From Bacteroidota bacterium (GTDB taxonomy: Bacteria > Bacteroidota > Bacteroidia > Flavobacteriales > Flavobacteriaceae): a DNA stretch of 64,000 nucleotides. This document shows, piece by piece, positions 1 to 64,000 of this stretch. Within the stretch, counting starts at the first letter, position 1. Each line of letters begins with the position of its first letter. The DNA is taken from positions 1,322-65,321 of the forward strand of contig JBCCIJ010000023.1 of assembly GCA_039028295.1 (NCBI GenBank), in the 5' to 3' direction. A model generated the notes under the pieces. The model was given only the letters and a program-made list of their open reading frames with translations. It was not told the DNA's origin and did not search any database. The translations under genes and the position numbers were made by a program.

Positions 1-2
1 GT

Positions 3-1805
3 CACTTCTTAAACTTACGCCATATTTGGGGCGATGGAGGATGTGGTATTGACGATTTCGTAGCTGATACACCAGAATCTGACTTTCAAAACTTTGGATG
101 TAATCCTTCGCACGTTTCTTGTGGAACGGTAGATATGGTGCAAAACTATATGGATTATAGTGACGATGCTTGTATGAATCTTTTCACACAAGGACAAACC
201 GATAGAATGCGCGTTACCTTGTTACCCGGTGGTGTAAGAGCTGCTTTGGGAGCCTCAGATAAGTGCGGACCACCTCCTGCACCTACATGTACAGACGGTG
301 TTCAAAACGGAGATGAAACAGGAGTTGATTGTGGAGGTTCTACATGTGCTCCATGTCCTGAGCCAACTTGTTCTGATGGAATCCAGAACCAAGGTGAAAC
401 AGGAGTTGACTGTGGCGGACCGAACTGTGCGCCTTGTCAAATTGCATGTACTTCTACCGAAACCAACTTCCCTTATAACGAAGGATTTGAAAACACTACT
501 GGAGCTTGGACTCAAGATGCTGGAGATGATTTCGACTGGACAGTATTGAGTGGGTCTACTGGGTCTTCAAATACAGGACCATCTAGCGCCGATGAAGGTT
601 CTTACTATATTTATATGGAATCTTCCACGCCAAACTACTCTACAAAAAGAGCGATACTTAATTCTCCATGTTTCGACCTAAGCGGGGCAACTGCACCTAG
701 CATTTCATTCAAGTACCACATGTACGGTGCTTCAAATATGGGAAGTCTTGCTTTAGAAGCTACAACAGACGGAATTAACTGGACGAGTATTTGGAGTGCA
801 GCTGGAAATCAAGGTAATTCTTGGTTATCTGCTTCCGTAGACTTATCTGCCTACAACGGTACAATACTACAAGTTAGATTTAATGGTGTAACTGGAACAA
901 CTTGGCAGGGAGATATGGCGATTGACGCTTTAAATGTCATTACTTCTGTACCTGCGCCAACTTGCTCCGATGGTATTCAAAATGGAGATGAAACCGGCGT
1001 TGACTGTGGTGGTGCTACCTGTGCGCCATGTTCTACTGGAGGAAGCGATATCTTACATGAAGGTTACTTCGAATCGGGTTGGGATAATTGGCAAGATGGA
1101 GGAAGCGATGTTTCGCGCTATAGCGGTAGTCGTTCTTATGAAGGTAGTTACTCTATCAGATTGAGAGATAACTCTGGAACTTCTTCTGCAATGACCTCTG
1201 AAACTTTCGACGTAAGCTCGTATGATGAAGTAGAAGTAAGTTTCCATTTCTATTCTTATAGTATGGAAAACAATGAAGATTTCTGGTTACGTTACTACGA
1301 CGGTTCAGCCTGGATTACGGTTGAGACTTGGGCTCGAGGAACGGACTTTGAAAATAACGGATTCTATTCGGCAACGGTTACTGTTGATGCTGCTACTTAC
1401 ACAATGGCGAACAATGCACAATTCAGATTCCAATGTGATGCAAGTGGAAATGGTGACCATATCTATATTGACCAGGTAGTTATTACCGGGATCAATACTG
1501 GAGGTGGAGCTCGTGTAGGCCGTAACGAAATTGAATTTATTTCTGGCTTGAATACTGGTGATGGATTGGATACTGAAGTTGAATTTGTACTTCATCCAAA
1601 CCCATTGAAGGGATCGTTGTTAACGGTAACTATCAAAGGGGATCTTCAACCAGATTATAGAGTTGTAAACATCTTAGGACAGACGGTAACGTCTGGAACC
1701 TTAGTAAATGATACGATTGACCTTGGCAATTTGGAAGCCGGAGTTTACTTCGTTGAATTAACTGATGGTGATGAGAAGTTTGTAAAGCGCTTTATCAAGG
1801 AATAA
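3..1805 (+). CDS. 5'-partial M43 (pappalysin-like) zinc metalloprotease with Cys-rich DGxQNGDETGVDCGG repeats, MAM domain and T9SS C-terminal sorting domain
   Basis: Frame is open from base 3: HFLNLRHIWGDGGCG..DDFVADTP..NYMDYSDDACM (end of the zinc-binding motif plus Met-turn). MAM-like DDFDW..GSTGSSNTGPS..GSYYIY..WQGDMAID. C-terminus HPNP..GVYFVELTDGDEKFVKRFIKE. The ORF-track start at 135 is internal. Confidence 0.88.
   Translation, partial: HFLNLRHIWGDGGCGIDDFVADTPESDFQNFGCNPSHVSCGTVDMVQNYMDYSDDACMNLFTQGQTDRMRVTLLPGGVRAALGASDKCGPPPAPTCTDGVQNGDETGVDCGGSTCAPCPEPTCSDGIQNQGETGVDCGGPNCAPCQIACTSTETNFPYNEGFENTTGAWTQDAGDDFDWTVLSGSTGSSNTGPSSADEGSYYIYMESSTPNYSTKRAILNSPCFDLSGATAPSISFKYHMYGASNMGSLALEATTDGINWTSIWSAAGNQGNSWLSASVDLSAYNGTILQVRFNGVTGTTWQGDMAIDALNVITSVPAPTCSDGIQNGDETGVDCGGATCAPCSTGGSDILHEGYFESGWDNWQDGGSDVSRYSGSRSYEGSYSIRLRDNSGTSSAMTSETFDVSSYDEVEVSFHFYSYSMENNEDFWLRYYDGSAWITVETWARGTDFENNGFYSATVTVDAATYTMANNAQFRFQCDASGNGDHIYIDQVVITGINTGGGARVGRNEIEFISGLNTGDGLDTEVEFVLHPNPLKGSLLTVTIKGDLQPDYRVVNILGQTVTSGTLVNDTIDLGNLEAGVYFVELTDGDEKFVKRFIKE
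282..437 (+). repeat. Two tandem PTCxDGxQNxxETGVDCGGxxCAPC repeats (third copy at 957-1031)
   Basis: Seen directly in the translation and at DNA level (gaaacaggagttga(t/c)tgtgg). Confidence 0.9.
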
Positions 1806-1830
1806 TTTTATAATTTTTCCTATAGCATAG

Positions 1831-1864
1831 AAAAGCTCGTACGCCTTTGGTGTACGAGCTTTTT
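1831..1864. terminator. Bidirectional intrinsic terminator between convergent genes
   Basis: Perfect inverted repeat aaaagctcgtac / gtacgagctttt with A/T tails. Confidence 0.85.
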
Positions 1865-1866
1865 AT

Positions 1867-2586
1867 TTATGCTGAAAGAATTTCAATTTCATGTGGCGCC
1901 AGTAAATCCTCATTCCGAAGTTTTAGAAAGATTTGTGCTACCGTTACTGTATCCTTTTCACAGTAGGTGATAATTCGGTCTATATTGTTTTCATTGTAAA
2001 ACACATCTCGAACCTCGCTTCCGTCTATATCATCTTTGGGTGACGGAATTCCAAGAACATGCGCCAATAACTTCAAAGAAGTAAAGGTTTTGTAGTCGCC
2101 GAACTTCCAAAGCTCCATGGTATCTAAATGTGGAACCTCCCAGGGTTTTTTTCCGAAGAGATTCAGCTTAATAGGCAGATCGATACCAAGAATAACCATT
2201 CTTCGAGCGATATACGGAAAATCGAATTCTTTCCCGTTGTGCGCACAAAGTAAATGCTGAGGGCGATTAAAATAGGTTTCCAACAGAGATTTAAACGCCA
2301 TAAGCAGGGGTCTTTCCTCTCCTTGAAAGGACCTGATTCGGAAATTTCGAAACTCTTCTTTCTTCTGAAAGTAACCTACGCTTATGCAAATAATTTTGCC
2401 AAATTCGGCCCAAATCCCGGCTCGATCATAAAATTGCTCGGCACTGTATTGTTCCTTGCGTTGGTACTGTGTTTTTTGCTCCCATAGCCGTTTTGTAGTG
2501 GGTTCGAGATTGCTAAATTGCGGGTACTGCGGAACAGTTTCAATGTCCAAAAACAGGACATGTTCCAAGGGTATACGTTTCAACAT
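1867..2586 (-). CDS. PolB-like 3'-5' exonuclease (DEDD family)
   Basis: VLFLDIETVP (ExoI), AHNGKEFDFPY (ExoII), YCEKD (ExoIII). Confidence 0.85.
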   Translation of the reverse strand: MLKRIPLEHVLFLDIETVPQYPQFSNLEPTTKRLWEQKTQYQRKEQYSAEQFYDRAGIWAEFGKIICISVGYFQKKEEFRNFRIRSFQGEERPLLMAFKSLLETYFNRPQHLLCAHNGKEFDFPYIARRMVILGIDLPIKLNLFGKKPWEVPHLDTMELWKFGDYKTFTSLKLLAHVLGIPSPKDDIDGSEVRDVFYNENNIDRIITYCEKDTVTVAQIFLKLRNEDLLAPHEIEILSA

Positions 2587-2764
2587 GTTTTGAAGTTAGG
2601 AGGGGAGGAAGTAGGCTTAAAATTACAAAAAATACTTAATGAGCACCTATTTTTCAGCAAAACAAATTAAATTACCAGGGTAATACAGCGATAGGGTAAC
2701 TTGGAGAAGCTTTTTTCATGGGAGTACGTTATACCCATATCGCTGCTAACTAATAAGAACGTCT

Positions 2765-4852
2765 ATGAAATATGTAATCTCACTCCTTTTTTTGATAACC
2801 TTTTCATTGGGGATGGCTCAAAACAGTGACGCCTTTTTGTACCGATCTGCTGTGCTAGATAGTACAGGGCAAGCGCGTTCCAATGAGAATTTTGAAGTAG
2901 AAATTAGGGTCCAACAAGGAAAAATAGCCAATGAAAAACTAAACTATACCGAAAGGCATTCGGTGCTAACCGATAGTCTCGGCTGGTATTCAATAAAAGT
3001 GGGAGCAGGCACAACGGTCGATACCCATAATATTTTGAGTGATGTAGATTGGAGTCAGAGCGAGAAGTATTTACATGTTAGAGTACTCGAATTACAAGGC
3101 AAGGTAATCAGTAGCGCAATCACCGAAATTGTGGAGTCTCCTGGGCTTTCGTTGGCTAAGAATATTGAAAGCAGGGCGTTACTAACGCTAGATTGTTTAA
3201 CAAACCTGGAAGCATTGCGAAAGTTTGATGTACTTGAAAATGATGCCGTCTTTTGTGTGAAAGGACATACTACGGTTAGAGATGGAGGGGAAGGATTCTT
3301 CTATTATAATGCCACCTTAATTGCCGATGATGATGATGGAATCATTATTAAGCCTAAGAATATAGATCAAGATCGTCCCGGAAGATGGGTGCGCCATTTG
3401 GATGGACACATCAATGTGAACTACTATGGAATTAAAGCAGGAAGTAAGAACCGAGGAAGGTATACTTCAGAAACCATTCAACGGGCTATTGATTTTGCCG
3501 CTGCAAACACAGCCTATAGTCAGACGTATTATGGGGCAGGAAATACGGTGTTTTTTCCGAGTGGAGAATATATCATTGACGGTTCCTTGAGACTTCCATC
3601 CGGGGTTCGGATTCTCGGGGAAGAGAGCACCTTGCTTACGGCCAAAAAAGACGCCAATTTTGATTATTTCTTTACCATGGAAGCCGGGAAAGTATTTATT
3701 TCTATGGAAAACCTTAGAATAAACGGAAATTTGGTAGCGGACATTGGCGGAATTTATTTGAAGTCCAGACCTGGTAAAGATGGAACCGGGGGCCTATGGC
3801 AGAGCAGATTTAAGAATATTAATATTGTGAATATTCTTGGGCATGGAATTTTTTTAGAAGGAAATGACTCGATGGGTATTAACGGGCCTATCAGTTACAA
3901 AACTCCCAATCAAATGACCGTTTTTGAGAATGTAAGAATTACCAGGATGAACGATAGCAAGAATAGCCTTAGAATGATACAATATCAAGGCCAAATGACT
4001 TTTATTAATTGCCTTTTCCTGGGAAAACGTGATCGCTCGTCATTGGGGACCAATGTTTACCTGGCTAACCCTGGAGGTAATGTAGTCTCGTTCATTAATT
4101 GCACCATTCAAGAATCTGTATATGGCTTCAAGTTGATAAATTCATCCAATATCACCATCGAAAATTGTTGGTTTGAAAACTTATACTGCTCCGTTGATGT
4201 AACCGGAGGCCGAAGCATTAATATTCTTGATAGCAGATTTTCGAATGCAGCGGGTTATGGTTCGGAAGGGTTTACGGGCCCTGTCAACCTTCCAGAAGAC
4301 ATTCCTAACGGAAGCTGTATTAGCAGCGAAGATTCTACGGTCAATATTGAGAGGAACTATGTAAAAGTTACCGATCCCGATTCGCCGGAAGCACAAAAGT
4401 CTACCTTCATTTTTGGTCGCCCAAGCACCACCACTTTTACCAATAATAACAACATAGTCTCACGAGATAATTCTTTTATGGATCCTCGAATCTCAAGAAC
4501 TGTTGGTATTGTGCAAACTGTTCCCGTACAGACGAGAACCATTATTTTGGATGGAAGAACCAATGTGGCGGCAGATTTTGAAAGAAATTCTGTCCTTCGT
4601 AAAATTGAATCGACCGTTAGCGGAGGCCAACAAATCACATTGAAAATCCAAAAAACGAGCGGTAGTGGAACTGTTAAAATAAAAGATTGGGAAGGGGTTC
4701 GAAGAAAAGGGAATATTTCTTTAAATGGAGAAAGGCAGTTGGTTTTAAACCATGGACAGGAAGTTACTTTTTTAAAGGTAGACGCTCCTTTATCCAATAA
4801 TGGAGACGAGGCCATATATAAACTAGTGTCAGTGGCATCAACGGCTAATTAA
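2765..4852 (+). CDS. Secreted right-handed beta-helix protein (pectate_lyase_3/GH28-related, tailspike-like)
   Basis: Signal peptide; VKGHTTVRDGGEGFFYY and INVNYYGIKAG..TIQRAID..TVFFPSGEYII motifs; repeated N/I-rich beta-helix coils. Confidence 0.7.
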   Translation: MKYVISLLFLITFSLGMAQNSDAFLYRSAVLDSTGQARSNENFEVEIRVQQGKIANEKLNYTERHSVLTDSLGWYSIKVGAGTTVDTHNILSDVDWSQSEKYLHVRVLELQGKVISSAITEIVESPGLSLAKNIESRALLTLDCLTNLEALRKFDVLENDAVFCVKGHTTVRDGGEGFFYYNATLIADDDDGIIIKPKNIDQDRPGRWVRHLDGHINVNYYGIKAGSKNRGRYTSETIQRAIDFAAANTAYSQTYYGAGNTVFFPSGEYIIDGSLRLPSGVRILGEESTLLTAKKDANFDYFFTMEAGKVFISMENLRINGNLVADIGGIYLKSRPGKDGTGGLWQSRFKNINIVNILGHGIFLEGNDSMGINGPISYKTPNQMTVFENVRITRMNDSKNSLRMIQYQGQMTFINCLFLGKRDRSSLGTNVYLANPGGNVVSFINCTIQESVYGFKLINSSNITIENCWFENLYCSVDVTGGRSINILDSRFSNAAGYGSEGFTGPVNLPEDIPNGSCISSEDSTVNIERNYVKVTDPDSPEAQKSTFIFGRPSTTTFTNNNNIVSRDNSFMDPRISRTVGIVQTVPVQTRTIILDGRTNVAADFERNSVLRKIESTVSGGQQITLKIQKTSGSGTVKIKDWEGVRRKGNISLNGERQLVLNHGQEVTFLKVDAPLSNNGDEAIYKLVSVASTAN

Positions 4853-5227
4853 CGGAATAAGTTAGATGTCCTGTTCAAGGAACTCTGTAGTTCACTTTTT
4901 GAAAGTCTCCACTTCGATTTCATTTATTTTGGCGGCATTTGTGATCTCAACAGAATCTCTGTCACAAGTGATAACCTGAACTTTTGTAGTATTAGACGGA
5001 ATGTCAACGGCCTCCAAACCTTCCTTTATAATAAGACCAAAATCTGAACCGTTACATCTTCAGCATTAAAAACATAATGCTTTGTTTTAGTACAGAATAA
5101 GGTATTATATTCATCCTTAAGGGACCTTAAATTGAAAACCAGGCTTCGGTCTTTCTCTGAATAATTTGGCACTATTTGCTCAAAGGCTAATCTACTAATT
5201 CTTAGGTACAGGATAAAAGTGATTTTT

Positions 5228-6391
5228 TCAATGAGAACCGGTATTCAACATGGCGTAGGCTTCTTCAACATAAGTGTAGAAATCATCAGTAAAAGGTTGG
5301 TCAACGAAACCTCCTCGTTGATGTCCCAATCGAACAATGATGAGGTTGTCCTCAGGAACGGTTATAACATATTGTCCTAAAATACCGCGCATCACGAACA
5401 TGTGTTTGTCCAGGTGGTCGCTTAACCAAAACCCGTAACCATATTCAGGACTGTCCTCAAAGCGAGGCACGATAGAGGTCGCCACAAAAGTAGAGTCTAA
5501 AAGTTGTTGTCCATTCCATTTCCCGTAGTCTTTGTATAATTTTCCGAAGCGAGCAAAATCGCGTGCGTTGCTAGCAATACAGCAAAAGGTTTTAGCCAGT
5601 CGATGTTCTGCATCGTCCAATTGCCATAACCCAGGTTGTGCTGCCCCCATTGGTTGCCATAAACTCTCTGAAAGATAGTTTGCCAGTTTTTTACCAGAAG
5701 CTTTTTCTATGATCATTCCCAAAAGTTGCGTATTCCCACTTAGGTATTTATACACTTTTCCCGGTTCTTCAGTCACCTTCTGATTCAATATAGTCTCGGC
5801 CAAGTCGTCATCGTAATAGGAGCGTGCTGTAACACTAAAAGGACTCACATAGGATTCTTGCCAGTCTAGTCCGGATGCCATGGAAGACAGGTCACCCACT
5901 GTAGTTTTGTCGTTAGCATATTGCTCATAAAAATCGCCTATGGGTTGGTCCAAGCTCTTTATATAACCATCGGCAATGGCTTTCCCAAGCATAGCCGAAG
6001 TGATACTTTTCGCCATCGAAAAGGAATTAGTTTGTGAGGAAGTACCATAGCCCTCGGCATAATTTTCATACCAAATACTATCATTTTTGATTACCAGGAA
6101 AGCAACGGTTCCCAGTCTAGTGTTTATTTCTGAAAGCCGAGAGGTCGCAGAAGCGGTATTGTAATTTTCATGCAGTGGCCATGGCTGTGGGCTATTGCCG
6201 TTTTCAATGGTCATATTCTCAAAGTGAGGGTGGTCATCGATGTAGGCGGTAGTATGGCCTTTGAGGTATACAACACGCACGCCTTTAAGGATATATTCAT
6301 AATCGGTTATGTATAAAAGTCCCACCAATAGTAGGACAAGAATGATCAGGCCCTTAATAAAACGTTTCGTGAATTTGAGTAATCGTCGCAT
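5228..6391 (-). CDS. Serine hydrolase, beta-lactamase/class C-like family
   Basis: N-terminal TM anchor, SFSMAKS (SxxK), YKYLSGNT, GILGQY. Confidence 0.85.
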   Translation of the reverse strand: MRRLLKFTKRFIKGLIILVLLLVGLLYITDYEYILKGVRVVYLKGHTTAYIDDHPHFENMTIENGNSPQPWPLHENYNTASATSRLSEINTRLGTVAFLVIKNDSIWYENYAEGYGTSSQTNSFSMAKSITSAMLGKAIADGYIKSLDQPIGDFYEQYANDKTTVGDLSSMASGLDWQESYVSPFSVTARSYYDDDLAETILNQKVTEEPGKVYKYLSGNTQLLGMIIEKASGKKLANYLSESLWQPMGAAQPGLWQLDDAEHRLAKTFCCIASNARDFARFGKLYKDYGKWNGQQLLDSTFVATSIVPRFEDSPEYGYGFWLSDHLDKHMFVMRGILGQYVITVPEDNLIIVRLGHQRGGFVDQPFTDDFYTYVEEAYAMLNTGSH

Positions 6392-6400
6392 AGCTTCAGT

Positions 6401-6874
6401 TTAAAATAATTCTCCCTGTCTTACAGGGCTTTCATGTTCTAACAACCATTTTTTTCGATGTAATCCACCTGCATAGCCGGTTAAAGAACCATCCGTGCCA
6501 ATAACTCTATGACAAGGTATAATAATAGCTATGGGGTTCTTTCCATTGGCGGAGGCCGCAGCTCGAATCACTTTAGGGTCGCCGAGATGGTTTGCCATTT
6601 TTTGATAGGACATGGTCTTTCCAAAAGGGATGGCCTCCAATTGTTTCCAGACTTTTTTCTGAAACAGTGTGCCTTCAGGATTCAGGGTAAGTTGAAACTC
6701 GGTTCGGGACTTGCTAAAATATTCTTTTAATTGAGTTACCGCCGGCAATAGCACTTCCGGTATTACTTCCGAAGAAGATACTTCAGTATCCATAAAATGA
6801 ACAGAGGCCAGACCAGCAGCATCTCCTGTAATTTTCAAAAACCCCATAGGAGTGGAAATATAGGCTGTCTCCAT
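6401..6874 (-). CDS. ogt: Methylated-DNA-protein-cysteine S-methyltransferase
   Basis: Active site IIIPCHRVIG, RAAASANGKNP, GYAGGL. Confidence 0.95.
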   Translation of the reverse strand: METAYISTPMGFLKITGDAAGLASVHFMDTEVSSSEVIPEVLLPAVTQLKEYFSKSRTEFQLTLNPEGTLFQKKVWKQLEAIPFGKTMSYQKMANHLGDPKVIRAAASANGKNPIAIIIPCHRVIGTDGSLTGYAGGLHRKKWLLEHESPVRQGELF

Positions 6875-7962
6875 TAGTCGCTTTCGTTATCGTTTCTTAG
6901 ATCAATTCCCATACGTTTTGCACGGCGCTCCCAGTTTTTTCTGGCCACTGCCTGCATATCTTCAATGGCGTCACTTTCGTCCATAATCTCTTGGCCTAGA
7001 AGTGTTTCAATGATGTCTTCCATGGTTACAATACCCACAGTATTTCCAAATTCATCCACTACCAGGGCAATATGACCTCGCTGTTTGATAAAAACTTCAA
7101 ATAAATCTGGAATGGGCTTTTGAGCATCCACCACGAAAATGTCTCTCCGGATGTCACTGAGCATTTTATTTCCCCGGTCTTCAACGATTTCCTCCAGGAT
7201 ATCGTCTTTCAAAACAAAACCGGTAATATTATGTGTCTTGTCTTGGTAAACAGGAATGCGCGAAAACCTTAAATTCTTATGATGCTCGTGAAAATGTTCC
7301 AAAGTGGTAGATTCATCCTCCATAACTACTACGGGGAATGGAGTCATGACATCTTTAGCCATGACCAGCTTAAAAGCCAATAAATTTTTAATAACAGCAC
7401 TTTCGTTTTGCTCAAATACGCCTTCCTGCTCTGCGGTGTCTGTGATGGCCATAAACTCCTCCCGACTCATAGAGCTCACATGAGCAGACTTGCCAATAAG
7501 CTTAGTTGTTAGCGTCAAAAGCCATAAGATTCCTGTATACTTTAAAGGGAAAATGATAGCTTTTAAAGCAATAGCTGTAAAGGGTCCAAGCTTTTTCCAG
7601 TAAGTAGCGCCAATGGTTTTTGGGATAATTTCAGAAACAATTAAAATTAAAAGCGTCATCACTGCCGAAACTATTCCCACAATATTCACCCCTAAAACCT
7701 CCACTTTGTAGGGAAGTTTTTCGGCTTCAACCCCTACTAAAATGGCACCTACCGTATGGGCAATAGTATTAATGGTTAGGATGGCAATTAAGGGTTTGTC
7801 GATGTCTTTTTTAAGCGTGGTTATCGTATCCGCATAGCCTCGCCCTTCCTGAGATTTCACTTTAAGATAAGTGGGAGTAAAGCTCAAAAGTGCCGCTTCC
7901 AAAATGGAGCACAAAAACGAAAAGAAAATGGAAAGTACCGCGTAAACGATTAATAAAGTCAT
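6874..7962 (-). CDS. CNNM (DUF21) + CBS domain membrane protein (hemolysin/CorC-like)
   Basis: SFLCSILEAALLS, AILTINTIA, SEIIPKTIG, FSRIPVY, VVDEFGNTVGIVTMEDIIETLLG. Confidence 0.9.
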   Translation of the reverse strand: MTLLIVYAVLSIFFSFLCSILEAALLSFTPTYLKVKSQEGRGYADTITTLKKDIDKPLIAILTINTIAHTVGAILVGVEAEKLPYKVEVLGVNIVGIVSAVMTLLILIVSEIIPKTIGATYWKKLGPFTAIALKAIIFPLKYTGILWLLTLTTKLIGKSAHVSSMSREEFMAITDTAEQEGVFEQNESAVIKNLLAFKLVMAKDVMTPFPVVVMEDESTTLEHFHEHHKNLRFSRIPVYQDKTHNITGFVLKDDILEEIVEDRGNKMLSDIRRDIFVVDAQKPIPDLFEVFIKQRGHIALVVDEFGNTVGIVTMEDIIETLLGQEIMDESDAIEDMQAVARKNWERRAKRMGIDLRNDNESD

Positions 7963-8063
7963 CTAAACTATTTTACGCTTAAAATTACACTTTTAATTTT
8001 GAGTGCCGAAATAGACTTTAAAAGAAAAGTGTTCTGACGCAACCAATACACTTCACTGGTCTA

Positions 8064-8570
8064 TTACCAGCCCACATAGCGAGGTGGTTCAAGGTCTTTT
8101 AGGTTGAGGTATACAATTAATTGGCCACGATGATGCGTTACGTGATCTAGTAATAGGTTTAAAATTTGCAATTTACTCTTAGGACCCGCAAAAAACTTGA
8201 CGGTCTCTTTTAGTTCTTCTTCGGAAGTAGCCGCAATGGTCTCGCCAACGGCGTCAAATGCGTTTTCTAACGAAGCGATGATCTGCTCTTTTTCGCTTGG
8301 AAAACTATCCGAATGCTCCTTTTCTCTGCTGAAATATTTAGTGCTTAGCCAATCCATATTCCCTTGAATATGTTCCAATTGCTCGGCAAAACTGCGTTGT
8401 CTTTCGGTGGGTTTAAAACCGTAATCTTCCTCAGGCATTAGTTGGGCCATTTCGACAAGATAGTTCTTTGAGTTCTCCCATTTTTCTAGAAAAGCATCTT
8501 TGACATTGGCTTGTTGTGCAAACATAGTAGTGGAAATTAGTAGCGTGAAAAGTAAGATTTTGTGATTCAT
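8064..8570 (-). CDS. DinB family protein with signal peptide
   Basis: SFAEQLEHI and DHVTHHRGQLIVYL. Confidence 0.85.
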   Translation of the reverse strand: MNHKILLFTLLISTTMFAQQANVKDAFLEKWENSKNYLVEMAQLMPEEDYGFKPTERQRSFAEQLEHIQGNMDWLSTKYFSREKEHSDSFPSEKEQIIASLENAFDAVGETIAATSEEELKETVKFFAGPKSKLQILNLLLDHVTHHRGQLIVYLNLKDLEPPRYVGW

Positions 8571-8580
8571 TGTATTAAAA

Positions 8581-9570
8581 TTAGGAGATTAATTTTACCA
8601 CATCCTTGGCAAAATAGGAGGCAATTATATGAGCACCTGCACGTTTGATGGCGATTAATTGTTCCATCATAACGGCGTCATGGTCTAACCAACCTTTTTC
8701 GGCGGCGGCCTTGAGCATGGCATATTCGCCACTCACTTGATATACGGCAATGGGCACTTCAACCGCATTTCGAATTTCCCGAACAATATCCAGATAACAC
8801 AAGCCGGGCTTGACCATCACAATATCGGCTCCTTCGTCTATGTCCATTTCCACTGCTTTGATGGCTTCATCTCGGTTGGCAAAATCCATTTGATAGGTCT
8901 TTTTATCCTTTGGAACATGCTGCAAGTCCACAGGCGCCGAATCCAACGCATCTCTAAAAGGCCCATAATAAGCTGAAGCATATTTAGCACTATAACTCAA
9001 AATACCAGTATCGACAAAACCATCATCTTCCAATGCTTCCCGAATGACTCCAACACGTCCATCCATCATATCGCTAGGGGCCACAAAATTGGCTCCTGCC
9101 TGTGCATGGGAGAGGGACATTTCAGCTAAAACATTCAGGGTATCATCGTTAACAATAGCACCGTTTTCAACAATGCCGTCGTGACCGTATTTAGAATAAG
9201 GGTCTAAAGCAACATCACTCATCACAAGCATATCGGGTACGGCATCCTTTACTGTTTTGATGGCACGTTGCATGAGTCCATTGGCGTTGACGGCCTCAGT
9301 TCCTTTATTGTCCTTAAGAGAATCGGGTACTTTAACGAACAGTAACACGCTTTTCAGACCTAAGGACCATAACTCTTTTACTTCAGCAGAAAGCAGGTCC
9401 AAGCTATAGCGATAGTAATTGGGCATGGAGGCAATTTCTTCTTTCACACCTTTTCCTTCAACCACAAAAAGCGGCACCAAAAAATCATTAGGTGTTATAA
9501 GGGTTTCACGCACCAAACCACGAATGGCTTCATTGCTGCGGAGTCGTCTGTTTCTTCTAATTGGATACAT
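8581..9570 (-). CDS. hemB: Porphobilinogen synthase (ALA dehydratase)
   Basis: SDVALDPYSKYGHDG, APSDMMDGRV, YSAKYASAYYGPFRDA, GADIVMVKPGLCYLD, YQVSGEYAM. Confidence 0.98.
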   Translation of the reverse strand: MYPIRRNRRLRSNEAIRGLVRETLITPNDFLVPLFVVEGKGVKEEIASMPNYYRYSLDLLSAEVKELWSLGLKSVLLFVKVPDSLKDNKGTEAVNANGLMQRAIKTVKDAVPDMLVMSDVALDPYSKYGHDGIVENGAIVNDDTLNVLAEMSLSHAQAGANFVAPSDMMDGRVGVIREALEDDGFVDTGILSYSAKYASAYYGPFRDALDSAPVDLQHVPKDKKTYQMDFANRDEAIKAVEMDIDEGADIVMVKPGLCYLDIVREIRNAVEVPIAVYQVSGEYAMLKAAAEKGWLDHDAVMMEQLIAIKRAGAHIIASYFAKDVVKLIS

Positions 9571-9587
9571 AGGGGGTAGAATTAAAA

Positions 9588-10361
9588 CTAATCGAGGTTT
9601 CGTATAAATTTATCAACGTTAATGTAGACGTCGTCTTCGCCTTGTTGATCAAAAGGGTTTTCCAGATGTGCTTGAATATTATCCAGCGCCACAAGAATCA
9701 CACTAAATAAAATAGGCACTGCAAATTGAAGTCCGTAGGTGAAATTAGTGGCGTTTTCAGCGAAATGTGGACCATATACAATGGGTAAAATCACGATAAA
9801 AATATCGCTATAGGTACGAAGCGTTATGGGTGTGCGGTACTGATAAATATGTTTAATTCGTTCAAAGGAGATCATCATTTTGCTTAAAAACTGGTTGGAG
9901 CGAGATGCCTCGCCGGATGGAAGTCCATGTCCTCGCATTGATTTAATGAATTCGGATAAATTTTGGAAGCTGTTGTATACTTCTTTTTCATGCTGCTCTA
10001 AGCTATCAACGGGATTACTAAATACTACCTTGCAGGAGTTAAATAAACCTCTTAAATGATCTTTTAGTTCTGTCTTTAGGGCAACAGGAGGGTTTTCTAA
10101 CCAATGCGATACTGCAAAGAACAAGGCCCTTCCATGTGCCTTAATGGAGCCATATTCGTCCAAAGCGATTTCGCGCCGTTTGTAAGCTCCGCCAATGGAA
10201 AATACAATAGGAAAAACGATAGCCGTTCCAATGAGGGTAAGGGGAAAATTAGCTTTTATTTCATATTGTATACAAACGATGGTGGATATAATGGACAGCC
10301 CTGTTATGAGAATCGTTTTGTAGTTGACGATTAAGAAAATACGTTTGAAAAGTCTCCACAT
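9588..10361 (-). CDS. Bestrophin-like (UPF0187) membrane channel protein
   Basis: Two TM pairs, RREIALDEYGSI, HLENPFDQQGEDDV. Confidence 0.65.
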   Translation of the reverse strand: MWRLFKRIFLIVNYKTILITGLSIISTIVCIQYEIKANFPLTLIGTAIVFPIVFSIGGAYKRREIALDEYGSIKAHGRALFFAVSHWLENPPVALKTELKDHLRGLFNSCKVVFSNPVDSLEQHEKEVYNSFQNLSEFIKSMRGHGLPSGEASRSNQFLSKMMISFERIKHIYQYRTPITLRTYSDIFIVILPIVYGPHFAENATNFTYGLQFAVPILFSVILVALDNIQAHLENPFDQQGEDDVYINVDKFIRNLD

Positions 10362-10362
10362 A

Positions 10363-11280
10363 TTATATCCAGTTTTTGGGTTGGGTTAATACTTTAACCA
10401 ATTTTTCCTCTTCGCTACCCTCTCTTGGATGATGGTCATATTTCCACTGCACACGAGGGGGTAAACTCATTAAAATACTTTCGATGCGTCCATTAGTTTT
10501 TAGGCCGAATAGCGTTCCTTTATCATGCACAAGATTAAATTCAACATAGCGACCTCGACGTACTTCCTGCCAATTTTTTTGTTCTTCGGAATAAGATAGG
10601 TCCTTTCTCTTTTCTACGATAGGAACATATGCCTCTAAAAAGCTATCTCCAACTTCGGTAACAAAGTCATACCATTGCTGAAGAGACCTATCTTCGGTCT
10701 TCTTCAGATAATCAAAAAATAAACCTCCAATGCCCCGGCCTTCATTACGGTGGGAGTTGTAAAAATACGAATCGCAGCGTTCTTTATACTTGGGATATAA
10801 TAATGGATCATGCGAGTCGCAAGCCAATTTACAGATCTGGTGAAAATGTTGTGCGTCTTCTTCAAATAAATAATAGGGAGTTAAATCCTGACCTCCACCA
10901 AACCATTGATCTACTATATTTCCATCTGGACCGTACATTTCAAAATACCTCCAATTGGCATGTACCGTTGGAACCATTGGGCTTTTTGGGTGTAATACCA
11001 AACTAAGGCCACAGGCGAAAAAATGAGCGTCGCTCACCCCAAAATAGTGTTGCATGCTTTCTGGCAATTGACCATGAACCTCACTAATGTTAACCCCTCC
11101 CTTTTCGAAAACGGCTCCATTTTCAATGACTCTAGTGCGCCCTCCACCTCCTTCTGGACGTTTCCAAAGGTCCTCTTGAAATGTTGCTTTGCCGTCTAAC
11201 GCTTCTAAACGGGTCGTGATGGTGTTTTGAAGGGTGCGAATATAGGATACAAATTGTTCTTTCATGAGCGATCTTGCCAT
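10363..11280 (-). CDS. hemF: Oxygen-dependent coproporphyrinogen III oxidase (start may be 11265)
   Basis: GGGGRTRV, FEKGGVN, HPKSPMVPTVHANWRYF, WFGGGQDLTP, RRGRYVEFNLVHDKGTLFGL. Confidence 0.98.
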   Translation of the reverse strand: MARSLMKEQFVSYIRTLQNTITTRLEALDGKATFQEDLWKRPEGGGGRTRVIENGAVFEKGGVNISEVHGQLPESMQHYFGVSDAHFFACGLSLVLHPKSPMVPTVHANWRYFEMYGPDGNIVDQWFGGGQDLTPYYLFEEDAQHFHQICKLACDSHDPLLYPKYKERCDSYFYNSHRNEGRGIGGLFFDYLKKTEDRSLQQWYDFVTEVGDSFLEAYVPIVEKRKDLSYSEEQKNWQEVRRGRYVEFNLVHDKGTLFGLKTNGRIESILMSLPPRVQWKYDHHPREGSEEEKLVKVLTQPKNWI

Positions 11281-11282
11281 GG

Positions 11283-12062
11283 TTAGGCTTCTATTTTTTC
11301 TGGTTTCTTTTCGATGGTTTTCATCCGTCCAGATTCTTGGATTAATCGAACGGTTTCAGTAGTAGAAGCCGTTACGGATAAAGGAAGTACCAAAATAATT
11401 CCAATTATTGGTATAAATAACATGGCCATGAAAACAATCCCATTTCCCATTGCGATACCACTATGACTTCGGACAAACTTGAGACTTTCACCATATTTAA
11501 AATGGCGTTCCAAGGTGTAATCCATGTTACCAAATCCTGCATAATAAGCCTGTACCAGGAATAGCAGAACGGAGGTGAAAATATTAATAACAGGAATAAA
11601 ACTAAAGAGCAAAATAGGAATGGTAAATAACAATTCCATCAATAGGTTTCGTACGTTAATTCGAATACCACGCCAAAGTTGTGCGGTAAATTTCGTGTTT
11701 CGATGTTCGTGCTCCTCCCCGAGTAAATGGGCCTCAATCTTTTCAGAAACGGGGCTCATAAAGGGTGCGCTAAGTGCCATAATGATATGCTTATACAGAA
11801 TGAAGCCGAGCACCACAATTAAAATACCACCTAGAAAATCGCTAATTGTTCTGAACGTTTCAGAACCCCATTCCCACACCCATGCTTTGGCAATGAATCC
11901 ACCAATATTGTCACTAAGGCCATAGGCTGTAAACCCTACCAGCACAAAGGTTAGTAAGCTAATTAGAATGGGTATTCCAAAATACTTCCAAAGGCCTAAT
12001 TTGCTAATCAACTGAAACGAGCCCCCATAGGCTCGAATTCCTCTAAAAATGTTTTTAAACAT
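11283..12062 (-). CDS. EI24/CysZ-like membrane protein
   Basis: Multi-TM; APFMSPVSEKIE; GFGNMDYTLER. Confidence 0.75.
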   Translation of the reverse strand: MFKNIFRGIRAYGGSFQLISKLGLWKYFGIPILISLLTFVLVGFTAYGLSDNIGGFIAKAWVWEWGSETFRTISDFLGGILIVVLGFILYKHIIMALSAPFMSPVSEKIEAHLLGEEHEHRNTKFTAQLWRGIRINVRNLLMELLFTIPILLFSFIPVINIFTSVLLFLVQAYYAGFGNMDYTLERHFKYGESLKFVRSHSGIAMGNGIVFMAMLFIPIIGIILVLPLSVTASTTETVRLIQESGRMKTIEKKPEKIEA

Positions 12063-12069
12063 AGCTGTA

Positions 12070-12558
12070 TTATTCTGAAATATATATCAAGGTGTTCTCC
12101 AGGTTTTCTATTTCTTCAATTTTGGCCACTTTTTGAGCATTTTCGAGCTTTTTTTGAATAAAACTGATGATTTCTGCTTCATTTGCGAACAAATTTGCTC
12201 TAAACCACTTTATTCCAAGCTCATTATTATGCAAATCCATGTGTTGGTCCAAAATCTCATTTTTTGTCACTTTTTCGTATAAAATGGTTATTTTTTCGGT
12301 CCAAATGATACTTTTTTTGTCGTTTTTCGTCTTTTTTTGGCAATTTTGGCAAATTAAGATATTCCACAAGGCATGTCTAAAGGCATTCGCTTTTCCATTT
12401 TTATGGTGGGCTCCACCATATAACGTATAACAAATATGCATCGTTCTTTTGGTAGCGCGCAATGTAGGCCCAATTAATAAAGGTCTTTTCGCAAATACGA
12501 ATCCCAGTTTGAATAATTGACCAATACTCAATTGTTTTATGCGCTTCCAAATGTTCAC
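12070..12558 (-). CDS. DUF6973-like hypothetical protein
   Basis: NAFRHALWN and MDLHNNELG motifs. Confidence 0.65.
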
Positions 12559-13592
12559 GATGGTGCGCGATATTCTTTTACGGCTTCAATAAAGGCGCCT
12601 GCATTTTCCAAAGGAATATTTGGTAAAATACCGTGACCTAAATTTACAATATATTGGTCTTTACCAAACTCGTTGATCATTTGAGTTACCATTTTTTTAA
12701 TTTCTGAAGGAGGACTGAACAAACGAGTGGGGTCAAAATTTCCTTGCAACGTGATTTTGCCGCCAGACAGGTATCTCGCATTTCTAGCCGAACAGGTCCA
12801 ATCTACACCTAGGGCAGCTGCACCACTTTTAGCCATAGTGTCCAAGGCAAACCAACAACCTTTTCCGAAGGCGATCACAGGAGCTTCATCTTTTAAAGCA
12901 TCGATGATCTGTTGGATGTATTGCCAGCTGAATTCTTGATAATCTACCGGAGACAGCATGCCTCCCCAACTATCAAAAACTTGAACTGCATTTACCCCAG
13001 CTCTCACTTTTTCTTTGAGATAGGCAATAGTGGTATCCGTAATTTTTTGAAGCAACTCATGCGCTGCAACTGGCTGAGTAAAACAAAACTGTTTGGCCTT
13101 ATCAAAATTTTTGCTTCCCTGGCCTTGCACACAATAACAAAGAATGGTCCAGGGGCTTCCGGCGAAACCAATAAGAGGAATTTCATCGTTTAGTTTCTCT
13201 TTGGTCATTTTAATGGCATCCATTACATACCCCAGAGTCTCTTCAATATCCGGCACGATAACCGACTCCAGATCTTTGTGAGATCTAATAGGATTGGGTA
13301 ACCAAGGTCCTATTTCCGGTTTCATCTCTACCTGGATATTCATGGCTTGAGGAATCACCAAAATATCACTAAAGAGTATGGCAGCATCCATGCCGTACCT
13401 CCTAATAGGCTGTACTGTGATTTCACTGGCAAGTTCCGGGGTTTGACAGCGCGTGAAGAAATCGTATTTTGCTTTAATTTCCATGAATTCTGGCAAATAA
13501 CGGCCGGCTTGACGCATCATCCATACAGGAGGACGGCTAACGGTTTCTCCTTTCAGCGCTCGTAAAAATAAATCGTTTTTAATCTTTGTCAT
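12555..13592 (-). CDS. hemE: Uroporphyrinogen decarboxylase
   Basis: [43 protein letters not shown]. Confidence 0.98.
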
Positions 13593-14286
13593 GAGCTATT
13601 GTTTTCACCGCGGCGTCAATAACGCTTCCCACGGTGGTCGAATGGGCAACGATCACGTTGCTCGTGTATTTTTTTGCTGCAGTTGCGGTTGTATCTCCAA
13701 TACAAATTGCAGTGGTATTTGTAAAGTAGTTTGCTGTAATGTTTGGGGCACTTTCCCCGGCTTTTTGACCTTCTATAAAACTTTCGACACCCGTTGGGCT
13801 AAAAAATAGGATATGACCCCATTTTTGGTCAAAATGCCTTGGTTTTAGCATTGTTTTATATGTTTTTAACTCAAAAACGGGTATTTTTCCCTGTTTTAAC
13901 AATTTTGGAATGTCTTCTTTTCGGTGACTTCCGCAAATGAACGAAAATGAGTCGTTTTTGTGGTTATTTATGATGAAATGAGCTAATTCGGACGCATTTT
14001 TGGCCGTTTTAACCACATTTTGGCCATTTTTCTTTAATAGTAACTCGGTTTTTTGACCCACACAAAAACATTGTTTAATACGGGTTGAACCGGTCTTATT
14101 TTCAAAAAAGGATCGTACTCCGTTTTGGCTGGTGAAAATGGCGTTTTCAATAAATTCCGGAGCTTCAAAATCGACATCTATAATTTCTATGGCATCATAG
14201 CTTTCAACAGAAAACCCTGCACGCAATAGAACCTCTTCCTGTAAGCGCGATAAATTTTTAGTAGAAAGAAGCGTCTTTTCGTTCAC
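13579..14286 (-). CDS. hemD: Uroporphyrinogen-III synthase
   Basis: [35 protein letters not shown]; lies between hemC and hemE. Confidence 0.9.
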
Positions 14287-15194
14287 GACATTTCTTTTTT
14301 AATGGCCGCCATTAATTCTTTACCGCCGACACTTAATAAATGCAATGCACATTTTCTTCCGAAGGAATCGTATGCATCCCTATGAGTGGACTGTTCCACC
14401 TCTAATTTAGTTTGACCATCTAATGAAAATAAAACCCCCTTAAAATGGACCTTGACTCCATTGATGGTGGCAATAGCCCCAATAGGTGCTGTACATCCGC
14501 CTTCCAATACTCTTAAAAACTCTCGTTCTATATGTGTACAAACTTGAGTGTTCGTAACATTGAGTTGTCGTGTCGCTTCCTGACAGTAAGGATCATTTTC
14601 TAAGGCAACCACAACCATAGCACCTTGTGCAGGAGCCGGAACCATCCAATCTAAGGAGATATAATTTTCAGGAAGTACTTGAATTCTTTCCAATCCTGCT
14701 TTGGCAAAAATGGCGCCCTGCCATGGGCTTTCATTTAACTTCTGAAGTCGGGTATTTACGTTACCGCGTAAGCCAACCAACTGATGATTTGGATAGCGGT
14801 GCAGCCATTGCGCTTTTCGTCGTAAGCTTCCGGTAGCAATGGTACATGGATCTTGAAAGTTGGGTTGGCCTTTGGTGACCAAAATGTCCTGGGAAGAAGC
14901 CCTTTCTAAAACGGCTGTTTGAACGATGCCTTTAGGGAGCAATGTCGGGACATCCTTCATGCTGTGCACTGCGATGTCCACAGACCCATTGAGCATGGCA
15001 ACATCGAGTGTTTTTGTGAAAATGCCAGTAATACCTAGTTCATAAAGGGGTTTGTCCAGGACCAGATCTCCTGTAGATTTTACCGACACCAATTCGGTTT
15101 TATAGCCTAATGCCTCTAGCCGACTTTTTACGGTGTTTGCTTGCCAAAGAGCGAGTTGACTGTCGCGGGTGCCTATCCTAATAGTCTTGCTCAC
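14283..15194 (-). CDS. hemC: Hydroxymethylbilane synthase
   Basis: IGTRDSQLALWQA, DIAVHSMKDVP, TGSLRRKAQ, LRGNVNTRL, LEGGCTAPIGA. Confidence 0.98.
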   Translation of the reverse strand: MSKTIRIGTRDSQLALWQANTVKSRLEALGYKTELVSVKSTGDLVLDKPLYELGITGIFTKTLDVAMLNGSVDIAVHSMKDVPTLLPKGIVQTAVLERASSQDILVTKGQPNFQDPCTIATGSLRRKAQWLHRYPNHQLVGLRGNVNTRLQKLNESPWQGAIFAKAGLERIQVLPENYISLDWMVPAPAQGAMVVVALENDPYCQEATRQLNVTNTQVCTHIEREFLRVLEGGCTAPIGAIATINGVKVHFKGVLFSLDGQTKLEVEQSTHRDAYDSFGRKCALHLLSVGGKELMAAIKKEMS

Positions 15195-16483
15195 AAATCT
15201 TTGTTTGATAGTTGGAACACTTTTTTAATTAAAGCGGCACTTTCATAGGCTGAACCATTTTCGTTCTTCAAATGATTGGCAAAATGAGTGGTTATTTTTT
15301 GGATGATACGAGAACTGAGAATCTCGGCCTGCTCTTCATTAAAATTGGAGATCTTGCTTCGTTGGTTGTCAATTTCTCCTGCTTTTATTTCTGAAAGCTT
15401 TGTTTTTAGCGCTTTGATCGTAGGGGCAAATTTTCGGTTCTCGGTCCAGGCGTTGAAATCCTTATTGACCTCCTCAATAATCTCCTTTGCCAGTGGTATT
15501 TGGGATTGACGATGTGCTAAGGTTTTATCGGTAACCTGAGAAAGTTCATCCAGGTGAATAAGGGTTACCAGTTCATTGTCGATAACATTCTGAGCTACAT
15601 TTCTTGGAATGGACAGGTCCAAAATCAACAACGGTTTTTTTAGATAAAGCAACTCTTTATTAATAGTAGGTTGCTGAGCACCGGTTGCTACTATAAGAAT
15701 ATCACTTTTGGCAATCTCACTTTGAATATTGGCATAATCCTTCACGACCAAATTAAACTTGCCCGCAATTTCCTCTGCTTTAACCTTGGTTCGGTTAATG
15801 AGGGTTATGTGTTCGTTTTTGGTATGTTTTATTAGATTTTCACAAGTATTACGACCTATTTTGCCTATTCCGAAGAGGGTAATATTTTTTTCTGAAACAA
15901 ATGGTACACGTGCCATAATGTATTGTACGGCAGCAAAACTCACGGAAGTGGCACCTGTAGAAATTTCGGTTTCATTTTTAATTCGTCTACTCGCTTGTAT
16001 CACCGAATTCCCGAGGCGTTCCATAAAAGCATTGAGCATGCCCATTTCTTTAGATCGGTGTAGGCCATTTCGCAACTGACTAATAATTTCGAAGTCTCCT
16101 AAAATTTGACTATCCAAGCCTGTGCCTACATGAAAGAGATGAGAAACTGCGTCCTCGTTCTTATAAACATAAGCTACCCTTTCGAATTCGTCAATGGTGC
16201 CTCGTGTATGTTCGCACAAAAGCTTTATAAGTTGAAAAGGGTGTTGTGCAAAACCATATAGCTCAGTTCTATTGCAGGTGGATATAACGCTTAGCGAAGG
16301 GATGCCGTTCTCTTTGGCCTGAAGCAAAATTTCTTTTTGAGCCGCTTCGGAAATACTAAAATGTCCACGCGTCTCGGCATCGGCCTTTTTATAGTTTAGT
16401 CCAATGGCGTAAAAATGCCCCGCGAATAAATGGTCGGTGCTTGCTTCGGTAATAAAAGGATGTCCTTGAACGTTATTTTTCAT
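15191..16483 (-). CDS. hemA: Glutamyl-tRNA reductase (start moved from 16585 to the ATG at 16483)
   Basis: STCNRTELY, GLDSQILGDFEIISQL, GIGKIG, INRT, ILDLSIPRNV. A TAnnTTTG box lies 12 nt upstream of 16483. Confidence 0.95.
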   Translation of the reverse strand: MKNNVQGHPFITEASTDHLFAGHFYAIGLNYKKADAETRGHFSISEAAQKEILLQAKENGIPSLSVISTCNRTELYGFAQHPFQLIKLLCEHTRGTIDEFERVAYVYKNEDAVSHLFHVGTGLDSQILGDFEIISQLRNGLHRSKEMGMLNAFMERLGNSVIQASRRIKNETEISTGATSVSFAAVQYIMARVPFVSEKNITLFGIGKIGRNTCENLIKHTKNEHITLINRTKVKAEEIAGKFNLVVKDYANIQSEIAKSDILIVATGAQQPTINKELLYLKKPLLILDLSIPRNVAQNVIDNELVTLIHLDELSQVTDKTLAHRQSQIPLAKEIIEEVNKDFNAWTENRKFAPTIKALKTKLSEIKAGEIDNQRSKISNFNEEQAEILSSRIIQKITTHFANHLKNENGSAYESAALIKKVFQLSNKDL

Positions 16484-16494
16484 AATGAACGGTG

Positions 16495-16502
16495 CAAAAA
16501 TA
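16495..16502 (-). promoter_or_regulatory. Bacteroidota sigma70 -7 box (TATTTTTG) for the hemA operon
   Basis: Reverse complement of caaaaata matches TAnnTTTG. Confidence 0.55.
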
Positions 16503-16641
16503 GGAGCTAACTTTAATAGAAAGTAACGCTTGCGGTATGATTTATATCGTTCGCTGTTAATTTTAACCGTAAATTGCGGTTTCACGGCTAAAAATAGCTA
16601 ATTTAGTATCATTCTAAACAACAAAACTCCATTTTTGAGCT

Positions 16642-17532
16642 ATGATTTCTGAAAAAAATGTCGCTAAAGGAATTTATGACGAAACACTTATTGAAGAAGG
16701 GTTTTTCATTTTAAAGTTTCGCAACGAAACGGAAGAGCCACAATTATTTAAGCGCGAGTTAAGTGCTAGTTTTATTCAATTTCATTTTTGTCTTAAGGGC
16801 ACTGGATCCTTCAGTTTTAATAATGGAAGTTATCATTTGCCTATAGGAGAAGATAGTTCTTTGTTGTTGTATAACCCGCAGTTGGATTTGCCCATTGAGG
16901 TATTGGTGAATTCACATTCCTGGGTAATTTCTGTTTTGCTCCCTATTGTGAAGTTTCATTCCCTTTTTTCTACCGAGGCCAATTATATTACTTTTTTGAG
17001 TGGTGAGAATAAGAATCGAAAATACTATAAAGATGCTCCAACCTCCCCTTCAATGGCCATTGTGCTTAATCAGCTAATGAACTACAATTTACATCCTTCG
17101 GTAAAACCCTTGTATTTCAAGGGAAAGGCTTATGAGTTATTGAGCCTCTATTTTAATCGTCCAGCCGATGTCGATATAGAGCAGTGCCCTTTTTTGGTGG
17201 ATGAAGACAATGTAACAAAGATCAAGAAGGCCAAACAAATTGTCATTTCCCGAATGGCAGAACCTCCCACTTTGAAAGAGCTTTCGGAAGAAATTAATCT
17301 ACCCCTTAATAAATTGAAGGAAGGGTTTAAACAAATCTATGGCGATTCGGTATTCAGCTTTTTATTCGACTATAAAATGGAAGTGGCACGTCAACTATTG
17401 GCCACCGGCTCTTATAATGTCAATGAGGTAGGGTCGAAAGTGGGTTATAGTACGGCAAGTCATTTTATTGCTGCTTTTAAACGAAAATTTGGTACTACCC
17501 CTAAGAAGTTTGTTATGGGGCTGGCTACTTAA
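16642..17532 (+). CDS. AraC family transcriptional regulator divergent from hemA
   Basis: C-terminal double HTH: PPTLKELSEEI..KLKEGFKQIYG..YNVNEVGSKVGYSTASHFIAAFKRKFG. Confidence 0.92.
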   Translation: MISEKNVAKGIYDETLIEEGFFILKFRNETEEPQLFKRELSASFIQFHFCLKGTGSFSFNNGSYHLPIGEDSSLLLYNPQLDLPIEVLVNSHSWVISVLLPIVKFHSLFSTEANYITFLSGENKNRKYYKDAPTSPSMAIVLNQLMNYNLHPSVKPLYFKGKAYELLSLYFNRPADVDIEQCPFLVDEDNVTKIKKAKQIVISRMAEPPTLKELSEEINLPLNKLKEGFKQIYGDSVFSFLFDYKMEVARQLLATGSYNVNEVGSKVGYSTASHFIAAFKRKFGTTPKKFVMGLAT

Positions 17533-17605
17533 TCAATGCGTAGAAGAAAATGTTACTATGACATAACTTTACCAACATTTTAAGAACCTTTTGACTCGTA
17601 CTCAC

Positions 17606-17613
17606 TATTTTTG
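17606..17613 (+). promoter_or_regulatory. -7 box (TATTTTTG) upstream of hemH
   Basis: Matches TAnnTTTG 20 nt before the ATG at 17633. Confidence 0.5.
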
Positions 17614-17632
17614 TTGTTCTCAAAAACCAACT

Positions 17633-18673
17633 ATGAAAAAAGGAGTTCTCCTTGTTAACCTAGGGTCACCCGATAGTACCCAACCTAAGGACGTTAAAAA
17701 ATATCTAGATGAGTTTCTGATGGACCCTCGCGTAATTGATGTGCCGCGATGGGCTAGAATTTTACTCGTTCGTGGAATTATTTTGAATACAAGGCCCAAA
17801 AAATCGGCCGAGGCATATGCTAAGATCTGGTGGGAGGAAGGCTCTCCTCTTATTGTACTTTCGGAGCGGCTACAAAAAAAGGTGAGTGATAGGGTTAATA
17901 TACCTGTAGCGCTAGCGATGCGCTATGGAAGTATGACCTTGCAAAAAGGATTACAGGAATTGGTAGATCAGGGTGTAAATGAGGTCTTGACCATTCCCTT
18001 ATATCCGCAGTTCGCTATGGCCACCACCGAGACTATTGATGTTCGCGTGGCTGAGCTTCAATCTGAGTTTTTTCCGAATCTAAAAATAACTTCTCTTCCT
18101 TCATTTTATAACCGCCCGGAGTATGTAAAATTACTTGCCCAGAGTATTAAAGAAGGACTAGAGGGACTGGATTACGAACATTTGCTATTTAGTTATCACG
18201 GAGTACCTGAAAGGCATATTCGCAAAAGCGATATCACCCAATCTCATTGTAAAATCGATGCGAGTTGCTGTCAAACTCCCAGTAAGGCGCATCGTTTTTG
18301 TTATCGCCATCAATGTTATCAAACCACTAAGAACATAGCAGAAAAACTAGAGCTCAAAGAAGGAACCTATTCTACTTCTTTTCAATCCCGATTAGGCTTT
18401 GATCCATGGTTGCAGCCCTATACAGACCGTACTATTGAACGAATGGGAAAGGAGGGAATCAAAAAAATGGCGATCGTTACACCGGCTTTTGTTAGCGATT
18501 GCCTGGAGACGTTGGAGGAAATTGCCATGGAAGGAAAAGAGATTTTTGAAGAAATGGGAGGGGAAGAGTTTACAACCATTCCTTGCCTTAATGATCGAGA
18601 CGACTTCGCAACTTTGATCGCTCATTGGATCGAACAATGGCGCATTGTGGATATAGAAACAGCGATAGCATAA
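17633..18673 (+). CDS. hemH: Ferrochelatase (start moved to the ATG at 17633)
   Basis: GVLLVNLGSPD, LAMRYG, IPLYPQFA, LFSYHGVP, SFQSRLG..WLQPYT, FVSDCLETLEEI. Confidence 0.97.
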   Translation: MKKGVLLVNLGSPDSTQPKDVKKYLDEFLMDPRVIDVPRWARILLVRGIILNTRPKKSAEAYAKIWWEEGSPLIVLSERLQKKVSDRVNIPVALAMRYGSMTLQKGLQELVDQGVNEVLTIPLYPQFAMATTETIDVRVAELQSEFFPNLKITSLPSFYNRPEYVKLLAQSIKEGLEGLDYEHLLFSYHGVPERHIRKSDITQSHCKIDASCCQTPSKAHRFCYRHQCYQTTKNIAEKLELKEGTYSTSFQSRLGFDPWLQPYTDRTIERMGKEGIKKMAIVTPAFVSDCLETLEEIAMEGKEIFEEMGGEEFTTIPCLNDRDDFATLIAHWIEQWRIVDIETAIA

Positions 18674-18676
18674 TTT

Positions 18677-20047
18677 GTGAAGAGAAATTCAGACGCATTA
18701 GGAACCGATTCAATAAGTAGTTTACTTGTGAAGCAAGCAGTGCCTGCTTCCATTGGCATGTTGGTCATGTCACTTAACATGATCGTCGATACCATTTTTA
18801 TGGGTAGGTGGATTGGCCCGATGGCCATTTCGGCCATTACGGTTGTGATTCCGGTTACTTTTTTCATTGCCGCAATTGGGCTTGCTATAGGGGTTGGAGG
18901 TAGCTCAGTGCTATCAAGAGCACTGGGGGCTGGCGATCATGAAAAAGCACTGCGTGTTTTTGGGAACCAAACCACACTTACTTTTTTTACTTCGGGCATT
19001 TTGGCCGCTTTAGGGTTGATCTTTCAGAATGATTTAATTGAATTTTTTGGTGCGGACGCATCTTTTAAAGATCTGGCACTTACTTATTATCGGATCGTTT
19101 TATATGGTATTGTGATGCTTTCCATGTGTATGATGGGTAATAATGTGATCAGGGCCGAAGGGAAACCAAAATTTGCAATGTACGCTTTGCTGCTTCCGGC
19201 TATCGGAAACATTATTATGGATTATGTCCTTATTAAGGTTTTCGATATGGGCATGGAAGGTGCGGCTTGGGCTACTTTTATTAGTTATTTTATTTGTTTT
19301 GCTTTTGTTTTTTGGTTTTTCGTGACCAAAAGTGAGCTTCGTTTGAATTTTAAATCTTTCTTTTTAAAACGAAGCATCGTCAACGAAATCAATGCACTTA
19401 GTTTTGTAACTCTGGCACGACAAGTAACCATAGTTACCTTGACTATTTTGCTCAATAACGTGCTCATTACCTATGGAGATTCTTTGGATGTGGCTTCCTA
19501 CGGAATTATAAGCAGAATGTTAATGTTCGCTCTCTTTCCGGTTATTGGTGTGAACCAGGGCTTTCTACCTATTGCCGGGTTTAATTATGGAGCTAAAAAG
19601 TTTGGACGCGTTCGCGAATCTATCAACACCTCCATAAAATATTCAGGCATGTTGGCGTTGTTCGTTTTTGCAATAATCATGTTGTTTTCTACGGAGATCG
19701 TTTCTGTGTTTTTAGGTAATTCTGAAAATTTGGATGCGGCTACTTTAGCAGATAATCAAGAAATTTTAAGGAGAACGCCAGCGGCACTTCGGTGGGTGTT
19801 TGCCGCGACACCTGTGATTATAATTCAGCTTATTGGAGCTTCCTATTTTCAAGCCATTGGAAGAGCCGTACCGGCTTTGTTGCTAAGTCTAACAAAACAA
19901 GGCTTTTTCTTAATACCCTTGTTGTTGATCTTGCCATCATTTATGGGCGTTTTTGGAGTTTGGATTGCCTTCCCAATAGCAGATGTCCTGGCAACCACTG
20001 TCACCGGATATTTTCTTCATAAAGCCGTTAAAAAGGAGCTTGTTTGA
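18677..20047 (+). CDS. MATE family efflux transporter
   Basis: About 12 TM; MIVDTIFMGRWIG, IRAEGKPK, GNIIMDY, GMEGAAWAT, GFNYGAKK. Confidence 0.92.
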   Translation: MKRNSDALGTDSISSLLVKQAVPASIGMLVMSLNMIVDTIFMGRWIGPMAISAITVVIPVTFFIAAIGLAIGVGGSSVLSRALGAGDHEKALRVFGNQTTLTFFTSGILAALGLIFQNDLIEFFGADASFKDLALTYYRIVLYGIVMLSMCMMGNNVIRAEGKPKFAMYALLLPAIGNIIMDYVLIKVFDMGMEGAAWATFISYFICFAFVFWFFVTKSELRLNFKSFFLKRSIVNEINALSFVTLARQVTIVTLTILLNNVLITYGDSLDVASYGIISRMLMFALFPVIGVNQGFLPIAGFNYGAKKFGRVRESINTSIKYSGMLALFVFAIIMLFSTEIVSVFLGNSENLDAATLADNQEILRRTPAALRWVFAATPVIIIQLIGASYFQAIGRAVPALLLSLTKQGFFLIPLLLILPSFMGVFGVWIAFPIADVLATTVTGYFLHKAVKKELV

Positions 20048-20052
20048 ATATA

Positions 20053-20083
20053 AAAAAGGAGCCCGATAATGGACTCCTTCTTT
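20053..20083. terminator. Probable bidirectional terminator between MATE and M13 genes
   Basis: aaggagcc..gataat..ggactcctt hairpin with A/T flanks. Confidence 0.6.
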
Positions 20084-20106
20084 ATAGTATTCAGAATAAA
20101 AAATAC

Positions 20107-22167
20107 TTACCAAATCCGTACACGGTCTTCTGGCTTTAAGTACATTTTATCTCCTTCCGTAATATCAAATGCCTCATAAAAAGCATCAATATTTAAAAGA
20201 GGTTGTGTAGCTCTATAACGTCCTGGCGAGTGCGGATCTGTTTTCACCTGAGTACGCAATGCGTCGTCTCTGGAAAGTGTTCTCCAAATGGTAGCCCAGC
20301 TCATAAAGAAACGCTGCTCGGCTGTTAAACCATCAATATCTTCGGGGCGTCCATTGGCTGCGTAGTAACTTTGTAGTCCGTCATAGGCACCTAACAATCC
20401 TCCCAGGTCTCCAATGTTTTCACCTAAAGTAAACTTTCCATCGATGTAAACACTATCCAAGACCTCGATCTGACTGTACTGATCTGCCAATGCATTGGCT
20501 CTAGTTGTAAATTGTTCCAAATCTGAATCGGTCCACCAGTTCACCAAGTTTCCGTTAGCGTCAAAACGAGAACCGCTGTCGTCAAATGCATGAGAAATTT
20601 CATGACCAATTACAGCACCCATTCCTCCATAATTTACGGCATCATCGGCCAGGTAATCGTAGAAGGGCGGTTGCAAAATAGCCGCTGGGAATACGATCTC
20701 ATTATTCAGTGGGTTGAAATAGGCATTTACTATTTGAGGAGACATACCCCACTCTGTTTTATCGACTGGCTCTCCTATTTCAGAAAAATTCTTATCTCTT
20801 CTCCATTTTCTAACGGCCATCATATTATCGAAATATCCATTGTCTCCGTTAACAGCCATTTTCGAGTAATCTTCCCACTCATCGGGGTACCCTATTTTCA
20901 CCGTAAACTTGTCTAGCTTTTCAATGGCCTTTAGCTTGGTAGAATCACCCATCCATTCCAACTTCTCAATTCTAACCTTAAAGGCCGAAATTACGTTGGC
21001 GATCATTTCCTCTGCTTTTACTTTCGCTTCTGCAGGAAACTTGGCGTCAACATATAATTGCCCCAATGCTTCTCCCACGGTTCCATTTACCGTAGCCAGG
21101 GCTCTTTCGTCTGCAGCACGTTGTTTTTCGGCCCCTCTTAAATATTTGCTATAGAACTCCCAATTGGCGGTTTCAATTTCTTCCGTCAACATTCCCGCAG
21201 CATTGTTGAAAGTGTCCCATCTGATCAAGGTCTTGATATCTTCAATAGGTGTTTCCTCAAAGAAGGTATTTACTGCAGCCACATATTTAGGCTGAGTTAC
21301 AATTAGGGTGTCAAAAGGTTTGGTGATTCCAAGGTCTGAAATCATTTTCTTTACGTCAATAGCAGGAAGCATCTCTTGCACTTGAGCAATGCTTCTGGGG
21401 TTGTTGGATTTCCTTCTATCTCTGCGTTCTACTTTAGTAAAACGAGGTTCAGCCAATAGAGTTTCTAAAGCAAGAACCTTTTCGGCCGCTGCTTTCGCGG
21501 TAGCTTCATCATCGCCTAAAATTTGCAGCATACGCGCAGTATGTTCTACGTATTTTGTTCTAATTTCCTTAGATTTTTCATCTTCGTCCAGATAATAATC
21601 ACGATCGGGAAGACCAAGTCCACTTTGCCATAGGTAAGCAGCGTTCATGGAGCTATCATTAAAATCGGCGGACGCGCCAATCCCTAAAAACGGAGAAGAA
21701 ACCCCCGGAACACTGGCCAACACGGTTTGCAGGTCTGCAATATTTTCAATTCCGTCAATGGCATCCAAGGCAGCTTGTAACGGGGCAATTCCTGCCGCAT
21801 TACGGGCTTCCATGTCCAATTTAGAATCGTATATAAATAAAGCCTTTGCCTGGTCGGTCTCAGGGCCATAGGTGCCATTCTCTTTGGCTTGTGCAATTAT
21901 TTCCAGCACGTCCTTGTCTGTTGATTTTCTCAACACAGAGAATCCACCCCAGCTTGTACGGTCTTCAGGAATTTCCGTTTCCTTCATCCATGTTCCATTC
22001 ACATAGTTGTAAAAATCGTCTTTCGGGCTAACCAAGGTGTCCATATTGGCCAAAATAATACCATGTGGTTCTGTATCCACAATGGCAGTTTCCTTATCCT
22101 CACATGAACTCACAAAAAGCGCGACGGCTCCTAAGGCTATGAGAGATTTAAAAATGTTTGTTTTCAT
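20107..22167 (-). CDS. M13 (neprilysin/PepO-like) metallopeptidase lipoprotein
   Basis: Lipobox VSSC, VNAYFNP..NEIVFPAAILQPPF, GHEISH (HExxH), GENIGD. Confidence 0.95.
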   Translation of the reverse strand: MKTNIFKSLIALGAVALFVSSCEDKETAIVDTEPHGIILANMDTLVSPKDDFYNYVNGTWMKETEIPEDRTSWGGFSVLRKSTDKDVLEIIAQAKENGTYGPETDQAKALFIYDSKLDMEARNAAGIAPLQAALDAIDGIENIADLQTVLASVPGVSSPFLGIGASADFNDSSMNAAYLWQSGLGLPDRDYYLDEDEKSKEIRTKYVEHTARMLQILGDDEATAKAAAEKVLALETLLAEPRFTKVERRDRRKSNNPRSIAQVQEMLPAIDVKKMISDLGITKPFDTLIVTQPKYVAAVNTFFEETPIEDIKTLIRWDTFNNAAGMLTEEIETANWEFYSKYLRGAEKQRAADERALATVNGTVGEALGQLYVDAKFPAEAKVKAEEMIANVISAFKVRIEKLEWMGDSTKLKAIEKLDKFTVKIGYPDEWEDYSKMAVNGDNGYFDNMMAVRKWRRDKNFSEIGEPVDKTEWGMSPQIVNAYFNPLNNEIVFPAAILQPPFYDYLADDAVNYGGMGAVIGHEISHAFDDSGSRFDANGNLVNWWTDSDLEQFTTRANALADQYSQIEVLDSVYIDGKFTLGENIGDLGGLLGAYDGLQSYYAANGRPEDIDGLTAEQRFFMSWATIWRTLSRDDALRTQVKTDPHSPGRYRATQPLLNIDAFYEAFDITEGDKMYLKPEDRVRIW

Positions 22168-22248
22168 TGATTTTTGGTTTTAAATTGAGACGAAAAGTCT
22201 CGAAAATTGGTTACGTATAAGTAGTTTAAATTTGTATTTGTTACATTA

Positions 22249-22845
22249 TTATTTCTTCTGGTCTTTGAGCTCGGCACGATAAACTGAGTCCAAAAATCTC
22301 TTTTGTTTTTCAAGCTCCTTCTTCTCATTGTCAATACGTTGCAGGTCGATATCGTCTTTCTGAAACTTTTCATTGAGTTGAATAATTAAATTTCTAACAG
22401 CCGTATTGGTTTCTTCAATATTGGTCTCTATCCTTTGGGCCTCTATTAAATCTCCATCTCGATTCACTTCTTGTTTCAAAAGCTCAACGCGTGTACGCAG
22501 GATCACCAATCTTGAATAAATGGCATTGGTGAATAAGGTATCCGGAATTTTCTTGGAAAGGGAATCGGCATGCGAAAGGATTTTCCCCGCTTTTAAACGT
22601 AGGGTTTCCAGGTTCAAATTGTGTAAAGTAGAAGCTTCGGCATAGAAATCGTCGTAAACAGACCAATTTTCAATCTGCTCTCTGGCATTGTTTGAAAGCG
22701 CCGGGAAGGAATATTTTTTAACCCCATAGCGCATCGTATCTTGCGCAAGGCTACCTAAAAGTTCATCTTCCGAAGTGGAATTACCACAGGATAACAAAAA
22801 TAGGGGGAGTATTAAAAAGAGTAATCGTCTTACAAGCGGTTTCAT
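22249..22845 (-). CDS. Hypothetical lipoprotein
   Basis: Lipobox LLSC; helical body; TATATTTG -7 box on the minus strand at 22862-22869. Confidence 0.75.
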   Translation of the reverse strand: MKPLVRRLLFLILPLFLLSCGNSTSEDELLGSLAQDTMRYGVKKYSFPALSNNAREQIENWSVYDDFYAEASTLHNLNLETLRLKAGKILSHADSLSKKIPDTLFTNAIYSRLVILRTRVELLKQEVNRDGDLIEAQRIETNIEETNTAVRNLIIQLNEKFQKDDIDLQRIDNEKKELEKQKRFLDSVYRAELKDQKK

Positions 22846-23055
22846 GCGTAATCTAAAAAAGCAAATATAACAGTTCTGTTGGCAATGAACCGTTAATTTT
22901 ATTGTAAAGACGGCTGCTAAAGCATTAATTTTAAACTTATAGGGTATTTTGAAGCGACCAGAGATGCGTTCACCAAAGAAACTTCCATAAAAGAAGCGTA
23001 ATATCCCTTATATTTACGCGACTCAAATAATTCCTCAATACTAGCTTATATTTAA

Positions 23056-24000
23056 ATGAAGAAAAGAATATTGATCATTGGCGCTTGTGGCCAAATAGGG
23101 ACCGAATTGACCACCCAACTCCGTAAGATATATGCTCCACATAAGGTAATTGCCAGCGACATACAAGAAGGCGATGAAGCGTTGATGGCTGGCGGCCCTT
23201 TCGAGACCTTAGACGCCACAGACTACAGCGCCATTGAAGACGTGGTGATCCGTCACGAAATTACCGACGTCTACTTAATGGCGGCCATGTTATCAGCCAC
23301 AGCAGAGAAGTTTCCAATGAAGGGTTGGGACCTTAACATCAATTCGTTGTTCAATATTCTCAATCTGGCCAAGGACAAGAAGATCGAAAAAATATTCTGG
23401 CCTTCCAGCATTGCGGTGTTTGGGCCTACAACACCCAGGATCAATACCCCACAGCGAACTACCATGGAACCTTCAACGGTTTACGGTATCAGCAAACAAA
23501 CCGGTGAGCGCTGGTGTGAATATTACTTCAACCGTTATGGGGTGGATGTGCGCAGTATCCGATATCCGGGCTTGATAAGCTATAAAACCCTTCCCGGTGG
23601 TGGCACGACCGATTATGCCATCGATATTTACCACAAGGCACTTAAACATGGGAAATATGTCAGTTTTTTAAATGCTGAAACGACCTTGCCTATGATGTTT
23701 ATGGAGGATGCTATTCATGCGACCATTGGCATTATGGAGGCCCCTTCAGAAAAAATAAAGATTAGATCTGCCTACAACTTGGCCGCCGTAAGCTTTAGCC
23801 CTGAAGAAATTGCCTCCAGCATCCAAAAACACCTCCCGGATTTTACTATCGACTACAAACCCGATTTCCGTCAAGCCATCGCCGATTCCTGGCCCCAAAG
23901 TATAGACGATAGCGACGCTCGAGCGGATTGGGGTTGGAAGCATAGTTATGGTTTAGAGGACATGACCCGGATTATGTTGGAGAATTTGGGGGAAGGGTAG
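23056..24000 (+). CDS. Extended SDR NAD-dependent epimerase/dehydratase, likely L-threonine 3-dehydrogenase type
   Basis: GACGQIG Rossmann motif, YGISK catalytic motif, PGGGTTDYA, RQAIADSWP. Confidence 0.85.
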   Translation: MKKRILIIGACGQIGTELTTQLRKIYAPHKVIASDIQEGDEALMAGGPFETLDATDYSAIEDVVIRHEITDVYLMAAMLSATAEKFPMKGWDLNINSLFNILNLAKDKKIEKIFWPSSIAVFGPTTPRINTPQRTTMEPSTVYGISKQTGERWCEYYFNRYGVDVRSIRYPGLISYKTLPGGGTTDYAIDIYHKALKHGKYVSFLNAETTLPMMFMEDAIHATIGIMEAPSEKIKIRSAYNLAAVSFSPEEIASSIQKHLPDFTIDYKPDFRQAIADSWPQSIDDSDARADWGWKHSYGLEDMTRIMLENLGEG

Positions 24001-24012
24001 TTAGTTGGTAGC

Positions 24013-26703
24013 CTATGAATTGTTTATTTTTCCATTTGTGTATTTTAAATGTTCCCGAACGGTCATAGTATTTGGGTGGTCTGAACCAAAACTATTTTCA
24101 AAAATAGCTAAGGCTTTTTCCAGGAGTATTTTAGCTTTTTTGAAATCCCCTAGGCCTTGAAGTACAGATGCTAGATTGGAATAAGTAATTGCGGTTGATG
24201 GATGTTCTACTCCTAAGTTTTTTTCATCTAATTTTATTGCTTTTACGAGTAGTTTTTTGGCACCGTCAAAATCCTTTAGGCTTTGAAGTACAATTGCTAA
24301 ATTAGAATAGCGTATGGCCATATTCGGATGCTCTTTTCCAAAGGTTTTCTCATCGGAGGCTGTTGCTTTTTCCAATAATTCTTTTGCCTGGATATAATCT
24401 CCAAGGTTTAGAAGGACCATTGCCAAATTAGAATAGCGTATAGCTGTAGTAGGATGCTCTTTCCCAAAGTTTCTCTCACTAGAGGCAGTTGCTTTTTCCA
24501 ATAATTCTTTTGCCCCATTATAGTCTCCAAGGTCTCTTAGGACAGTTGCTAAATTAGAATAGCGTTTAGCCGTGGTAGGATGCTCTTTTCCAAAGTTTTT
24601 TTCATCCGAGGCTGTTGCTTTTTCCAACAATTCTTTGGCCCCAACATAGTCCCCAAGGTCTTGAAGTAATAACCCCAACATGGAATAACTTTTAGCTGTA
24701 GTAGGATGCTCTTTTCCGAAGTTTTTTTCATCAGAGGCTGTTGCTTTTTCTAGCAATTCTTTGGCTTGGTTATAATCACCAAGGGTTGAAAGCACGAGTG
24801 CCAAATTAGAATAACTTGTAGCTGTATTAGGGTGCTCTTTTCCGAAGTTTTTTTCATCGGAGGCTGTTACTTTTTCTAATAATTCTTTTGCCCCTATATA
24901 ATTCCCAAGGTCTTGAAGCACCAATGCTAAATTGGAATAATATGTAATATTTTCAGGATGGTCTTTTCCAAAATTTTCCTCACTTGAGGTTATTACTTTT
25001 TCCAACAATTCTTTGGCCTCGTTATAGTTTCCGAGGCTTTGAAGAGTTACCGCTAAATTATTTTGAAGCATAGAGATTGCCTCAAAAACGTTTGTTTTGA
25101 ATTGAATGAGAATAGCCTTTCCGTAAGGAATCCATTGAAACTTATCTACCGGATTATCTTTGGTTTGATCCAAAGACAGTCTATCACTTATATAGGAAAC
25201 TAAAGATCCGACGGCACCAAATTCTATGGGTAGTGAAACACCCAAGACATCGTTTAAAATGCGATGGAGCCGATAACTTTCGTTATCGGGATCTTCTAAT
25301 AACCAGCCTTTAACGACGAGGTTGGAAAGTAGTTTAGCAAATATAGGCTCCCTTGTTTCGTTGGGTTGTATTATTTCTTTTAAAACGTCTTCCAAATGAA
25401 ACTCTGGTGGCAAGCAGGCAAATTGGGCCAACAACCATTTTTCGTCTTCCTCGAGGTCACTTAGTTTAAAAATAGAACAGAGATAGGAAGTTACTTTGTC
25501 TATTTTTTTTGAGCTGTGACTAATCGTAACGTCCGCCTCCATGTCTACTTCGACCGCCTTGTTTATGGCTTCGGGAGATTTATTTTGATGCTGCGCCGTT
25601 TTAGCTAAAATCTCAATGGTAAGGGTATGATATTCCAGGTTTTTGACAATTTTTGCAATAGCGTCATCATCAATTTTACCTCTTTTGTAATGCTTTTTAA
25701 AAAGTGCGATGGCTTCTTTTTCTGAGAGAAAACCTAACTCTTTTAGATCAAAATTGGCAATGCGTTCTCGGGAGGTGACCAAAATATGCCATTTAGGTTG
25801 ATTGGGGAGCAATTTGTAAAACCTGGAAAGGTCATTAGTGGCGTTGTCAATTACCATTAAACAAGGCCCTTCAGGAATGTTCTTCAACCCTAAAAGCAGT
25901 TCGTCAAACAACTGATCCAAACTTTTATCTTGTTTGTCTATTTTAAGGCTAGTGAGCAATCCACGGCTGTTGATGAGGTCGTTGGAAAAATCGTCTGTCA
26001 GTTGGCTTACCCAGGCGATGTGCTTGTAATAATCACGATTTTGAGTGACATAGACTTCGGCTACAGTAGTTTTTCCTATACCGCCCATACCGTTGACCAA
26101 AACCACTTGCTTGTTATCGAACAACCTTCTGCGGAGGTCTTCAATGTCTGCCGTACGGCCGATGATTTGATCCAATCGTAGTTTTGGAAAGTTGAGGGTG
26201 AGCTCTTTTGGGAAGTCATCAGTGGGTTGGAGGTTGGGGGCGATTTTTGAGAGAACCGCCTCGCTGTGTTTACGTCCTGGTTTCTTGCCTTGGATACCAG
26301 AAACTAGCTTATGAAACGGCCTCTTCGCATCTAAATTTTTAGTAAACTTTACCCAAGTTTGTAACTCTAAAAAGTCATTCACAAAAATATCTTTGGCACT
26401 AGGTAAAAGCAATGGAATTACCCTAAAAGACGGATTACTGGCTTTGATATTGAGTGCCTTGCCTATTTCTTGTTGAAACCAACCCTCAGGAGTACTACTC
26501 CCAACCACCACCACACAGGTTTTTGCTTCGTTCAGGCCCTTGGACATCGCCTGAATAAATGGCTCTCCTGGAATCAATTCCCATTCATCTAGCCATATTT
26601 TTAATCCAGCTTCGTCCTCCAACTTTGCCGCCAGGTATTCCACTTGCTCGGCGTCGTCATGGGAGTGGCTTAGGAAAGCATCATATATTGTCTGTTGTTT
26701 CAT
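24013..26703 (-). CDS. TIR - NB-ARC (STAND) - TPR NLR-like protein
   Basis: TIR: YDAFLSHS..WLDEWELIPGE..WFQQE. P-loop GMGGIGKTT, Walker B LMVIDN, ILVTSR, YHTLTIE. Eight 42-aa TPR repeats. Confidence 0.9.
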   Translation of the reverse strand: MKQQTIYDAFLSHSHDDAEQVEYLAAKLEDEAGLKIWLDEWELIPGEPFIQAMSKGLNEAKTCVVVVGSSTPEGWFQQEIGKALNIKASNPSFRVIPLLLPSAKDIFVNDFLELQTWVKFTKNLDAKRPFHKLVSGIQGKKPGRKHSEAVLSKIAPNLQPTDDFPKELTLNFPKLRLDQIIGRTADIEDLRRRLFDNKQVVLVNGMGGIGKTTVAEVYVTQNRDYYKHIAWVSQLTDDFSNDLINSRGLLTSLKIDKQDKSLDQLFDELLLGLKNIPEGPCLMVIDNATNDLSRFYKLLPNQPKWHILVTSRERIANFDLKELGFLSEKEAIALFKKHYKRGKIDDDAIAKIVKNLEYHTLTIEILAKTAQHQNKSPEAINKAVEVDMEADVTISHSSKKIDKVTSYLCSIFKLSDLEEDEKWLLAQFACLPPEFHLEDVLKEIIQPNETREPIFAKLLSNLVVKGWLLEDPDNESYRLHRILNDVLGVSLPIEFGAVGSLVSYISDRLSLDQTKDNPVDKFQWIPYGKAILIQFKTNVFEAISMLQNNLAVTLQSLGNYNEAKELLEKVITSSEENFGKDHPENITYYSNLALVLQDLGNYIGAKELLEKVTASDEKNFGKEHPNTATSYSNLALVLSTLGDYNQAKELLEKATASDEKNFGKEHPTTAKSYSMLGLLLQDLGDYVGAKELLEKATASDEKNFGKEHPTTAKRYSNLATVLRDLGDYNGAKELLEKATASSERNFGKEHPTTAIRYSNLAMVLLNLGDYIQAKELLEKATASDEKTFGKEHPNMAIRYSNLAIVLQSLKDFDGAKKLLVKAIKLDEKNLGVEHPSTAITYSNLASVLQGLGDFKKAKILLEKALAIFENSFGSDHPNTMTVREHLKYTNGKINNS
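24064..25071 (-). repeat. Eight tandem 126-bp/42-aa kinesin-light-chain-type TPR repeats
   Basis: Consensus YSNLAxVLxxLGDYxxAKELLEKATASDEKNFGKEHPxTA; near-identical DNA such as taggatgctcttttcc(g/a)aagttt. Confidence 0.9.
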
Positions 26704-27080
26704 TTCAGTGCAAAATTCAAAGTAAAAAATGGCAATTCCTTGAGTGCCGAATAGGCTTTGTTAGGAGCTACCGCATATAAATAGGGGAGAAACTTTTACT
26801 GCTTCAATTTACTAAAAAAACCACAACGGTATTAGAAATGACTAAAAGGTTTGTAAAAAGGGAAGAGCTGTGATTTTTTTCTTAACTTTAAAGAGCTAAA
26901 ATTAGTTATAAAACGAGAGGGTTAGCATTTTGAAATAGCAAATGACTCGCAAAACATACGCCAATAATTTTGTTTCCGTAATGTGGTCAGAAAGAAAATC
27001 TAACGTCAATATTTTAGTCCTTAAGAAATCCTTCCCCATACTTTATAAATATCACTTTTAAAATGTGAAAAACAACGGTT

Positions 27081-28598
27081 ATGGCTTTAATTCCTGGTTA
27101 TGAATACGATATTTTTATTAGCTATGCACATCTTGATAATGAAAAATTTCCAGGTCAAACGGATGGTTGGATCGAACAATTTTTTTTAGGACTCAAATAT
27201 TTGCTAGACAAAAGATATGGTCGACAAGGTTTTGTGAAGATTTGGTGGGACAACAAAAAATTGGATGGAAATGTACTTTTCGATGATTCGATAGCAGAAG
27301 GGATCAAGAAATCTGCCATTATGATTTGCCTTAATTCTTCGGCCTATAAGGCTTCGGATTACTGCCAACAGGAATTACAATTGTTTTATGAAAAAGCACA
27401 AAAAGAACCCATTGGCCTGAGTCTTGGAAACCGCTCACGGTTGGTCCATGTACTACTTAATAATATACATTACTCCGATTGGCCTAAAGAATTAGAAGGC
27501 TCTAGTGGTTTTCCTTTTCATGACGCCGAGGATGCCGAGGACTATGGAGATGCTATTGAAACGCTTTCCCCAAAGTTCAAAAGTCTCATGCAAGATTTAA
27601 AGGACTCGATATGGAAATTGATTGAAGAGTTTCCGAAAGACGAACGTATCAATGAGGTTTTACATCAACTTGAAGACCAGGAAAAAGACGATTCTTTTTC
27701 GATCTATTTAGCTGAAGTGGCCGATACGCTCCGTACGCCCAGAAAGCGAATTGCTGCAGAACTTGCCAAGAAAGGATTTACTATAATTGATGGCGTTCCT
27801 CCGCCCCATGCGGCTTCTGAACATGAAGAAGCCACTCGACAGTCCTTGGTAAAATCTCAACTCTCTATTCATTTATTGGACCAATATCCAGGAAGAGATA
27901 TTGTGGATGATCCAGAGATATGGTATCCACAGAAGCAGGCTGAAATTGCATTTAAGGAGCCAATCCCGCAAATGATCTGGGTGCCATCCGATCTGGAGTT
28001 TTCGGAAATCGAAGAAGAAGTCTATTTACAATTTATGGAATCGATATATGAAGGCACTGTCTCGAAGAAAAACTATGAATATATACGAGGATCCAAGAGC
28101 ACATTAACAGGTGAGATCATTGAATATGCTGAAAGAATTCAGAAATCACAAAAACAAAGAGTAGCTCAAGAAGGTCCGCTTTCGGTTTTATTGGATACGC
28201 ACATGGACGATTTCAGATATGCCAACCAGTTGAGCAATGCGCTACTGGATAATAATATTCGCGCTTTTGTCAATCCACAGGAAGACGACCCAAGTATTAA
28301 CATTGATTTAATGGAGGAACGAATGAGCAAGGTGAATAAATTGATTTTTTTATACGGAAGAGTTTCGAAAGACTGGGTTTCGGCAAGAGTAAAAGCAGCG
28401 ATACAACTTATTCTTGCCAACAATTACCCCATTGAAGACTTCTTTATATACATGGCACCACCACATAAAGAGGCGAAAGATATAGATATCAATCAGCGAT
28501 TATTAAAGGTGAATATTGTGGATAATAGTATGAATGCAACCATGGATTCGGATGCCGTCGAACGTTTTTTTAATGAACTAAAAAAACCACAAAGCTAA
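27081..28598 (+). CDS. TIR-domain protein with two further degenerate TIR/flavodoxin-like modules
   Basis: YDIFISYAHLD..IWWD..YCQQEL (catalytic Glu). Later modules SIYLAEVAD..SQLSIHLL and SVLLDTHMDD..KLIFLYG..DWVSAR. Confidence 0.75.
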   Translation: MALIPGYEYDIFISYAHLDNEKFPGQTDGWIEQFFLGLKYLLDKRYGRQGFVKIWWDNKKLDGNVLFDDSIAEGIKKSAIMICLNSSAYKASDYCQQELQLFYEKAQKEPIGLSLGNRSRLVHVLLNNIHYSDWPKELEGSSGFPFHDAEDAEDYGDAIETLSPKFKSLMQDLKDSIWKLIEEFPKDERINEVLHQLEDQEKDDSFSIYLAEVADTLRTPRKRIAAELAKKGFTIIDGVPPPHAASEHEEATRQSLVKSQLSIHLLDQYPGRDIVDDPEIWYPQKQAEIAFKEPIPQMIWVPSDLEFSEIEEEVYLQFMESIYEGTVSKKNYEYIRGSKSTLTGEIIEYAERIQKSQKQRVAQEGPLSVLLDTHMDDFRYANQLSNALLDNNIRAFVNPQEDDPSINIDLMEERMSKVNKLIFLYGRVSKDWVSARVKAAIQLILANNYPIEDFFIYMAPPHKEAKDIDINQRLLKVNIVDNSMNATMDSDAVERFFNELKKPQS

Positions 28599-31453
28599 TG
28601 GAAAGCCGCGCTGACAACCCGTATGTTGGTCTTAGACCATTTCAGGCCGATGAAAGCCTTTTGTTTTTTGGAAGAAGAGAACAAACCATCGATTTATTGC
28701 AAAGCCTTCATAAGCATCATTTTGTGGCCGTTGTTGGTGGTTCAGGAAGTGGCAAATCGTCTTTGATTAGGGCTGGTCTTGTCCCCTCATTAAAAGCGGG
28801 TTATCTGGTAGACGATAATGACAAATGGTGTATAGCCAATATGAACCCTGGTAGAAATCCACTCTACAACTTGGCCGAATCCTTAACTCAACAAATTAAT
28901 CCTGATGCCGATTCAAAGGATATAGTTGCCCTTGTTGAGAAAATTGAAGAGGAAGGCGCGGATGCTATTCTGGAACTTATTCGCCCGCTTTGGGATACGG
29001 AGAACACCAACTTCTTTTTGTTAATTGACCAATTTGAAGAATTGTTTCGGTTTTCAATGCACCAAACCAGTGAAGCCAATAGAGATGAGGCCATTGATTT
29101 TGTAAATATATTTCTGGAGCTTTCAGAACAAACACAAATTCCTTTTTATGTCGTACTAACCATGCGTTCCGATTTTATAGGTGATTGTGCAGATTTCCAT
29201 GGGCTGCCCGAGGCCATGAATAGAAGTCAGTACTTAATTCCACGAATGAACCGGGAACAGCTTAAAATGGTTATTGAGGGCCCTTCCAGACTTTATGGAA
29301 CAAAGGTCGACCCAACGCTCACTTCACGCTTATTAAACCACCTTAGTCGTGTAAAAGACGAACTGCCCCTATTACAGCATGCCTTAATGCGTATGTGGGA
29401 TTACGAGATTAATGAGAATAAAAGCGGAGAATTGGATTTGGTAGATTATAATGCAATTGGCGGCATCAGTAATGCTTTGTCCAAACATGCGGAGGAGGCG
29501 TTGAGTCAAATGAAGGAAAGCGAGGTGCAAATTACCGAAGATATCTTTAAAGCGCTTACTGCGATAGATGAAAATGGACGAAAAATTAGACGACCGATTT
29601 TACTCTCCGAATTAGAGGAGTTAACGGGAGTAAATAAGGGACAACTTCTGAGTATAATTGATTGCTTCATTAAAGATAAGCGCTCCTTTTTATTCAAATC
29701 GAAGATAGCAGACAGTGACGATATATTAATTGATATATCACATGAAAGTCTAATTAGGCAATGGGATACCTTAAATCATTGGGTGGATGAAGAAGGAGAA
29801 TCTGCCTCTTACTATTTGCAATTGATTGAGGCGAGACGGCTCCATTCAGAAAACAAAAAAGACTTTCTCAGCGGAAGTGAATTGCAAATTGCGATCGACT
29901 GGCGGGATCGTTTTAAACCAAGCCAAGCCTGGGCAAATAGATACAAAGACGGATTTGAAGAAAGCATGGCTTATTTAAATGCCAGCGAAAAAGAACGGAC
30001 CAGAATACTAGATCTTGAGAAAGATCGAAGAAGGAAAAAACGCATCATGATGGGTTCCATTATGGGCCTATTAGTGGTTATTGCTGTAGGGTCTGTGCTT
30101 TTAGGACTATCTATCAATAAAAGCAAGAAGGAGTTGGAAAAAAGTCAGAGTGAGCTTATTAAAGAAACCAATAAAAAGCTTGAACTCTATGATCAAAAAC
30201 AGGCAGCCATTGACACTATGGAGTTGGCCATAAAGGAAGCCAGAAAGGCCAAAGATGAGGCCATACCATGGATTATTAGAGCCACCTGGAGGTCTGGTAG
30301 TGAATACAACCCGGACAGAGGATATGTCACCGGTTTGAGAGGATTAATTGCCCATGGAGATGGGATCATAAATCTTGATAAGATTCGATATCTGGCTCCG
30401 GTTAAAATTTTCAATAGCGGACCCCACGAATCTGAGTTTAATTGGTATTCGGACAAATTTGCACATTATAACCCTGAATTTGTACAATGGGTTTCGGACT
30501 ATTTGATTCCGGGAGCAGAAGATGAAAGCTTTAGGTTGGCAACACAGCCTATCTATGACAAACATTTGGCAGTGCTTGCTCGTGCCTATTGTAGAAGCTA
30601 TGAGGCCTTACAATTGGACCCAACATTTGTTGAAGAACAAAAGGCAGCATACTTGGATCATATTAAATTGACGAGAGCGGGTAATTTTTTTAATGGGGGA
30701 GCCTTCTCAGAGTATTTTGTTGCTATGGATAAACTTGAGAGCGGTGTTTTCCCATATTATGCCCATGTAGCAGCAGGTTTTTGGATTCGTAGAGAAATAG
30801 ACGGAACGGCAGATGACTTTATCATAGCGCTAAGAAAATTAATAAAGACCTATGATCCCGATCTCGAAATAGAGTGTAATACTATAAAGCATACATTTAG
30901 CAATGCCATGGCTGAGGCTTTTGTTGGGGATTGGAGAATTGGCGATTTTCACGACAGTCGGGTCTTCGCAAATTTTCAAGAAGACGGGAAGTTACTTATC
31001 CGTAGCGATAATGTTGCATCTAATCATACATGGAAATTCCTAAGACCAGGCTTTATTTTGGTAGATAGAGATACGGTTAATTACGGCAGTAATGCTCACA
31101 ATATTCGCAACCTTCCAGGGTTTGAACCTACAGAGCGGCTTTATCGATTATACCCTTGGCGCCCCAAAGTTCCTGATGATCCTACCGGGCTGGAAGTAGA
31201 TAGTTTTAATGCGACTAAGGTCCAAACAAGCATTGGTGTTTTTGAGCGTTTTTCAAATGGAAATTGGCAAGGCCCAGGTACCGATGGAAGCATTAGGGAA
31301 TATGCCGACATGGGACGTAATGGTTCTGGCATTCACTTATATGATAAGGACAACGACGCAGATATTTGGCTCTATGTGTTTAAAAGTGAAGTTCGCCTTT
31401 ATCAAGGGTCAGCTTCCTATGTGAAAATTGGCAGTATTTCAAATGTGTTTTAG
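28598..31453 (+). CDS. nSTAND1-type NTPase with TM helix and C-terminal extracytoplasmic region
   Basis: NPYVGLRPF..LFFGR, Walker A GGSGSGKSS, Walker B LIDQFEELF, TMRSDF, LPLLQHAL, HESLIRQW. TM IMMGSIMGLLVVIAVGSVLLGL. Start overlaps the upstream stop (taatg). Confidence 0.85.
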   Translation: MESRADNPYVGLRPFQADESLLFFGRREQTIDLLQSLHKHHFVAVVGGSGSGKSSLIRAGLVPSLKAGYLVDDNDKWCIANMNPGRNPLYNLAESLTQQINPDADSKDIVALVEKIEEEGADAILELIRPLWDTENTNFFLLIDQFEELFRFSMHQTSEANRDEAIDFVNIFLELSEQTQIPFYVVLTMRSDFIGDCADFHGLPEAMNRSQYLIPRMNREQLKMVIEGPSRLYGTKVDPTLTSRLLNHLSRVKDELPLLQHALMRMWDYEINENKSGELDLVDYNAIGGISNALSKHAEEALSQMKESEVQITEDIFKALTAIDENGRKIRRPILLSELEELTGVNKGQLLSIIDCFIKDKRSFLFKSKIADSDDILIDISHESLIRQWDTLNHWVDEEGESASYYLQLIEARRLHSENKKDFLSGSELQIAIDWRDRFKPSQAWANRYKDGFEESMAYLNASEKERTRILDLEKDRRRKKRIMMGSIMGLLVVIAVGSVLLGLSINKSKKELEKSQSELIKETNKKLELYDQKQAAIDTMELAIKEARKAKDEAIPWIIRATWRSGSEYNPDRGYVTGLRGLIAHGDGIINLDKIRYLAPVKIFNSGPHESEFNWYSDKFAHYNPEFVQWVSDYLIPGAEDESFRLATQPIYDKHLAVLARAYCRSYEALQLDPTFVEEQKAAYLDHIKLTRAGNFFNGGAFSEYFVAMDKLESGVFPYYAHVAAGFWIRREIDGTADDFIIALRKLIKTYDPDLEIECNTIKHTFSNAMAEAFVGDWRIGDFHDSRVFANFQEDGKLLIRSDNVASNHTWKFLRPGFILVDRDTVNYGSNAHNIRNLPGFEPTERLYRLYPWRPKVPDDPTGLEVDSFNATKVQTSIGVFERFSNGNWQGPGTDGSIREYADMGRNGSGIHLYDKDNDADIWLYVFKSEVRLYQGSASYVKIGSISNVF

Positions 31454-31534
31454 ACGGTGAGATTTTAATTTAAAAATGCCTTCAAAACTTTAGCACATAT
31501 GCCTAATCTGATTAGGATGGAGTGTGTAAAATTT

Positions 31535-31568
31535 AAAAGGGGCGCGAGTTTTCACGTCCCTTTTTTTT
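31535..31568. terminator. Bidirectional terminator between the STAND gene and the anti-sigma gene
   Basis: aaaaggggcg..cgtccctttttttt hairpin. Confidence 0.75.
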
Positions 31569-31591
31569 AATTGGAAGATTTACCTAGAGCG

Positions 31592-32401
31592 TTATTTTAA
31601 TTCTTTCAGCAGGTTGCCTGCTTCGGTATGTTTATAATAAGCGGGGTTAGCGGCTACTACTTCCAAACTCTTTATCAAGGACGTTTTATCTCCTTGTTTA
31701 AGATATACCATAGCGGTATACCAGTAGCCTTTATGATGGTCAATGGTATTGCTTGAGGTAATTTCGGCGAAGGTGTTTATGGCATTTTCATATTGGTCTA
31801 ATTCTAATTGAGAAACGCCTTGATATAGAAGTAGTGCCATATCTGTTTCTTCAGAATTGAGACTTATTTCCCTGACGCTGGTGATAACTTCCGCGTATTT
31901 TTTCTGCTGAAAAAGTTGTTCAACTATAGCTTTATTTAAATGGAGATCACCTTTTACAGTGAGGGACGGCATATCATTCCAACTACTATGCTCCACGTAT
32001 AATTGGTCCAGATCGCCTCCTCCCGTTTGCAGGGTCAGAAAAACGGCCAATAAAATACTGGCGGCTACCCCAGAGAACACAGCAAGGCGTTTCCAAACGA
32101 CCGATTTGCGTCCGGTAGCCCCCATTTGATTACTTTTAAATTCGCTCAATTTTTTGGAAAAGGCTTTGGTTTCTTCGTCTTCAAAAAGAGGGATTTTCTC
32201 CTTAATTTCGTTTACATCACCTTCAAATGTGATCCAATCTGCTTCGTCGTCAAGTACGTTTACCTGTTCGTGAAGTTCAACCAATTCTTGCAGTTCCGGC
32301 GATTGGGCTATTTGCTTTTCAAACTGAGCCTTTTCTTCAGGAGTCATTTGGTCGTTTAGGTAACGCTCTAAGGAGTCGTTAATGAAATTGTCTTGTTCCA
32401 T
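31592..32401 (-). CDS. Membrane-anchored anti-sigma factor-like protein with periplasmic TPR
   Basis: ERYLNDQMTPEEKAQFE N-terminal domain, TM VAASILLAVFL, TPR LLYQGVSQLEL..YWYTAMVYLK; directly downstream of the ECF sigma gene. Confidence 0.75.
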   Translation of the reverse strand: MEQDNFINDSLERYLNDQMTPEEKAQFEKQIAQSPELQELVELHEQVNVLDDEADWITFEGDVNEIKEKIPLFEDEETKAFSKKLSEFKSNQMGATGRKSVVWKRLAVFSGVAASILLAVFLTLQTGGGDLDQLYVEHSSWNDMPSLTVKGDLHLNKAIVEQLFQQKKYAEVITSVREISLNSEETDMALLLYQGVSQLELDQYENAINTFAEITSSNTIDHHKGYWYTAMVYLKQGDKTSLIKSLEVVAANPAYYKHTEAGNLLKELK

Positions 32402-32404
32402 CGG

Positions 32405-32968
32405 TTATTTTTTGAGCCGCTTATATCGAGTGTCTCTTTGTATTAGCAGCACCAGTCGCGATTTGCATTTAAACACACGCTGTCTGGCAACTGTTTCCGA
32501 AGCATATCCAAAAGTTTCAACAATACTTGCATATGCAATTTTTTGAAAGACCAATTTTAAAATGGCCTGGCAACTATCGGTGAGTTCTTTAAACTTTTCT
32601 TGATAAAGATCCCATTGATTCTGTTCGGTATAAAAAGTGGACATCTCCACGCTTTCATTTACAAGAGTACTTACGTCTACATTTGTTACCCGCTTTTTTT
32701 TTATTTCTCTCCGCCACATATTTCTACAAACGGTGAAAAGGTAATTTTCGAAAGATTGAATGTTAAGTTTTTCATTCTTCAACTTAACAAAGAGCAATAC
32801 CAAAGCGTTATGAAAAATATCCTCGGCGTCCTTTAAGGTGCCGTCTCTACTCATAATATAGCGTTTTACGATGGGGTATGTTTCGGTATAAAGTTCTTGA
32901 AGAATCTCGGGCTCCCCCCTTAAAAACCCTGGGATTAAATCATTAGTATCACTCATAAATACGAACAC
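32405..32968 (-). CDS. ECF-type RNA polymerase sigma factor
   Basis: DAEDIFHNAL (region 2), YLFTVCRNMW, ARQRVFKCKSRL (region 4). Confidence 0.88.
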   Translation of the reverse strand: MFVFMSDTNDLIPGFLRGEPEILQELYTETYPIVKRYIMSRDGTLKDAEDIFHNALVLLFVKLKNEKLNIQSFENYLFTVCRNMWRREIKKKRVTNVDVSTLVNESVEMSTFYTEQNQWDLYQEKFKELTDSCQAILKLVFQKIAYASIVETFGYASETVARQRVFKCKSRLVLLIQRDTRYKRLKK

Positions 32969-33106
32969 CCTTTTGAAGGTTTTTCTAAAATACTTGAAAA
33001 ATATGGGGTAACAAAATTATTGATCTCCCTCTTTTCTATGAATCGATTCTTCAAGGCAGTTTCCGAAAAGCCTGAAATAGAGTAGGAAAAACTTAAAAAC
33101 AAACCC

Positions 33107-33517
33107 ATGAAATTTAAAAAATTTATTGTCAGCGCGGTTTTTACCGCATTCTTGATGGTTTCATATTCGAGTTTGATCGCCCAAAGTGGCGGACAATCTG
33201 GAGAAATGACCATCAATGAGCAATTGCAACTTGAAATAGATACTACCGGATCGAATGAAATTCGAGCCCAATATGAAGTTGATATTTCGATTTTGGACTT
33301 TACATCTCAGAGCATGCTCGATTCTTTTTGTGCTAATTTTTCCTTCGACTTTCAAAGGCTGGAGGGAAACTTAGCAGGGAATAGGGTTACCGTGTACTTG
33401 GATCAACAAGCCCTAGCGGAACGAGAGTTCGGTATTGGAGATTTGAACGATCATTTTAGCAGGATTTCCAGACGGATGGAATATCTGTATTATAAACTTA
33501 AAGAAAGCCAGCCATGA
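33107..33517 (+). CDS. Secreted hypothetical protein
   Basis: Sec signal peptide; ATGA overlap with the next gene. Confidence 0.7.
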   Translation: MKFKKFIVSAVFTAFLMVSYSSLIAQSGGQSGEMTINEQLQLEIDTTGSNEIRAQYEVDISILDFTSQSMLDSFCANFSFDFQRLEGNLAGNRVTVYLDQQALAEREFGIGDLNDHFSRISRRMEYLYYKLKESQP

Positions 33518-36258
33518 AAAAATTACACTTTATTTTAGCACTATTGGCCTTTATACCTTTCATGGTATTTGGTCAAATAACGGTGAATAACAATCTTAAT
33601 GATAATGCTTTAATTCAAACTTTGGGTGGCCCTGGGGTCACTATCACTAATGTGAATATTAATGGTGCCACCAATTCGTATGGACAATTTATGAATGGTG
33701 GAAATTTAGGGATCCAGCAAGGGGTTATCTTGACCTCAGGAACTATTCAGAATGCTGTGGGGCCAAATACCTTAACAGGTCAGGGAACCGACCTTGCAAC
33801 TGGCGGAAACGCATTGTTGGATGGCCTTGTAGGTGGGGGAACGGAAGATGCCTGCGTGGTAACTTTCAACATTGTTCCCGAGGGAACGACCATTAGCTTT
33901 AATTATGCGTTTGGATCGGAAGAGTATCATGAATTCGTAAACTCAAGTTTTAATGACGTCTTTGGATTTTTCATTTCCGGACCGGGAATTGTCGGTAATC
34001 AAAACATTGCTTTATTGCCGGGCACAGGAACGCCTGTGGCCATTAATTCTGTAAACAATGGAAACAATAACAATTGTCTTTCCGACGGTACTGGAAACCC
34101 GTCCAATCCTGCATTTTTTGTGGATAATTGCATGGGGAACAGTGTAGAGTATGATGGCTTTACGGTACCGCTTACTGCCACGGCTACCAATCTAATTCCT
34201 TGTCAGACCTATACGCTTACTTTGGCAATTGCAGATGTCTCTGACGGAATCTTAGACTCTGGAGTATTTATTTCTCAAGGAACGTTTAGTTCGGATAATA
34301 ATGTGGTAGATTTTCATTTTGAGCATGAGAACATGGTCGAAGATGATACATTTCAGCTTTGCGAAGATGTATATTTAGATGGAAGCGCTACGCTAAACAC
34401 TGGAAGCTATTATATGGACATCTGGAGAGTTCCTCCTGGCGGAGGTAATCCACAATGGCTTTCTGCTCAAGGATCGCCTCCAAATGATGGGTGGTTGCAA
34501 GGGACACCAACGTTTATAAACATTACAGACTTGTTTGTGAATGACCCTGAACATCCGGTAACCTTTCAGGTAGGTGAGACCTATGAGGTGAAATTGGCTA
34601 TTAACGATCCCAACTGTGGTTGGGTTTCTGAAACTAGACGATTTACTATTACGGAGGGAGAAATGTCGTCTTTATTCGATATAGAGTATATATGTCATGA
34701 TGGTGTTTACGATGTAGTAGTTACTGCTCAGGATACCGCTCCTAACCAATGGTGGGGTCTTTATGAAACTAGCGTTGAAGGATCGGTAAGTGACGCCAAT
34801 ACCATTTTCCCAATACTTGAAACGCAGACAGGAATTACAACGGCTACATTTACCAATATTGACCCAACGAGATTCTATTATATTAAACATGGGGTATGGA
34901 CTACCAATTGTCCGTGGCAGGAAACGCGAAAGGCATTGGAGCCAGATTGCTGTGACGAATTTGACGATGCAGATTTCTCTCTAGGAGTGGATTTTGATTA
35001 TAATTTCTGGGTAGGAAATTACAATGGATATGAAGATCTTGGCGCCGTTCATGAATGGTACGTATTATCCAGCCCTAACCAAGGTGCAGGACCTTATACT
35101 CCCGAATTTTCTACCACTACCACTGGTGGAAATAGTTTCCCTCTCTTTACTGGAGCTCAGTTTGGAGTATATTATACAGTAGTTCATAAGGTGGTGACTT
35201 ATTGTGGCGAAATATGCTATGCGCAGGAGCAGTTCCAGGAAGAAGGAAAGAAACCAGAAGAGTATACTAATACTCGGGCTGTGGAGATAGATTGCTGCTT
35301 TGTTTTCGATTTTTGGCCTAATGGCCCAGGAGAGCCCAGTGAGTTTACCGCTGAGTTCCAAATAGGGTTGGATCTAAATGGAAATATTATCACCCAAGTA
35401 GCGAACGATTATGCAAATAACCCTTCTGCTGTGCATGAGTGGTATTTGCTAAGCAGTCCTAACCCAACGGGAGGCCCATACGATTTGGTAGACTATGGAA
35501 CTGGTGTGGATTACACATATGGACCTATAGACGATGAAATTTACTATTTCCTCATACATCGAGTAACAACAGATTGTGGAGAAGTATGTTATGGACAGAG
35601 TATTTGTAGAAATTGTGGTCTTCAAGAAGGTGCCTGTGATCTCTGTGGTCCTATAGACTGCAGCATACTAGACGAAATTCTTCCGGATTGTACCGAATTG
35701 ACGGCACCAACTAATTTACAAGTACAGGGAGACACGCTTACATGGGATCCGGTCCCCGGGGCTTTGGAGTACATTATTAGCTCACCAGGCGGTACTGATC
35801 CACAAATATCTTGTAACTGCGAACATCCAATATCTATAGTACCACTTACTTCTGATACTAACAGTATAGTATTGCCCGTAGGATTGCAAAGTCAGTGCTT
35901 TATATGGATGGTAACTGCCGTTTGTTATGATGGAACCGAATCGGATCCTTCAAATCAGGAATGCTATTTCCCAATTAAAGGAAGAGCTGCGGAAAGCGCT
36001 TTTGAAAATGCTGAGATCGCACCAAATCCAAGCAACGGAAATATGACATTCGTAATAGAAACTACGTACGACACCGAGGTCACCATTGAGGTGTACGATT
36101 TCTATGGTAAACAAATCCAGACATTCGTAGAGCAATTATCTGCTCATACGGAAGGGACCATAGATTGGGATGCCACTGGTAAATTAGCTAGAGGTATTTA
36201 CATAGTTTCCTTTACAACAGACAAGGAAACAATTTATAAGAAGATTATTGTTGATTAA
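33514..36258 (+). CDS. Choice-of-anchor-L domain, Cys-rich repeat protein with T9SS sorting domain
   Basis: GVILTSG, FNYAFGSEEYHEFV.SSFNDVFGFFISGPG, NIALLPG, EYDGFT, IADVSDGILDSGVF; C-terminus APNPS..RGIYIV..KKIIVD. Confidence 0.85.
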   Translation: MKKLHFILALLAFIPFMVFGQITVNNNLNDNALIQTLGGPGVTITNVNINGATNSYGQFMNGGNLGIQQGVILTSGTIQNAVGPNTLTGQGTDLATGGNALLDGLVGGGTEDACVVTFNIVPEGTTISFNYAFGSEEYHEFVNSSFNDVFGFFISGPGIVGNQNIALLPGTGTPVAINSVNNGNNNNCLSDGTGNPSNPAFFVDNCMGNSVEYDGFTVPLTATATNLIPCQTYTLTLAIADVSDGILDSGVFISQGTFSSDNNVVDFHFEHENMVEDDTFQLCEDVYLDGSATLNTGSYYMDIWRVPPGGGNPQWLSAQGSPPNDGWLQGTPTFINITDLFVNDPEHPVTFQVGETYEVKLAINDPNCGWVSETRRFTITEGEMSSLFDIEYICHDGVYDVVVTAQDTAPNQWWGLYETSVEGSVSDANTIFPILETQTGITTATFTNIDPTRFYYIKHGVWTTNCPWQETRKALEPDCCDEFDDADFSLGVDFDYNFWVGNYNGYEDLGAVHEWYVLSSPNQGAGPYTPEFSTTTTGGNSFPLFTGAQFGVYYTVVHKVVTYCGEICYAQEQFQEEGKKPEEYTNTRAVEIDCCFVFDFWPNGPGEPSEFTAEFQIGLDLNGNIITQVANDYANNPSAVHEWYLLSSPNPTGGPYDLVDYGTGVDYTYGPIDDEIYYFLIHRVTTDCGEVCYGQSICRNCGLQEGACDLCGPIDCSILDEILPDCTELTAPTNLQVQGDTLTWDPVPGALEYIISSPGGTDPQISCNCEHPISIVPLTSDTNSIVLPVGLQSQCFIWMVTAVCYDGTESDPSNQECYFPIKGRAAESAFENAEIAPNPSNGNMTFVIETTYDTEVTIEVYDFYGKQIQTFVEQLSAHTEGTIDWDATGKLARGIYIVSFTTDKETIYKKIIVD

Positions 36259-36270
36259 TTGCCAATTAAT

Positions 36271-36295
36271 AGGCCCGGGGCAGCGCTCCGGGCTT
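36271..36295 (+). other. GC-rich intergenic hairpin (terminator or mRNA-stabilising element)
   Basis: aggcccgggg-cagcg-ctccgggctt inverted repeat with only a weak U-tract. Confidence 0.5.
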
Positions 36296-36336
36296 ATATT
36301 ACAAAATCCTAAACCTAATTATTAAAACAAAAAATC

Positions 36337-37602
36337 ATGAAAAAATTATATGTAATTCTAATAACGGCTTTGGTCGTAGTAACCAGCTGTGAAAAAAATG
36401 AATTGAATACAATAGAACTTTCTACAGAAGAAACTAAAGATGTATCACTGGTACGAAACCCTGGAACAACAGGTTACCCAAACGATGAAATGGTGGTTCA
36501 ATACGATCCGTTACTTAGCGAAGCAGAAAAACAACTTTTGAGAGATCAATATGGTGTCACCAGCTATAAGAAATGCACCTGTGCAGATCCAACGCTCGAA
36601 CTTTGGATGTTTACGTTAGATCGCGAAGGGAATTTGCCCGGAGGTTTGGATCTGGAAGAAACCGTTCTGGGAGCCAAAGAGGAAACGGACCTTGAAGGTG
36701 CAGAGATAAACCCAACTTTCCAGCATATGGGAGAAAAATTAAATGCTTCATTTGGAGTTGAAGATATGGGAGTGGCTACCTTAAATATGGTTCCTTCCAA
36801 TCAAAATGTGACCATAGCAGTATTAGACACCGGGGTAGATTATAACTATTTCGGCTTCGAAAACCCTTTTCTGTATAACAGTCAGGACGGACAGAATTCT
36901 TGCTTTGACAATGGAATGGAAGATGTATTTGGATGGGACTTTGTAAATCAGGATAACAACCCCTTCGATGATTACGGCCATGGAACGGTAATTACTAGTT
37001 TAATTTATAATAAGCTATCTGAAGAAGATGTCGATTTCCAAATATTACCTGTTAAGGCTTTCGATAAAAATGGAAAAGGAACCTATTTTGATATTTTATG
37101 TGGCTTTAGATACGCGGCAACTAAAGAGGATGTGGATATCATCAATATGAGTTTTGGTTGGTATCATAGCAATTATGAATTGTTACACCGTTTCGTCGAG
37201 CAATCTGAAGATAAGGTTATGTTGCTAAGTTCGGCAGGGAATAAACATCAAAGCAATGATCAAACACCGCATTACCCATCGTCTTATAATGTTTCTAATG
37301 GTCTTTCCATAGCTGCTTTGACAGACAATCCATTTAGTATTGAATTGGCCTGGTTTTCAAACTATGGGATTAATTCAGTAGACATAGCCGCCTTTGGGGA
37401 GGGGATTCCGTTCTATATTACACCGCTCGAATTTGTTGAGGTTGCGGGTACGTCTTATGCGAACGCTTTTGCCTCTGCCTTTGGGGGGCTTCATTTTGAA
37501 CCAGGACTAAGTCCGCAACAGTTGAAGGCTATTATGTTATCGAACACCATACAACACAGTAATTTGTCTACTATTAAGTACCAATCATATATTGACTATT
37601 AG
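36337..37602 (+). CDS. S8 subtilisin-like serine peptidase lipoprotein
   Basis: Lipobox TSC; triad VLDTG, DYGHGT, GTSYA; oxyanion-hole SAGN. Confidence 0.9.
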   Translation: MKKLYVILITALVVVTSCEKNELNTIELSTEETKDVSLVRNPGTTGYPNDEMVVQYDPLLSEAEKQLLRDQYGVTSYKKCTCADPTLELWMFTLDREGNLPGGLDLEETVLGAKEETDLEGAEINPTFQHMGEKLNASFGVEDMGVATLNMVPSNQNVTIAVLDTGVDYNYFGFENPFLYNSQDGQNSCFDNGMEDVFGWDFVNQDNNPFDDYGHGTVITSLIYNKLSEEDVDFQILPVKAFDKNGKGTYFDILCGFRYAATKEDVDIINMSFGWYHSNYELLHRFVEQSEDKVMLLSSAGNKHQSNDQTPHYPSSYNVSNGLSIAALTDNPFSIELAWFSNYGINSVDIAAFGEGIPFYITPLEFVEVAGTSYANAFASAFGGLHFEPGLSPQQLKAIMLSNTIQHSNLSTIKYQSYIDY

Positions 37603-37647
37603 TTTAGTTTGGATAATTAGGTTTAGGTACAATTATTTAAGCTAGCG

Positions 37648-37673
37648 GGGGAGGGATTTTTAAATCCTTCCCC
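37648..37673. other. Intergenic hairpin between the S8 and CHAT genes
   Basis: ggggagggattt-tt-aaatccttcccc. Confidence 0.5.
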
Positions 37674-37707
37674 TAAATAGTATCTTTAACCATAATCCGT
37701 TATTCTC

Positions 37708-40488
37708 ATGAGCGTTTTCAGAAACACATTATTCCTGTACTTACTTTTCTCAGGGTTTTGCGTTTATGCGCAGCCCGATCTGAAGGCGAAGTATGATGCT
37801 ATCATTTCTTCGGAAGTTGATAATGCAAGCAAGCTAAAATTGGTAGAATCCCTAATCAACGAAAGCAACACTTACGATCCAGGCGATCTGGCGAATGTCT
37901 ACTACGATTTTTCTAAGTGGAACTTTAATCGAAACAAAGATGAAAAACGAGCAAAGCATTATGCCAAAAAAGAATTTCTGCTAAGAACTACAAAACTGTC
38001 AGAAGATAAAGATCCCATTCAACGTAATCTTTATAATTTGGGTCTAATGTACCGATATTCCAAACCACCGGATTATGATAATGCCATAGCCTATTTCGAT
38101 ACCCTTATTTCCATTTCAAAAGGAGATGAAATTAGACTTGGAAATGCTTATCGGGTTCGAGGCGATATTTATGACGCCCTGGGAGATTTTCAAAGAGCAT
38201 TGGAAAACTATTCCTACTCTGAGAATATTTTCAAAGGGAGAGATAGACCAGACCTTCAATTAAAAACTTTGATCAATGTTTCTGGAACCTATGCGTATTT
38301 GAGTGATCAGAATTATTTGGATTCCTTTATGGAAAATAAAGAGAAAATTGAAGCATTGCAAAACATGACGATGTCCAATAAGCAAGCCGCTATGTTGCAA
38401 TTGAACACCGGAGCTATGTTCAATACTACTTCCAATTTTCAAATGGCTTATGGACCAACTAAAAAAGCCTTGGCTCTTTTTGAAGAGATTGGTGATTCGG
38501 TTAATATATTTAAAAGTTTGAGTCTTATTGGGGTGTTGCAGAATAAGGATGAACACTTTTCCGAAGCGTCCAAAACCTTTGCAAGTGCCATGAAGTTTGC
38601 CGGCGGTAATAGGTTGCTCGAAAGCTCGGTCGCCAATAATCTGGGGGATATGTATCTAGGCGCTGGCGATTATCAACAGGCACTCTCCCATTATAATGCC
38701 GCCATTCTGGTGGTTCTTGGAGATGAAAGTATGAAGTCAGCACTCCATTTGCCGGTATTTGAGGATATTAGTCTTTCGCCTTTTAAGAAACGAATTTTTG
38801 CATATTTGAACGACTTGGCCAATTGTTGGCTCCTATATTTTGAACATACAGGCGATACAGGGCATTTGCTTCAGGCAGAAAAAACAATTTCTCTGGCAGA
38901 CCAGGTAGTCGATGCGTTGTTTTTTGAAAGTCGGGAGGAAATATCAAAACTATCTTGGCGAGAAAAGGCATCGCAATTATACATCAAAGGAGTTACGGTT
39001 GCCTTTCGTTTAGAGAAACCAGAGGCGGCACTTTATTTTATGGAAAAGAATAAAGGATTGTTATTATTGGAGAATATAAATAATGTCAAAGCGAGGCAGG
39101 ATGCGAAGATACCAATAGCCACAGTTGAAAGAGAACATAAATTGCTAAATTCGATTAAAACATTACAACTATCTCTAGCCAAAAACAATATAAATAACAG
39201 CACTTCTTTGCAAAGGGATAGTCTAAAGAATCAAATATTTTCATTAAAAAGAGACTACAGTGTGTTCATCGATTCGCTGGAAACCAGTTACCCGTCCTAC
39301 GTTAAATTCAAGAAGGAATTGGAAATTGAATCGGTAGAAAGCATCCGACAGAAACTTGCTGAAAACGAACGGGTGGTTGCCTATGCCCTTGGCGATTCTT
39401 TGGGATATGCCTTGCTCTTGACCAGGGACAAGCTGGAACTTAAACAGCTGCCTATTCCTGTTGCTGAATTAAATATTGAGGTGGAAGTTTTTAGAGACTA
39501 TTTGCTAAAACCCTTTACAACAAAAGGAGATGCTTTAGAATTTCAATTGGCCTCCACGCAGTTGTTCGAATGGCTATTCCCCTTTGATAACTTCGAGCTA
39601 ATGATGGAGGAAGCCCGCCTCATAATTATCCCGGATGGAATGCTTCAATCCATTCCATTCGATGCTTTAACTTATAGCAGTGATCTCAATTTGTCGAATG
39701 CATATGTTCTATCCAAATGTGAGGTTCTCTATAAATATTCACTTTCGATCGGATCGCGAATAAATTTGCTTTTACCTACTAAGGGGAATAGTCCGGTTGG
39801 ATTTTTATTGAATCAATTCAGCAATGACTATGAAATTCCATTGTCAGGTTCATTGAAGGAGGCGGATGCTATTAAGCCTTTCTATGGCAAACATATTTTT
39901 AGTGACACTTTAGCTTCAAAGCAATCGTTTTTGGAACAATTTGACGTTAACTCTCTCATTCATATTTCCACGCATGGTGGGATTAGTGATAGTGGTCCTT
40001 GGCTGGCATTTTATGACGAACACTTACTTCTTGATGAATTATATTTTCTGAAGAATCAAAAAGAATTAGTTGTATTAAGCGCTTGCAAAACGTCGGCGGG
40101 TGAGTATAAAAAAGGAGAAGGAACGTTCAGCATTGCCAGAGGCTTTATCAAAGCTGGAGTTAAAAGCGTATTGTCTACATTATGGGATGTCAACGAAAAA
40201 GCGAGCTTCGAAATTATTTCAGCCTTTTACGAAAATATGGAAACAGGCGATCGTAAATCGGAGGCACTTAGAGACTCGAAGCTGGGATATTTACAACGGC
40301 ATCAAAACACCAGTGAGGCCTCACCTTATTATTGGAGCGGGTTTACTATTACAGGAGACAATGAACCCATCGACGCTTTTTCCAATAGTCGATGGGGTGG
40401 CATTGTTACTACACTGTTAATTGGTTTGACGGTACTGGCCGGATTCATGTTCTTCAGAAGGAAAAGGACCAAAGCACAGATTACCTAA
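37708..40488 (+). CDS. TPR + CHAT (caspase HetF-associated) protease with signal peptide and C-terminal TM
   Basis: TPR array; LIIIPDGMLQSIPFDAL, IHISTHG (His), LVVLSACKTS (Cys), LSTLWDV, SPYYWSGF; C-terminal TM plus RRKR. Confidence 0.92.
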   Translation: MSVFRNTLFLYLLFSGFCVYAQPDLKAKYDAIISSEVDNASKLKLVESLINESNTYDPGDLANVYYDFSKWNFNRNKDEKRAKHYAKKEFLLRTTKLSEDKDPIQRNLYNLGLMYRYSKPPDYDNAIAYFDTLISISKGDEIRLGNAYRVRGDIYDALGDFQRALENYSYSENIFKGRDRPDLQLKTLINVSGTYAYLSDQNYLDSFMENKEKIEALQNMTMSNKQAAMLQLNTGAMFNTTSNFQMAYGPTKKALALFEEIGDSVNIFKSLSLIGVLQNKDEHFSEASKTFASAMKFAGGNRLLESSVANNLGDMYLGAGDYQQALSHYNAAILVVLGDESMKSALHLPVFEDISLSPFKKRIFAYLNDLANCWLLYFEHTGDTGHLLQAEKTISLADQVVDALFFESREEISKLSWREKASQLYIKGVTVAFRLEKPEAALYFMEKNKGLLLLENINNVKARQDAKIPIATVEREHKLLNSIKTLQLSLAKNNINNSTSLQRDSLKNQIFSLKRDYSVFIDSLETSYPSYVKFKKELEIESVESIRQKLAENERVVAYALGDSLGYALLLTRDKLELKQLPIPVAELNIEVEVFRDYLLKPFTTKGDALEFQLASTQLFEWLFPFDNFELMMEEARLIIIPDGMLQSIPFDALTYSSDLNLSNAYVLSKCEVLYKYSLSIGSRINLLLPTKGNSPVGFLLNQFSNDYEIPLSGSLKEADAIKPFYGKHIFSDTLASKQSFLEQFDVNSLIHISTHGGISDSGPWLAFYDEHLLLDELYFLKNQKELVVLSACKTSAGEYKKGEGTFSIARGFIKAGVKSVLSTLWDVNEKASFEIISAFYENMETGDRKSEALRDSKLGYLQRHQNTSEASPYYWSGFTITGDNEPIDAFSNSRWGGIVTTLLIGLTVLAGFMFFRRKRTKAQIT

Positions 40489-40848
40489 AACCAATAGGTT
40501 CCTTTTTAGCCGTTGTTTGGCCCTATAAAGTCCTGCAACTTTCCCGGCAACACCTGCCAGGAACACCAGGATCAAAATTACCGGTAGCACTGCCTTATTT
40601 ATTTCCGAAGTATCCCTTAGTATAAATAGGTAAGCCAGACCTAAAAAACCAGCACTTATCATGGCAAGAGCCCCACTCGAACACCCACAATCAAAAAGAT
40701 CTCTTTCTAGTCTGTGTTCCCATTTCTTGGCTTCCGTTTTGCCAAGAATTTTATGGAAATGCTCATCCAATTGAATATGTTCAAAATGCTCATTTTTAGC
40801 CCTACCAAGTTGCAACAGATCGTCGTATGTTTTGACTACGTACTCCAT
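40417..40848 (-). CDS. Small two-TM hypothetical protein with a CGC motif
   Basis: ORF 3 nt downstream of the CxxW gene; FDCGCSSGA followed by two hydrophobic helices. Confidence 0.6.
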   Translation of the reverse strand: MEYVVKTYDDLLQLGRAKNEHFEHIQLDEHFHKILGKTEAKKWEHRLERDLFDCGCSSGALAMISAGFLGLAYLFILRDTSEINKAVLPVILILVFLAGVAGKVAGLYRAKQRLKRNLLVLGNLCFGPFPSEEHESGQYRQTN

Positions 40849-40851
40849 GAT

Positions 40852-41853
40852 CTATCGCCACCAGCATAGCATTATCAACTTCAATATAAAGAACCAGATC
40901 GCACATACGATGGTTACGATCCATGCCCATAGGTAGCAAAAGAAAGTAACTATGGTAACCCAAAGAGTGCAAAGTCGCTCGACTATCCACGCCCAGGCGA
41001 TACAGGTGGTAAAGGTAATCCATGTCCAGGCGTCGCAAATCCAGGTAGTTACATAGGTCCATCCAATGCAAATCCATCTAAGCGTCCAATGCCATGAGGA
41101 ACAGGTTCTTCGTGTAGAGGAACTCCAACTAGCGCACCTACGTTGTCTGGTTATGCGGTTGGCCACACAAGTGAGAATCCTTTTAATAAACCAGTCTCTG
41201 CAAGCTTTTGATTCGCGTCTTTGCCATCCGAGACAAGTTAGTTTCCAATTGGCGATCCATCTCAGACAATCCCTTTCCCAAAGGAAAACCCATCTACAAT
41301 ATAAATGACGCCAGTATTCGAACCAGGGTTGAAATAACCATAAAACAAAGTATAAGAAACTAATAATAGAAAAAAGAATCCAGAAAAATAGGGTCCATCC
41401 GGAGGTGCCTATCGCTCCCAAGATCTCACCTATCAAAAGCGCGATGCTTCCCAGCACAAAAATTACAAAGGTAATTACCGTAGGTGGGGGAGGTGCCACG
41501 GGCTTCTTTTCCCACCAGGCCATGCTCATAAGAACGAGTCCGTATGCTAGGAAAAAGACCGCTTCGCCACCTAATAACCATTGAGCTGCAGGAGACAAAA
41601 AGTTGGAAATCGTTTGTTGCAATCCTACTTCTTGATAGGTTTGTACAATGGCTTGTAAATGTTCTTGAAGCCCCGAATAAACAATATACCCTACTACTAA
41701 CGCCCATAAGGTTAGAGCAATTCGCTTGTAGTATTTTTTATAATTTGAACTTTCTATCCACGAATTATCTGTAAATGGAATTTCATTTGGATCTGTTTGT
41801 GACGTTTCGTCTTGCTGTGAATTAGGTTCTAATTCGTTGTCATTTTCAGCCAT
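40852..41853 (-). CDS. Membrane protein with a C-terminal array of 11-residue CxxW repeats
   Basis: About 4 N-terminal TM helices; 14 Cys in the last ~150 aa, 11 consecutive spacings of exactly 11 aa. Confidence 0.8.
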   Translation of the reverse strand: MAENDNELEPNSQQDETSQTDPNEIPFTDNSWIESSNYKKYYKRIALTLWALVVGYIVYSGLQEHLQAIVQTYQEVGLQQTISNFLSPAAQWLLGGEAVFFLAYGLVLMSMAWWEKKPVAPPPPTVITFVIFVLGSIALLIGEILGAIGTSGWTLFFWILFSIISFLYFVLWLFQPWFEYWRHLYCRWVFLWERDCLRWIANWKLTCLGWQRRESKACRDWFIKRILTCVANRITRQRRCASWSSSTRRTCSSWHWTLRWICIGWTYVTTWICDAWTWITFTTCIAWAWIVERLCTLWVTIVTFFCYLWAWIVTIVCAIWFFILKLIMLCWWR

Positions 41854-42057
41854 AATCTTGAAATTTATTGGTTGTTCAGATAAAAATAATCAACTATAGT
41901 CGTTCGTTTTAGGGGTAATTACCTGTTTTTTAGCTATTTAAAAACCCCTTTTTTAAAACGGTTTAACCGTAATTCATCATCAGACTTTCGGATTTTGTGC
42001 AACTATATACAAGCGGTGACGGGGAGGAATAATGCGTCAGATGTTAGATATTTTTTA

Positions 42058-43170
42058 TTAAAAGAAGGGGGGTATTCCCAGACAGGACGCCAGAGCGTTT
42101 GCCGCATCCTTAAAGGCATCCAATCTTCTAATTATTATGATAACACCATGACTAGCCGGACTTCCTAAGGCTTCCAGGACGGCATCTTTAGCAGCTCTGA
42201 ACGCTATTAGTTCTGTAGAGCATCTCATTCCGTTACGAGGATGATTTTCAATGTGATTTTCGATCGCTTCGCTCACAGTTTCTACCGCGTCAACGAGATC
42301 GGCGATAGCGGCCATTAATATTCTATAGGCAATGAATGCCGCTACCGCAATTAGAGCGATGATGGCTAAAATTAATAGAATGGGCCCCAAGGGAATAACT
42401 ATGGGTGCCAATGCCGGAAGTGCTGCGGCTTGAGGGATCCTTTGAATAGAGTTCTCTGTAGCACTGGTTCTGATCTCCCGGGTATCGGCAACCTCTTGGT
42501 TTACCTCTGGACTTTGTTGAATGGTATGGGTAAGCTCATGTGCGATGAGTTTTTTTCCACTCTGGGACGAAGTATTGTATTCGTTCTTATTAAAGTAAAT
42601 ATCAGATCCATTGGCAAACGCCCTTGCTCCCAATTGTTCATTCATTTGCACTGCCGTGGCATCATTATGAACGCGTACATTCTCAAAACTTGCACCAAAA
42701 CCTGATTCCATTTCAGCTTTAGTGTTTTTTTCTAACGGCTGTCCCTTCCCCTTTGTACTTTTTAGTTGACTTTCGAGCTCTAGATTATTTTTATCTTCAT
42801 TTTCTTTAGGGATGGCACCGTTACTTTGAATGGCGGGTTTCCGCATAATAGCTGTCCCATCTTGTTGGATTTCTTTTTTGCTTATCTGCTCTTCCTGTTG
42901 GCATTGAGGACATTCGGTTTTTTCTGAAGTAGCCTCTTCTTTCTCCTTGGCTTTTTCGACCATGCTGTTGGCCAGTGCTTTGGCCTTACTGTCATGTTTG
43001 CTTTTGGGTTGATCTTCTTTTAATTTAGGTTGAATTGTAGTTGAAGGAAAGAATGAGGCGCTCTCATTTTTTGATAACAACCATTGGTTTTCTTCTGCTT
43101 TTTTTTGGAAGAAAAGATGGGCTGGTGATGTACCTGGAGTACTGTAGCTGCTTTTTGCGAATGCTCTCAT
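42058..43170 (-). CDS. DUF4157 (eCIS core domain) protein with a hydrophobic segment and small C-terminal domain
   Basis: GQPL..MESGFGASFENVRVHND..ARAFANGSDIYF..LIAHELTHTIQQ; IQPKL, IMRK and IQR motifs. Confidence 0.88.
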   Translation of the reverse strand: MRAFAKSSYSTPGTSPAHLFFQKKAEENQWLLSKNESASFFPSTTIQPKLKEDQPKSKHDSKAKALANSMVEKAKEKEEATSEKTECPQCQQEEQISKKEIQQDGTAIMRKPAIQSNGAIPKENEDKNNLELESQLKSTKGKGQPLEKNTKAEMESGFGASFENVRVHNDATAVQMNEQLGARAFANGSDIYFNKNEYNTSSQSGKKLIAHELTHTIQQSPEVNQEVADTREIRTSATENSIQRIPQAAALPALAPIVIPLGPILLILAIIALIAVAAFIAYRILMAAIADLVDAVETVSEAIENHIENHPRNGMRCSTELIAFRAAKDAVLEALGSPASHGVIIIIRRLDAFKDAANALASCLGIPPFF

Positions 43171-43414
43171 AATACTTCATACTTCCTTCTACTATTAAAG
43201 TAAAAGAGTGTTTTAAAACTATTAAAATAAGATGCGTTTATACCTGGGGAAACACTGCTTTTATTCTAATGAAACCCCTTTTTTTTCATAGGTAAAATCC
43301 TCTAAACCTTATCGTTGTTTGAAGATGGTACTATAATTAGGGTTTTTGGGGAGTCTATTTTGTTGTAACTTTAAGAGCTTAAGCCTTAGGGGCACTCAAA
43401 TTGTGACCGGCAAA

Positions 43415-44269
43415 ATGCTCGATGATACCATGAATTACCAATACTCCAATTCTTTAGAGAAAAGTGACTTACTGTTGACCACTCTTGAAATCGCAAAGGA
43501 GCAGGGACTTCTTAGCGGCAAAGACTTTTTCAAGATCATCTGGGCAAAAGATGGCGATATTTCCTTCGGAATTGACCATTATCGTATCCACATCGAAAAG
43601 AATAGTGTCTTTTTTTGTACACCGCTCAACGAAATTATGCTCAATGAAAATATTGAAGGGGCTGTAGTTTACCTTTTTAATCGGGAGTTTTATTGCATTC
43701 GGGATCATGACAGTGAGGTGTCCTGCAACGGATTTTTATTTTTAGGATCCTCACTCCCTATCATCATCGATCTGAATGAGAAAGAACAAAAAAGTTTTGC
43801 ACTACTTCATAGCTTCTTTGTAGAGGAATTTAAAAATACCGATAACATTCAAGGCGAAATGCTGTTGGTGCTTTTAAAACGTTTGATCATCACTTCGGTT
43901 CGAATTGCGAGAAAAACATTGCCCGAGGCAGACATGCCTCAATCCAAGTTGGATATGATCAGAAAATTTAATTTACTGGTTGAGGCTCATTTTAGAGAGA
44001 AACATAAGGTAAGCGATTATGCCGAAATGCTGCATATTTCGGCCAAGTCATTATCCAACTTATTTTTGAAATATTACTCGAAATCTCCCCTAAAGGTGAT
44101 TGGAGAACGTATTTGTTTGGAGGGCCAGCGGCTACTGCGATTTTCCGACCAAAATATGAATGAGATTTCCGATACCTTAGGGTTTCTAGAACCCTCTCAT
44201 TTCTCTAAATTTTTTAAAAAACACACAGGACTTTCTCCAATAGCCTATCGTCGAAAAAATAAGATGTGA
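43415..44269 (+). CDS. AraC family regulator (start uncertain, 43346-43430)
   Basis: HKVSDYAEMLHISAKSL..EISDTLGFLEPSHFSKFFKKHTG. Confidence 0.9.
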   Translation: MLDDTMNYQYSNSLEKSDLLLTTLEIAKEQGLLSGKDFFKIIWAKDGDISFGIDHYRIHIEKNSVFFCTPLNEIMLNENIEGAVVYLFNREFYCIRDHDSEVSCNGFLFLGSSLPIIIDLNEKEQKSFALLHSFFVEEFKNTDNIQGEMLLVLLKRLIITSVRIARKTLPEADMPQSKLDMIRKFNLLVEAHFREKHKVSDYAEMLHISAKSLSNLFLKYYSKSPLKVIGERICLEGQRLLRFSDQNMNEISDTLGFLEPSHFSKFFKKHTGLSPIAYRRKNKM

Positions 44270-44425
44270 GGAAAAATGTACAATTTTGCCTTATTGGTAT
44301 ATGGGCGTTATGATACAAATTTATTATGCTAATTGAATATTGGGCCATGGATGGTTTATTCAGAATAAAGAAAAATATGCAAACTACAAGGAAGAATGTT
44401 CAACTAACAATGTGACTATCCTTCC

Positions 44426-44433
44426 TATTTTTG
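44426..44433 (+). promoter_or_regulatory. -7 box (TATTTTTG) for the msrB operon
   Basis: Matches TAnnTTTG 36 nt upstream of the ATG at 44469. Confidence 0.5.
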
Positions 44434-44468
44434 CGTCATTGAAAACAATTAAAAGAAAGGAAAACAAA

Positions 44469-44915
44469 ATGCTAACATGGAAAGACGTTATCAATTTCTC
44501 AGTACAGGGCAACCCACGGCCTGATCGCCGAGTGGAAAAGACGGAGGCCCAATGGCAAGCCATTCTCACTCCTGAACAATTCAGAATTACTAGAAGAAAG
44601 GGTACGGAGAGACCTCATTCCGGGGCTTTATGCAGTATTTATGAAGCAGGCAAATACCACTGTATTTGTTGTAATACCCCCTTGTTCGATTCGACTATTA
44701 AGTTCAATTCCGGTACGGGATGGCCTAGTTTTACCCAGCCCATTAAAGAGAACGCGATCAAATATGAAAAGGACACCCAATTTGGGATGGTTCGAGTAGA
44801 GGTTATGTGCAATACTTGCGACGGACATTTGGGACATGTCTTTCCAGATGGTCCGGAGCCTAGCGGATTGCGCTATTGTATAAATTCAGAATCTATGAAA
44901 ATAGAAACCCAATAG
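44469..44915 (+). CDS. msrB: Peptide-methionine (R)-S-oxide reductase (start moved to 44469)
   Basis: RKGTERP, YHCICC, KFNSGTGWPSF, RVEVMCNTCDGHLGHVFPDGP, RYCINSES. Confidence 0.97.
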   Translation: MLTWKDVINFSVQGNPRPDRRVEKTEAQWQAILTPEQFRITRRKGTERPHSGALCSIYEAGKYHCICCNTPLFDSTIKFNSGTGWPSFTQPIKENAIKYEKDTQFGMVRVEVMCNTCDGHLGHVFPDGPEPSGLRYCINSESMKIETQ

Positions 44916-44935
44916 TTTAAAAGAAAGGAAAAGTA

Positions 44936-45490
44936 ATGGAAGTAAGAAAAGAAATAATGACTGTGGGCGGAGGATGTTTTTGGTGTATAGAGGCGGTCTT
45001 TAATGAAGTGAAAGGTGTAGAGAAAGTGATTTCGGGCTATACAGGAGGCGATGTTCCCGGCCGACCCACTTACCGAGAAGTATGCTCCGGCCTTACAGGC
45101 TGTGCGGAAGTGGTACAGGTATCCTTTGATCCTGAAAAAATAAGCTACGAAGATCTGTTGGTTATATTTATGACCAGTCACGACCCTACAACACTTAACA
45201 GACAAGGCGCTGATGCAGGTACTCAATATCGCTCGGTGATCTATTATCACAATGAAGATCAAAGAGCAATAGTTAATGAAGTGGTAAAACAAATGGCACC
45301 CTATTTCAATGACCCGATTGTCACCGAAATAAGCCCGGCAGAAGAATTTTATGAAGCGGAAGAGCACCACCAGGAGTATTATAAGAACAATCGATTGCAA
45401 GGATATTGTCGGGTAGTTATTGACCCTAAATTAACAAAGCTACGGGCTATGCATGCCGATAAATTGAAAGGGAACGAACATAATGGATAG
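44936..45490 (+). CDS. msrA: Peptide-methionine (S)-S-oxide reductase
   Basis: GGGCFWCIE, SGYTGG, HDPTTLNRQGADAGTQYRS, AEEHHQEYY. Confidence 0.97.
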   Translation: MEVRKEIMTVGGGCFWCIEAVFNEVKGVEKVISGYTGGDVPGRPTYREVCSGLTGCAEVVQVSFDPEKISYEDLLVIFMTSHDPTTLNRQGADAGTQYRSVIYYHNEDQRAIVNEVVKQMAPYFNDPIVTEISPAEEFYEAEEHHQEYYKNNRLQGYCRVVIDPKLTKLRAMHADKLKGNEHNG

Positions 45491-45977
45491 AAGGGATAAC
45501 ATGGAAAATGAAATTATAAGAGCCAAGGAGTTTGAAGTAAAAGACTGGATTGACGCCAACGGAAATGTAACTGAACCGATACGATTATCCGATTATAAGG
45601 GAAAGTTCAAAGTGATCTATTGCTTTCAAAGTTGGTGCCCGGGCTGTCATAGTAAGGGCTTACCCGATCTTAAAAAAATGGTGGGCGCCTTAGAAGGAAA
45701 TGAAAAGGTTGCTTTTTTAGCTATTCAGACCGTCTTTGAAGGCCATGAAGAAAACACCTATGAGAAGATGTTAGAAACCCAAAAACATTACGATTTAAAA
45801 ATTCCGTTTGGGCATGACGCCGGCAATGATGGGAAATCACGTTCCAATATCATGACCAATTATCAAACAGGAGGGACGCCCTGGTTTATATTAATAGATA
45901 AACACGATGCCGTAGTATTTGCCGATTTCCATCTAAACGTAGACGGTGCCATTCAATTTTTAAAGGAGTTAAAATAA
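45483..45977 (+). CDS. Thioredoxin-fold redoxin (TlpA/AhpC-TSA-like); start may be 45501
   Basis: FQSWCPGCH (CxxC), GGTPWFILID (cis-Pro). Confidence 0.85.
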   Translation: MDRRDNMENEIIRAKEFEVKDWIDANGNVTEPIRLSDYKGKFKVIYCFQSWCPGCHSKGLPDLKKMVGALEGNEKVAFLAIQTVFEGHEENTYEKMLETQKHYDLKIPFGHDAGNDGKSRSNIMTNYQTGGTPWFILIDKHDAVVFADFHLNVDGAIQFLKELK

Positions 45978-46510
45978 TGCTGGAGGGAATCCCAAAAATA
46001 AAGTTGTATGGCGCAGATGGCTGTCATAAAACAAGATACTACCAATTGCTTTTGGCGAAGCGAAACCTTCCCTTCGAGTTTTTGGATGTTGAAATAAATG
46101 AAGATCACGCGGTCGAACTGCGTGGTCTTTATGAAAATGGAAAACTAAACTTTCCTACCATTACCATTGGAGCAAAAAAACTTCGAAACCCTACTCAGGA
46201 GGAACTGGATAAATGGATCAATAAATTAATTCCTCAACAATTGGAACTTGTGCATGATGAAGCTCAACAACAATTTGTGATGGATATTAATGGAGAGCAC
46301 GCAAGGGTGGAATACCAGGTAAAAAATGATGTGCTATATTTGATTCATTCTGAAGTACCTTACGCTTTGAGAGGAAGGGGTATTGGGAAGGTTTTGGTTG
46401 AAAAGACCTTTAAAAAATTAACCGAGGATGGTTATAAAGCCGTGGCAGTTTGCAGTTATATAAAAGCAGTAGCAAGACGAAGCGAACATTGGAAACAAAT
46501 TATCGACTAG
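45977..46510 (+). CDS. Glutaredoxin-like domain fused to a YjdJ-type GNAT acetyltransferase
   Basis: KLYGADGCHKT..NFPTI (Grx fold); LIHSEVPYALRGRGIGKVL..AVCSYI (GNAT). Confidence 0.8.
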   Translation: MLEGIPKIKLYGADGCHKTRYYQLLLAKRNLPFEFLDVEINEDHAVELRGLYENGKLNFPTITIGAKKLRNPTQEELDKWINKLIPQQLELVHDEAQQQFVMDINGEHARVEYQVKNDVLYLIHSEVPYALRGRGIGKVLVEKTFKKLTEDGYKAVAVCSYIKAVARRSEHWKQIID

Positions 46511-46519
46511 ACGGTCATT

Positions 46520-48082
46520 ATGAAACTGAATATCAAAGATACATTCACTGCGGAATTACCTGCGGATCCGATTCGGGAGAATACCCGACGTCAGGTGCAT
46601 AGAGCCTGTTATTCTTTCGTCGAACCCAAATTGGTTCCTGCAGCTAAAATAGTGCATGTTTCATCGGAAATGAGCGACGCGTTGGGTATTTCAGAAGAGG
46701 ACATTACTTCCGAAGCATTCAAAAATACCTTTACGGGAAACAGCCTTTTACCCGGCACAAAGCCCTATGCGATGTGCTACGGAGGTCATCAATTTGGTAA
46801 TTGGGCCGGACAATTGGGAGATGGTCGTGCCATTAATTTGACCGAAGTGGAACATAACGATTTGCGGTGGATCATACAATTAAAAGGGGCTGGTGAAACG
46901 CCCTATTCCCGTACTGCCGATGGTTTGGCCGTATTACGTTCGTCCATTAGGGAGTATCTATGCAGTGAAGCCATGTATCATTTGGGTGTGCCAACAACGC
47001 GTGCGCTTTCTTTAGCTCTTTCAGGTGAGAAGGTGCTAAGGGATGTTTTATATAATGGCAATGCGGCTTATGAAAAAGGAGCCATTGTCTCTCGCGTGGC
47101 CCCCTCATTTTTGCGATTTGGAAATTACGAGATTTTTGCAGCTCGACAGGATACGGAAACGCTGAAAAGGCTAGTAGATTATAGCATTTCAAAGCTGTTC
47201 CCGCATTTAGGGGAACCTTCGAAAGAGGCGTACGTTGCTTTTTTTAAGGAAGTTGCTGACCTTAGTTTGAATATGGTCATCCACTGGCAACGTGTAGGTT
47301 TTGTACATGGTGTAATGAACACGGATAATATGTCCATTTTAGGATTAACCATTGATTACGGGCCTTACGGGTGGTTAGAGGGCTATGATCCAGGATGGAC
47401 GCCCAATACCACCGATGCCCAAAATAAGCGCTATCGTTATGGGAGTCAGCCAGAGATAGTGTTATGGAATTTATATCAATTGGCGAATGCCTTGTACCCT
47501 TTAGTTGAAGAAGCCGAGGGTTTTGAAACGGTTTTGAGTAATTATAGAACAGATTATACGGTTCAATATTTGCAGATGATGCGCTCTAAAATCGGGCTTT
47601 TTTCCGAAGGCGAAAATGATCCTTTGCTTGTAAAGGACTTGGAAACCATTTTGCAGTTGACAGAGACCGATATGACGTTATTCTTTCGAAGTTTGAGCGA
47701 TTTCAGAAAAGGGGATGCCTCAAAAGGTCTGGAAGTCGTTAAAGATGCATTTTATGTTCCCAATGAGGTGAGCGATAGTATTGCCCAGCAATGGAGGGAA
47801 TGGTTTGCACGCTATAGTGAGCGTTTGGAGAAAGAGGCACTGTCTGATGCTGAAAGAAGAGAAAAAATGAATGCGATCAACCCCAAATACGTACTTCGGA
47901 ATTATATGGCTCAACTTGCCATTGACGCGGCAGATAAAGGAGATTATTCTGTTATTGATGAATTATTTCAGTTGCTAAAACAGCCCTATAGTGAACAAAA
48001 AGAGCTGGAGAAATGGTACGTAAAACGACCCGATTGGGCACGTCATAAAGTAGGCTGCTCTATGTTGTCCTGTAGTTCATAG
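46520..48082 (+). CDS. selO: SelO/YdiU protein adenylyltransferase
   Basis: GHQFG.WAGQLGDGRA, QLKGAGETPYSR.ADG.AVLRSSIREYL.SEAM, HGVMNTDN, DYGPYG; C-terminus CSMLSCSS (no in-frame TGA). Confidence 0.95.
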   Translation: MKLNIKDTFTAELPADPIRENTRRQVHRACYSFVEPKLVPAAKIVHVSSEMSDALGISEEDITSEAFKNTFTGNSLLPGTKPYAMCYGGHQFGNWAGQLGDGRAINLTEVEHNDLRWIIQLKGAGETPYSRTADGLAVLRSSIREYLCSEAMYHLGVPTTRALSLALSGEKVLRDVLYNGNAAYEKGAIVSRVAPSFLRFGNYEIFAARQDTETLKRLVDYSISKLFPHLGEPSKEAYVAFFKEVADLSLNMVIHWQRVGFVHGVMNTDNMSILGLTIDYGPYGWLEGYDPGWTPNTTDAQNKRYRYGSQPEIVLWNLYQLANALYPLVEEAEGFETVLSNYRTDYTVQYLQMMRSKIGLFSEGENDPLLVKDLETILQLTETDMTLFFRSLSDFRKGDASKGLEVVKDAFYVPNEVSDSIAQQWREWFARYSERLEKEALSDAERREKMNAINPKYVLRNYMAQLAIDAADKGDYSVIDELFQLLKQPYSEQKELEKWYVKRPDWARHKVGCSMLSCSS

Positions 48083-48104
48083 ATTTCATCTAATTCATAC
48101 AATT

Positions 48105-48497
48105 ATGCAAGAGTGGTATTTACCCATTACAATTTTACCTGGTTTAGGGATGCTTATTTTATCAACCACCAGTCAAATGATGGCTTTGAGTAGCGAGATA
48201 TCTGGTTTGTTGGAAAATAAATGTTCTCCTTTTCAGCATTTGGTCTCGGATAAGAAGTTGAAACAATTAGGGCTGTTGACCAGAGCGAGTGTATTGCTCT
48301 ACCTTGCTACGGGAGCCTATGTATTATCTGGAATTTTAGGGGCATTGTTAGACGGAAATTCATTTTTCGATCTTCCTAGTTTGACCCTGTATTTGGGGAC
48401 TATTTTTACTTTTATGGCTATCGTATTGTTGATTATTTATGCTTTTAGAGCGGTTGCCATTCGAAAATTGCAGTTTGAGAACAACCATAATTTATAA
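48105..48497 (+). CDS. Small three-TM membrane protein (DUF2721-like)
   Basis: ILPGLGMLILSTT and three hydrophobic helices. Confidence 0.55.
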   Translation: MQEWYLPITILPGLGMLILSTTSQMMALSSEISGLLENKCSPFQHLVSDKKLKQLGLLTRASVLLYLATGAYVLSGILGALLDGNSFFDLPSLTLYLGTIFTFMAIVLLIIYAFRAVAIRKLQFENNHNL

Positions 48498-48500
48498 CGG

Positions 48501-49022
48501 GTGGGGAGGATTCAGAAAATTGGTTTTGGTGGTGGGTGCCACTGGTGTACCGAAGCGGTTTTTCAATCTTTAATCGGGGTTGAACAGGTGGAGCAAGGTT
48601 GGATTGCCTCTGAAGGAGAAGCCGCTACTTTTTCCGAAGCGGTTATTGTGCATTACCGTCCTGAGGAGATTGCTCTGGCCGTCCTGGTGGAAATTCATTT
48701 GTACACTCACAAAAGCACCTCCCAGCACAGCATGCGGGAAAAATACCGTTCAGCTATCTATTATTTTGACCATGGAGTGAAGGAATCCTTGTCCTGCATT
48801 TTGGAACAATTGAACCCTCAATTTGACCATCAGTTGATCACTCAAATACTACCTTTCACCAATTTCAAGGCTTCGAGGGAAGCTCTTCAAAATTACTATT
48901 ATTCAAATCCGAAGAAACCGTTTTGTGAGACTTTCATCAATCCGAAATTGAAACTTTTGTTACAGCGGTTTTCCGAATATGCAGACCATGTTAATTTGGA
49001 ACATTTGAATAAACGCCCTTAA
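48501..49022 (+). CDS. msrA: Second, divergent MsrA-like methionine sulfoxide reductase
   Basis: GGGCHWCTEAVF, KYRSAIY, QNYY, PFCETFINPKL; GTG start. Confidence 0.75.
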   Translation: MGRIQKIGFGGGCHWCTEAVFQSLIGVEQVEQGWIASEGEAATFSEAVIVHYRPEEIALAVLVEIHLYTHKSTSQHSMREKYRSAIYYFDHGVKESLSCILEQLNPQFDHQLITQILPFTNFKASREALQNYYYSNPKKPFCETFINPKLKLLLQRFSEYADHVNLEHLNKRP

Positions 49023-49080
49023 AATGTTCTTATCAAACCATTTATGATTTTCAGAAGATAAAATGGTTATAACCACGTAA

Positions 49081-50667
49081 TTACTTAACTACAACCTTTT
49101 CTGTGATGGTACCTGTGTCTGTGGTAATTTTTAAAAAATAGATCCCAGATTTCAATGTTCCGCTCAGGTCTAGCTCAATGTCATATACGCTGCTTAATAG
49201 TGTTGGTTCTCCAGAAGTTGAATGGATGAGACGTCCATTAACCGTGAATAGGTTTAATTTGAGAGAGTCGCTTTGTAAATTACCAAGATGAATACGCATT
49301 TGTCCATTATTAGGGTTTGGGGTCACTGCAATGGAAATAGCTTTATTTTGATCTTGCACCGACAAAACGGGCTGATGCATAAATATTTGATAGCCATCGC
49401 AAGTTCCAAGAATGATGTCCAAATAACCGTCATTGTTGATGTCGATAAAATCGTGATCGTAGGTTGAAACATTCCAATCGTTGATCGTGCTTCCGTAGGG
49501 ATGAATGAGATCTCCGCTGTGAATACCTTCATTTTCGAATATCATAAAACGTCGGTCTTCACCTGTAAGACAGGGGGGTTCATCGGTATCCACGCTCGAT
49601 AGTGCTGCATCAAGATCTCCGTCATTATCCAAGTCGATCATTTTCACATTCCCTCCCCAGTTATCGGTTCGGTCTGTGGGTAATAAGTATTGAGATATGG
49701 TGAGACTTTCATCTACCACAAAGCCGGTAATAGAATTAACATAATCGGCAAAGTCGTCTACCTCGTAAAATTCGAGCATGCCATCATTGTCAAGGTCTCC
49801 GGCTGTAAACATATAGGTAGCTGCACCTGGGAGTTTATACCAATTGGTGAAAGTTCCATCGCCATTATTAAATAATGCGATCGTTCCTTTATCGTTAAAA
49901 GGAGGGATGTTATTCAACCCTAGGTTTTTGATGATATCGAGGTCGCCATCATTGTCTATGTCATGAATTTCGACTCCGGTACCAAAGCTTGAGTTTCTTA
50001 GTTCCCCCATCCGAGTTTCGGTTTCATCAGTAAAATTTCCATTGCCGTCATTAATAAACAGAACATCCAATGCCAATCCTGAAGAATCGTAGTTAACCAT
50101 ATATAGATCTGCAGCCCCATTTCCGGTAACGTCCCCTCCCCAACCTGCACAAAATTGAATAATGCCCAAAGTGAGTACAGGCAATCTTGTATTTGATTCA
50201 TCTTCAAAACCTAACCAATCCCCGTTGGTGTCATTACCTTGATTGATAAATAGTTTGGGTTGATCTGAAAACGTATTAACAATAAAAAGATCCAGCCAGG
50301 TGTCATTGTTTACATCTACGGGAATCACATCTCTGGAATCTTTTGGATCTGATAGAAAATCTGGAGCATATAGATCTGTTTGGTCTTCCAATACTCCATT
50401 TCGGTTCATTAATAGAAGATCGGTTTTTGCTCCGATGGTAGAAAAGGGAGCCTTTCTGACCACTACCAGGTCTATAAAACCGTCCTGATCAAAATCTCCA
50501 ATAGCCAGGTCTTTTTCCATGTCGTCTACTGCATTTGGATCGCTATTGTCGTTTACGTTGGTGATGGTAATTCTTGTATCGGTTTCTTCGGCGAGGTCGA
50601 TCCATTGGGCGCTCATGTTTCCGAAGAAAAATAAAGCGGCACAAATTGAAAGATAAATTGTTTTCAT
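49081..50667 (-). CDS. FG-GAP/VCBS repeat secreted protein with T9SS sorting domain (start moved to 50667)
   Basis: GDFDQDGFIDL, DVNNDTWLDL, DIDNDGDLDI, DLDNDGDLD repeats; PNPNNG..SGIYFLKI..TEKVVVK. Confidence 0.85.
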   Translation of the reverse strand: MKTIYLSICAALFFFGNMSAQWIDLAEETDTRITITNVNDNSDPNAVDDMEKDLAIGDFDQDGFIDLVVVRKAPFSTIGAKTDLLLMNRNGVLEDQTDLYAPDFLSDPKDSRDVIPVDVNNDTWLDLFIVNTFSDQPKLFINQGNDTNGDWLGFEDESNTRLPVLTLGIIQFCAGWGGDVTGNGAADLYMVNYDSSGLALDVLFINDGNGNFTDETETRMGELRNSSFGTGVEIHDIDNDGDLDIIKNLGLNNIPPFNDKGTIALFNNGDGTFTNWYKLPGAATYMFTAGDLDNDGMLEFYEVDDFADYVNSITGFVVDESLTISQYLLPTDRTDNWGGNVKMIDLDNDGDLDAALSSVDTDEPPCLTGEDRRFMIFENEGIHSGDLIHPYGSTINDWNVSTYDHDFIDINNDGYLDIILGTCDGYQIFMHQPVLSVQDQNKAISIAVTPNPNNGQMRIHLGNLQSDSLKLNLFTVNGRLIHSTSGEPTLLSSVYDIELDLSGTLKSGIYFLKITTDTGTITEKVVVK

Positions 50668-50954
50668 AGCATTGGATTTATCGATTTCCAAGGTAAAATA
50701 GTTACTTACAGAACTCGGGGTTATAAACAACAGTAATTTAATTCAGAATAAATTGAATTCAAAATAGTGTGAGAATATTATGACCTTCCTTGCCTGTGCC
50801 TTATCACCCTTTCCTTAACTAGACAGGTTAATGTCCCTAAGTTTTCCTGAACTTCTCAATTGAATTTACCGATGAATAAGTGTAACTAATTTGCCATGTG
50901 TACGTCTTAGTAATAATGGATGTTACATCGAATCAGTAATTACTTGTTACTTCT

Positions 50955-53018
50955 ATGGAACCCAACCACTTTATACTAGGTAATTGGAAGGTTGAACCAA
51001 AATTGAATAGGATTTCTCCTGTTCGGGGTGGTAAACACACCCAATTGGAACCTCAATTAATGAAGCTGCTTTTGTGCTTAAAGGATAATCAAGGGGAATT
51101 GGTCACCAAAGATGCTTTATTGAACGTAGTATGGAATGGTGTGATCGTTGGGGAGAACGTTTTAACCCGCGCTATTTCTTCGTTGCGCAAAGCCCTAGGA
51201 GATCATCCGCAAAATCCAACCTATATTGAAACTATTAGTAAAACTGGATATAGGTTAATTGCTAAGGTTGAGTTGCCAGATAAAGATGGCAAACAAAAGT
51301 TGCTGGATGGAAGATATAATAGATCTTATGTCATTGCTATTTCCATAGTATTCGTTCTATTATTTGCGGCATTTTCTAAATGGGGAGTGCTAGCTCCCGC
51401 GGAAAAAATTAAGGTCCTTCATCCCGTCGCGATTGCAAACAACGATTTCACCGAATATTACCCTGCCATTTCCCATGATGGTCAATTTGCTGCTTTTTCG
51501 TCGCGCCCAAATGATAGTCGAAATTGGGAGATTTATGTCAAAAGAATTGGAACGGAAGTGCTGGTTCCTCTAACCGATAATCCTGCGGTAGATATGAAAC
51601 CTGTGTGGTCTTCAGACGATGCTTATGTTTATTATATGCGTTACGAAGATGGGACTTCCAATATTTTCAAGGTCCCCATGACGGGTGGAAATGAATCGCG
51701 CGTTTTAACACCGGGGAAGTACTGTCATGGAAATTTCGATGTATCTCCGAAGAATGATCAAATTGCTTATAATAATAGATCAGACCGGGGGAAACCGCTT
51801 CAGATTGAACTAACGAACCTTGAGTTTGGTGAGAAAAGAACCATTTCAAATCCCCCAGAGGGTTATAACGGGGATATTCATCCCACCTATTCGCCAGATG
51901 GCACTAAATTGGGTTTTATTCGTGAGAAGAACCCTGTAAGTATGTATCTCTATGTTGTTGATATTGAAACAGGGGAAGAAACTCAGATTACGACGGAACA
52001 TGTTTCGATAAATGGTTTTGATTGGTCCACCGATGGGAAGTCATTGGTTTATGGTACCGACAAAACGGGTATTTATAAACTTTGGAAGGTAAATTTGGAA
52101 GATCAGGTAAGTACCTTATTGCCTGTAGCCGATTACCAAATGGTTATGCCCAGAATTGCGGATAATGGTCAAATGATCTATGCGAAACTTCAGGACAATG
52201 TAAATATATGGTCATTTTCTGCCCTAACAAAGGAGGCCAAATCGTGGCGCGCAACCAATGAGCTTGATCTTAATCCTAGTTTTTCTCCAAGTGGAAGCAG
52301 AGTGGCTTTCACAACCAACCATTCAGATTCTTTCCAGCTTTGGAGTAGCGATGTAGCCGGAGACGATGCTTTTGTCGTCACTGATTTCAAGGGGCAATTT
52401 TTGAATATCCCTCGTTGGTCTCCGGATGGGAAGACATTGGTTTTTCAAGGCTATCATGAAGGTCAATCGAACATATATACCGTTAACAGTCAGGGTGGAA
52501 TTCCCGAAAACCTCACTAAATCTGAGAGTGAAAATCATACTCCAATGTTCAGTGATGATGGTCAATATATTTATTACAGTTCAAACAGTTCGGGTAATTG
52601 GGAGCTTTGGAAGATGACGATTTCCGGAGGTCAACAGGAACAAATAACCACGGATGGCGGCTATGCACCTCAATTAAATCCAAAAGACGATTCGAAGATA
52701 TTCTTCGTGAAAAAGGATCAAATTGGTCTTTGGAGATTCAATCAGAAGGATGGGACCGAATCTTTGGAAATTGAATTATTCGACCCAAAAAAGTACGGCG
52801 CGTTCTCAGTGTCAGAAAAGGGGATTTATTTCTTCAATCCAGCCAATCGCACTATCGATTTCAAGGATTTTTCTACGGACGAAATTACCACCTTGATTCA
52901 ACCTAAAAAAATATCGCCATTGGGGATCAGTTTGAGTTATTCTGAAGAGAATAAACTACTCCTCTATGCTCAGGTTGATCATATAGATGCAGACATAATG
53001 CTGCTGGAAAGCAAATAA
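50955..53018 (+). CDS. ToxR/CadC-like membrane regulator: winged-helix DNA-binding domain, TM, PD40/TolB-like beta-propeller
   Basis: LEPQLMKLL..LRKALGD..YIETISKTGYRL; TM; repeats PxWSxDG/PTYSPDG/PSFSPSG/PRWSPDG. Confidence 0.88.
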   Translation: MEPNHFILGNWKVEPKLNRISPVRGGKHTQLEPQLMKLLLCLKDNQGELVTKDALLNVVWNGVIVGENVLTRAISSLRKALGDHPQNPTYIETISKTGYRLIAKVELPDKDGKQKLLDGRYNRSYVIAISIVFVLLFAAFSKWGVLAPAEKIKVLHPVAIANNDFTEYYPAISHDGQFAAFSSRPNDSRNWEIYVKRIGTEVLVPLTDNPAVDMKPVWSSDDAYVYYMRYEDGTSNIFKVPMTGGNESRVLTPGKYCHGNFDVSPKNDQIAYNNRSDRGKPLQIELTNLEFGEKRTISNPPEGYNGDIHPTYSPDGTKLGFIREKNPVSMYLYVVDIETGEETQITTEHVSINGFDWSTDGKSLVYGTDKTGIYKLWKVNLEDQVSTLLPVADYQMVMPRIADNGQMIYAKLQDNVNIWSFSALTKEAKSWRATNELDLNPSFSPSGSRVAFTTNHSDSFQLWSSDVAGDDAFVVTDFKGQFLNIPRWSPDGKTLVFQGYHEGQSNIYTVNSQGGIPENLTKSESENHTPMFSDDGQYIYYSSNSSGNWELWKMTISGGQQEQITTDGGYAPQLNPKDDSKIFFVKKDQIGLWRFNQKDGTESLEIELFDPKKYGAFSVSEKGIYFFNPANRTIDFKDFSTDEITTLIQPKKISPLGISLSYSEENKLLLYAQVDHIDADIMLLESK

Positions 53019-53155
53019 TTGCAATTAGGACATTAGGGGTTGATCTAATGTTAAAATAGAATCTTCAGAAAACTTTCATAAAAAAATGTAGCTATTGAAT
53101 GCTCGATGCACTTGCTTGGTATAATCAAATAAGTTTAATGATTAAATCAAACAAA

Positions 53156-54214
53156 ATGAAAAATTCTACATCAGTCAAAATTAGTTCGGTCGGGACTACC
53201 ATATTATCTTTTTTTATATGCTTATTATTCACTTCGTTGCATGCTCAAGAGTCGAAAATTGACATGGGTGATCGCTTTCAAATAAATAAGGATGGATCCT
53301 ATGTTACCTTTGAGGCGAGCTATTCTGGATTTCCAATAATTAGGGGATCGATCAAGGCCTACCAGGCGACTATTTTCTACGACCCCAACGAGATCGAAAA
53401 GACATCGGCAACCATTCGATTTGGGGCTGCAAGTATTTCTACGGCTCACGACAAACGAGATAAGGAATTAGCAGGCGCTTCCTTTCTTGATTCAGATAAT
53501 TTTCCAGGAATCTGGTTTCAGGGAATGGAGACAACGCTTACCAGCGGTGGGTTTGATATTGTAGGAACTCTTAACATAAAAGATGTCAATAAACAGGCTA
53601 TTGTACATGTTGAAAAACCGACCGTGATTCGTAAAGGAATGGGGGGAAGAGATTTGATGATGATGAAAGGAGAACTTGTTATAAATAGAAAAGACTTTAA
53701 ATTAGGTTTGGGCTCCACCTATGAGCAAATGCTCGGCGACGAAATTGCCATTGAGTTTCATTTCCTATGTTCCAACTACACCCTGGATTATTTGGAGGCC
53801 ACTTATATAAAAGAAATAGCACCCGGCAAGCAACATCCGGTAGGAATTCTCTATAAGGACATTAAGCAAAATGGGTTGAAAAGCGGAAAAAAGAAGATGG
53901 AAGCATTAGTAAAGGATGAGTTTTATTCTCAAGGAAACTGGCCCTCTATCCTCTCTAATTTGGCCTGGATATTAATGGTGGATAACAGGGCCGATGAAGC
54001 ACTCGAGTTTTATGATATGGCGCTGAAAATGAAGCCAGGACATCTTCCTTCATTGTTACGAATGGGCGATGCCTACGTTATTGGAGGACATCATGACAAG
54101 GCCTTAGATCATTATAAAGCGGAATACGAACTGGAGGCCAGAGCTCGATTTACGCACATTCCTCATATGATACATATGCTAGGTGGTTCCTTTAACATGA
54201 ATGGAATGAAATGA
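53156..54214 (+). CDS. YceI family protein with C-terminal TPR (start 53099-53156)
   Basis: ISTAHDKRDKEL..FLDSDNFP..GTLNIK..INRKDFKL; TPR EALEFYDMAL..GDAYV. Confidence 0.8.
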   Translation: MKNSTSVKISSVGTTILSFFICLLFTSLHAQESKIDMGDRFQINKDGSYVTFEASYSGFPIIRGSIKAYQATIFYDPNEIEKTSATIRFGAASISTAHDKRDKELAGASFLDSDNFPGIWFQGMETTLTSGGFDIVGTLNIKDVNKQAIVHVEKPTVIRKGMGGRDLMMMKGELVINRKDFKLGLGSTYEQMLGDEIAIEFHFLCSNYTLDYLEATYIKEIAPGKQHPVGILYKDIKQNGLKSGKKKMEALVKDEFYSQGNWPSILSNLAWILMVDNRADEALEFYDMALKMKPGHLPSLLRMGDAYVIGGHHDKALDHYKAEYELEARARFTHIPHMIHMLGGSFNMNGMK

Positions 54215-55254
54215 GAATTTGCCTATTAATTTTGTCGATGGTGTATGGTCTGCATGGATGTGGACAGCACAAAACGCAAGAATCCGTTTATGCTCGCGAC
54301 ACCATTCAAACTTCGGCTGTCGATCTAAAAGCGGCCATTCAAGTTGCGAGTAAATCAGAAAATATTCGAAGCCTGTTAGTAGTTCGAAAGGGAAATCGCA
54401 TTGTGGAAGAATACTTTGAGTCCTTCCCTAAGGATAGTTTAGAGCATATGCGCTCCGTCACTAAAAGTGTCATGGCTACTCTAATTGGAATAGCCATTGA
54501 TAAGCAATTTATTGGCGGGCTTGATGAATCAATTGCGAAATATATTGATGAGGCTACCAATGGACATAGTAAGATTACCATAAAACACCTTTTAACTATG
54601 ACCAGTGGTATTGAATGGGACGAAGGCATTGGGTATAACGATAATGATGAAATGAAAGCCGCTAAGAGCCAGTTAGATTATATGTTGAAAAAACCTATTG
54701 CCTACGAACCTGGCACTAAATGGAACTACAGTACGGGTGGAACCCACCTATTATCTATTATTTTGACCAGGGCTTCCGGGATGAGTACATTAGAATTTGC
54801 CCAAAAGTATTTATTTGAACCTTTGGGAATTAAGGACATACGATGGAAACGACTTTCCGGAGGATATTTTACAGGTGGCTCGGGCCTTGAACTAAGGCCT
54901 AGAGATATGATTCGTTTGGGAGAATTATTTCTCCACCAGGGAAATTACAAAGGAGAACAAATTGTTTCGAAATCCTATATGAAGGACGCGACGAGCATTC
55001 AGCAGCCACCTGATGAGTTTTTCGGAGATACCAGCGGCTATGGCTATTGTTTTTGGATTAGCAATGAGACCAAAGCCGAAGGATATGCTGCTCAGGGCTA
55101 TGGAGGGCAGACTATTTTAGTATTACCTAACTATGAAACCATCATAGTAACCACTTATAAGTGGCGTGTTAATGGGCACCAGGCTGGGAAACAACAAGAT
55201 GAGGTATTTGGCGTGGTGGCTGCTACTATTATGAAGGAGTTTGTCGATTTCTAA
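54211..55254 (+). CDS. Serine hydrolase (beta-lactamase family) lipoprotein
   Basis: MRSVTKS (SxxK), HLLTMTSG, WNYSTGG, AQGYGGQ. Confidence 0.88.
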   Translation: MRICLLILSMVYGLHGCGQHKTQESVYARDTIQTSAVDLKAAIQVASKSENIRSLLVVRKGNRIVEEYFESFPKDSLEHMRSVTKSVMATLIGIAIDKQFIGGLDESIAKYIDEATNGHSKITIKHLLTMTSGIEWDEGIGYNDNDEMKAAKSQLDYMLKKPIAYEPGTKWNYSTGGTHLLSIILTRASGMSTLEFAQKYLFEPLGIKDIRWKRLSGGYFTGGSGLELRPRDMIRLGELFLHQGNYKGEQIVSKSYMKDATSIQQPPDEFFGDTSGYGYCFWISNETKAEGYAAQGYGGQTILVLPNYETIIVTTYKWRVNGHQAGKQQDEVFGVVAATIMKEFVDF

Positions 55255-55269
55255 GGGGTCGAACAAATT

Positions 55270-55307
55270 AAGACCATATGATAAAAGGGAATTAATCATA
55301 TGGTTTT
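55270..55307. terminator. Terminator between the convergent serine hydrolase and GH63 genes
   Basis: accatatgat / atcatatggt inverted repeat followed by tttt. Confidence 0.7.
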
Positions 55308-57330
55308 ATTCAGATAGTAACATGATGAGATGGGCTGCACTCCAGCTAAAATTTTGAGCGTGTAGCCCTTTTCCTGTAAGTGGATGATAGTTTTCTCTAA
55401 TGGCCTTTCCTTTACCTAATAAACCTTCAGCGCCTTCTAAAATTTGGGTTGTTGCTTTATCGGCTTCAGAATGGAATCCGTAATTACGTAAGCTTTTAAC
55501 TCCAAAATACGATTGATCCAACCAATTTGGCCCTCTCCAATATCCCTTGAGAGGGTCAAATTTTGGATGATCCGCACTCATCGTTTGAAAGGGAACTTTG
55601 GTGAAAAATTTAGCTGGATTCATCATTTTGTTTTTTACAGCTTCTGCTTGTTCCTGGCTCGCCGCATTAGCCCAAAGTGCGGTCCAACCTTCACTGCCCT
55701 CGCCTTTTATAAAAGATGTTCCTTTCAGATTAGTGTCGTAAAACCAGCCATCTTTTTCGTCATAGAATTGCTTTTGAATTTTGGCCTTCAGTTCCTGTGC
55801 TTCTTTTGTAAAAGTGGTAACATCGGCCTCAATTTGTAATTTTTCCGCTAACGTTATTAAGTATAGTTTTTCGGCATAGAGGTAGGCATTCAGATCGACA
55901 CTTTCTTGATCCAAGGAATAGGCTCCTTCAGCACTTTTTAAAATTTTGGAATTGTCAAAACGGATCGCGTTGTCCATACCACTTTCCCATTTCGCAGCTA
56001 TAAGTGTTCCGTCGGTCGAACCATACTCACAAAGACCATCTTTGTCATAATCCCGATAGTTGTACCACCATTGATGGTACTTTTTTAATTTGGGATAGAA
56101 TTCTTGGATGAATTCAATGTCCTGATCTTTTTCATAAATTTTGACCACTGCCCAAGCCGATAATGGAGGTTTGGTATCTCGATAGTTGTGATTTTCAATT
56201 AAAGTATCCCGAAACACACAATCTACAATAAAACCATCTTCCTTTTGGAAATCGAACATTAACTTCATCTGTTCTTTAGCCAGATTGGTGTTGTAATGAG
56301 ATAACCCAACGGCATGTTTCCAGGAGTCCCAGGACCAGAAACCATTAAACCACTTGTAATGATAGCTAGGAAATAAGCCTTCATGTTTAATTTCACCAGC
56401 TGGAATGCGCCAGTTGTTTTGAAGCGTTAAATGGGCTTTTATTAGGGCTTCAGCATATTTCTCTTCCTGAAATTGAGGCTTTCGATGGTTTATTAATGCG
56501 GTTAATTGAACGTCTTTTTCATTTTTTCTGACATGTAAAATTGAATCGAAAATTGAGTTTTCAATTAATTTTTGCTCTTCTTCCCAAGAATATTCTGGGA
56601 AAATAAAAGTTTGAGAGACTATATATTCTTTAGACGCATTGGCTTTTAGGAAAATAGTTTCAAAATTAGCTTTGTAATAACCAGTTGCCGTTTGTATAGT
56701 AACTGATTCCTCTGGAAATTTTATATACCCCTTGGCGGTGGATTTTTCAGAAGAAAATAGAATCGTTTCATCTTGGGCGGTGTTAGTAATACCTATATTA
56801 AACAACTCACCACTTACCGAAGGATGTAATGTAATGTCCCGCGAAGACACGTTTGTAACAGACATTTTTTGCAGGGTTGTGTGTCCGGACAGATAAAAAA
56901 CTTCTTGTTTTACACGAAGATTTTCGTTTTCATAGATCTGTTCAAGATGACTGGAAAAACCATGTTGTGATAGCATTGAGGTTTGCCAATCAATAAGCTT
57001 AGTATTGTTTTCCCCCCGTAACGTTAAATTTACAAGAGATTTACTGCTCCAAATTCCGTTTTGTTCGGTCATTAAAAATGGGCCAGAGAAACCCGAAATG
57101 TTCGAAGTGGAATCTGGAAGGCTATAGGCGAACCAAGCGCCCTGATCCGAGAACATTAAACCCGATTTGTCTGTAGGCGTTTTTGGAGTAACTCTGTAAT
57201 CCAGAATGTTTTTACTTCCGTTTAAATAGGTAAAAGAATTTGACTTGGTGTTGGTCGCACCTTTTTTAGAACATCCAATGAGAAGGGCAAAAAAGAAGCA
57301 GCATAAATAAATTAAGCGAATATTGATCAT
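55306..57330 (-). CDS. GH63/MGH1-like (YgjK-type) glycoside hydrolase lipoprotein
   Basis: Lipobox LIGC; FNGFWSWDSWK, TKPPL, WESGMDN, ESVDLN, YWRGPNW, ENYHP..NFSWSAA. Confidence 0.85.
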   Translation of the reverse strand: MINIRLIYLCCFFFALLIGCSKKGATNTKSNSFTYLNGSKNILDYRVTPKTPTDKSGLMFSDQGAWFAYSLPDSTSNISGFSGPFLMTEQNGIWSSKSLVNLTLRGENNTKLIDWQTSMLSQHGFSSHLEQIYENENLRVKQEVFYLSGHTTLQKMSVTNVSSRDITLHPSVSGELFNIGITNTAQDETILFSSEKSTAKGYIKFPEESVTIQTATGYYKANFETIFLKANASKEYIVSQTFIFPEYSWEEEQKLIENSIFDSILHVRKNEKDVQLTALINHRKPQFQEEKYAEALIKAHLTLQNNWRIPAGEIKHEGLFPSYHYKWFNGFWSWDSWKHAVGLSHYNTNLAKEQMKLMFDFQKEDGFIVDCVFRDTLIENHNYRDTKPPLSAWAVVKIYEKDQDIEFIQEFYPKLKKYHQWWYNYRDYDKDGLCEYGSTDGTLIAAKWESGMDNAIRFDNSKILKSAEGAYSLDQESVDLNAYLYAEKLYLITLAEKLQIEADVTTFTKEAQELKAKIQKQFYDEKDGWFYDTNLKGTSFIKGEGSEGWTALWANAASQEQAEAVKNKMMNPAKFFTKVPFQTMSADHPKFDPLKGYWRGPNWLDQSYFGVKSLRNYGFHSEADKATTQILEGAEGLLGKGKAIRENYHPLTGKGLHAQNFSWSAAHLIMLLSE

Positions 57331-57784
57331 TGTATTTATCCCTATTTTTCGAAATACGTTATAGCTCCTAATCCTTGAGGCATGTACATCTGGTTTCCCA
57401 ATGATATACTACGCCATTTTTCACAAATATAATTAAAAGCTCATACCTCCTTCGATTACAAGTATCACATTAAATGCGTCAAATTGCTTTGGATAAACCT
57501 GTCGAAAATGGCTTCCACAATGCTTAAAGAATTCAAAAGTAGCATAAGGCACGAATAAATAAGCAAGAGTGTCAAAATTCAACCCACCGTAATATTGTGA
57601 AAGTTGTCATTATCCAAGTAACATATTTCTATAAGATAAGTGCTAAAGGCTGTTCTGGAGTTTCTAATGCAATAACGACTCATATTTATCTAATGGTAAA
57701 TTTTTCACAAAACTTTCATCTTTTCCCGTTGGACTCGGGTCTAATAGCGGCGTATATTTTTAGCTATAAACCCCTATTTGTCTA

Positions 57785-58666
57785 TTGATTTACAGCGCTG
57801 GAAGATGCTCGATACGACTAAATAAAATTCAGAAAATGGAAAAAATTTACCGATATCGAGATGCTAGCTTACGATTATCTCATTATATAAAGAACTTTTG
57901 GACCATTGATAGAACTATCCAGACAACCATTAGCCGCGAAAAGATCATTCCCGATGGCTATTCGGAATTAATTTTTCATTCAGGAGATCTATTTAGGTCC
58001 AATTTTGGTGGATCTTGGGTGCCCAGTGATTTATACCTTCTTGCCGGTCAAATAAGAAAACCATATTTCATTGAAAACATCGGTAAATCCAAAATGTTCG
58101 GGATTAAGTTTCAACCTTGGGCGCTAACCGAACTATTCAACCTCGATATGTCGAAATTTGCCCATAAACGAGTGGAAATACCACCTGAACTGAGGGAAGT
58201 ACTTGAACCGGTTATAAGCATTGCCATTCAGGAGTTGTCGTTTGATCAGCAAGTGAATGAAATGGAAAACTGGTTCTCCAAATTTACTTCTAACAGAAAG
58301 CTGAATACATCCAGTGGGAGAGCATCCATAAAGCTAATTCTCGAAAATAAAGGCAACATAAGTTTAAAACAAGTCCGGAATGAAGTTGGTTGGAGCGAAA
58401 GGAGTTTGGAGCGCTATTTTAATAAATATGTTGGATTAACACCAAAACTATACCTTAGGATCATTCGATTCTCAACTGTTTTTGAATTGATAGAAAAAGG
58501 ACAAAACGATTGGGCAGATGTTCTTTTTCAAACGGGGTTTTATGACCAATCACATTTCATAAAGAACTTCAAGGAATTTGCCGGAGACTACCCCACAAAG
58601 TACAAGTTTACTGAAAACAGCCTGTCCAATAACTTTTTAAGAAAAAAGAATATCAGTTTTCTGTAA
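57785..58666 (+). CDS. AraC family regulator with DUF6597-like N-terminus (start may be later)
   Basis: IIPDGYSELIF, GIKFQPWA, SERSLERYF..GLTPK, GFYDQSHFIKNFKEFAG. Confidence 0.88.
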   Translation: MIYSAGRCSIRLNKIQKMEKIYRYRDASLRLSHYIKNFWTIDRTIQTTISREKIIPDGYSELIFHSGDLFRSNFGGSWVPSDLYLLAGQIRKPYFIENIGKSKMFGIKFQPWALTELFNLDMSKFAHKRVEIPPELREVLEPVISIAIQELSFDQQVNEMENWFSKFTSNRKLNTSSGRASIKLILENKGNISLKQVRNEVGWSERSLERYFNKYVGLTPKLYLRIIRFSTVFELIEKGQNDWADVLFQTGFYDQSHFIKNFKEFAGDYPTKYKFTENSLSNNFLRKKNISFL

Positions 58667-58726
58667 ACCGTTAAACCTGTTGGATCAATCTCCAAAGTGG
58701 GTAAGAAAATGTCGGTTGGAAAGTTT

Positions 58727-60007
58727 TTAGTTTGAAGCCTCAAAGTATTCCTTTTTAATTTTACTGAATAAGTAAGAGAGAAAACTCCTTTCCTCTAATA
58801 TCATTGACAGTTTCCCCGTCATCCCTTTTTGAACATAGGAGTGAAGCTTTCCATAGTCCTCGATCTCAACCTCAAATGGAAGTTCACCATCTGGATTTGG
58901 CGTTAGGCTTAGGTTTCTTACTTCTCCAGTGAGAAACCCCCAATCGTAATGTGGATAAGGAGTTAGTTTTAACTTAACCTCAACACTATCTCTAACCCTT
59001 CCAATTAGTGATGCCGGTATGGAGGCCACTGCTTTATAATATCTTGGGCCACTATATATCTTGAGCAATGGACTGTTTCTAGGGGTTGTTTTACCAGTGG
59101 GCCCTTTATAAGAGATCACTCCTTTTTTTTCGGCTTTAAGCACGATGCTGTTTCCGAGAATATCGAAGGCGCCGTAATGTTTTTTAATGAGATCCAGTAA
59201 ATAGTTTGCTTGATTTTTAAGAGACTGACTCTGGTTTGCAAAGGTTAATTCCAATTCTGAAGTAAGACTTGTTGACCGTTTTTTTTGTTCGTTCAAATTG
59301 GTTCTGGCAAACGCCAGATTGGCTATTTCCTTTTCATATTCGCTTTTGTTTGTAAGGTATTGGTTGAGGCCGGTATTGTAGTCACGTTCACTTTTTTCAA
59401 AATCGAATAGGGAGATGACCCCTTTTTCATAGAGTACTTTATTACGTTCGTAATCTGTGCTCAATAATTTAAAGTTATTTTCCAGTTCATTTATTTTATG
59501 AACTTTTGTCGTTTCAAGTTGCTCAATATTGAAATTTAAGGCGCTAACCTTATTGTCCAGCTCCTTGTTTACTCTATACCGTTGCTCCTTTCGAGCCAGA
59601 AGGACTAGAGAGTCTTGAGAACCCCGCATATCCAAATTAACCATTAAAGCTTTATAATCGGCCAGGAGTTGATTCAATCGAAGCCCTGAAATAATTGCTA
59701 TGGGGGTGCCATATTCTACACTATCGCCTACTTCTACAAAAAGAGAATCTATAATAATATTTTCATCGATCGTAATAATCTGCTCACTATTGAATTTATC
59801 CTCTATAACAAAACCCAATTCAAGTTGCCTGGGGATTTTAATGAATGATCCCAGTAGAATGAAAAGCAATATAATTGCCCCTCCGTAGTAAACCCATGTT
59901 CGTTTTATGTCATCCCGAACGTCGTCCAAAGGTACGTCCTCTTCAAAGAAAATATCTTCATACTGATGCGGCTTTAACCCTTCATATGCTTGTTTTTCCG
60001 TTTCCAT
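58727..60007 (-). CDS. HlyD-family membrane fusion protein
   Basis: Single N-terminal TM, VEVGDSVEYGTPI lipoyl-like motif, long coiled coil, YPHYDWGFLTGEV, KGMTG. Confidence 0.9.
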   Translation of the reverse strand: METEKQAYEGLKPHQYEDIFFEEDVPLDDVRDDIKRTWVYYGGAIILLFILLGSFIKIPRQLELGFVIEDKFNSEQIITIDENIIIDSLFVEVGDSVEYGTPIAIISGLRLNQLLADYKALMVNLDMRGSQDSLVLLARKEQRYRVNKELDNKVSALNFNIEQLETTKVHKINELENNFKLLSTDYERNKVLYEKGVISLFDFEKSERDYNTGLNQYLTNKSEYEKEIANLAFARTNLNEQKKRSTSLTSELELTFANQSQSLKNQANYLLDLIKKHYGAFDILGNSIVLKAEKKGVISYKGPTGKTTPRNSPLLKIYSGPRYYKAVASIPASLIGRVRDSVEVKLKLTPYPHYDWGFLTGEVRNLSLTPNPDGELPFEVEIEDYGKLHSYVQKGMTGKLSMILEERSFLSYLFSKIKKEYFEASN

Positions 60008-60008
60008 T

Positions 60009-62210
60009 TTATATATCTAAATACGTTTGCATATACTTATGATAGAGCCCCTTTCTTTCCATAAGTTTCGCGTGACTACCTTCCTCCTTTATGGTTCCAC
60101 GATCCATAACATAAATGGTATCTACTGTTGAGAGCGTGTTCATTCTGTGAGCAATGGTTATGATGGTTTTGTCCTTGAAGTGCGTATATAAATTGTTCAT
60201 GATTCCCTTTTCTGTTTGCACATCGAGTGCACTACTGGCTTCATCCAAAATAATTACTTCAGGATTAGCTAGAAACAATCGGGCGAAACCAATTTTAAGT
60301 TTCTCTCCACCCGAAAGATTGATCCCGTTATCACCAATACGCATATTATAACCTAGATAATTGGCTTTTATAAACTCGTGACAGTCCGCCAGTTTAGACG
60401 CCTCAATTATTTGCTCCATGTTCGCTTCGAGATTACCGTATTGAATGTTCTCCTTAATACTTGCATCGAACAAAAATATTTCTTGCGGGAAGAGATATAT
60501 CTTTTGGCGAAGTTCCGGAAGATAGATGTCTTTAAGGGATATACCGTCAATCAAGATGTGTCCTTGGTAGTCTACATACAGACCGGCTAACAGCTTTACC
60601 AATGTGGACTTGCCAGATCCATTGCGGCCCACAATCCCAATGTGCGCCCCTCTTTTAATTTTCATGCTTAGGTTGCTAATCACGTTCTTAGTTACCTCAG
60701 CATCATAGGAAAAATCTACATTTTTAAACTCAATCGTTTCAGCTTCAACTTGCTTATGGGCATTTAAAATATCCCTTGCTTCCTGATCCTGAATCAGGAC
60801 ATCATTAAGCCTGGTAAAGGTCACGGACAATTCGGTTATCATGAACCAAAGAGAAGAGGCGTTGTTCAACTTGTTCATGGCTAGGGTAAATATGCTTATA
60901 AATGCTACATATTGACCTATACTTATCTTTCCTTCAATGGCCGTATATGCACCTATCCAGTACACCAATATGTGACTTAAATAATAGAAAGCTTTTAGCA
61001 AAGTGCCTAACTTGATGTACATTTTTTCAGCGCTTTGCACTTTATTCAGGGCCTTCTTATACTTATTTTTCCAACTCCATATTTTGAGTTTTTCTATGCC
61101 GAGGAGTTTGATGGTTTGTATTCCCAATAAAGTATCCAGGAAGGACCCCATGGTTTTCAGATTTTCATAAAATATCTTAGTTTCCATTTGATTCAAAACT
61201 GGCGTAAATCGAATGATCATACCAATAAACAAGACCACAAAAATTAAAGCAATACCAGCTAAGGCTCCATTGTAAAAGAAGAGTACAACAACATATATAA
61301 ATACAAATAGTAAATCGACGAAGGCCTGTAATATAGAGGGAGACATGAGTCTTCTAATTTTCAGATTTTCCTGGAAACGTTGGATGAAATCTTCTCGTTT
61401 ATTCATATCAAAGAACGTTTGTGTGAGATGAATAAAATGGTTAAAGAACTTGCTGAAGAAATCTAACTCCAGCCTTACTTTAAGCTTGACGAGTAACAAA
61501 TCTCTCGTGTAATTGAGCATGACCTGGGAGAAAAAAATTATAATGAGCCCAATGAGAATGGCAAAAAGGAGTTTACGGTCATTGTATACCAATACCTTAT
61601 CTATAATTCCTTGAGCGAAAAAAGGAAGCGCTAATCCCAATAGTTGTAGCAGCAAACTAGCGACCAGAATTTCTGCAATTACTGCTTTAAATGGTTTTAA
61701 CAATGAATAATAAAAGTGTCTTTTTAAATTTTTCTTCCTCTCGCGATAGCGCTCAACAAGATCCATTACGTCCGGATTCTGAAAAACGTCTGGGGTGGGC
61801 TCCATCGTCATGATAATACCATTCCATTTTGTTTTGAAATCCTCCAAACCCAATTTTTCTTTTCCATAGGAAGGATCCGCTATCCAGATATGGGTTTTGC
61901 TCAGCTTGTAAATGACAACAAAATGATTGCCTTGATAATGTGCAATACAGGGAAGTGTGATCTGTTCAAAGTGATCAAACCCATCGAGCTTATAACCATC
62001 AGATTCAAATCCAAATTGGGTGGCGATCTCACTCAAGGCATACAAGTTAGTACCTTGTGTACTTACCTTTCCTAACTGAGCCAATAGCGCTTTGACATTG
62101 TATAGGCCATAAAACCGAAAGATCATGGCTAGGGAAGTGGTTCCACACTCCATCATGCTGGTTTGTTTGATGAACAAAAATTTGCTCTTCTTTCTATATT
62201 TTTTGTTCAC
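60009..62210 (-). CDS. C39 peptidase-containing ABC transporter (PCAT); probable GTG start at 62210, not 62345
   Basis: C39 motifs QTSMMECG, IAHYQGNH, IADP. TM domain. Walker A GRNGSGKST, signature LSGGE, IILDEASSALD, IAHR. The stretch from 62345 to 62211 overlaps a peptide gene and a terminator. Confidence 0.92.
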   Translation of the reverse strand: MNKKYRKKSKFLFIKQTSMMECGTTSLAMIFRFYGLYNVKALLAQLGKVSTQGTNLYALSEIATQFGFESDGYKLDGFDHFEQITLPCIAHYQGNHFVVIYKLSKTHIWIADPSYGKEKLGLEDFKTKWNGIIMTMEPTPDVFQNPDVMDLVERYRERKKNLKRHFYYSLLKPFKAVIAEILVASLLLQLLGLALPFFAQGIIDKVLVYNDRKLLFAILIGLIIIFFSQVMLNYTRDLLLVKLKVRLELDFFSKFFNHFIHLTQTFFDMNKREDFIQRFQENLKIRRLMSPSILQAFVDLLFVFIYVVVLFFYNGALAGIALIFVVLFIGMIIRFTPVLNQMETKIFYENLKTMGSFLDTLLGIQTIKLLGIEKLKIWSWKNKYKKALNKVQSAEKMYIKLGTLLKAFYYLSHILVYWIGAYTAIEGKISIGQYVAFISIFTLAMNKLNNASSLWFMITELSVTFTRLNDVLIQDQEARDILNAHKQVEAETIEFKNVDFSYDAEVTKNVISNLSMKIKRGAHIGIVGRNGSGKSTLVKLLAGLYVDYQGHILIDGISLKDIYLPELRQKIYLFPQEIFLFDASIKENIQYGNLEANMEQIIEASKLADCHEFIKANYLGYNMRIGDNGINLSGGEKLKIGFARLFLANPEVIILDEASSALDVQTEKGIMNNLYTHFKDKTIITIAHRMNTLSTVDTIYVMDRGTIKEEGSHAKLMERKGLYHKYMQTYLDI

Positions 62211-62258
62211 TGCACCAGGGTTTATTCCTTTCCTGTCTGGATGGTAAAAAGGGAGTGT

Positions 62259-62294
62259 AAAAAAAGGCCTCCAAATAAATGTTAGCCCTTTATT
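62259..62294 (-). terminator. Terminator-like hairpin after peptide gene 1
   Basis: Minus strand aataaagggctaacatttatttggaggccttttttt; identical to 62488-62524 except for one base. Confidence 0.65.
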
Positions 62295-62316
62295 AAAAAA
62301 ATAAGTCCTAAGTAAA

Positions 62317-62385
62317 TTAGTCGAACCATGGGTTTGATCCTCCATGGATTGACTGAGATTCTGTTTTCTCTAATTTTACCATCAT
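62317..62385 (-). CDS. Double-glycine precursor 1: MMVKLEKTESQSIHGG|SNPWFD
   Basis: Hand translation; leader fits L(-12)/E(-8)/I(-4)/GG; three paralogues nearby; adjacent to the PCAT. Confidence 0.85.
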   Translation of the reverse strand: MMVKLEKTESQSIHGGSNPWFD

Positions 62386-62418
62386 CAAATTTTTAAGGTT
62401 ATTAATAATTTAATCAAT

Positions 62419-62427
62419 TCAAATAAA
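62419..62427 (-). promoter_or_regulatory. TTTATTTGA motif upstream of peptide 1 (other copies at 62641-62649, 62781-62789, 63975-63983)
   Basis: Same 9-mer; 29 nt from the ATG in three copies and 34 nt in this one. Confidence 0.6.
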
Positions 62428-62487
62428 CAACTCTCAAGGCTTAAATAATTGTATAAATCCGACAGATACATTACTTTGAACGGCCAT

Positions 62488-62524
62488 AAAAAAAGGCCTC
62501 CAAATAAATGTTAGCCCTTTTATT
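62488..62524 (-). terminator. Terminator-like hairpin after peptide gene 2
   Basis: Near-exact duplicate of 62259-62294. Confidence 0.65.
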
Positions 62525-62546
62525 GAAAGTAGGTGTTCTTTTTTAA

Positions 62547-62612
62547 TTATGCAATCCACGGGCTCGCTCCTCCATTGATGGATTGGGCTTCATTTTTCTT
62601 TAGTTTTATCAT
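62547..62612 (-). CDS. Double-glycine precursor 2: MIKLKKNEAQSINGG|ASPWIA
   Basis: Hand translation atg ata aaa cta aag aaa aat gaa gcc caa tcc atc aat gga gga gcg agc ccg tgg att gca taa. Confidence 0.87.
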   Translation of the reverse strand: MIKLKKNEAQSINGGASPWIA

Positions 62613-62686
62613 TACCAAGTTTTTTTAAGTTAGTTTTTATTCAAATAAATAGCTCTTGCCCAAACAAAGAATGCCTGCTTGGTAAT

Positions 62687-62752
62687 TTAGTCGAGCCACG
62701 GATGGGCTCCTCCATTGATGGATTGAGCTTCATTTTTCTCTAGTTTTACCAT
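62687..62752 (-). CDS. Double-glycine precursor 3: MVKLEKNEAQSINGG|AHPWLD
   Basis: Hand translation atg gta aaa cta gag aaa aat gaa gct caa tcc atc aat gga gga gcc cat ccg tgg ctc gac taa. Confidence 0.87.
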   Translation of the reverse strand: MVKLEKNEAQSINGGAHPWLD

Positions 62753-62833
62753 TATCAAGTTTTTTAAGATTAATATTGAATCAAATAAACAATTTTTACC
62801 AATTAAATAATTGTAAGAAACCGTCTTTGATGG

Positions 62834-63670
62834 TTATCTGTAAGAGGCAACGAGCTCTCTATTGGAAGAAATGATTTGAGCATTATTATGATCTTCAGTA
62901 CCCGTGGGAGTTCCCCAGATAGGGGGACCGCCTATAATTTGATTAAATTCTGAATAAAGTACCTCTGGATTGGAATAATTTGGAATCACATTTGGCAAAA
63001 GAGCTCCTCCTCCTATCATAATAGTTCGTACGGAAACGCCAGGACTTACAAAGAAATCATAACCCTGTTCATGACGACCTCCAAAGTTGTGCCCCGTTTC
63101 ATGGGCAAAATACCATGTTGGATTCTCCATGGAAATGACCGAAAATCCGGTACTGGCATCCACTGGAAAGCTAGCGGCACCTCCCGGAGGATATTTGAGC
63201 AGTGTAACGAGATCTGCTGCATGATTGTCCCTCATGCGATGAACTTCATCAAGTATTCCGTCATTTGGATTTTGGAGCGGAGCTAAATCAACAAACCCTC
63301 CTTGCCCCATATAGTCTACTTCTGCCGAATGCACCAGGTTAAGATTAAGAGGGATTTCACTATTAGCGTATGCGAGGTTTGTCCAAGATACTATTTGATT
63401 CAGTAGTAGCTCCATGGCTTGAGTACCCCCAGCCGAATCCTTCGCTATGGAAGTGTAAACGATCATAATATCTACTTGGGTCTTTTCAATAGGATTCTTA
63501 GCAGGGCCATCTGTTGAAATGAGGCTGGCGTTTTTCACAAGAACTTCGTCTTCGTATAATTCGTTTTTTGCACAACCATGGTTCATCATTATTGATACTA
63601 GTAGCAGTCCTAATAATACTGGCCGCTTTAATGTATTTAAAAGGATATGTTCTTCAATATAATTTTTCAT
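62834..63670 (-). CDS. Metzincin (M12B/reprolysin-like) zinc metallopeptidase, probable lipoprotein
   Basis: HETGHNFGGRH (HExxHxxGxxH), Met-turn VRTIM, VDIMIVYT, YSNP; hydrophobic N-terminus ending HGC. Confidence 0.85.
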   Translation of the reverse strand: MKNYIEEHILLNTLKRPVLLGLLLVSIMMNHGCAKNELYEDEVLVKNASLISTDGPAKNPIEKTQVDIMIVYTSIAKDSAGGTQAMELLLNQIVSWTNLAYANSEIPLNLNLVHSAEVDYMGQGGFVDLAPLQNPNDGILDEVHRMRDNHAADLVTLLKYPPGGAASFPVDASTGFSVISMENPTWYFAHETGHNFGGRHEQGYDFFVSPGVSVRTIMIGGGALLPNVIPNYSNPEVLYSEFNQIIGGPPIWGTPTGTEDHNNAQIISSNRELVASYR

Positions 63671-63788
63671 AGTTTCCGCGCATTTATGTGGTCATCAACC
63701 AATTTTAAAGTTTAGTTGCTCTATAAGGAGTTGTAGTGTCTTTCATAGTTGTGATTTCTTTTTATTCAAATAATGGAAATAGGGCAAA

Positions 63789-63822
63789 AAAAAAGGCACA
63801 CAAATGAATGATGGCCTTTTTT
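63789..63822. terminator. Terminator-like hairpin after peptide gene 4
   Basis: aaaaaaggc..gcctttttt inverted repeat with a loop resembling the other two (caaatgaatg versus caaataaatg). Confidence 0.7.
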
Positions 63823-63880
63823 AAACAAAGAGCATAATGTTGTCTTTGTATTTACATGATTGAAGGAACTAACCTCCTCG

Positions 63881-63946
63881 TTACTCAAGCCATGGGCTCG
63901 CTCCTCCATTGATAGATTGAGCTTCAGTCTTCTTTAGTTTTACCAT
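63881..63946 (-). CDS. Double-glycine precursor 4: MVKLKKTEAQSINGG|ASPWLE
   Basis: Hand translation atg gta aaa cta aag aag act gaa gct caa tct atc aat gga gga gcg agc cca tgg ctt gag taa. Confidence 0.87.
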   Translation of the reverse strand: MVKLKKTEAQSINGGASPWLE

Positions 63947-64000
63947 GAAAATTAAATTAAATATTAATACTAAATCAAATAAACAACTCTTGATTCATAA

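Follow-up and report, generated by a model that had tools for sequence, protein, structure and literature searches.

Helix-turn-helix proteins with nested, facing cysteines about three helical turns apart are known from the CHCH proteins (Cox17, Cox19, COA6, Mic19). These are small soluble proteins of the eukaryotic intermembrane space, which carry two cysteine rungs and for which the disulfides have been demonstrated. A separate CxC protein, Mia40/CHCHD4 (CPC motif), acts on the CHCH hairpin. Exact 11-mer (11/3) repeats, which run as a straight helix with a constant hydrophobic face, are found in apolipoproteins, alpha-synuclein and perilipins. These are single helices that involve neither cysteines nor a partner helix, and the geometry of 11-mer (hendecad) helices lends itself to a flat position on membranes or lipids. 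Small holins (e.g. PF07332, Holin-X) have two transmembrane (TM) helices and a basic C-terminal tail, and holins can mediate the export of enzymes without signal peptides. The DUF4157 domain marks toxins of extracellular contractile injection systems (eCIS) or neighbours of such toxins (PMC8213781). Here, we compare with these systems a pair of adjacent genes located in a window of 64,000 nucleotides (the whole stretch of DNA that was analysed). The first gene encodes a membrane protein with a ladder of cysteine rungs (ladder protein) and the second one a small membrane protein with a CGC motif (partner). The coordinates of the relevant features are given in Table 1.

Table 1. Features of the ladder-partner locus and of the adjoining slot (positions refer to the window)
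Feature	Positions	Strand	Remarks
Ladder protein gene	40852..41853	(-)	333 aa: acidic N-tail, 4 TM helices, C-terminal Cys-rung hairpin
Hydrophilic acidic N-tail, aa 1-43	41725..41853	(-)	ends in basic YKKYYK just before TM1 (translation)
4-TM domain, aa 44-176	41326..41724	(-)	AlphaFold2 helices, subfamily alignment
Junction motif LWLFQPWFEYWRHLYCRWVF, aa 171-190	41284..41343	(-)	best-conserved stretch among close homologues
Basic/polar arm, aa 186-251	41101..41298	(-)	Cys 1-7, net charge +12
Turn SSWHWTLRWI, aa 252-261	41071..41100	(-)	between C251 and C262; AlphaFold2 helix break 252-255
Hydrophobic arm, aa 262-333	40855..41070	(-)	Cys 8-14, net charge +1
Partner gene, 143 aa	40417..40848	(-)	alpha/beta N-domain, CGC, two TM helices, basic tail GK...AR.RL
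Variable slot with DUF4157/eCIS_core gene (42058-43170)	41975..43429	(-)	outside conserved pair

The ladder protein carries 14 cysteines, seven in the first arm (residues 186, 196, 207, 218, 229, 240, 251) and seven in the second (262, 273, 284, 295, 306, 317, 330). The spacings between them are 10, then eleven times 11 and finally 13, and 11 of the 14 cysteines belong to a CxxW motif. A preliminary description of this DNA had reported a 14-cysteine ladder with eleven 11-residue spacings and 11 CxxW motifs, preceded by about four TM helices; our recalculation reproduced these counts and four hydrophobic helices were found ahead of the ladder. When the 148-residue tail was shuffled 200,000 times, a run of at most five equal cysteine spacings was obtained (11 observed). 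Tandem Repeats Finder detected no tandem repeat in the DNA and thus, it is the protein at the level of which the periodicity is maintained. All 14 cysteines are invariant in six homologues, the most distant of which shares 33% identity.

The preliminary description had also considered that the opposite-strand ORF 41066-41308 (+) might be the coding one. When we compared the ladder gene with that of an 82%-identical homologue, 49, 23 and 110 differences were counted at codon positions 1, 2 and 3, respectively. The opposite-strand frames contain 11-21 stops in the window and in the syntenic locus L003 and 6-31 stops in L004, and the longest open stretches of these frames vary among the homologues. 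Since the substitutions are heaviest at third positions and the opposite frames are ridden with stops, the minus-strand ORF 40852-41853 is the coding one and the opposite-strand candidate was rejected. The codon-position pattern shows the signature of purifying selection on the ladder gene. Minus-strand shadow ORFs similar to 41066-41308 recur opposite the ladder repeats at 28-33 loci and are artefacts of repeat composition. Taken together, these data show that the ladder ORF is a real membrane-protein gene and that its periodicity is equally real.

Our database searches did not assign the ladder to a known family. Pfam (no match at E<=0.1) and NCBIfam hold no family for the window ladder protein, and when Pfam was run on 90 family members and NCBIfam on 10, the models covered just the fused enzyme domains and none covered the ladder. 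Searches of the PDB gave no match for the ladder protein or its partner, and the literature search retrieved nothing on either of them; the module of ladder and CGC partner is undescribed in Pfam, NCBIfam, the PDB and the literature searched. However, an exhaustive search with a window-type profile (E<=1e-3) identified 185 protein clusters that share the 11-residue cysteine ladder, with 11 as modal cysteine gap (877 of 1118 gaps). An HMM constructed exclusively from 39 CCxWWPCSW-type cores retrieved the window ORF at E 5.4e-15 as sole match in its genome, and the HMM search of this genome found ORF 40852-41853 to be the sole copy. The statement that no family can be assigned is correct as far as described families are concerned, yet the protein is part of an undescribed family of considerable size with an obligate-looking partner gene. 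At the sequence level, these matches show the window protein to be a member of this family; within the two-gene module, which is widespread and undescribed, it represents the variant with four TM helices.

The ladder is located at the N-terminus of 78 family proteins, at the C-terminus of 44 and in the middle of 21. The fused enzymes are unrelated to one another and include PLC/AcpA-type phosphoesterases, GH16, GH1, subtilase, M64, lipases and galactose-oxidase-like proteins. In contrast to these fused members, the window protein has no enzyme domain and its ladder follows a 4-TM domain on the C-terminal side. A strongly basic polar arm (net charge +12) distinguishes it from members with an acidic arm (DxGY type), and its turn lacks the four-cysteine CCxWWPCSW tip. 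In most N-terminal ladders the polar arm has a negative net charge, and because of this variation the charge of this arm does not discriminate between compartments. Six homologues of the window ladder protein were found. Those which carry the 4-TM domain (P0001, P0002, P0003, P0004 and P0005) share LWLFQPWFEYWRHLYCRWVF with the window protein without any difference. Two intramembrane glutamates of this domain, Glu97 (41563-41565) and Glu143 (41425-41427), are invariant in the subfamily alignment.

To describe the fold of the ladder we combined structure prediction with register statistics. AlphaFold2 modelled two ladder helices (residues 175-251 and 256-332, about 77 residues each) with pLDDT values above 90, while the confidence for the 4-TM part was low (pLDDT 50-70). 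In the window protein, 7 + 7 cysteines are mirrored about the turn, the SSWHW of which is kept in homologues. For the register statistics we used 150 family proteins with an independently defined turn and 2-11 rungs per arm. Here, we found that the rung numbers of the two arms are equal in 120 of the 150 proteins (r=0.93; permutation mean 32) and that 23 of 25 irregular 7-residue spacings have a mirror image at the corresponding rung of the opposite arm. Mirrored rung numbers and mirrored irregular spacings show an in-register antiparallel pairing of the arms, in which each cysteine i lines up with the cysteine nested against it in the opposite arm. A hairpin with its centre of symmetry at C7/C8, as proposed in the preliminary description, is thus supported by the AlphaFold2 model and by family-wide mirror covariation.

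The hendecad-position composition of the hairpin is two-faced. The hydrophobic arm has an outer face of V/W/I/A/V/V with tryptophans at both edges, and a seam of small residues (G/C/A against S/C/T) runs along the hairpin. The last 70 residues or so are hydrophobic enough for TM helices and in the closest subfamily this arm is nearly pure V/L/I/F. Both properties would suit an ordinary polytopic protein, in which the hydrophobic half provides three or four extra TM helices, cysteine and tryptophan form a packing motif and no hairpin exists. We consider this highly improbable, because independent TM helices do not need rung numbers and irregular spacings that co-track between the arms in 150 proteins, because AlphaFold2 predicts one continuous helix and because hydrophobic arms of up to 121 residues without turn-forming residues occur in the family. 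When the ladder model was compared with the PDB using Foldseek, the best E-value was 0.69 and all retrieved structures were long helical hairpins of a generic kind, for instance alpha-pore-forming toxins.

With its hairpin of nested, facing cysteines the ladder resembles the CHCH proteins. It differs from them by its 2-11 rungs, its strict 11-residue period, its one hydrophobic arm, its bacterial origin and its lack of targeting signals, and the window protein, with Cx10C spacing and seven rungs, has no Pfam match at all, CHCH included. The exact 11-residue repeat is shared with the apolipoprotein-type helices. In contrast to these, the ladder has a second, polar helix zipped to the first by cysteines at each repeat and a dedicated membrane protein encoded next to it.

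The start codon (ATG) of the partner gene is located 1 nt past the ladder stop codon and the partner is the next ORF downstream. This gene (40417-40848) had been overlooked in the preliminary description. The partner HMM retrieved it as single match in the window genome (E 1e-56), and partners in the family comprise roughly 110-150 residues. AlphaFold2 (pLDDT 89.5) placed TM1 at residues 56-79 and TM2 plus a helix at 87-126. The DCGC sequence (residues 53-56) is located ahead of TM1 and its CGC (residues 54-56, nt 40681-40689) is invariant in 69 partner sequences. In every close homologue locus the partner lies beside the ladder gene in the same orientation, and this was also the case for the distant members L019, L021 and L024. 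Of 80 genome loci, which span more than 10 phyla, 64 contained the partner and its strand was invariably that of the ladder gene. No third conserved neighbour was found in these 80 family loci. On the basis of gene order, these data show linkage of ladder and partner. A DUF4157-like zincin domain (hhalign probability 82%, E 1e-5) is fused to two TM helices plus ladder in some family members. When the 2-TM region present in cis in partner-less zincin-ladder proteins was compared with the partner, no homology signal was obtained.

As a separate CxC protein that accompanies a cysteine hairpin, the partner is reminiscent of Mia40. In contrast to Mia40, it has two TM helices and its predicted orientation is toward the cytoplasm. 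Its small size, two TM helices, basic tail and location beside genes of signal-less enzymes are also reminiscent of holins, but it has no endolysin partner, and it carries an N-terminal alpha/beta domain and the invariant CGC, a combination that is not known from holins. Pfam reported DUF2157 alone for the window partner (18.8 bits, cut-off 32.4). Holin-X (PF07332) gave weak sub-threshold matches for 7 of the 69 partners (best E 2.7e-4), and none for the window partner or in a targeted set of 10 actinobacterial partners. PHROGs yielded nothing consistent for the partner, and neither Foldseek against the PDB and a viral library nor a PDB sequence profile search returned anything significant. 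In the light of these searches, with no above-threshold match, a holin identity of the partner was rejected.

As stated in the preliminary description, a DUF4157 gene (PF13699, E 1.6e-28) is located directly upstream of the ladder gene, but this adjacency is not conserved. In the syntenic locus L003 a Metallophos gene in divergent orientation occupies the slot, whereas the pair has been retained. In the window, the conserved pair (40417-41853) would be the functional unit, separate from the DUF4157 gene. Around the pair, the window contains CHAT, DUF4157 and AraC genes. A DUF4157 gene immediately upstream is what the locus has in common with eCIS DUF4157 toxins, but it is not an eCIS operon: Pvc16_N (eCIS) markers are on contigs C1 and C10 and not on the window contig (C23), and eCIS, T6SS or other delivery genes were not conserved near the 80 family loci. 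Thus, an eCIS link was rejected as conserved feature. At these loci there was also no conserved radical-SAM or other maturase gene of the kind that a Cys-repeat RiPP would require.

These observations bear on the possibility that the two genes form a toxin-immunity or eCIS-effector pair, in which the ladder protein would damage membranes and the 2-TM protein would confer immunity. Such a function, which appears quite improbable to us, would agree with the upstream DUF4157/eCIS_core gene as a marker of eCIS toxins or their neighbours, with a genome that contains two eCIS loci and ten DUF4157 genes, and with the DUF4157-like zincin domain of some ladder proteins. It would also agree with the sporadic occurrence of the pair: within the same taxonomic family a clear copy was found in 1 of 151 genomes (the window's own), one further genome had a marginal, stop-interrupted match (E 3.6e-4), and one module locus adjoins an integrase. 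However, in addition to the replaced DUF4157 gene, the distant eCIS markers and the lack of conserved delivery genes, the partner accompanies ladders on ordinary hydrolases (GH1, GH16), which is not the behaviour of an immunity protein tracking its toxin, and it is conserved across phyla with an invariant CGC, whereas immunity proteins usually diversify.

To place the module in the cell we considered charge distribution and signal peptides. The number of K+R residues in the partner is 3.2, 0.4 and 4.5 for N-flank, loop and C-flank, respectively. In the 4-TM subfamily both the N-flank (mean K+R 2.9 across 15 members) and the post-TM4 segment are basic. In the phosphoesterase fusions basic clusters come after the hydrophobic arm, and the ladder of zincin-2TM-ladder and S8-ladder proteins shares the membrane side of their signal-less N-terminal domains. 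No signal peptide was detected in any family member (about 140 + 80 proteins examined). Because of this charge distribution and the complete absence of signal peptides, a location at the cytoplasmic face of the membrane appears plausible, and the data favour the ladder base and the partner CGC being on the cytoplasmic side.

As best explanation, to which we assign a probability of roughly 45%, we propose an inner-membrane protein with a plank-like hairpin of cysteine rungs plus a CGC partner. The first gene of the module would encode a "Cx10C ladder", a hairpin the length of which can vary between 2 and 11 rungs, and the second a 2-TM protein with an invariant CGC at the membrane interface. 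In the window protein, the last 150 residues would form one long antiparallel two-helix hairpin of about 100 A, in which the seven basic-arm cysteines face the seven hydrophobic-arm cysteines, one pair per 11-residue (three-turn) repeat. The small-residue seam would draw the helices unusually close together and a cysteine pair would cross-brace them at each rung. This hairpin may act as a rigid two-faced plank in the membrane plane, with the hydrophobic arm buried in one leaflet and the polar arm on top. Such an in-plane position is suggested by composition alone, and lateral bundling of the hydrophobic arms into an oligomer (soluble or membrane) would also agree with these data. The partner would reside in the same membrane with its CGC at the same interface, and may dock, assemble or regulate the plank. 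The assembly would be at the cytoplasmic face. Instead of constitutive disulfides, its rungs may contain thiolate or metal bridges, or they may be oxidised under certain conditions only. Enzymes lacking signal peptides would be tethered by such a plank in other bacteria; the window form has no enzyme, and its plank would be attached to the 4-TM domain, the two invariant glutamates of which would be buried. Compartment, cysteine chemistry and partner role are what we infer from these patterns.

Several points speak against this plank model. The enzymes fused to ladders belong to types with an ordinarily extracytoplasmic function, and conserved, even-numbered, pairwise-facing cysteines are a classic disulfide signature. 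Disulfides do not normally persist in the cytoplasm and two-cysteine sites are poor structural metal sites. The preliminary description had suggested nested disulfides, and in an elaborated form of this idea the ladder would cross the membrane without a Sec/Tat signal, perhaps through a holin-like oligomer of the partner. Up to seven nested disulfides, formed as in Mia40 trapping, would then lock it into a rigid extracytoplasmic rod, which would serve to anchor or display the domain attached to it. We judge this somewhat unlikely. The mirrored spacing of the invariant, paired cysteines, a seam that permits the close helix approach disulfides need, and the structural precedent of CHCH Cx9C/Cx10C proteins are well explained by it, and so is the fusion to secreted types of enzymes without the usual signal peptides. 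PlcH/PlcN-type enzymes normally start with a Tat signal, and in the PLC fusions the ladder occupies its place. The weak Holin-X matches point in the same direction, but they are absent for the window partner and no lytic enzyme is a conserved neighbour at the 80 loci. Moreover, a charge distribution toward the cytoplasmic face argues against disulfides: the partner CGC and both partner termini are predicted to be cytoplasmic, the ladder base follows the basic post-TM4 segment, basic clusters come after the hydrophobic arm in proteins without signal peptides, and the zincin-2TM-ladder and S8-ladder proteins keep the ladder on the side of their signal-less N-domains. In addition, the family is present in MAGs assigned to Bacteroidales and Bifidobacteriaceae, mostly anaerobic groups, and such anaerobes are usually poor in oxidative folding.

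Ladder and CGC protein might also form a previously unrecognised two-component system for bringing signal-less enzymes (phosphoesterases, glycosidases, proteases, lipases, Cu-oxidase-like proteins) to the cytoplasmic membrane or through it. Here, rung-by-rung cysteine zippering of a hairpin of tunable length would be the irreversible step. This would be a bacterial counterpart of oxidative trapping by Mia40/CHCH in more than 10 phyla, with the 4-TM form of the window as stand-alone membrane version; we regard it as unlikely.

If both cysteine sets are cytoplasmic, as predicted, the rungs with or without the partner CGC might instead bind Cu(I), Zn or Fe-S as a thiophilic-metal or redox device for storage, delivery or sensing, comparable in principle to the cysteine-lined bundles of Csp copper storage proteins. 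CxC and two-cysteine motifs are typical thiolate ligands, the family tip motif CC-x4-C-x3-C clusters four cysteines, and two galactose-oxidase-like fusions (P0067, P0086), which would be copper enzymes, are His-rich upstream of the ladder. We give this possibility little credit, since no ligand other than cysteine (His, Asp or Met) is conserved at the rungs, the majority of the fused enzymes are neither copper nor Fe-S enzymes, no metal transporter or chaperone is a conserved neighbour at the 80 loci, and neither Csp nor metallothionein families showed any similarity.

Provided that the module is what it seems, it is carried by at least 140 of the 185,579 bacterial and archaeal species genomes scanned, in more than 10 phyla. 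It would then represent a self-contained two-gene device attached to enzymes that otherwise need a signal peptide, and a new class of membrane anchor or targeting signal. Secretome and membrane-proteome predictions would be altered for many soil and marine bacteria, and protein engineers would obtain a rigid modular rod, the length of which is set by the repeat number. Current annotation pipelines cut the ladder short or ignore it. For the Caenibius phosphoesterase, one RefSeq model starts 11 residues later and a GenBank model leaves out the whole ladder.

The ladder gene (see the table) encodes a protein of 333 residues, in which four transmembrane (TM) helices are followed by 14 cysteines at positions 186, 196, 207, 218, 229, 240, 251, 262, 273, 284, 295, 306, 317 and 330. 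These are separated by spacings of 10, then eleven times 11 and finally 13 residues, and 11 of the 14 carry a Trp at +3 (CxxW), which confirms and extends the 11-residue Cys/Trp ladder of the preliminary description. The net charge is +12 for the first Cys-bearing arm (186-251) and +1 for the second (262-333). When the tail was shuffled 200,000 times, at most 5 equal Cys spacings occurred in a row, as against 11 in the real tail. Tandem Repeats Finder detected no DNA repeat and thus, the 11-residue period is kept at the protein level. Comparison with an 82%-identical homologue yielded 49, 23 and 110 differences at codon positions 1, 2 and 3. It had been considered that the small opposite-strand ORF might be the coding one, but the opposite-strand frames, that of this ORF included, contain many stops, their open stretches vary between homologues, and the codon-position pattern favours the minus-strand ORF. 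The ladder gene is real. Shadow ORFs opposite ladder-coding DNA recur in the window and in the genome loci L025-L104, with open frames of 130-190 codons that form clusters in 28 and 33 loci, and gene callers could mis-annotate them.

Features of the window around the ladder gene and its small membrane partner
Feature	Coordinates	Strand	Description
TPR-CHAT gene	37708-40488	+	926 aa; TPR + CHAT (caspase-like), C-terminal TM helix, basic tail
Overlap of TPR-CHAT and partner genes	40417-40488		72 nt, 3' ends, convergent
Partner gene	40417-40848	-	143 aa; ATG 1 nt past the ladder stop codon
Ladder gene	40852-41853	-	4 TM helices, Cys ladder
Shadow ORF	41066-41308	+	opposite the ladder gene
DUF4157 slot	41975-43429		filled by a divergent Metallophos gene in L003
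DUF4157 gene	42058-43170		PF13699 eCIS_core/DUF4157; upstream of the ladder gene
Repair cluster (thiol and methionine oxidation)	44340-49022		MsrB, MsrA, AhpC/TSA-like redoxin, acetyltransferase, SelO, second MsrA; downstream of AraC gene

Among 5.8 billion proteins, a word-indexed search returned only six close relatives of the ladder protein, and 14 of 14 cysteines are invariant across them. In one of these relatives, P0006, the ladder is N-terminal and an HExxH domain follows it, an arrangement that identifies the ladder as a separable module. From the six-sequence alignment AlphaFold2 predicted continuous helices at 175-251 and 256-332 (pLDDT >90) joined at SSWH; its confidence was low for the four TM helices. 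According to this model, the ladder tail is a hairpin about 100 Å long that turns between the seventh and eighth ladder cysteines (C7/C8). A Foldseek search of the model against the PDB returned nothing specific.

The turn was located independently, via C-C-x4-C-x3-C, in 150 proteins with 2 to 11 rungs (facing Cys pairs) per arm. Here, we found the same number of rungs in both arms of 120 proteins and a difference of one in another 27 (r=0.93); when the arms were permuted between proteins, 32 matches were obtained on average and 52 at most. An irregular 7-residue spacing, present in 25 proteins, is mirrored at the same rung of the opposite arm in 23 of them, and in the window subfamily an extra polar-arm repeat comes with an extra hydrophobic-arm repeat. 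Covariation of this kind would be expected only if Cys i faced its nested counterpart in the other arm. Taken together with the AlphaFold2 turn, it bears out the earlier proposal of a hairpin symmetric about C7/C8. When residues are sorted by hendecad position, small ones form a seam with flanking aromatics (polar arm W/G/C/A/Y, hydrophobic arm W/S/C/T/N), and the outer faces read E/Q/D/N and V/W/I/A/V/V, respectively. The hairpin is thus two-faced, very polar on one side and very hydrophobic on the other, with Trp at the two edges.

An exhaustive HMMER search with a six-sequence profile (1.84 billion representatives, E<=1e-3) yielded 185 clusters, 59 of them at E<=1e-10, and the majority of the 185 align to the ladder part of the profile only. 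Across the family, 877 of 1118 Cys gaps measure 11 residues, and the ladder occupies the extreme N-terminus of 78 proteins, the C-terminus of 44 and an internal position in 21. A typical member combines an acidic polar arm (CxxxxDxGYxxC repeats), a four-Cys tip (CCxWWPCSWxC) and a hydrophobic arm (CVAWxWVxNxV repeats). The polar arm of the window protein is basic, not acidic, its turn is simple, and an enzyme domain is absent. An HMM built from 39 distant tip-motif cores only still recovered the window ORF (E 5e-15) as sole match in the 3.87-Mb genome. When one genome per species was scanned, the tip motif was present in 140 genomes from Bacteroidota, Actinomycetota, Acidobacteriota, Proteobacteria, Verrucomicrobiota, Chloroflexota, Gemmatimonadota, Nitrospirota and other phyla. 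The ladder is not covered by any Pfam or NCBIfam model, and named members are either labelled 'hypothetical' or have shortened gene models that leave the ladder out.

The partner is a small 2-TM protein with the signature xCGCxxGA, TM1, TM2 ending in GK, and AR.RL. Its homologues lie 3' of the ladder gene in all of the close loci (L003, L004, L007, L008) and in the more distant 4-TM relative L019, and the family also adjoins very different ladder proteins (e.g. L021, L024). An HMM of eight partners detected it in 64 of 80 genome loci, always on the ladder strand and mostly within 100 nt. It accompanies 62 of 67 ladders that are followed by further protein, and 2 of 13 that end a protein with two TM helices of its own. 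The majority of ladder architectures, but not every one, have a partner. A third conserved gene was not found in these 80 loci. CGC is invariant in 69 partner sequences and the Lys ending TM2 nearly so; AlphaFold2 modelling from this alignment (pLDDT 89.5) predicted a small alpha/beta N-domain and a loop with CGC that leads directly into TM1 (56-79), which a short loop connects to TM2 and its extension as a long basic helix. We obtained no significant match for the partner in the PDB, a viral structure library, PDB sequences, Pfam or PHROGs, and Holin-X was weakly matched by 7 of the 69. The pair in the window belongs, as a divergent representative, to a widespread two-gene module that we found in no family library or paper. 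Our confidence in the anatomy is high, at about 0.9.

Charge distribution and missing signal peptides point to the cytoplasmic face for both proteins. In the partner, the mean K+R count drops from 3.2 (15 residues preceding CGC) to 0.4 (inter-TM loop) and rises again to 4.5 (following TM2), which suggests an N-in/C-in topology with CGC at the cytoplasmic interface. Fifteen sequences of the 4-TM subfamily are basic at the N-flank (2.9) and over the ten residues that precede the ladder's first Cys (1.7), and their loops 1 and 3 are not basic. No signal peptide precedes the ladder or an N-terminal enzyme in about 140 representatives and 80 genome-encoded proteins. Two observations favour placing the ladder away from the cytoplasmic face: the Cys pairs follow a disulfide-like logic, and the enzymes attached to ladders are of a kind suggestive of that side. 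Domains fused to ladders include Phosphoesterase PF04185 (12 of 90, Pfam), Kelch/galactose-oxidase-like domains, GH16, GH1, subtilase, Lipase_3 and M10/M12/M64 peptidases. Like the partner and 4-TM charges and the missing signal peptides, basic clusters after the hydrophobic arm of the phosphoesterase fusions point to the cytoplasmic face; the two sets of evidence conflict. The topology also makes the disulfides that the preliminary description had added to its hairpin somewhat less plausible. In the proposed mechanism, the hairpin would lie in the plane of the membrane at the cytoplasmic face, docked with the partner; this mechanism as a whole is tentative, and we consider it somewhat less likely than not.

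Glu97 and Glu143 of the 4-TM domain do not vary among 15 relatives with identities as low as about 20%; since buried acidic pairs are usually a sign of ion or proton binding or of salt-bridging to a partner helix, they may have such a role. The junction motif LWLFQPWFEYWRHLYCRWVF of the ladder protein is also invariant. P0004 (257 aa, metagenome contig) equals P0002 in its 4-TM part save for one substitution and loses the ladder to a frameshift right after CRWVF; either the gene is a pseudogene or the contig is misassembled. Two galactose-oxidase-like fusions, P0067 and P0086, carry His-rich stretches (HGHGGHG, HHAHNGG...HEDHDDPAHVH) upstream of an internal ladder, and both proteins have a putative copper oxidase as their C-terminal domain.

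The preliminary description had placed the ladder gene next to a DUF4157 gene. This adjacency holds, but a conserved link does not: the syntenic metagenome contig L003 retains the ladder, the partner and the 120 nt upstream of them, but its DUF4157 slot is swapped, so DUF4157 does not belong to the unit. The association is coincidental or at most loose. The pair itself is sporadic; across the bacterial family of the source genome (151 genomes), a clear copy is present in the window's own only, one other genome has a marginal, stop-interrupted match (E 3.6e-4), and in one metagenomic locus the pair adjoins an integrase. In the partner-less subfamily an N-terminal zincin domain, which resembles DUF4157 around HExxH (hhalign probability 82%, E 1e-5), precedes two TM helices, and the ladder is C-terminal. 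These proteins (P0011, P0017, P0018, P0025, others) themselves carry a CxC (DPCSC) about 10 residues N-terminal to HExxH; in the alignment it occurs in 11 of 18 sequences and its first Cys is invariant, and it might take the place of the CGC of the missing partner.

The genome contains ten DUF4157 genes and, on other contigs, two eCIS loci. Their Pvc16_N (DUF4255) markers lie on contigs C1 (about 60-87 kb) and C10 (about 64-87 kb), with three DUF4157 genes near the former, one near the latter and five more scattered on other contigs. The orphan copy in the window combines a zincin-like domain (aa 145-220) with a TM helix (about aa 255-285) and an 85-residue C-terminal domain without assigned family; it may act as an effector or protease anchored in the membrane. 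The repair cluster is syntenic in L003 but does not accompany the ladder pair in other loci and is therefore probably unrelated to it. The TPR-CHAT protein matches the type III-E CRISPR protein Csx29 weakly in NCBIfam, well under the cut-off, and L003 keeps a similar 3' overlap of 57 nt between the partner and a convergent gene.

Follow-up and report, generated by a model that had tools for sequence, protein, structure and literature searches.

Four very small unannotated genes (pep1–pep4), each encoding a double-glycine (GG) leader followed by a six-residue core, lie next to the genes of a PCAT exporter and a HlyD-family adaptor in a 64,000-nucleotide stretch of DNA (hereafter, the window) from an uncultured marine flavobacterium. 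They are real genes under purifying selection, and it is probable that their products are processed by the PCAT and exported as hexapeptides. That the exported hexapeptides also act as pheromone-like signals is our best reading of the locus, with a probability, for the statement as a whole, of roughly 0.35. The assignment of the host to Bacteroidota, made in the first-pass annotation, is supported by the T9SS C-terminal sorting domains of several window proteins and by a HemA 87–91% identical to those of Flavobacteriaceae MAGs.

Precursor genes and their flanking elements

The four minus-strand ORFs reported in the first-pass annotation are all present and translate as described there. Thus, pep1 (62317..62385) reads MMVKLEKTESQSIHGG followed by SNPWFD (22 residues, or 21 from a second ATG at 62382), whereas the other three are of 21 residues: pep2 (62547..62612), MIKLKKNEAQSINGG with the core ASPWIA; pep3 (62687..62752), MVKLEKNEAQSINGG with AHPWLD; and pep4 (63881..63946), MVKLKKTEAQSINGG with ASPWLE. 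The consensus leader of 15–16 residues, M(M)[VI]KL[EK]K[TN]E[SA]QSI[HN]GG, has its GG (positions 14–15; 15–16 in pep1) directly before the core, [SA][NSH]PW[FIL][DAE], which is otherwise variable around an invariant PW and is followed by the stop codon. Leu(−12), Glu(−8) and Ile(−4) occur in all four leaders, with Ser or Ala at −7; the consensus for PCAT leaders is Leu(−12)-x3-Glu(−8)-Leu(−7) with a hydrophobic residue at −4 (PMC6363468).

The earlier claim of coding constraint holds: frame, length, GG, PW and stop position are kept in all four paralogues along with synonymous variation (pooled pS 0.47 vs pN 0.13, pN/pS ~0.27; pairwise dN/dS 0.16–0.31). Synonymous change is saturated in the core codons (pS 0.84); across the paralogues, Ser(−5) is encoded as TCA, TCC or TCT and Pro as CCA or CCG, and ORFs antisense to pep1–4 show no conservation. 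The codon pattern E-x-Q-x-I-x-G-G-x-x-P-W-x-x-stop occurs four times in the window vs none in 100 dinucleotide shuffles, as does a broader pattern, M-x-K-x-x-K-(5 x)-[codon with T in second position]-x-GG-xx-PW-xx-stop (likewise four vs none). Leader-driven matches of pep2–4 to the NCBIfam model TIGR03949, their best hit (E 0.004–0.03, 14.3–16.9 bits), stay below its cut-off of 21.5 and pep1 gives no match to it, sub-threshold HMM scores being weak negative evidence for queries of 21 residues.

A 16-nt motif, AGAGTTGTTTATTTGA, is located on the minus strand upstream of every precursor gene: at 62419..62434 (33 nt upstream of the pep1 ATG), at 62641..62656 and 62781..62796 (two mismatches each; 28 nt upstream of pep2 and pep3, respectively) and, as an exact copy, at 63975..63990 (28 nt upstream of pep4). 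It is found nowhere else in the window and represents a candidate promoter or operator, distinct from the canonical −7 box of Bacteroidota. Hairpins followed by U-tracts were predicted on the same strand between pep1 and the PCAT start (62258..62295; U7, −12.3 kcal/mol, z −1.8), after pep2 (62490..62521; U7, z −2.2, nearly identical to the pep1 hairpin) and after pep4 (63789..63822; U9, z −2.3). The first of them misses the strict terminator consensus and is a candidate leaky terminator or attenuator. Taken together, the pN/pS ratio, the private upstream motif of each ORF and the hairpin with a U-tract at three of them make pep1–4 look like real genes.

Their size falls under the length limits of gene callers; no gene call includes pep1–4, and they are also missing from a collection of 15 billion proteins. 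PW-type peptides had no match elsewhere in 185,579 species genomes, JGI metagenomes and IMG/VR viral contigs, hence no orthologue-level conservation of these peptides is seen in the data searched. The calculated [M+H]+ values of the unmodified products are 765.320 (SNPWFD), 644.340 (ASPWIA), 738.357 (AHPWLD) and 702.346 (ASPWLE).

Exporter, adaptor and embedded metalloprotease

On the minus strand, the peptide array is followed by the PCAT (60009..62210) and then by the HlyD-family membrane-fusion (periplasmic adaptor) protein (58727..60007; 426 aa, HlyD_3 match), in agreement with the first reading of the locus. The PCAT combines a C39 peptidase with ABC transmembrane and nucleotide-binding domains (Pfam Peptidase_C39, E 4e-32; ABC_membrane; ABC_tran), and its C39 Gln, Cys, His and Asp align with those of PCAT1 (PDB 4RY2). 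Its start is most likely the GTG at 62210, which gives 733 aa as in the database entry P0001; a 778-aa ORF overlapping pep1 was discarded as spurious because its extra length comes from an in-frame ATG further upstream. C39 domains are known to accept diverse P' sequences, and the PCATs of diderms operate together with an adaptor and an outer-membrane factor (PMC6363468). The neighboring gene on the plus strand, convergent with that of HlyD, encodes an AraC-family regulator (57785..58666; DUF6597 and HTH_18), which is not conserved at related PCAT loci and shares no homology outside the HTH domain with the AraC regulator found near one of them (L022).

A feature absent from the first-pass annotation is a 278-aa metzincin encoded inside the array, between pep4 and pep3 (62834..63670, minus strand). 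It bears the zinc motif HExxHxxGxxH as HETGHNFGGRH and matches Pfam Reprolysin_3, _4 and _5; the best NCBIfam match, below the cut-off, is Mep72. Its AlphaFold model (mean pLDDT 80.2) has an adamalysin/reprolysin fold, retrieving with Foldseek CpaA (6O38) and many SVMP, ADAM and ADAMTS domains at a probability of 1.0, including entries whose titles name complexes with endogenous peptides, QSW (4Q1L) and pENW (1KUG). The enzyme is a probable surface lipoprotein, since its N-terminal sequence resembles a signal peptide with Cys as the last residue, after which comes an acidic stretch. No close orthologue was found with which co-occurrence could be tested.

The flank available for inspection spans 58 kb on the PCAT side, and the contig (65,364 bp) ends ≤1.4 kb past pep4; assemblies break at the pep1–4 repeats. 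No radical-SAM, P450, YcaO, Lan, MNIO, ATP-grasp or prenyltransferase gene is present in the 64-kb window, and the window proteins scanned include no polyprenyl-synthase-like protein, histidine kinase or response regulator. Likewise, the 58 kb on the PCAT side contain neither a receptor (histidine kinase, LytTR or TPR regulator) nor an immunity-like gene, and there is no ORF for a small membrane protein beside pep1–4. With both receptor and tailoring enzyme absent from this flank and the xxPW core not conserved at homologous loci, the quorum-signal and RiPP identities put forward in the first-pass annotation are both hypothetical.

Mini-precursors at related PCAT loci

Small GG-peptides recur across the PCAT clade, a point likewise missing from the first-pass annotation. 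In nine loci with PCATs 53–59% or, in the wider of two ranges, 53–70% identical to that of the window, a search of ORFs ≤35 aa with an a priori GG-leader regular expression yielded 16 mini-ORFs vs 1.15 ± 1.06 expected from 200 shuffles. These analogous, unannotated ORFs occur at seven of the nine loci, all within 3 kb of the PCAT–HlyD pair, and encode cores of 5–15 residues; the xxPW core itself is not conserved at the homologous loci. Leaders from these loci reach the NCBIfam model NF047798 (leader_Chryseo) with 19.7–23.6 bits against a cut-off of 23.5.

The cores resemble one another among the paralogues of one genome but show no relationship across genomes, a pattern that specificity-determining signals would be expected to produce. 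One orthologous pair, KIVRH and KVVRRN, occupies the same position in two genomes. In a locus from an Ekhidna MAG (L018), five mini GG-ORFs are interspersed with a P450 gene and a DUF4440 gene, and two of the five encode cores of the Y-x-W type (GTYLWSG and GSYLWSG). The cores SSEIYAW and GSEIYAW were found at L022. No tailoring enzyme is encoded nearby at six of the seven loci with mini-peptides, and an adamalysin-type protease is encoded at none of them. Downstream of the closest PCAT, that of Reichenbachiella faecimaris, two histidine kinases and a LytTR regulator are encoded; owing to a contig break 438 bp upstream, no peptide gene can be seen at that locus.

Possible roles of the hexapeptides

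The substrates of known GG-leader/PCAT systems, e.g., class II bacteriocins, microcins, CSP, BlpC, lanthipeptides, bacteroidetocins and those of Bacteroidales GG-RiPP clusters, share with pep1–4 a leader of ~15 residues, an adjacent PCAT with its catalytic residues, HlyD and several precursor paralogues per locus. However, cores of 6 residues (5–15 at the related loci) are much shorter than those of the known substrates, the shortest known, that of CSP, being about 17 residues long; as the earlier annotation stated, the predicted 6-mers fall far below the cores described in the GG-peptide papers retrieved. Unlike the described systems, the locus lacks an immunity gene, a tailoring enzyme and a two-component system in its 58-kb flank, and its peptide genes are unannotated; the kinase and LytTR regulator of the Gram-positive GG pheromone circuits (ComC/ComAB/ComDE, BlpC/BlpAB/BlpHR) are absent from the window. 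Full-text literature searches and scans with NCBIfam and Pfam retrieved no system with this architecture, as had been surmised.

The format matches that of ComX from the Bacillus ComQXPA system, in which the 6–10 mature residues at the precursor C-terminus are polymorphic apart from a constant Trp at the third or fourth place from the end, e.g., GIFWEQ (PMC5331326). In pep1–4, the xxPWxx core is similarly C-terminal, with Trp third from the end in four of four. In contrast, ComX precursors are 53–58 aa long, without a GG leader, are not exported by a PCAT and belong to Firmicutes; ComX has adjacent ComQ (isoprenyl transferase), ComP and ComA, none of which is seen beside pep1–4 in the window. 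Non-bacteriocin roles of diderm PCATs, as proposed here, have parallels in the EbfG1–4/PteB system of Synechococcus elongatus, where four small GG-motif proteins are linked to biofilm development (PMC4997328), and in Nostoc, where the PCAT HetC is suspected of exporting a regulatory peptide (PMC10986499), although the EbfG products are described as small proteins rather than hexapeptides and the HetC gene has no neighboring GG peptide.

From these features, we infer that pep1–4 are translated, cleaved after GG and exported and, above all, that their products signal. The four would be separately promoted genes for minimal GG precursors. After its C39 domain has recognized the leader and cleaved behind Gly-Gly, the neighboring PCAT, joined by HlyD and by an outer-membrane factor whose gene lies elsewhere, would export SNPWFD, ASPWIA, AHPWLD and ASPWLE, most likely as diffusible, pheromone-like extracellular signals, unmodified or modified on the invariant Trp; at the cell surface, the embedded lipoprotein could shorten or degrade them. 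Selection on the four paralogues, their private upstream motif, the hairpins with U-tracts after pep1, pep2 and pep4, the intact PCAT and the TIGR03949 leader matches, weak as they are, are consistent with this reading, as are the genome-specific cores of mini-precursors beside related PCATs, the ComX-like format and the lack of immunity-like and tailoring genes on the PCAT side. Against it speak a window devoid of histidine kinases and LytTR regulators, the non-conserved AraC regulator, the absence of PW peptides from all other genomes, metagenomes and viral contigs searched, Ser or Ala instead of the consensus Leu at −7 and the leader scores under curated cut-offs. Four slightly different signals without cognate receptors would also be atypical for quorum sensing, and our literature search found no demonstration of peptide signalling in Bacteroidota.

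The invariance of PW in an otherwise varying core, the ComX format common to pep1–4 and the near-identical precursors at one locus, typical of RiPP clusters, also suit a minimal RiPP, in which an enzyme encoded beyond position 64000 or elsewhere would modify Trp or Pro-Trp (ComQ-like or cyanobactin-like prenylation, P450 or radical-SAM cross-linking, halogenation) before the PCAT removes the leader. Also in its favor are the nearby contig end, with assemblies breaking at these repeats, and the aromatic cores of L022 and of L018, the latter paired with a P450 and DUF4440. Very small cores with aromatic residues, together with a P450 at L018, recall the biarylitides and other P450-cross-linked mini-RiPPs. 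However, biarylitide precursors are 5-aa, leaderless peptides, only one aromatic residue is invariant in pep1–4, neither a P450 nor another tailoring-enzyme gene exists in the window, most of the related loci lack one as well and a 15-residue leader offers little space for a second recognition element; we consider a RiPP unlikely. This reading overlaps with signalling if the product is ComX-like. The location of the protease gene within the array suggests another relationship, in which the surface metzincin would cut the hexapeptides (e.g., at the Trp/hydrophobic bond) and would be regulated, or inhibited in the manner of product inhibition, by them or by the xxPW products. Mep72 is encoded together with an inhibitor, adamalysins favor Leu, Ile or Phe at P1', and the residues after Trp are F, I, L and L; short endogenous Trp peptides (pENW, pEKW, QSW) accompany the reprolysins of snake venoms and act as their inhibitors, two of them in complexes matched by the model. 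Yet those eukaryotic tripeptides have Trp as the last residue and pyroglutamate or Gln as the first, whereas the encoded hexapeptides have two residues after Trp and no N-terminal Gln or Glu, and they are tied to the protease by gene adjacency, which could be chance and does not recur at related mini-peptide loci. Such a role appears improbable.

Two further readings are given even less credence. The GG leader, PCAT and HlyD constitute the classical export route of bacteriocins and microcins, by which Bacteroidota export bacteroidetocins (PMC6671954, PMC10352776), and the leader matches fall in bacteriocin families; still, a hydrophilic core of six residues is too small for a bacteriocin of the known pore-forming or receptor-hijacking types, and with neither a sufficient core size nor an immunity-like small membrane-protein gene nearby, mini-microcins or mini-bacteriocins are very unlikely. 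Equally far-fetched would be a lack of function, with pep1–4 as 5' remnants of longer, decayed bacteriocin genes or as repeats that are not translated: the absence of pep1–4 from gene calls and protein collections and from other genomes would fit, but the common stop position, saturated synonymous change in the core at a pN/pS of ~0.3, a conserved upstream motif with non-conserved antisense ORFs and the equally short GG-ORFs at related PCATs, including the pair KIVRH/KVVRRN, argue for function.

The most far-reaching form of the signalling reading, i.e., ComX-format quorum-sensing or kin-recognition pheromones with plain or lipid-modified Trp, secreted by PCAT/HlyD, shaped or quenched by the protease and representing the tip of a widespread class, is unlikely as a complete package. 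If that form is true, the locus would represent a widespread unannotated class of GG-leader signal peptides of 5–15 residues in Bacteroidota and the first peptide-pheromone circuit in this phylum.

Four peptide genes next to a peptidase-containing exporter

Four ORFs of 21–22 codons (pep1–pep4), all on the minus strand, were recovered exactly where the first-pass annotation had placed them: pep1 at 62317–62385 (MMVKLEKTESQSIHGG/SNPWFD), pep2 at 62547–62612 (MIKLKKNEAQSINGG/ASPWIA), pep3 at 62687–62752 (MVKLEKNEAQSINGG/AHPWLD), and pep4 at 63881–63946 (MVKLKKTEAQSINGG/ASPWLE), the slash separating the Gly-Gly (GG) leader from the hexapeptide core. The codon-level pattern E-x-Q-x-I-x-GG-xx-PW-xx-stop has four matches in the 64 kb, i.e., pep1–pep4 only, and none in 100 dinucleotide shuffles; a relaxed version behaved likewise. 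The differences between the four genes are mostly synonymous (pooled pS 0.47 vs. pN 0.13; pairwise dN/dS 0.16–0.31). Within the core, the synonymous sites of the six codons are near saturation (pS 0.84), with Pro-Trp, the frame, and the stop retained. The antisense ORFs over these genes are of unequal lengths and starts, and none is present at pep3. From this substitution pattern, with small numbers and only 21 codons, we take the minus-strand frame to be translated and under purifying selection, and it is unlikely that pep1–pep4 are non-functional. Among the indexed sequencing runs, no RNA-seq run holding the locus was found.

Each gene is preceded by a motif, AGAGTTGTTTATTTGA (0–2 mismatches), ending 28 nt before the ATG of pep2, pep3, and pep4 and 33 nt before that of pep1; with up to three mismatches allowed, the window contains no further site. 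Since the motif departs from the canonical -7 box of Bacteroidota (TAnnTTTG), it is referred to here as a candidate promoter or operator. A scan for sigma-70 promoters was uninformative (18 promoter-like sites vs. 16.4 expected), and an Rfam scan returned one sub-threshold chance match only. Downstream of pep1, pep2, and pep4 are hairpins with U7–U9 tracts after them. The terminal hairpins have folding energies of -12 to about -15 kcal/mol (z about -2) and depart from the strict terminator consensus in loop length. This arrangement points to small transcripts, each initiated separately, with possible read-through from pep1 into the transporter genes across 106 nt. Attenuation leader peptides, an alternative identity for such short ORFs, were rejected: the four copies are independent, every one has an upstream motif to itself, and three are distant from the start of the exporter gene.

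The textbook roles of PCAT exporters (a C39 peptidase joined to an ABC exporter) with GG-leader substrates concern bacteriocins and Gram-positive pheromones. The PCAT gene of the window (60009–62210, minus strand) encodes Peptidase_C39, ABC_membrane, and ABC_tran domains; it probably starts at GTG 62210, giving a protein of 733 aa that agrees with database entry P0001, and the 778-aa ORF overlapping pep1 was dismissed as an ORF-finder artefact. Its N-terminal domain can be aligned to PCAT1 (PDB 4RY2) and ComA, and the Gln, Cys, His, and Asp residues are present in the segments IKQTSMMECG, NHFVVIY, and IADP. The next gene encodes a HlyD-family adaptor (58727–60007, minus strand); no outer-membrane factor gene was found near the pair. 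C39 domains bind the amphipathic leader, cut after Gly-Gly, and tolerate varied P′ sequences, and in diderms a PCAT, an adaptor, and an outer-membrane factor make up a type I system (PMC6363468). Overall, the locus is a real feature, a minimal-core GG-leader/PCAT system. The C39 domain would recognize the leader and cleave after Gly-Gly, and the hexapeptides would be exported with the aid of the adaptor and an outer-membrane factor. The expected extracellular products are free SNPWFD, ASPWIA, AHPWLD, and ASPWLE, with a probability of roughly 0.75; their calculated [M+H]+ values are 765.320, 644.340, 738.357, and 702.346, respectively.

Mini GG-ORFs at related transporters

Among the findings that would refute its proposal, the first-pass annotation had named ORFs that are not conserved at homologous loci. 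In the strict sense this is the case: the PW type was found nowhere else searched. The strict codon pattern yielded seven matches in 185,579 species-representative genomes, all due to chance and none in a short leader-bearing ORF; the leader-relaxed pattern gave one chance match in JGI metagenomes, in low-complexity DNA, and none in IMG/VR. None of the four sequences occurs in a collection of 15 billion proteins. So far, the xxPWxx family is unique to one uncultured flavobacterium.

At the same time, mini-ORFs of the same format accompany related transporters. Nine distinct loci were fetched around PCATs 53–70% identical to that of the window. An HMM of the four window leaders proved too narrow and did not recover the related leaders, so a regular expression, fixed beforehand from the textbook leader (Met, 1–5 residues, hydrophobic -12, hydrophobic -4, x-GG), was used instead with a shuffle control. 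It detected 16 ORFs in the nine loci vs. 1.15 ± 1.06 in order-2 Markov shuffles (maximum 5 in 200), and all 16 adjoin the transporter genes. In seven of the nine loci, GG-leader ORFs no longer than 35 aa lie within 3 kb of the PCAT–HlyD pair. Five of them, divergent from the PCAT, are found in L011 (cores YGLDEDLS, PIGGTHEK, ANKKSSRSNVSLPVD, DWDGFKKAC, and PGGYGLDEDLSTLC); L013 and L015 harbor one divergent ORF each (cores PRMKFKEKFDEEMD and KFKEKFDEEM, respectively), and those of L022 (SSEIYAW, GSEIYAW, and GVCSASSTVCGG) are on the same strand upstream of the PCAT. The AraC regulator neighbouring HlyD in the window was considered as a conserved partner and rejected, the part in common with the AraC protein near L022 being the HTH domain only.

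In L018 (2929–9473; Ekhidna sp. MAG, GCA_054681515.1), five GG-leader mini-ORFs reside just upstream of PCAT and HlyD, with genes for a 357-aa cytochrome P450 and a DUF4440 protein among them. Their cores are GQIINI, PLWADGYPKP, GTYLWSG, PRASPYF, and GSYLWSG; PLWADGYPKP follows a 23-residue leader, came from a looser screen, and is outside the count of 16. With its GTYLWSG and GSYLWSG cores, this locus is a candidate for a leader-dependent Tyr-x-Trp cross-linked mini-RiPP. The high-G+C contigs L020 and L021, from one ENA sample, carry an orthologous pair at matching positions, immediately past HlyD and on the other strand: MKKLTKAEMKKVAGG/KIVRH (L020 9724–9786) and MQKLTKNEMKKVAGG/KVVRRN (L021 9781–9846). 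By its position and its basic core of 5–6 residues, the predicted pair represents a tiny core conserved across two genomes.

The two remaining loci lack visible peptides. In L010 (Reichenbachiella faecimaris), the public contig begins 438 bp before the PCAT, which accounts for the lack of a visible peptide gene; genes for a PAS protein, two histidine kinases, and a LytTR response regulator follow the PCAT there (4886–12556). No mini GG-ORF was found in L017, from a genome of 69% G+C, where an IS605-family OrfB/TnpB-like gene (8196–9368) separates PCAT and HlyD.

The cores, 5–15 residues long in this PCAT clade, are similar among paralogues in one genome and unrelated between genomes. Those mini-ORFs long enough for gene calling are unnamed or annotated as “hypothetical protein”. 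For some leaders of the related loci, the score against NCBIfam NF047798 (“leader_Chryseo, bacteriocin-like protein”) comes near or just reaches the cut-off; therefore, this leader type has already been modelled by curators. No paper on very short cores was found in open-access text. Judging from the predicted ORFs, the minimal-core GG-leader/PCAT system generalizes to a clade of Bacteroidota transporters.

Host and genomic setting

HemA of the window shares 87–91% identity with its counterparts in MAGs of uncultured Flavobacteriaceae and about 80% with those in Rasiella, Altibacter, Patiriisocius, and Aequorivita, and several window proteins possess T9SS C-terminal sorting domains; therefore, the host is an uncultured marine flavobacterium (Flavobacteriaceae). 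A single indexed run, SRR22824298 from a marine metagenome, contains the locus. The nearest PCAT (70% identity) is that of R. faecimaris, whose order differs from that of the host, and the G+C content of the last 8 kb (56001–64000) is 37% vs. 39–42% elsewhere in the window, suggesting that the locus is accessory and possibly transferred.

The source contig spans 65,364 bp, so at most 1,364 bp of it is outside the window. Public short-read contigs break inside or beside the pep genes (62262–62520 and 63908), stopping at about 63,990, and word depth in the run containing the locus is about doubled where the terminator segment repeats. Repeats of this kind are the probable reason for the end of the source contig shortly past pep4, and more copies may exist.

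Elsewhere in the window, a haem-biosynthesis cluster (8581–18673; hemB, coproporphyrinogen oxidase, hemE, hemD, hemC, hemA, and ferrochelatase, with an AraC-family regulator mid-cluster) represents ordinary housekeeping. A conflict- or defence-like gene set occupies 24013–31453 and 36337–43170: a TIR-NB-ARC-TPR protein (24013–26703, minus strand), a TIR protein (27081–28598) directly before an nSTAND1 NTPase (28598–31453), an S8 subtilase (36337–37602) next to a TPR-CHAT protein (37708–40488), and an eCIS_core-domain protein (42058–43170).

Possible functions and biological meaning

Function is the weak step, and the leading reading is that the pep1–pep4 products are signal peptides. They are small, hydrophilic, and species-specific, and neither an immunity nor a tailoring gene is in view at the locus: all window ORFs of at least 150 aa were covered by Pfam scans or precomputed Pfam marks, and no RiPP tailoring enzyme, prenyltransferase, histidine kinase, LytTR regulator, or immunity-like protein was found among them. 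The cores coincide in format with the Bacillus ComX pheromones, a resemblance rather than membership, since ComX lacks a GG leader and operates with ComQ, ComP, and ComA, none of which was seen here. It is quite possible that the peptides are RiPP precursors whose modifying enzyme is encoded beyond the contig end; judging from the P450 and the Y-x-W cores of the Ekhidna locus, part of the class probably carries modifications. Antimicrobial activity is unlikely.

Between pep4 and pep3 lies a gene (62834–63670, minus strand) omitted from the locus inventory of the first-pass annotation. It encodes a 278-aa metalloprotease with the metzincin motif HETGHNFGGRH, matching Pfam Reprolysin_3, _4, and _5; its best NCBIfam match, Mep72, is well below the cut-off. 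Near its N-terminus, PVLLGLLLVSIMMNHGC followed by AKNELYEDE would be a lipoprotein signal peptide with acidic residues after the Cys. The AlphaFold model, based on 32 distant relatives, has a mean pLDDT of 80.2 (about 95 in the catalytic domain, low in residues 1–59), and Foldseek matched it to Acinetobacter CpaA (6O38) and then to dozens of catalytic domains from snake-venom, ADAM, and ADAMTS proteins with a probability of 1.0. Distant relatives number in the thousands in a HMMER search, most being larger proteins with several domains; no close orthologue was found by tblastn of genome_contigs or by shared words.

This enzyme may process or quench the pep peptides or be regulated by them. 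Its gene sits among theirs, and the residues following the core Trp (F, I, L, and L) would suit the adamalysin P1′ site, the preference of which fits F/I/L. The fold matches include venom metalloproteinases crystallized with endogenous Trp-terminated tripeptides (1KUG, 4Q1L). This reading is attractive, but adjacency is the sole basis of the link. In L013 (14536–16830) and L015 (14538–16832), HlyD is followed by genes for a PfkB kinase and then a T9SS-secreted M1 aminopeptidase, which again places a secreted peptidase close to mini GG-peptide genes; this could be a coincidence.

The GG-leader precursors with PCATs known in Bacteroidales, from RiPP-like clusters and bacteroidetocins, are all long-cored (PMC10352776, PMC6671954). 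In diderms, PCAT roles other than toxin export have been discussed for HetC, the substrate of which is unknown, and for the EbfG/PteB biofilm proteins (PMC10986499, PMC4997328). Export of small peptide signals via PCATs in diderms has been suggested since early in silico screens, with evidence lacking according to a 2024 paper (PMC10986499). No description of 5–7-residue cores behind GG leaders was found in open-access text.

In one PCAT clade of Bacteroidota, as this locus and its relatives show, precursor genes for predicted products of 5–15 residues regularly lie alongside the exporter, invisible to gene callers, and a six-frame scan within 3 kb of this clade, which numbers 464 proteins at E ≤ 1e-50, offers a rule for their mining. 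The candidate molecules are concrete, cheap to synthesize, and bear on the question of whether exported peptides serve as signals in Bacteroidota. If modified, the pep products would be among the smallest leader-dependent RiPPs; if they are signals, they would open up peptide communication in a phylum that is ecologically dominant in the sea and the gut.
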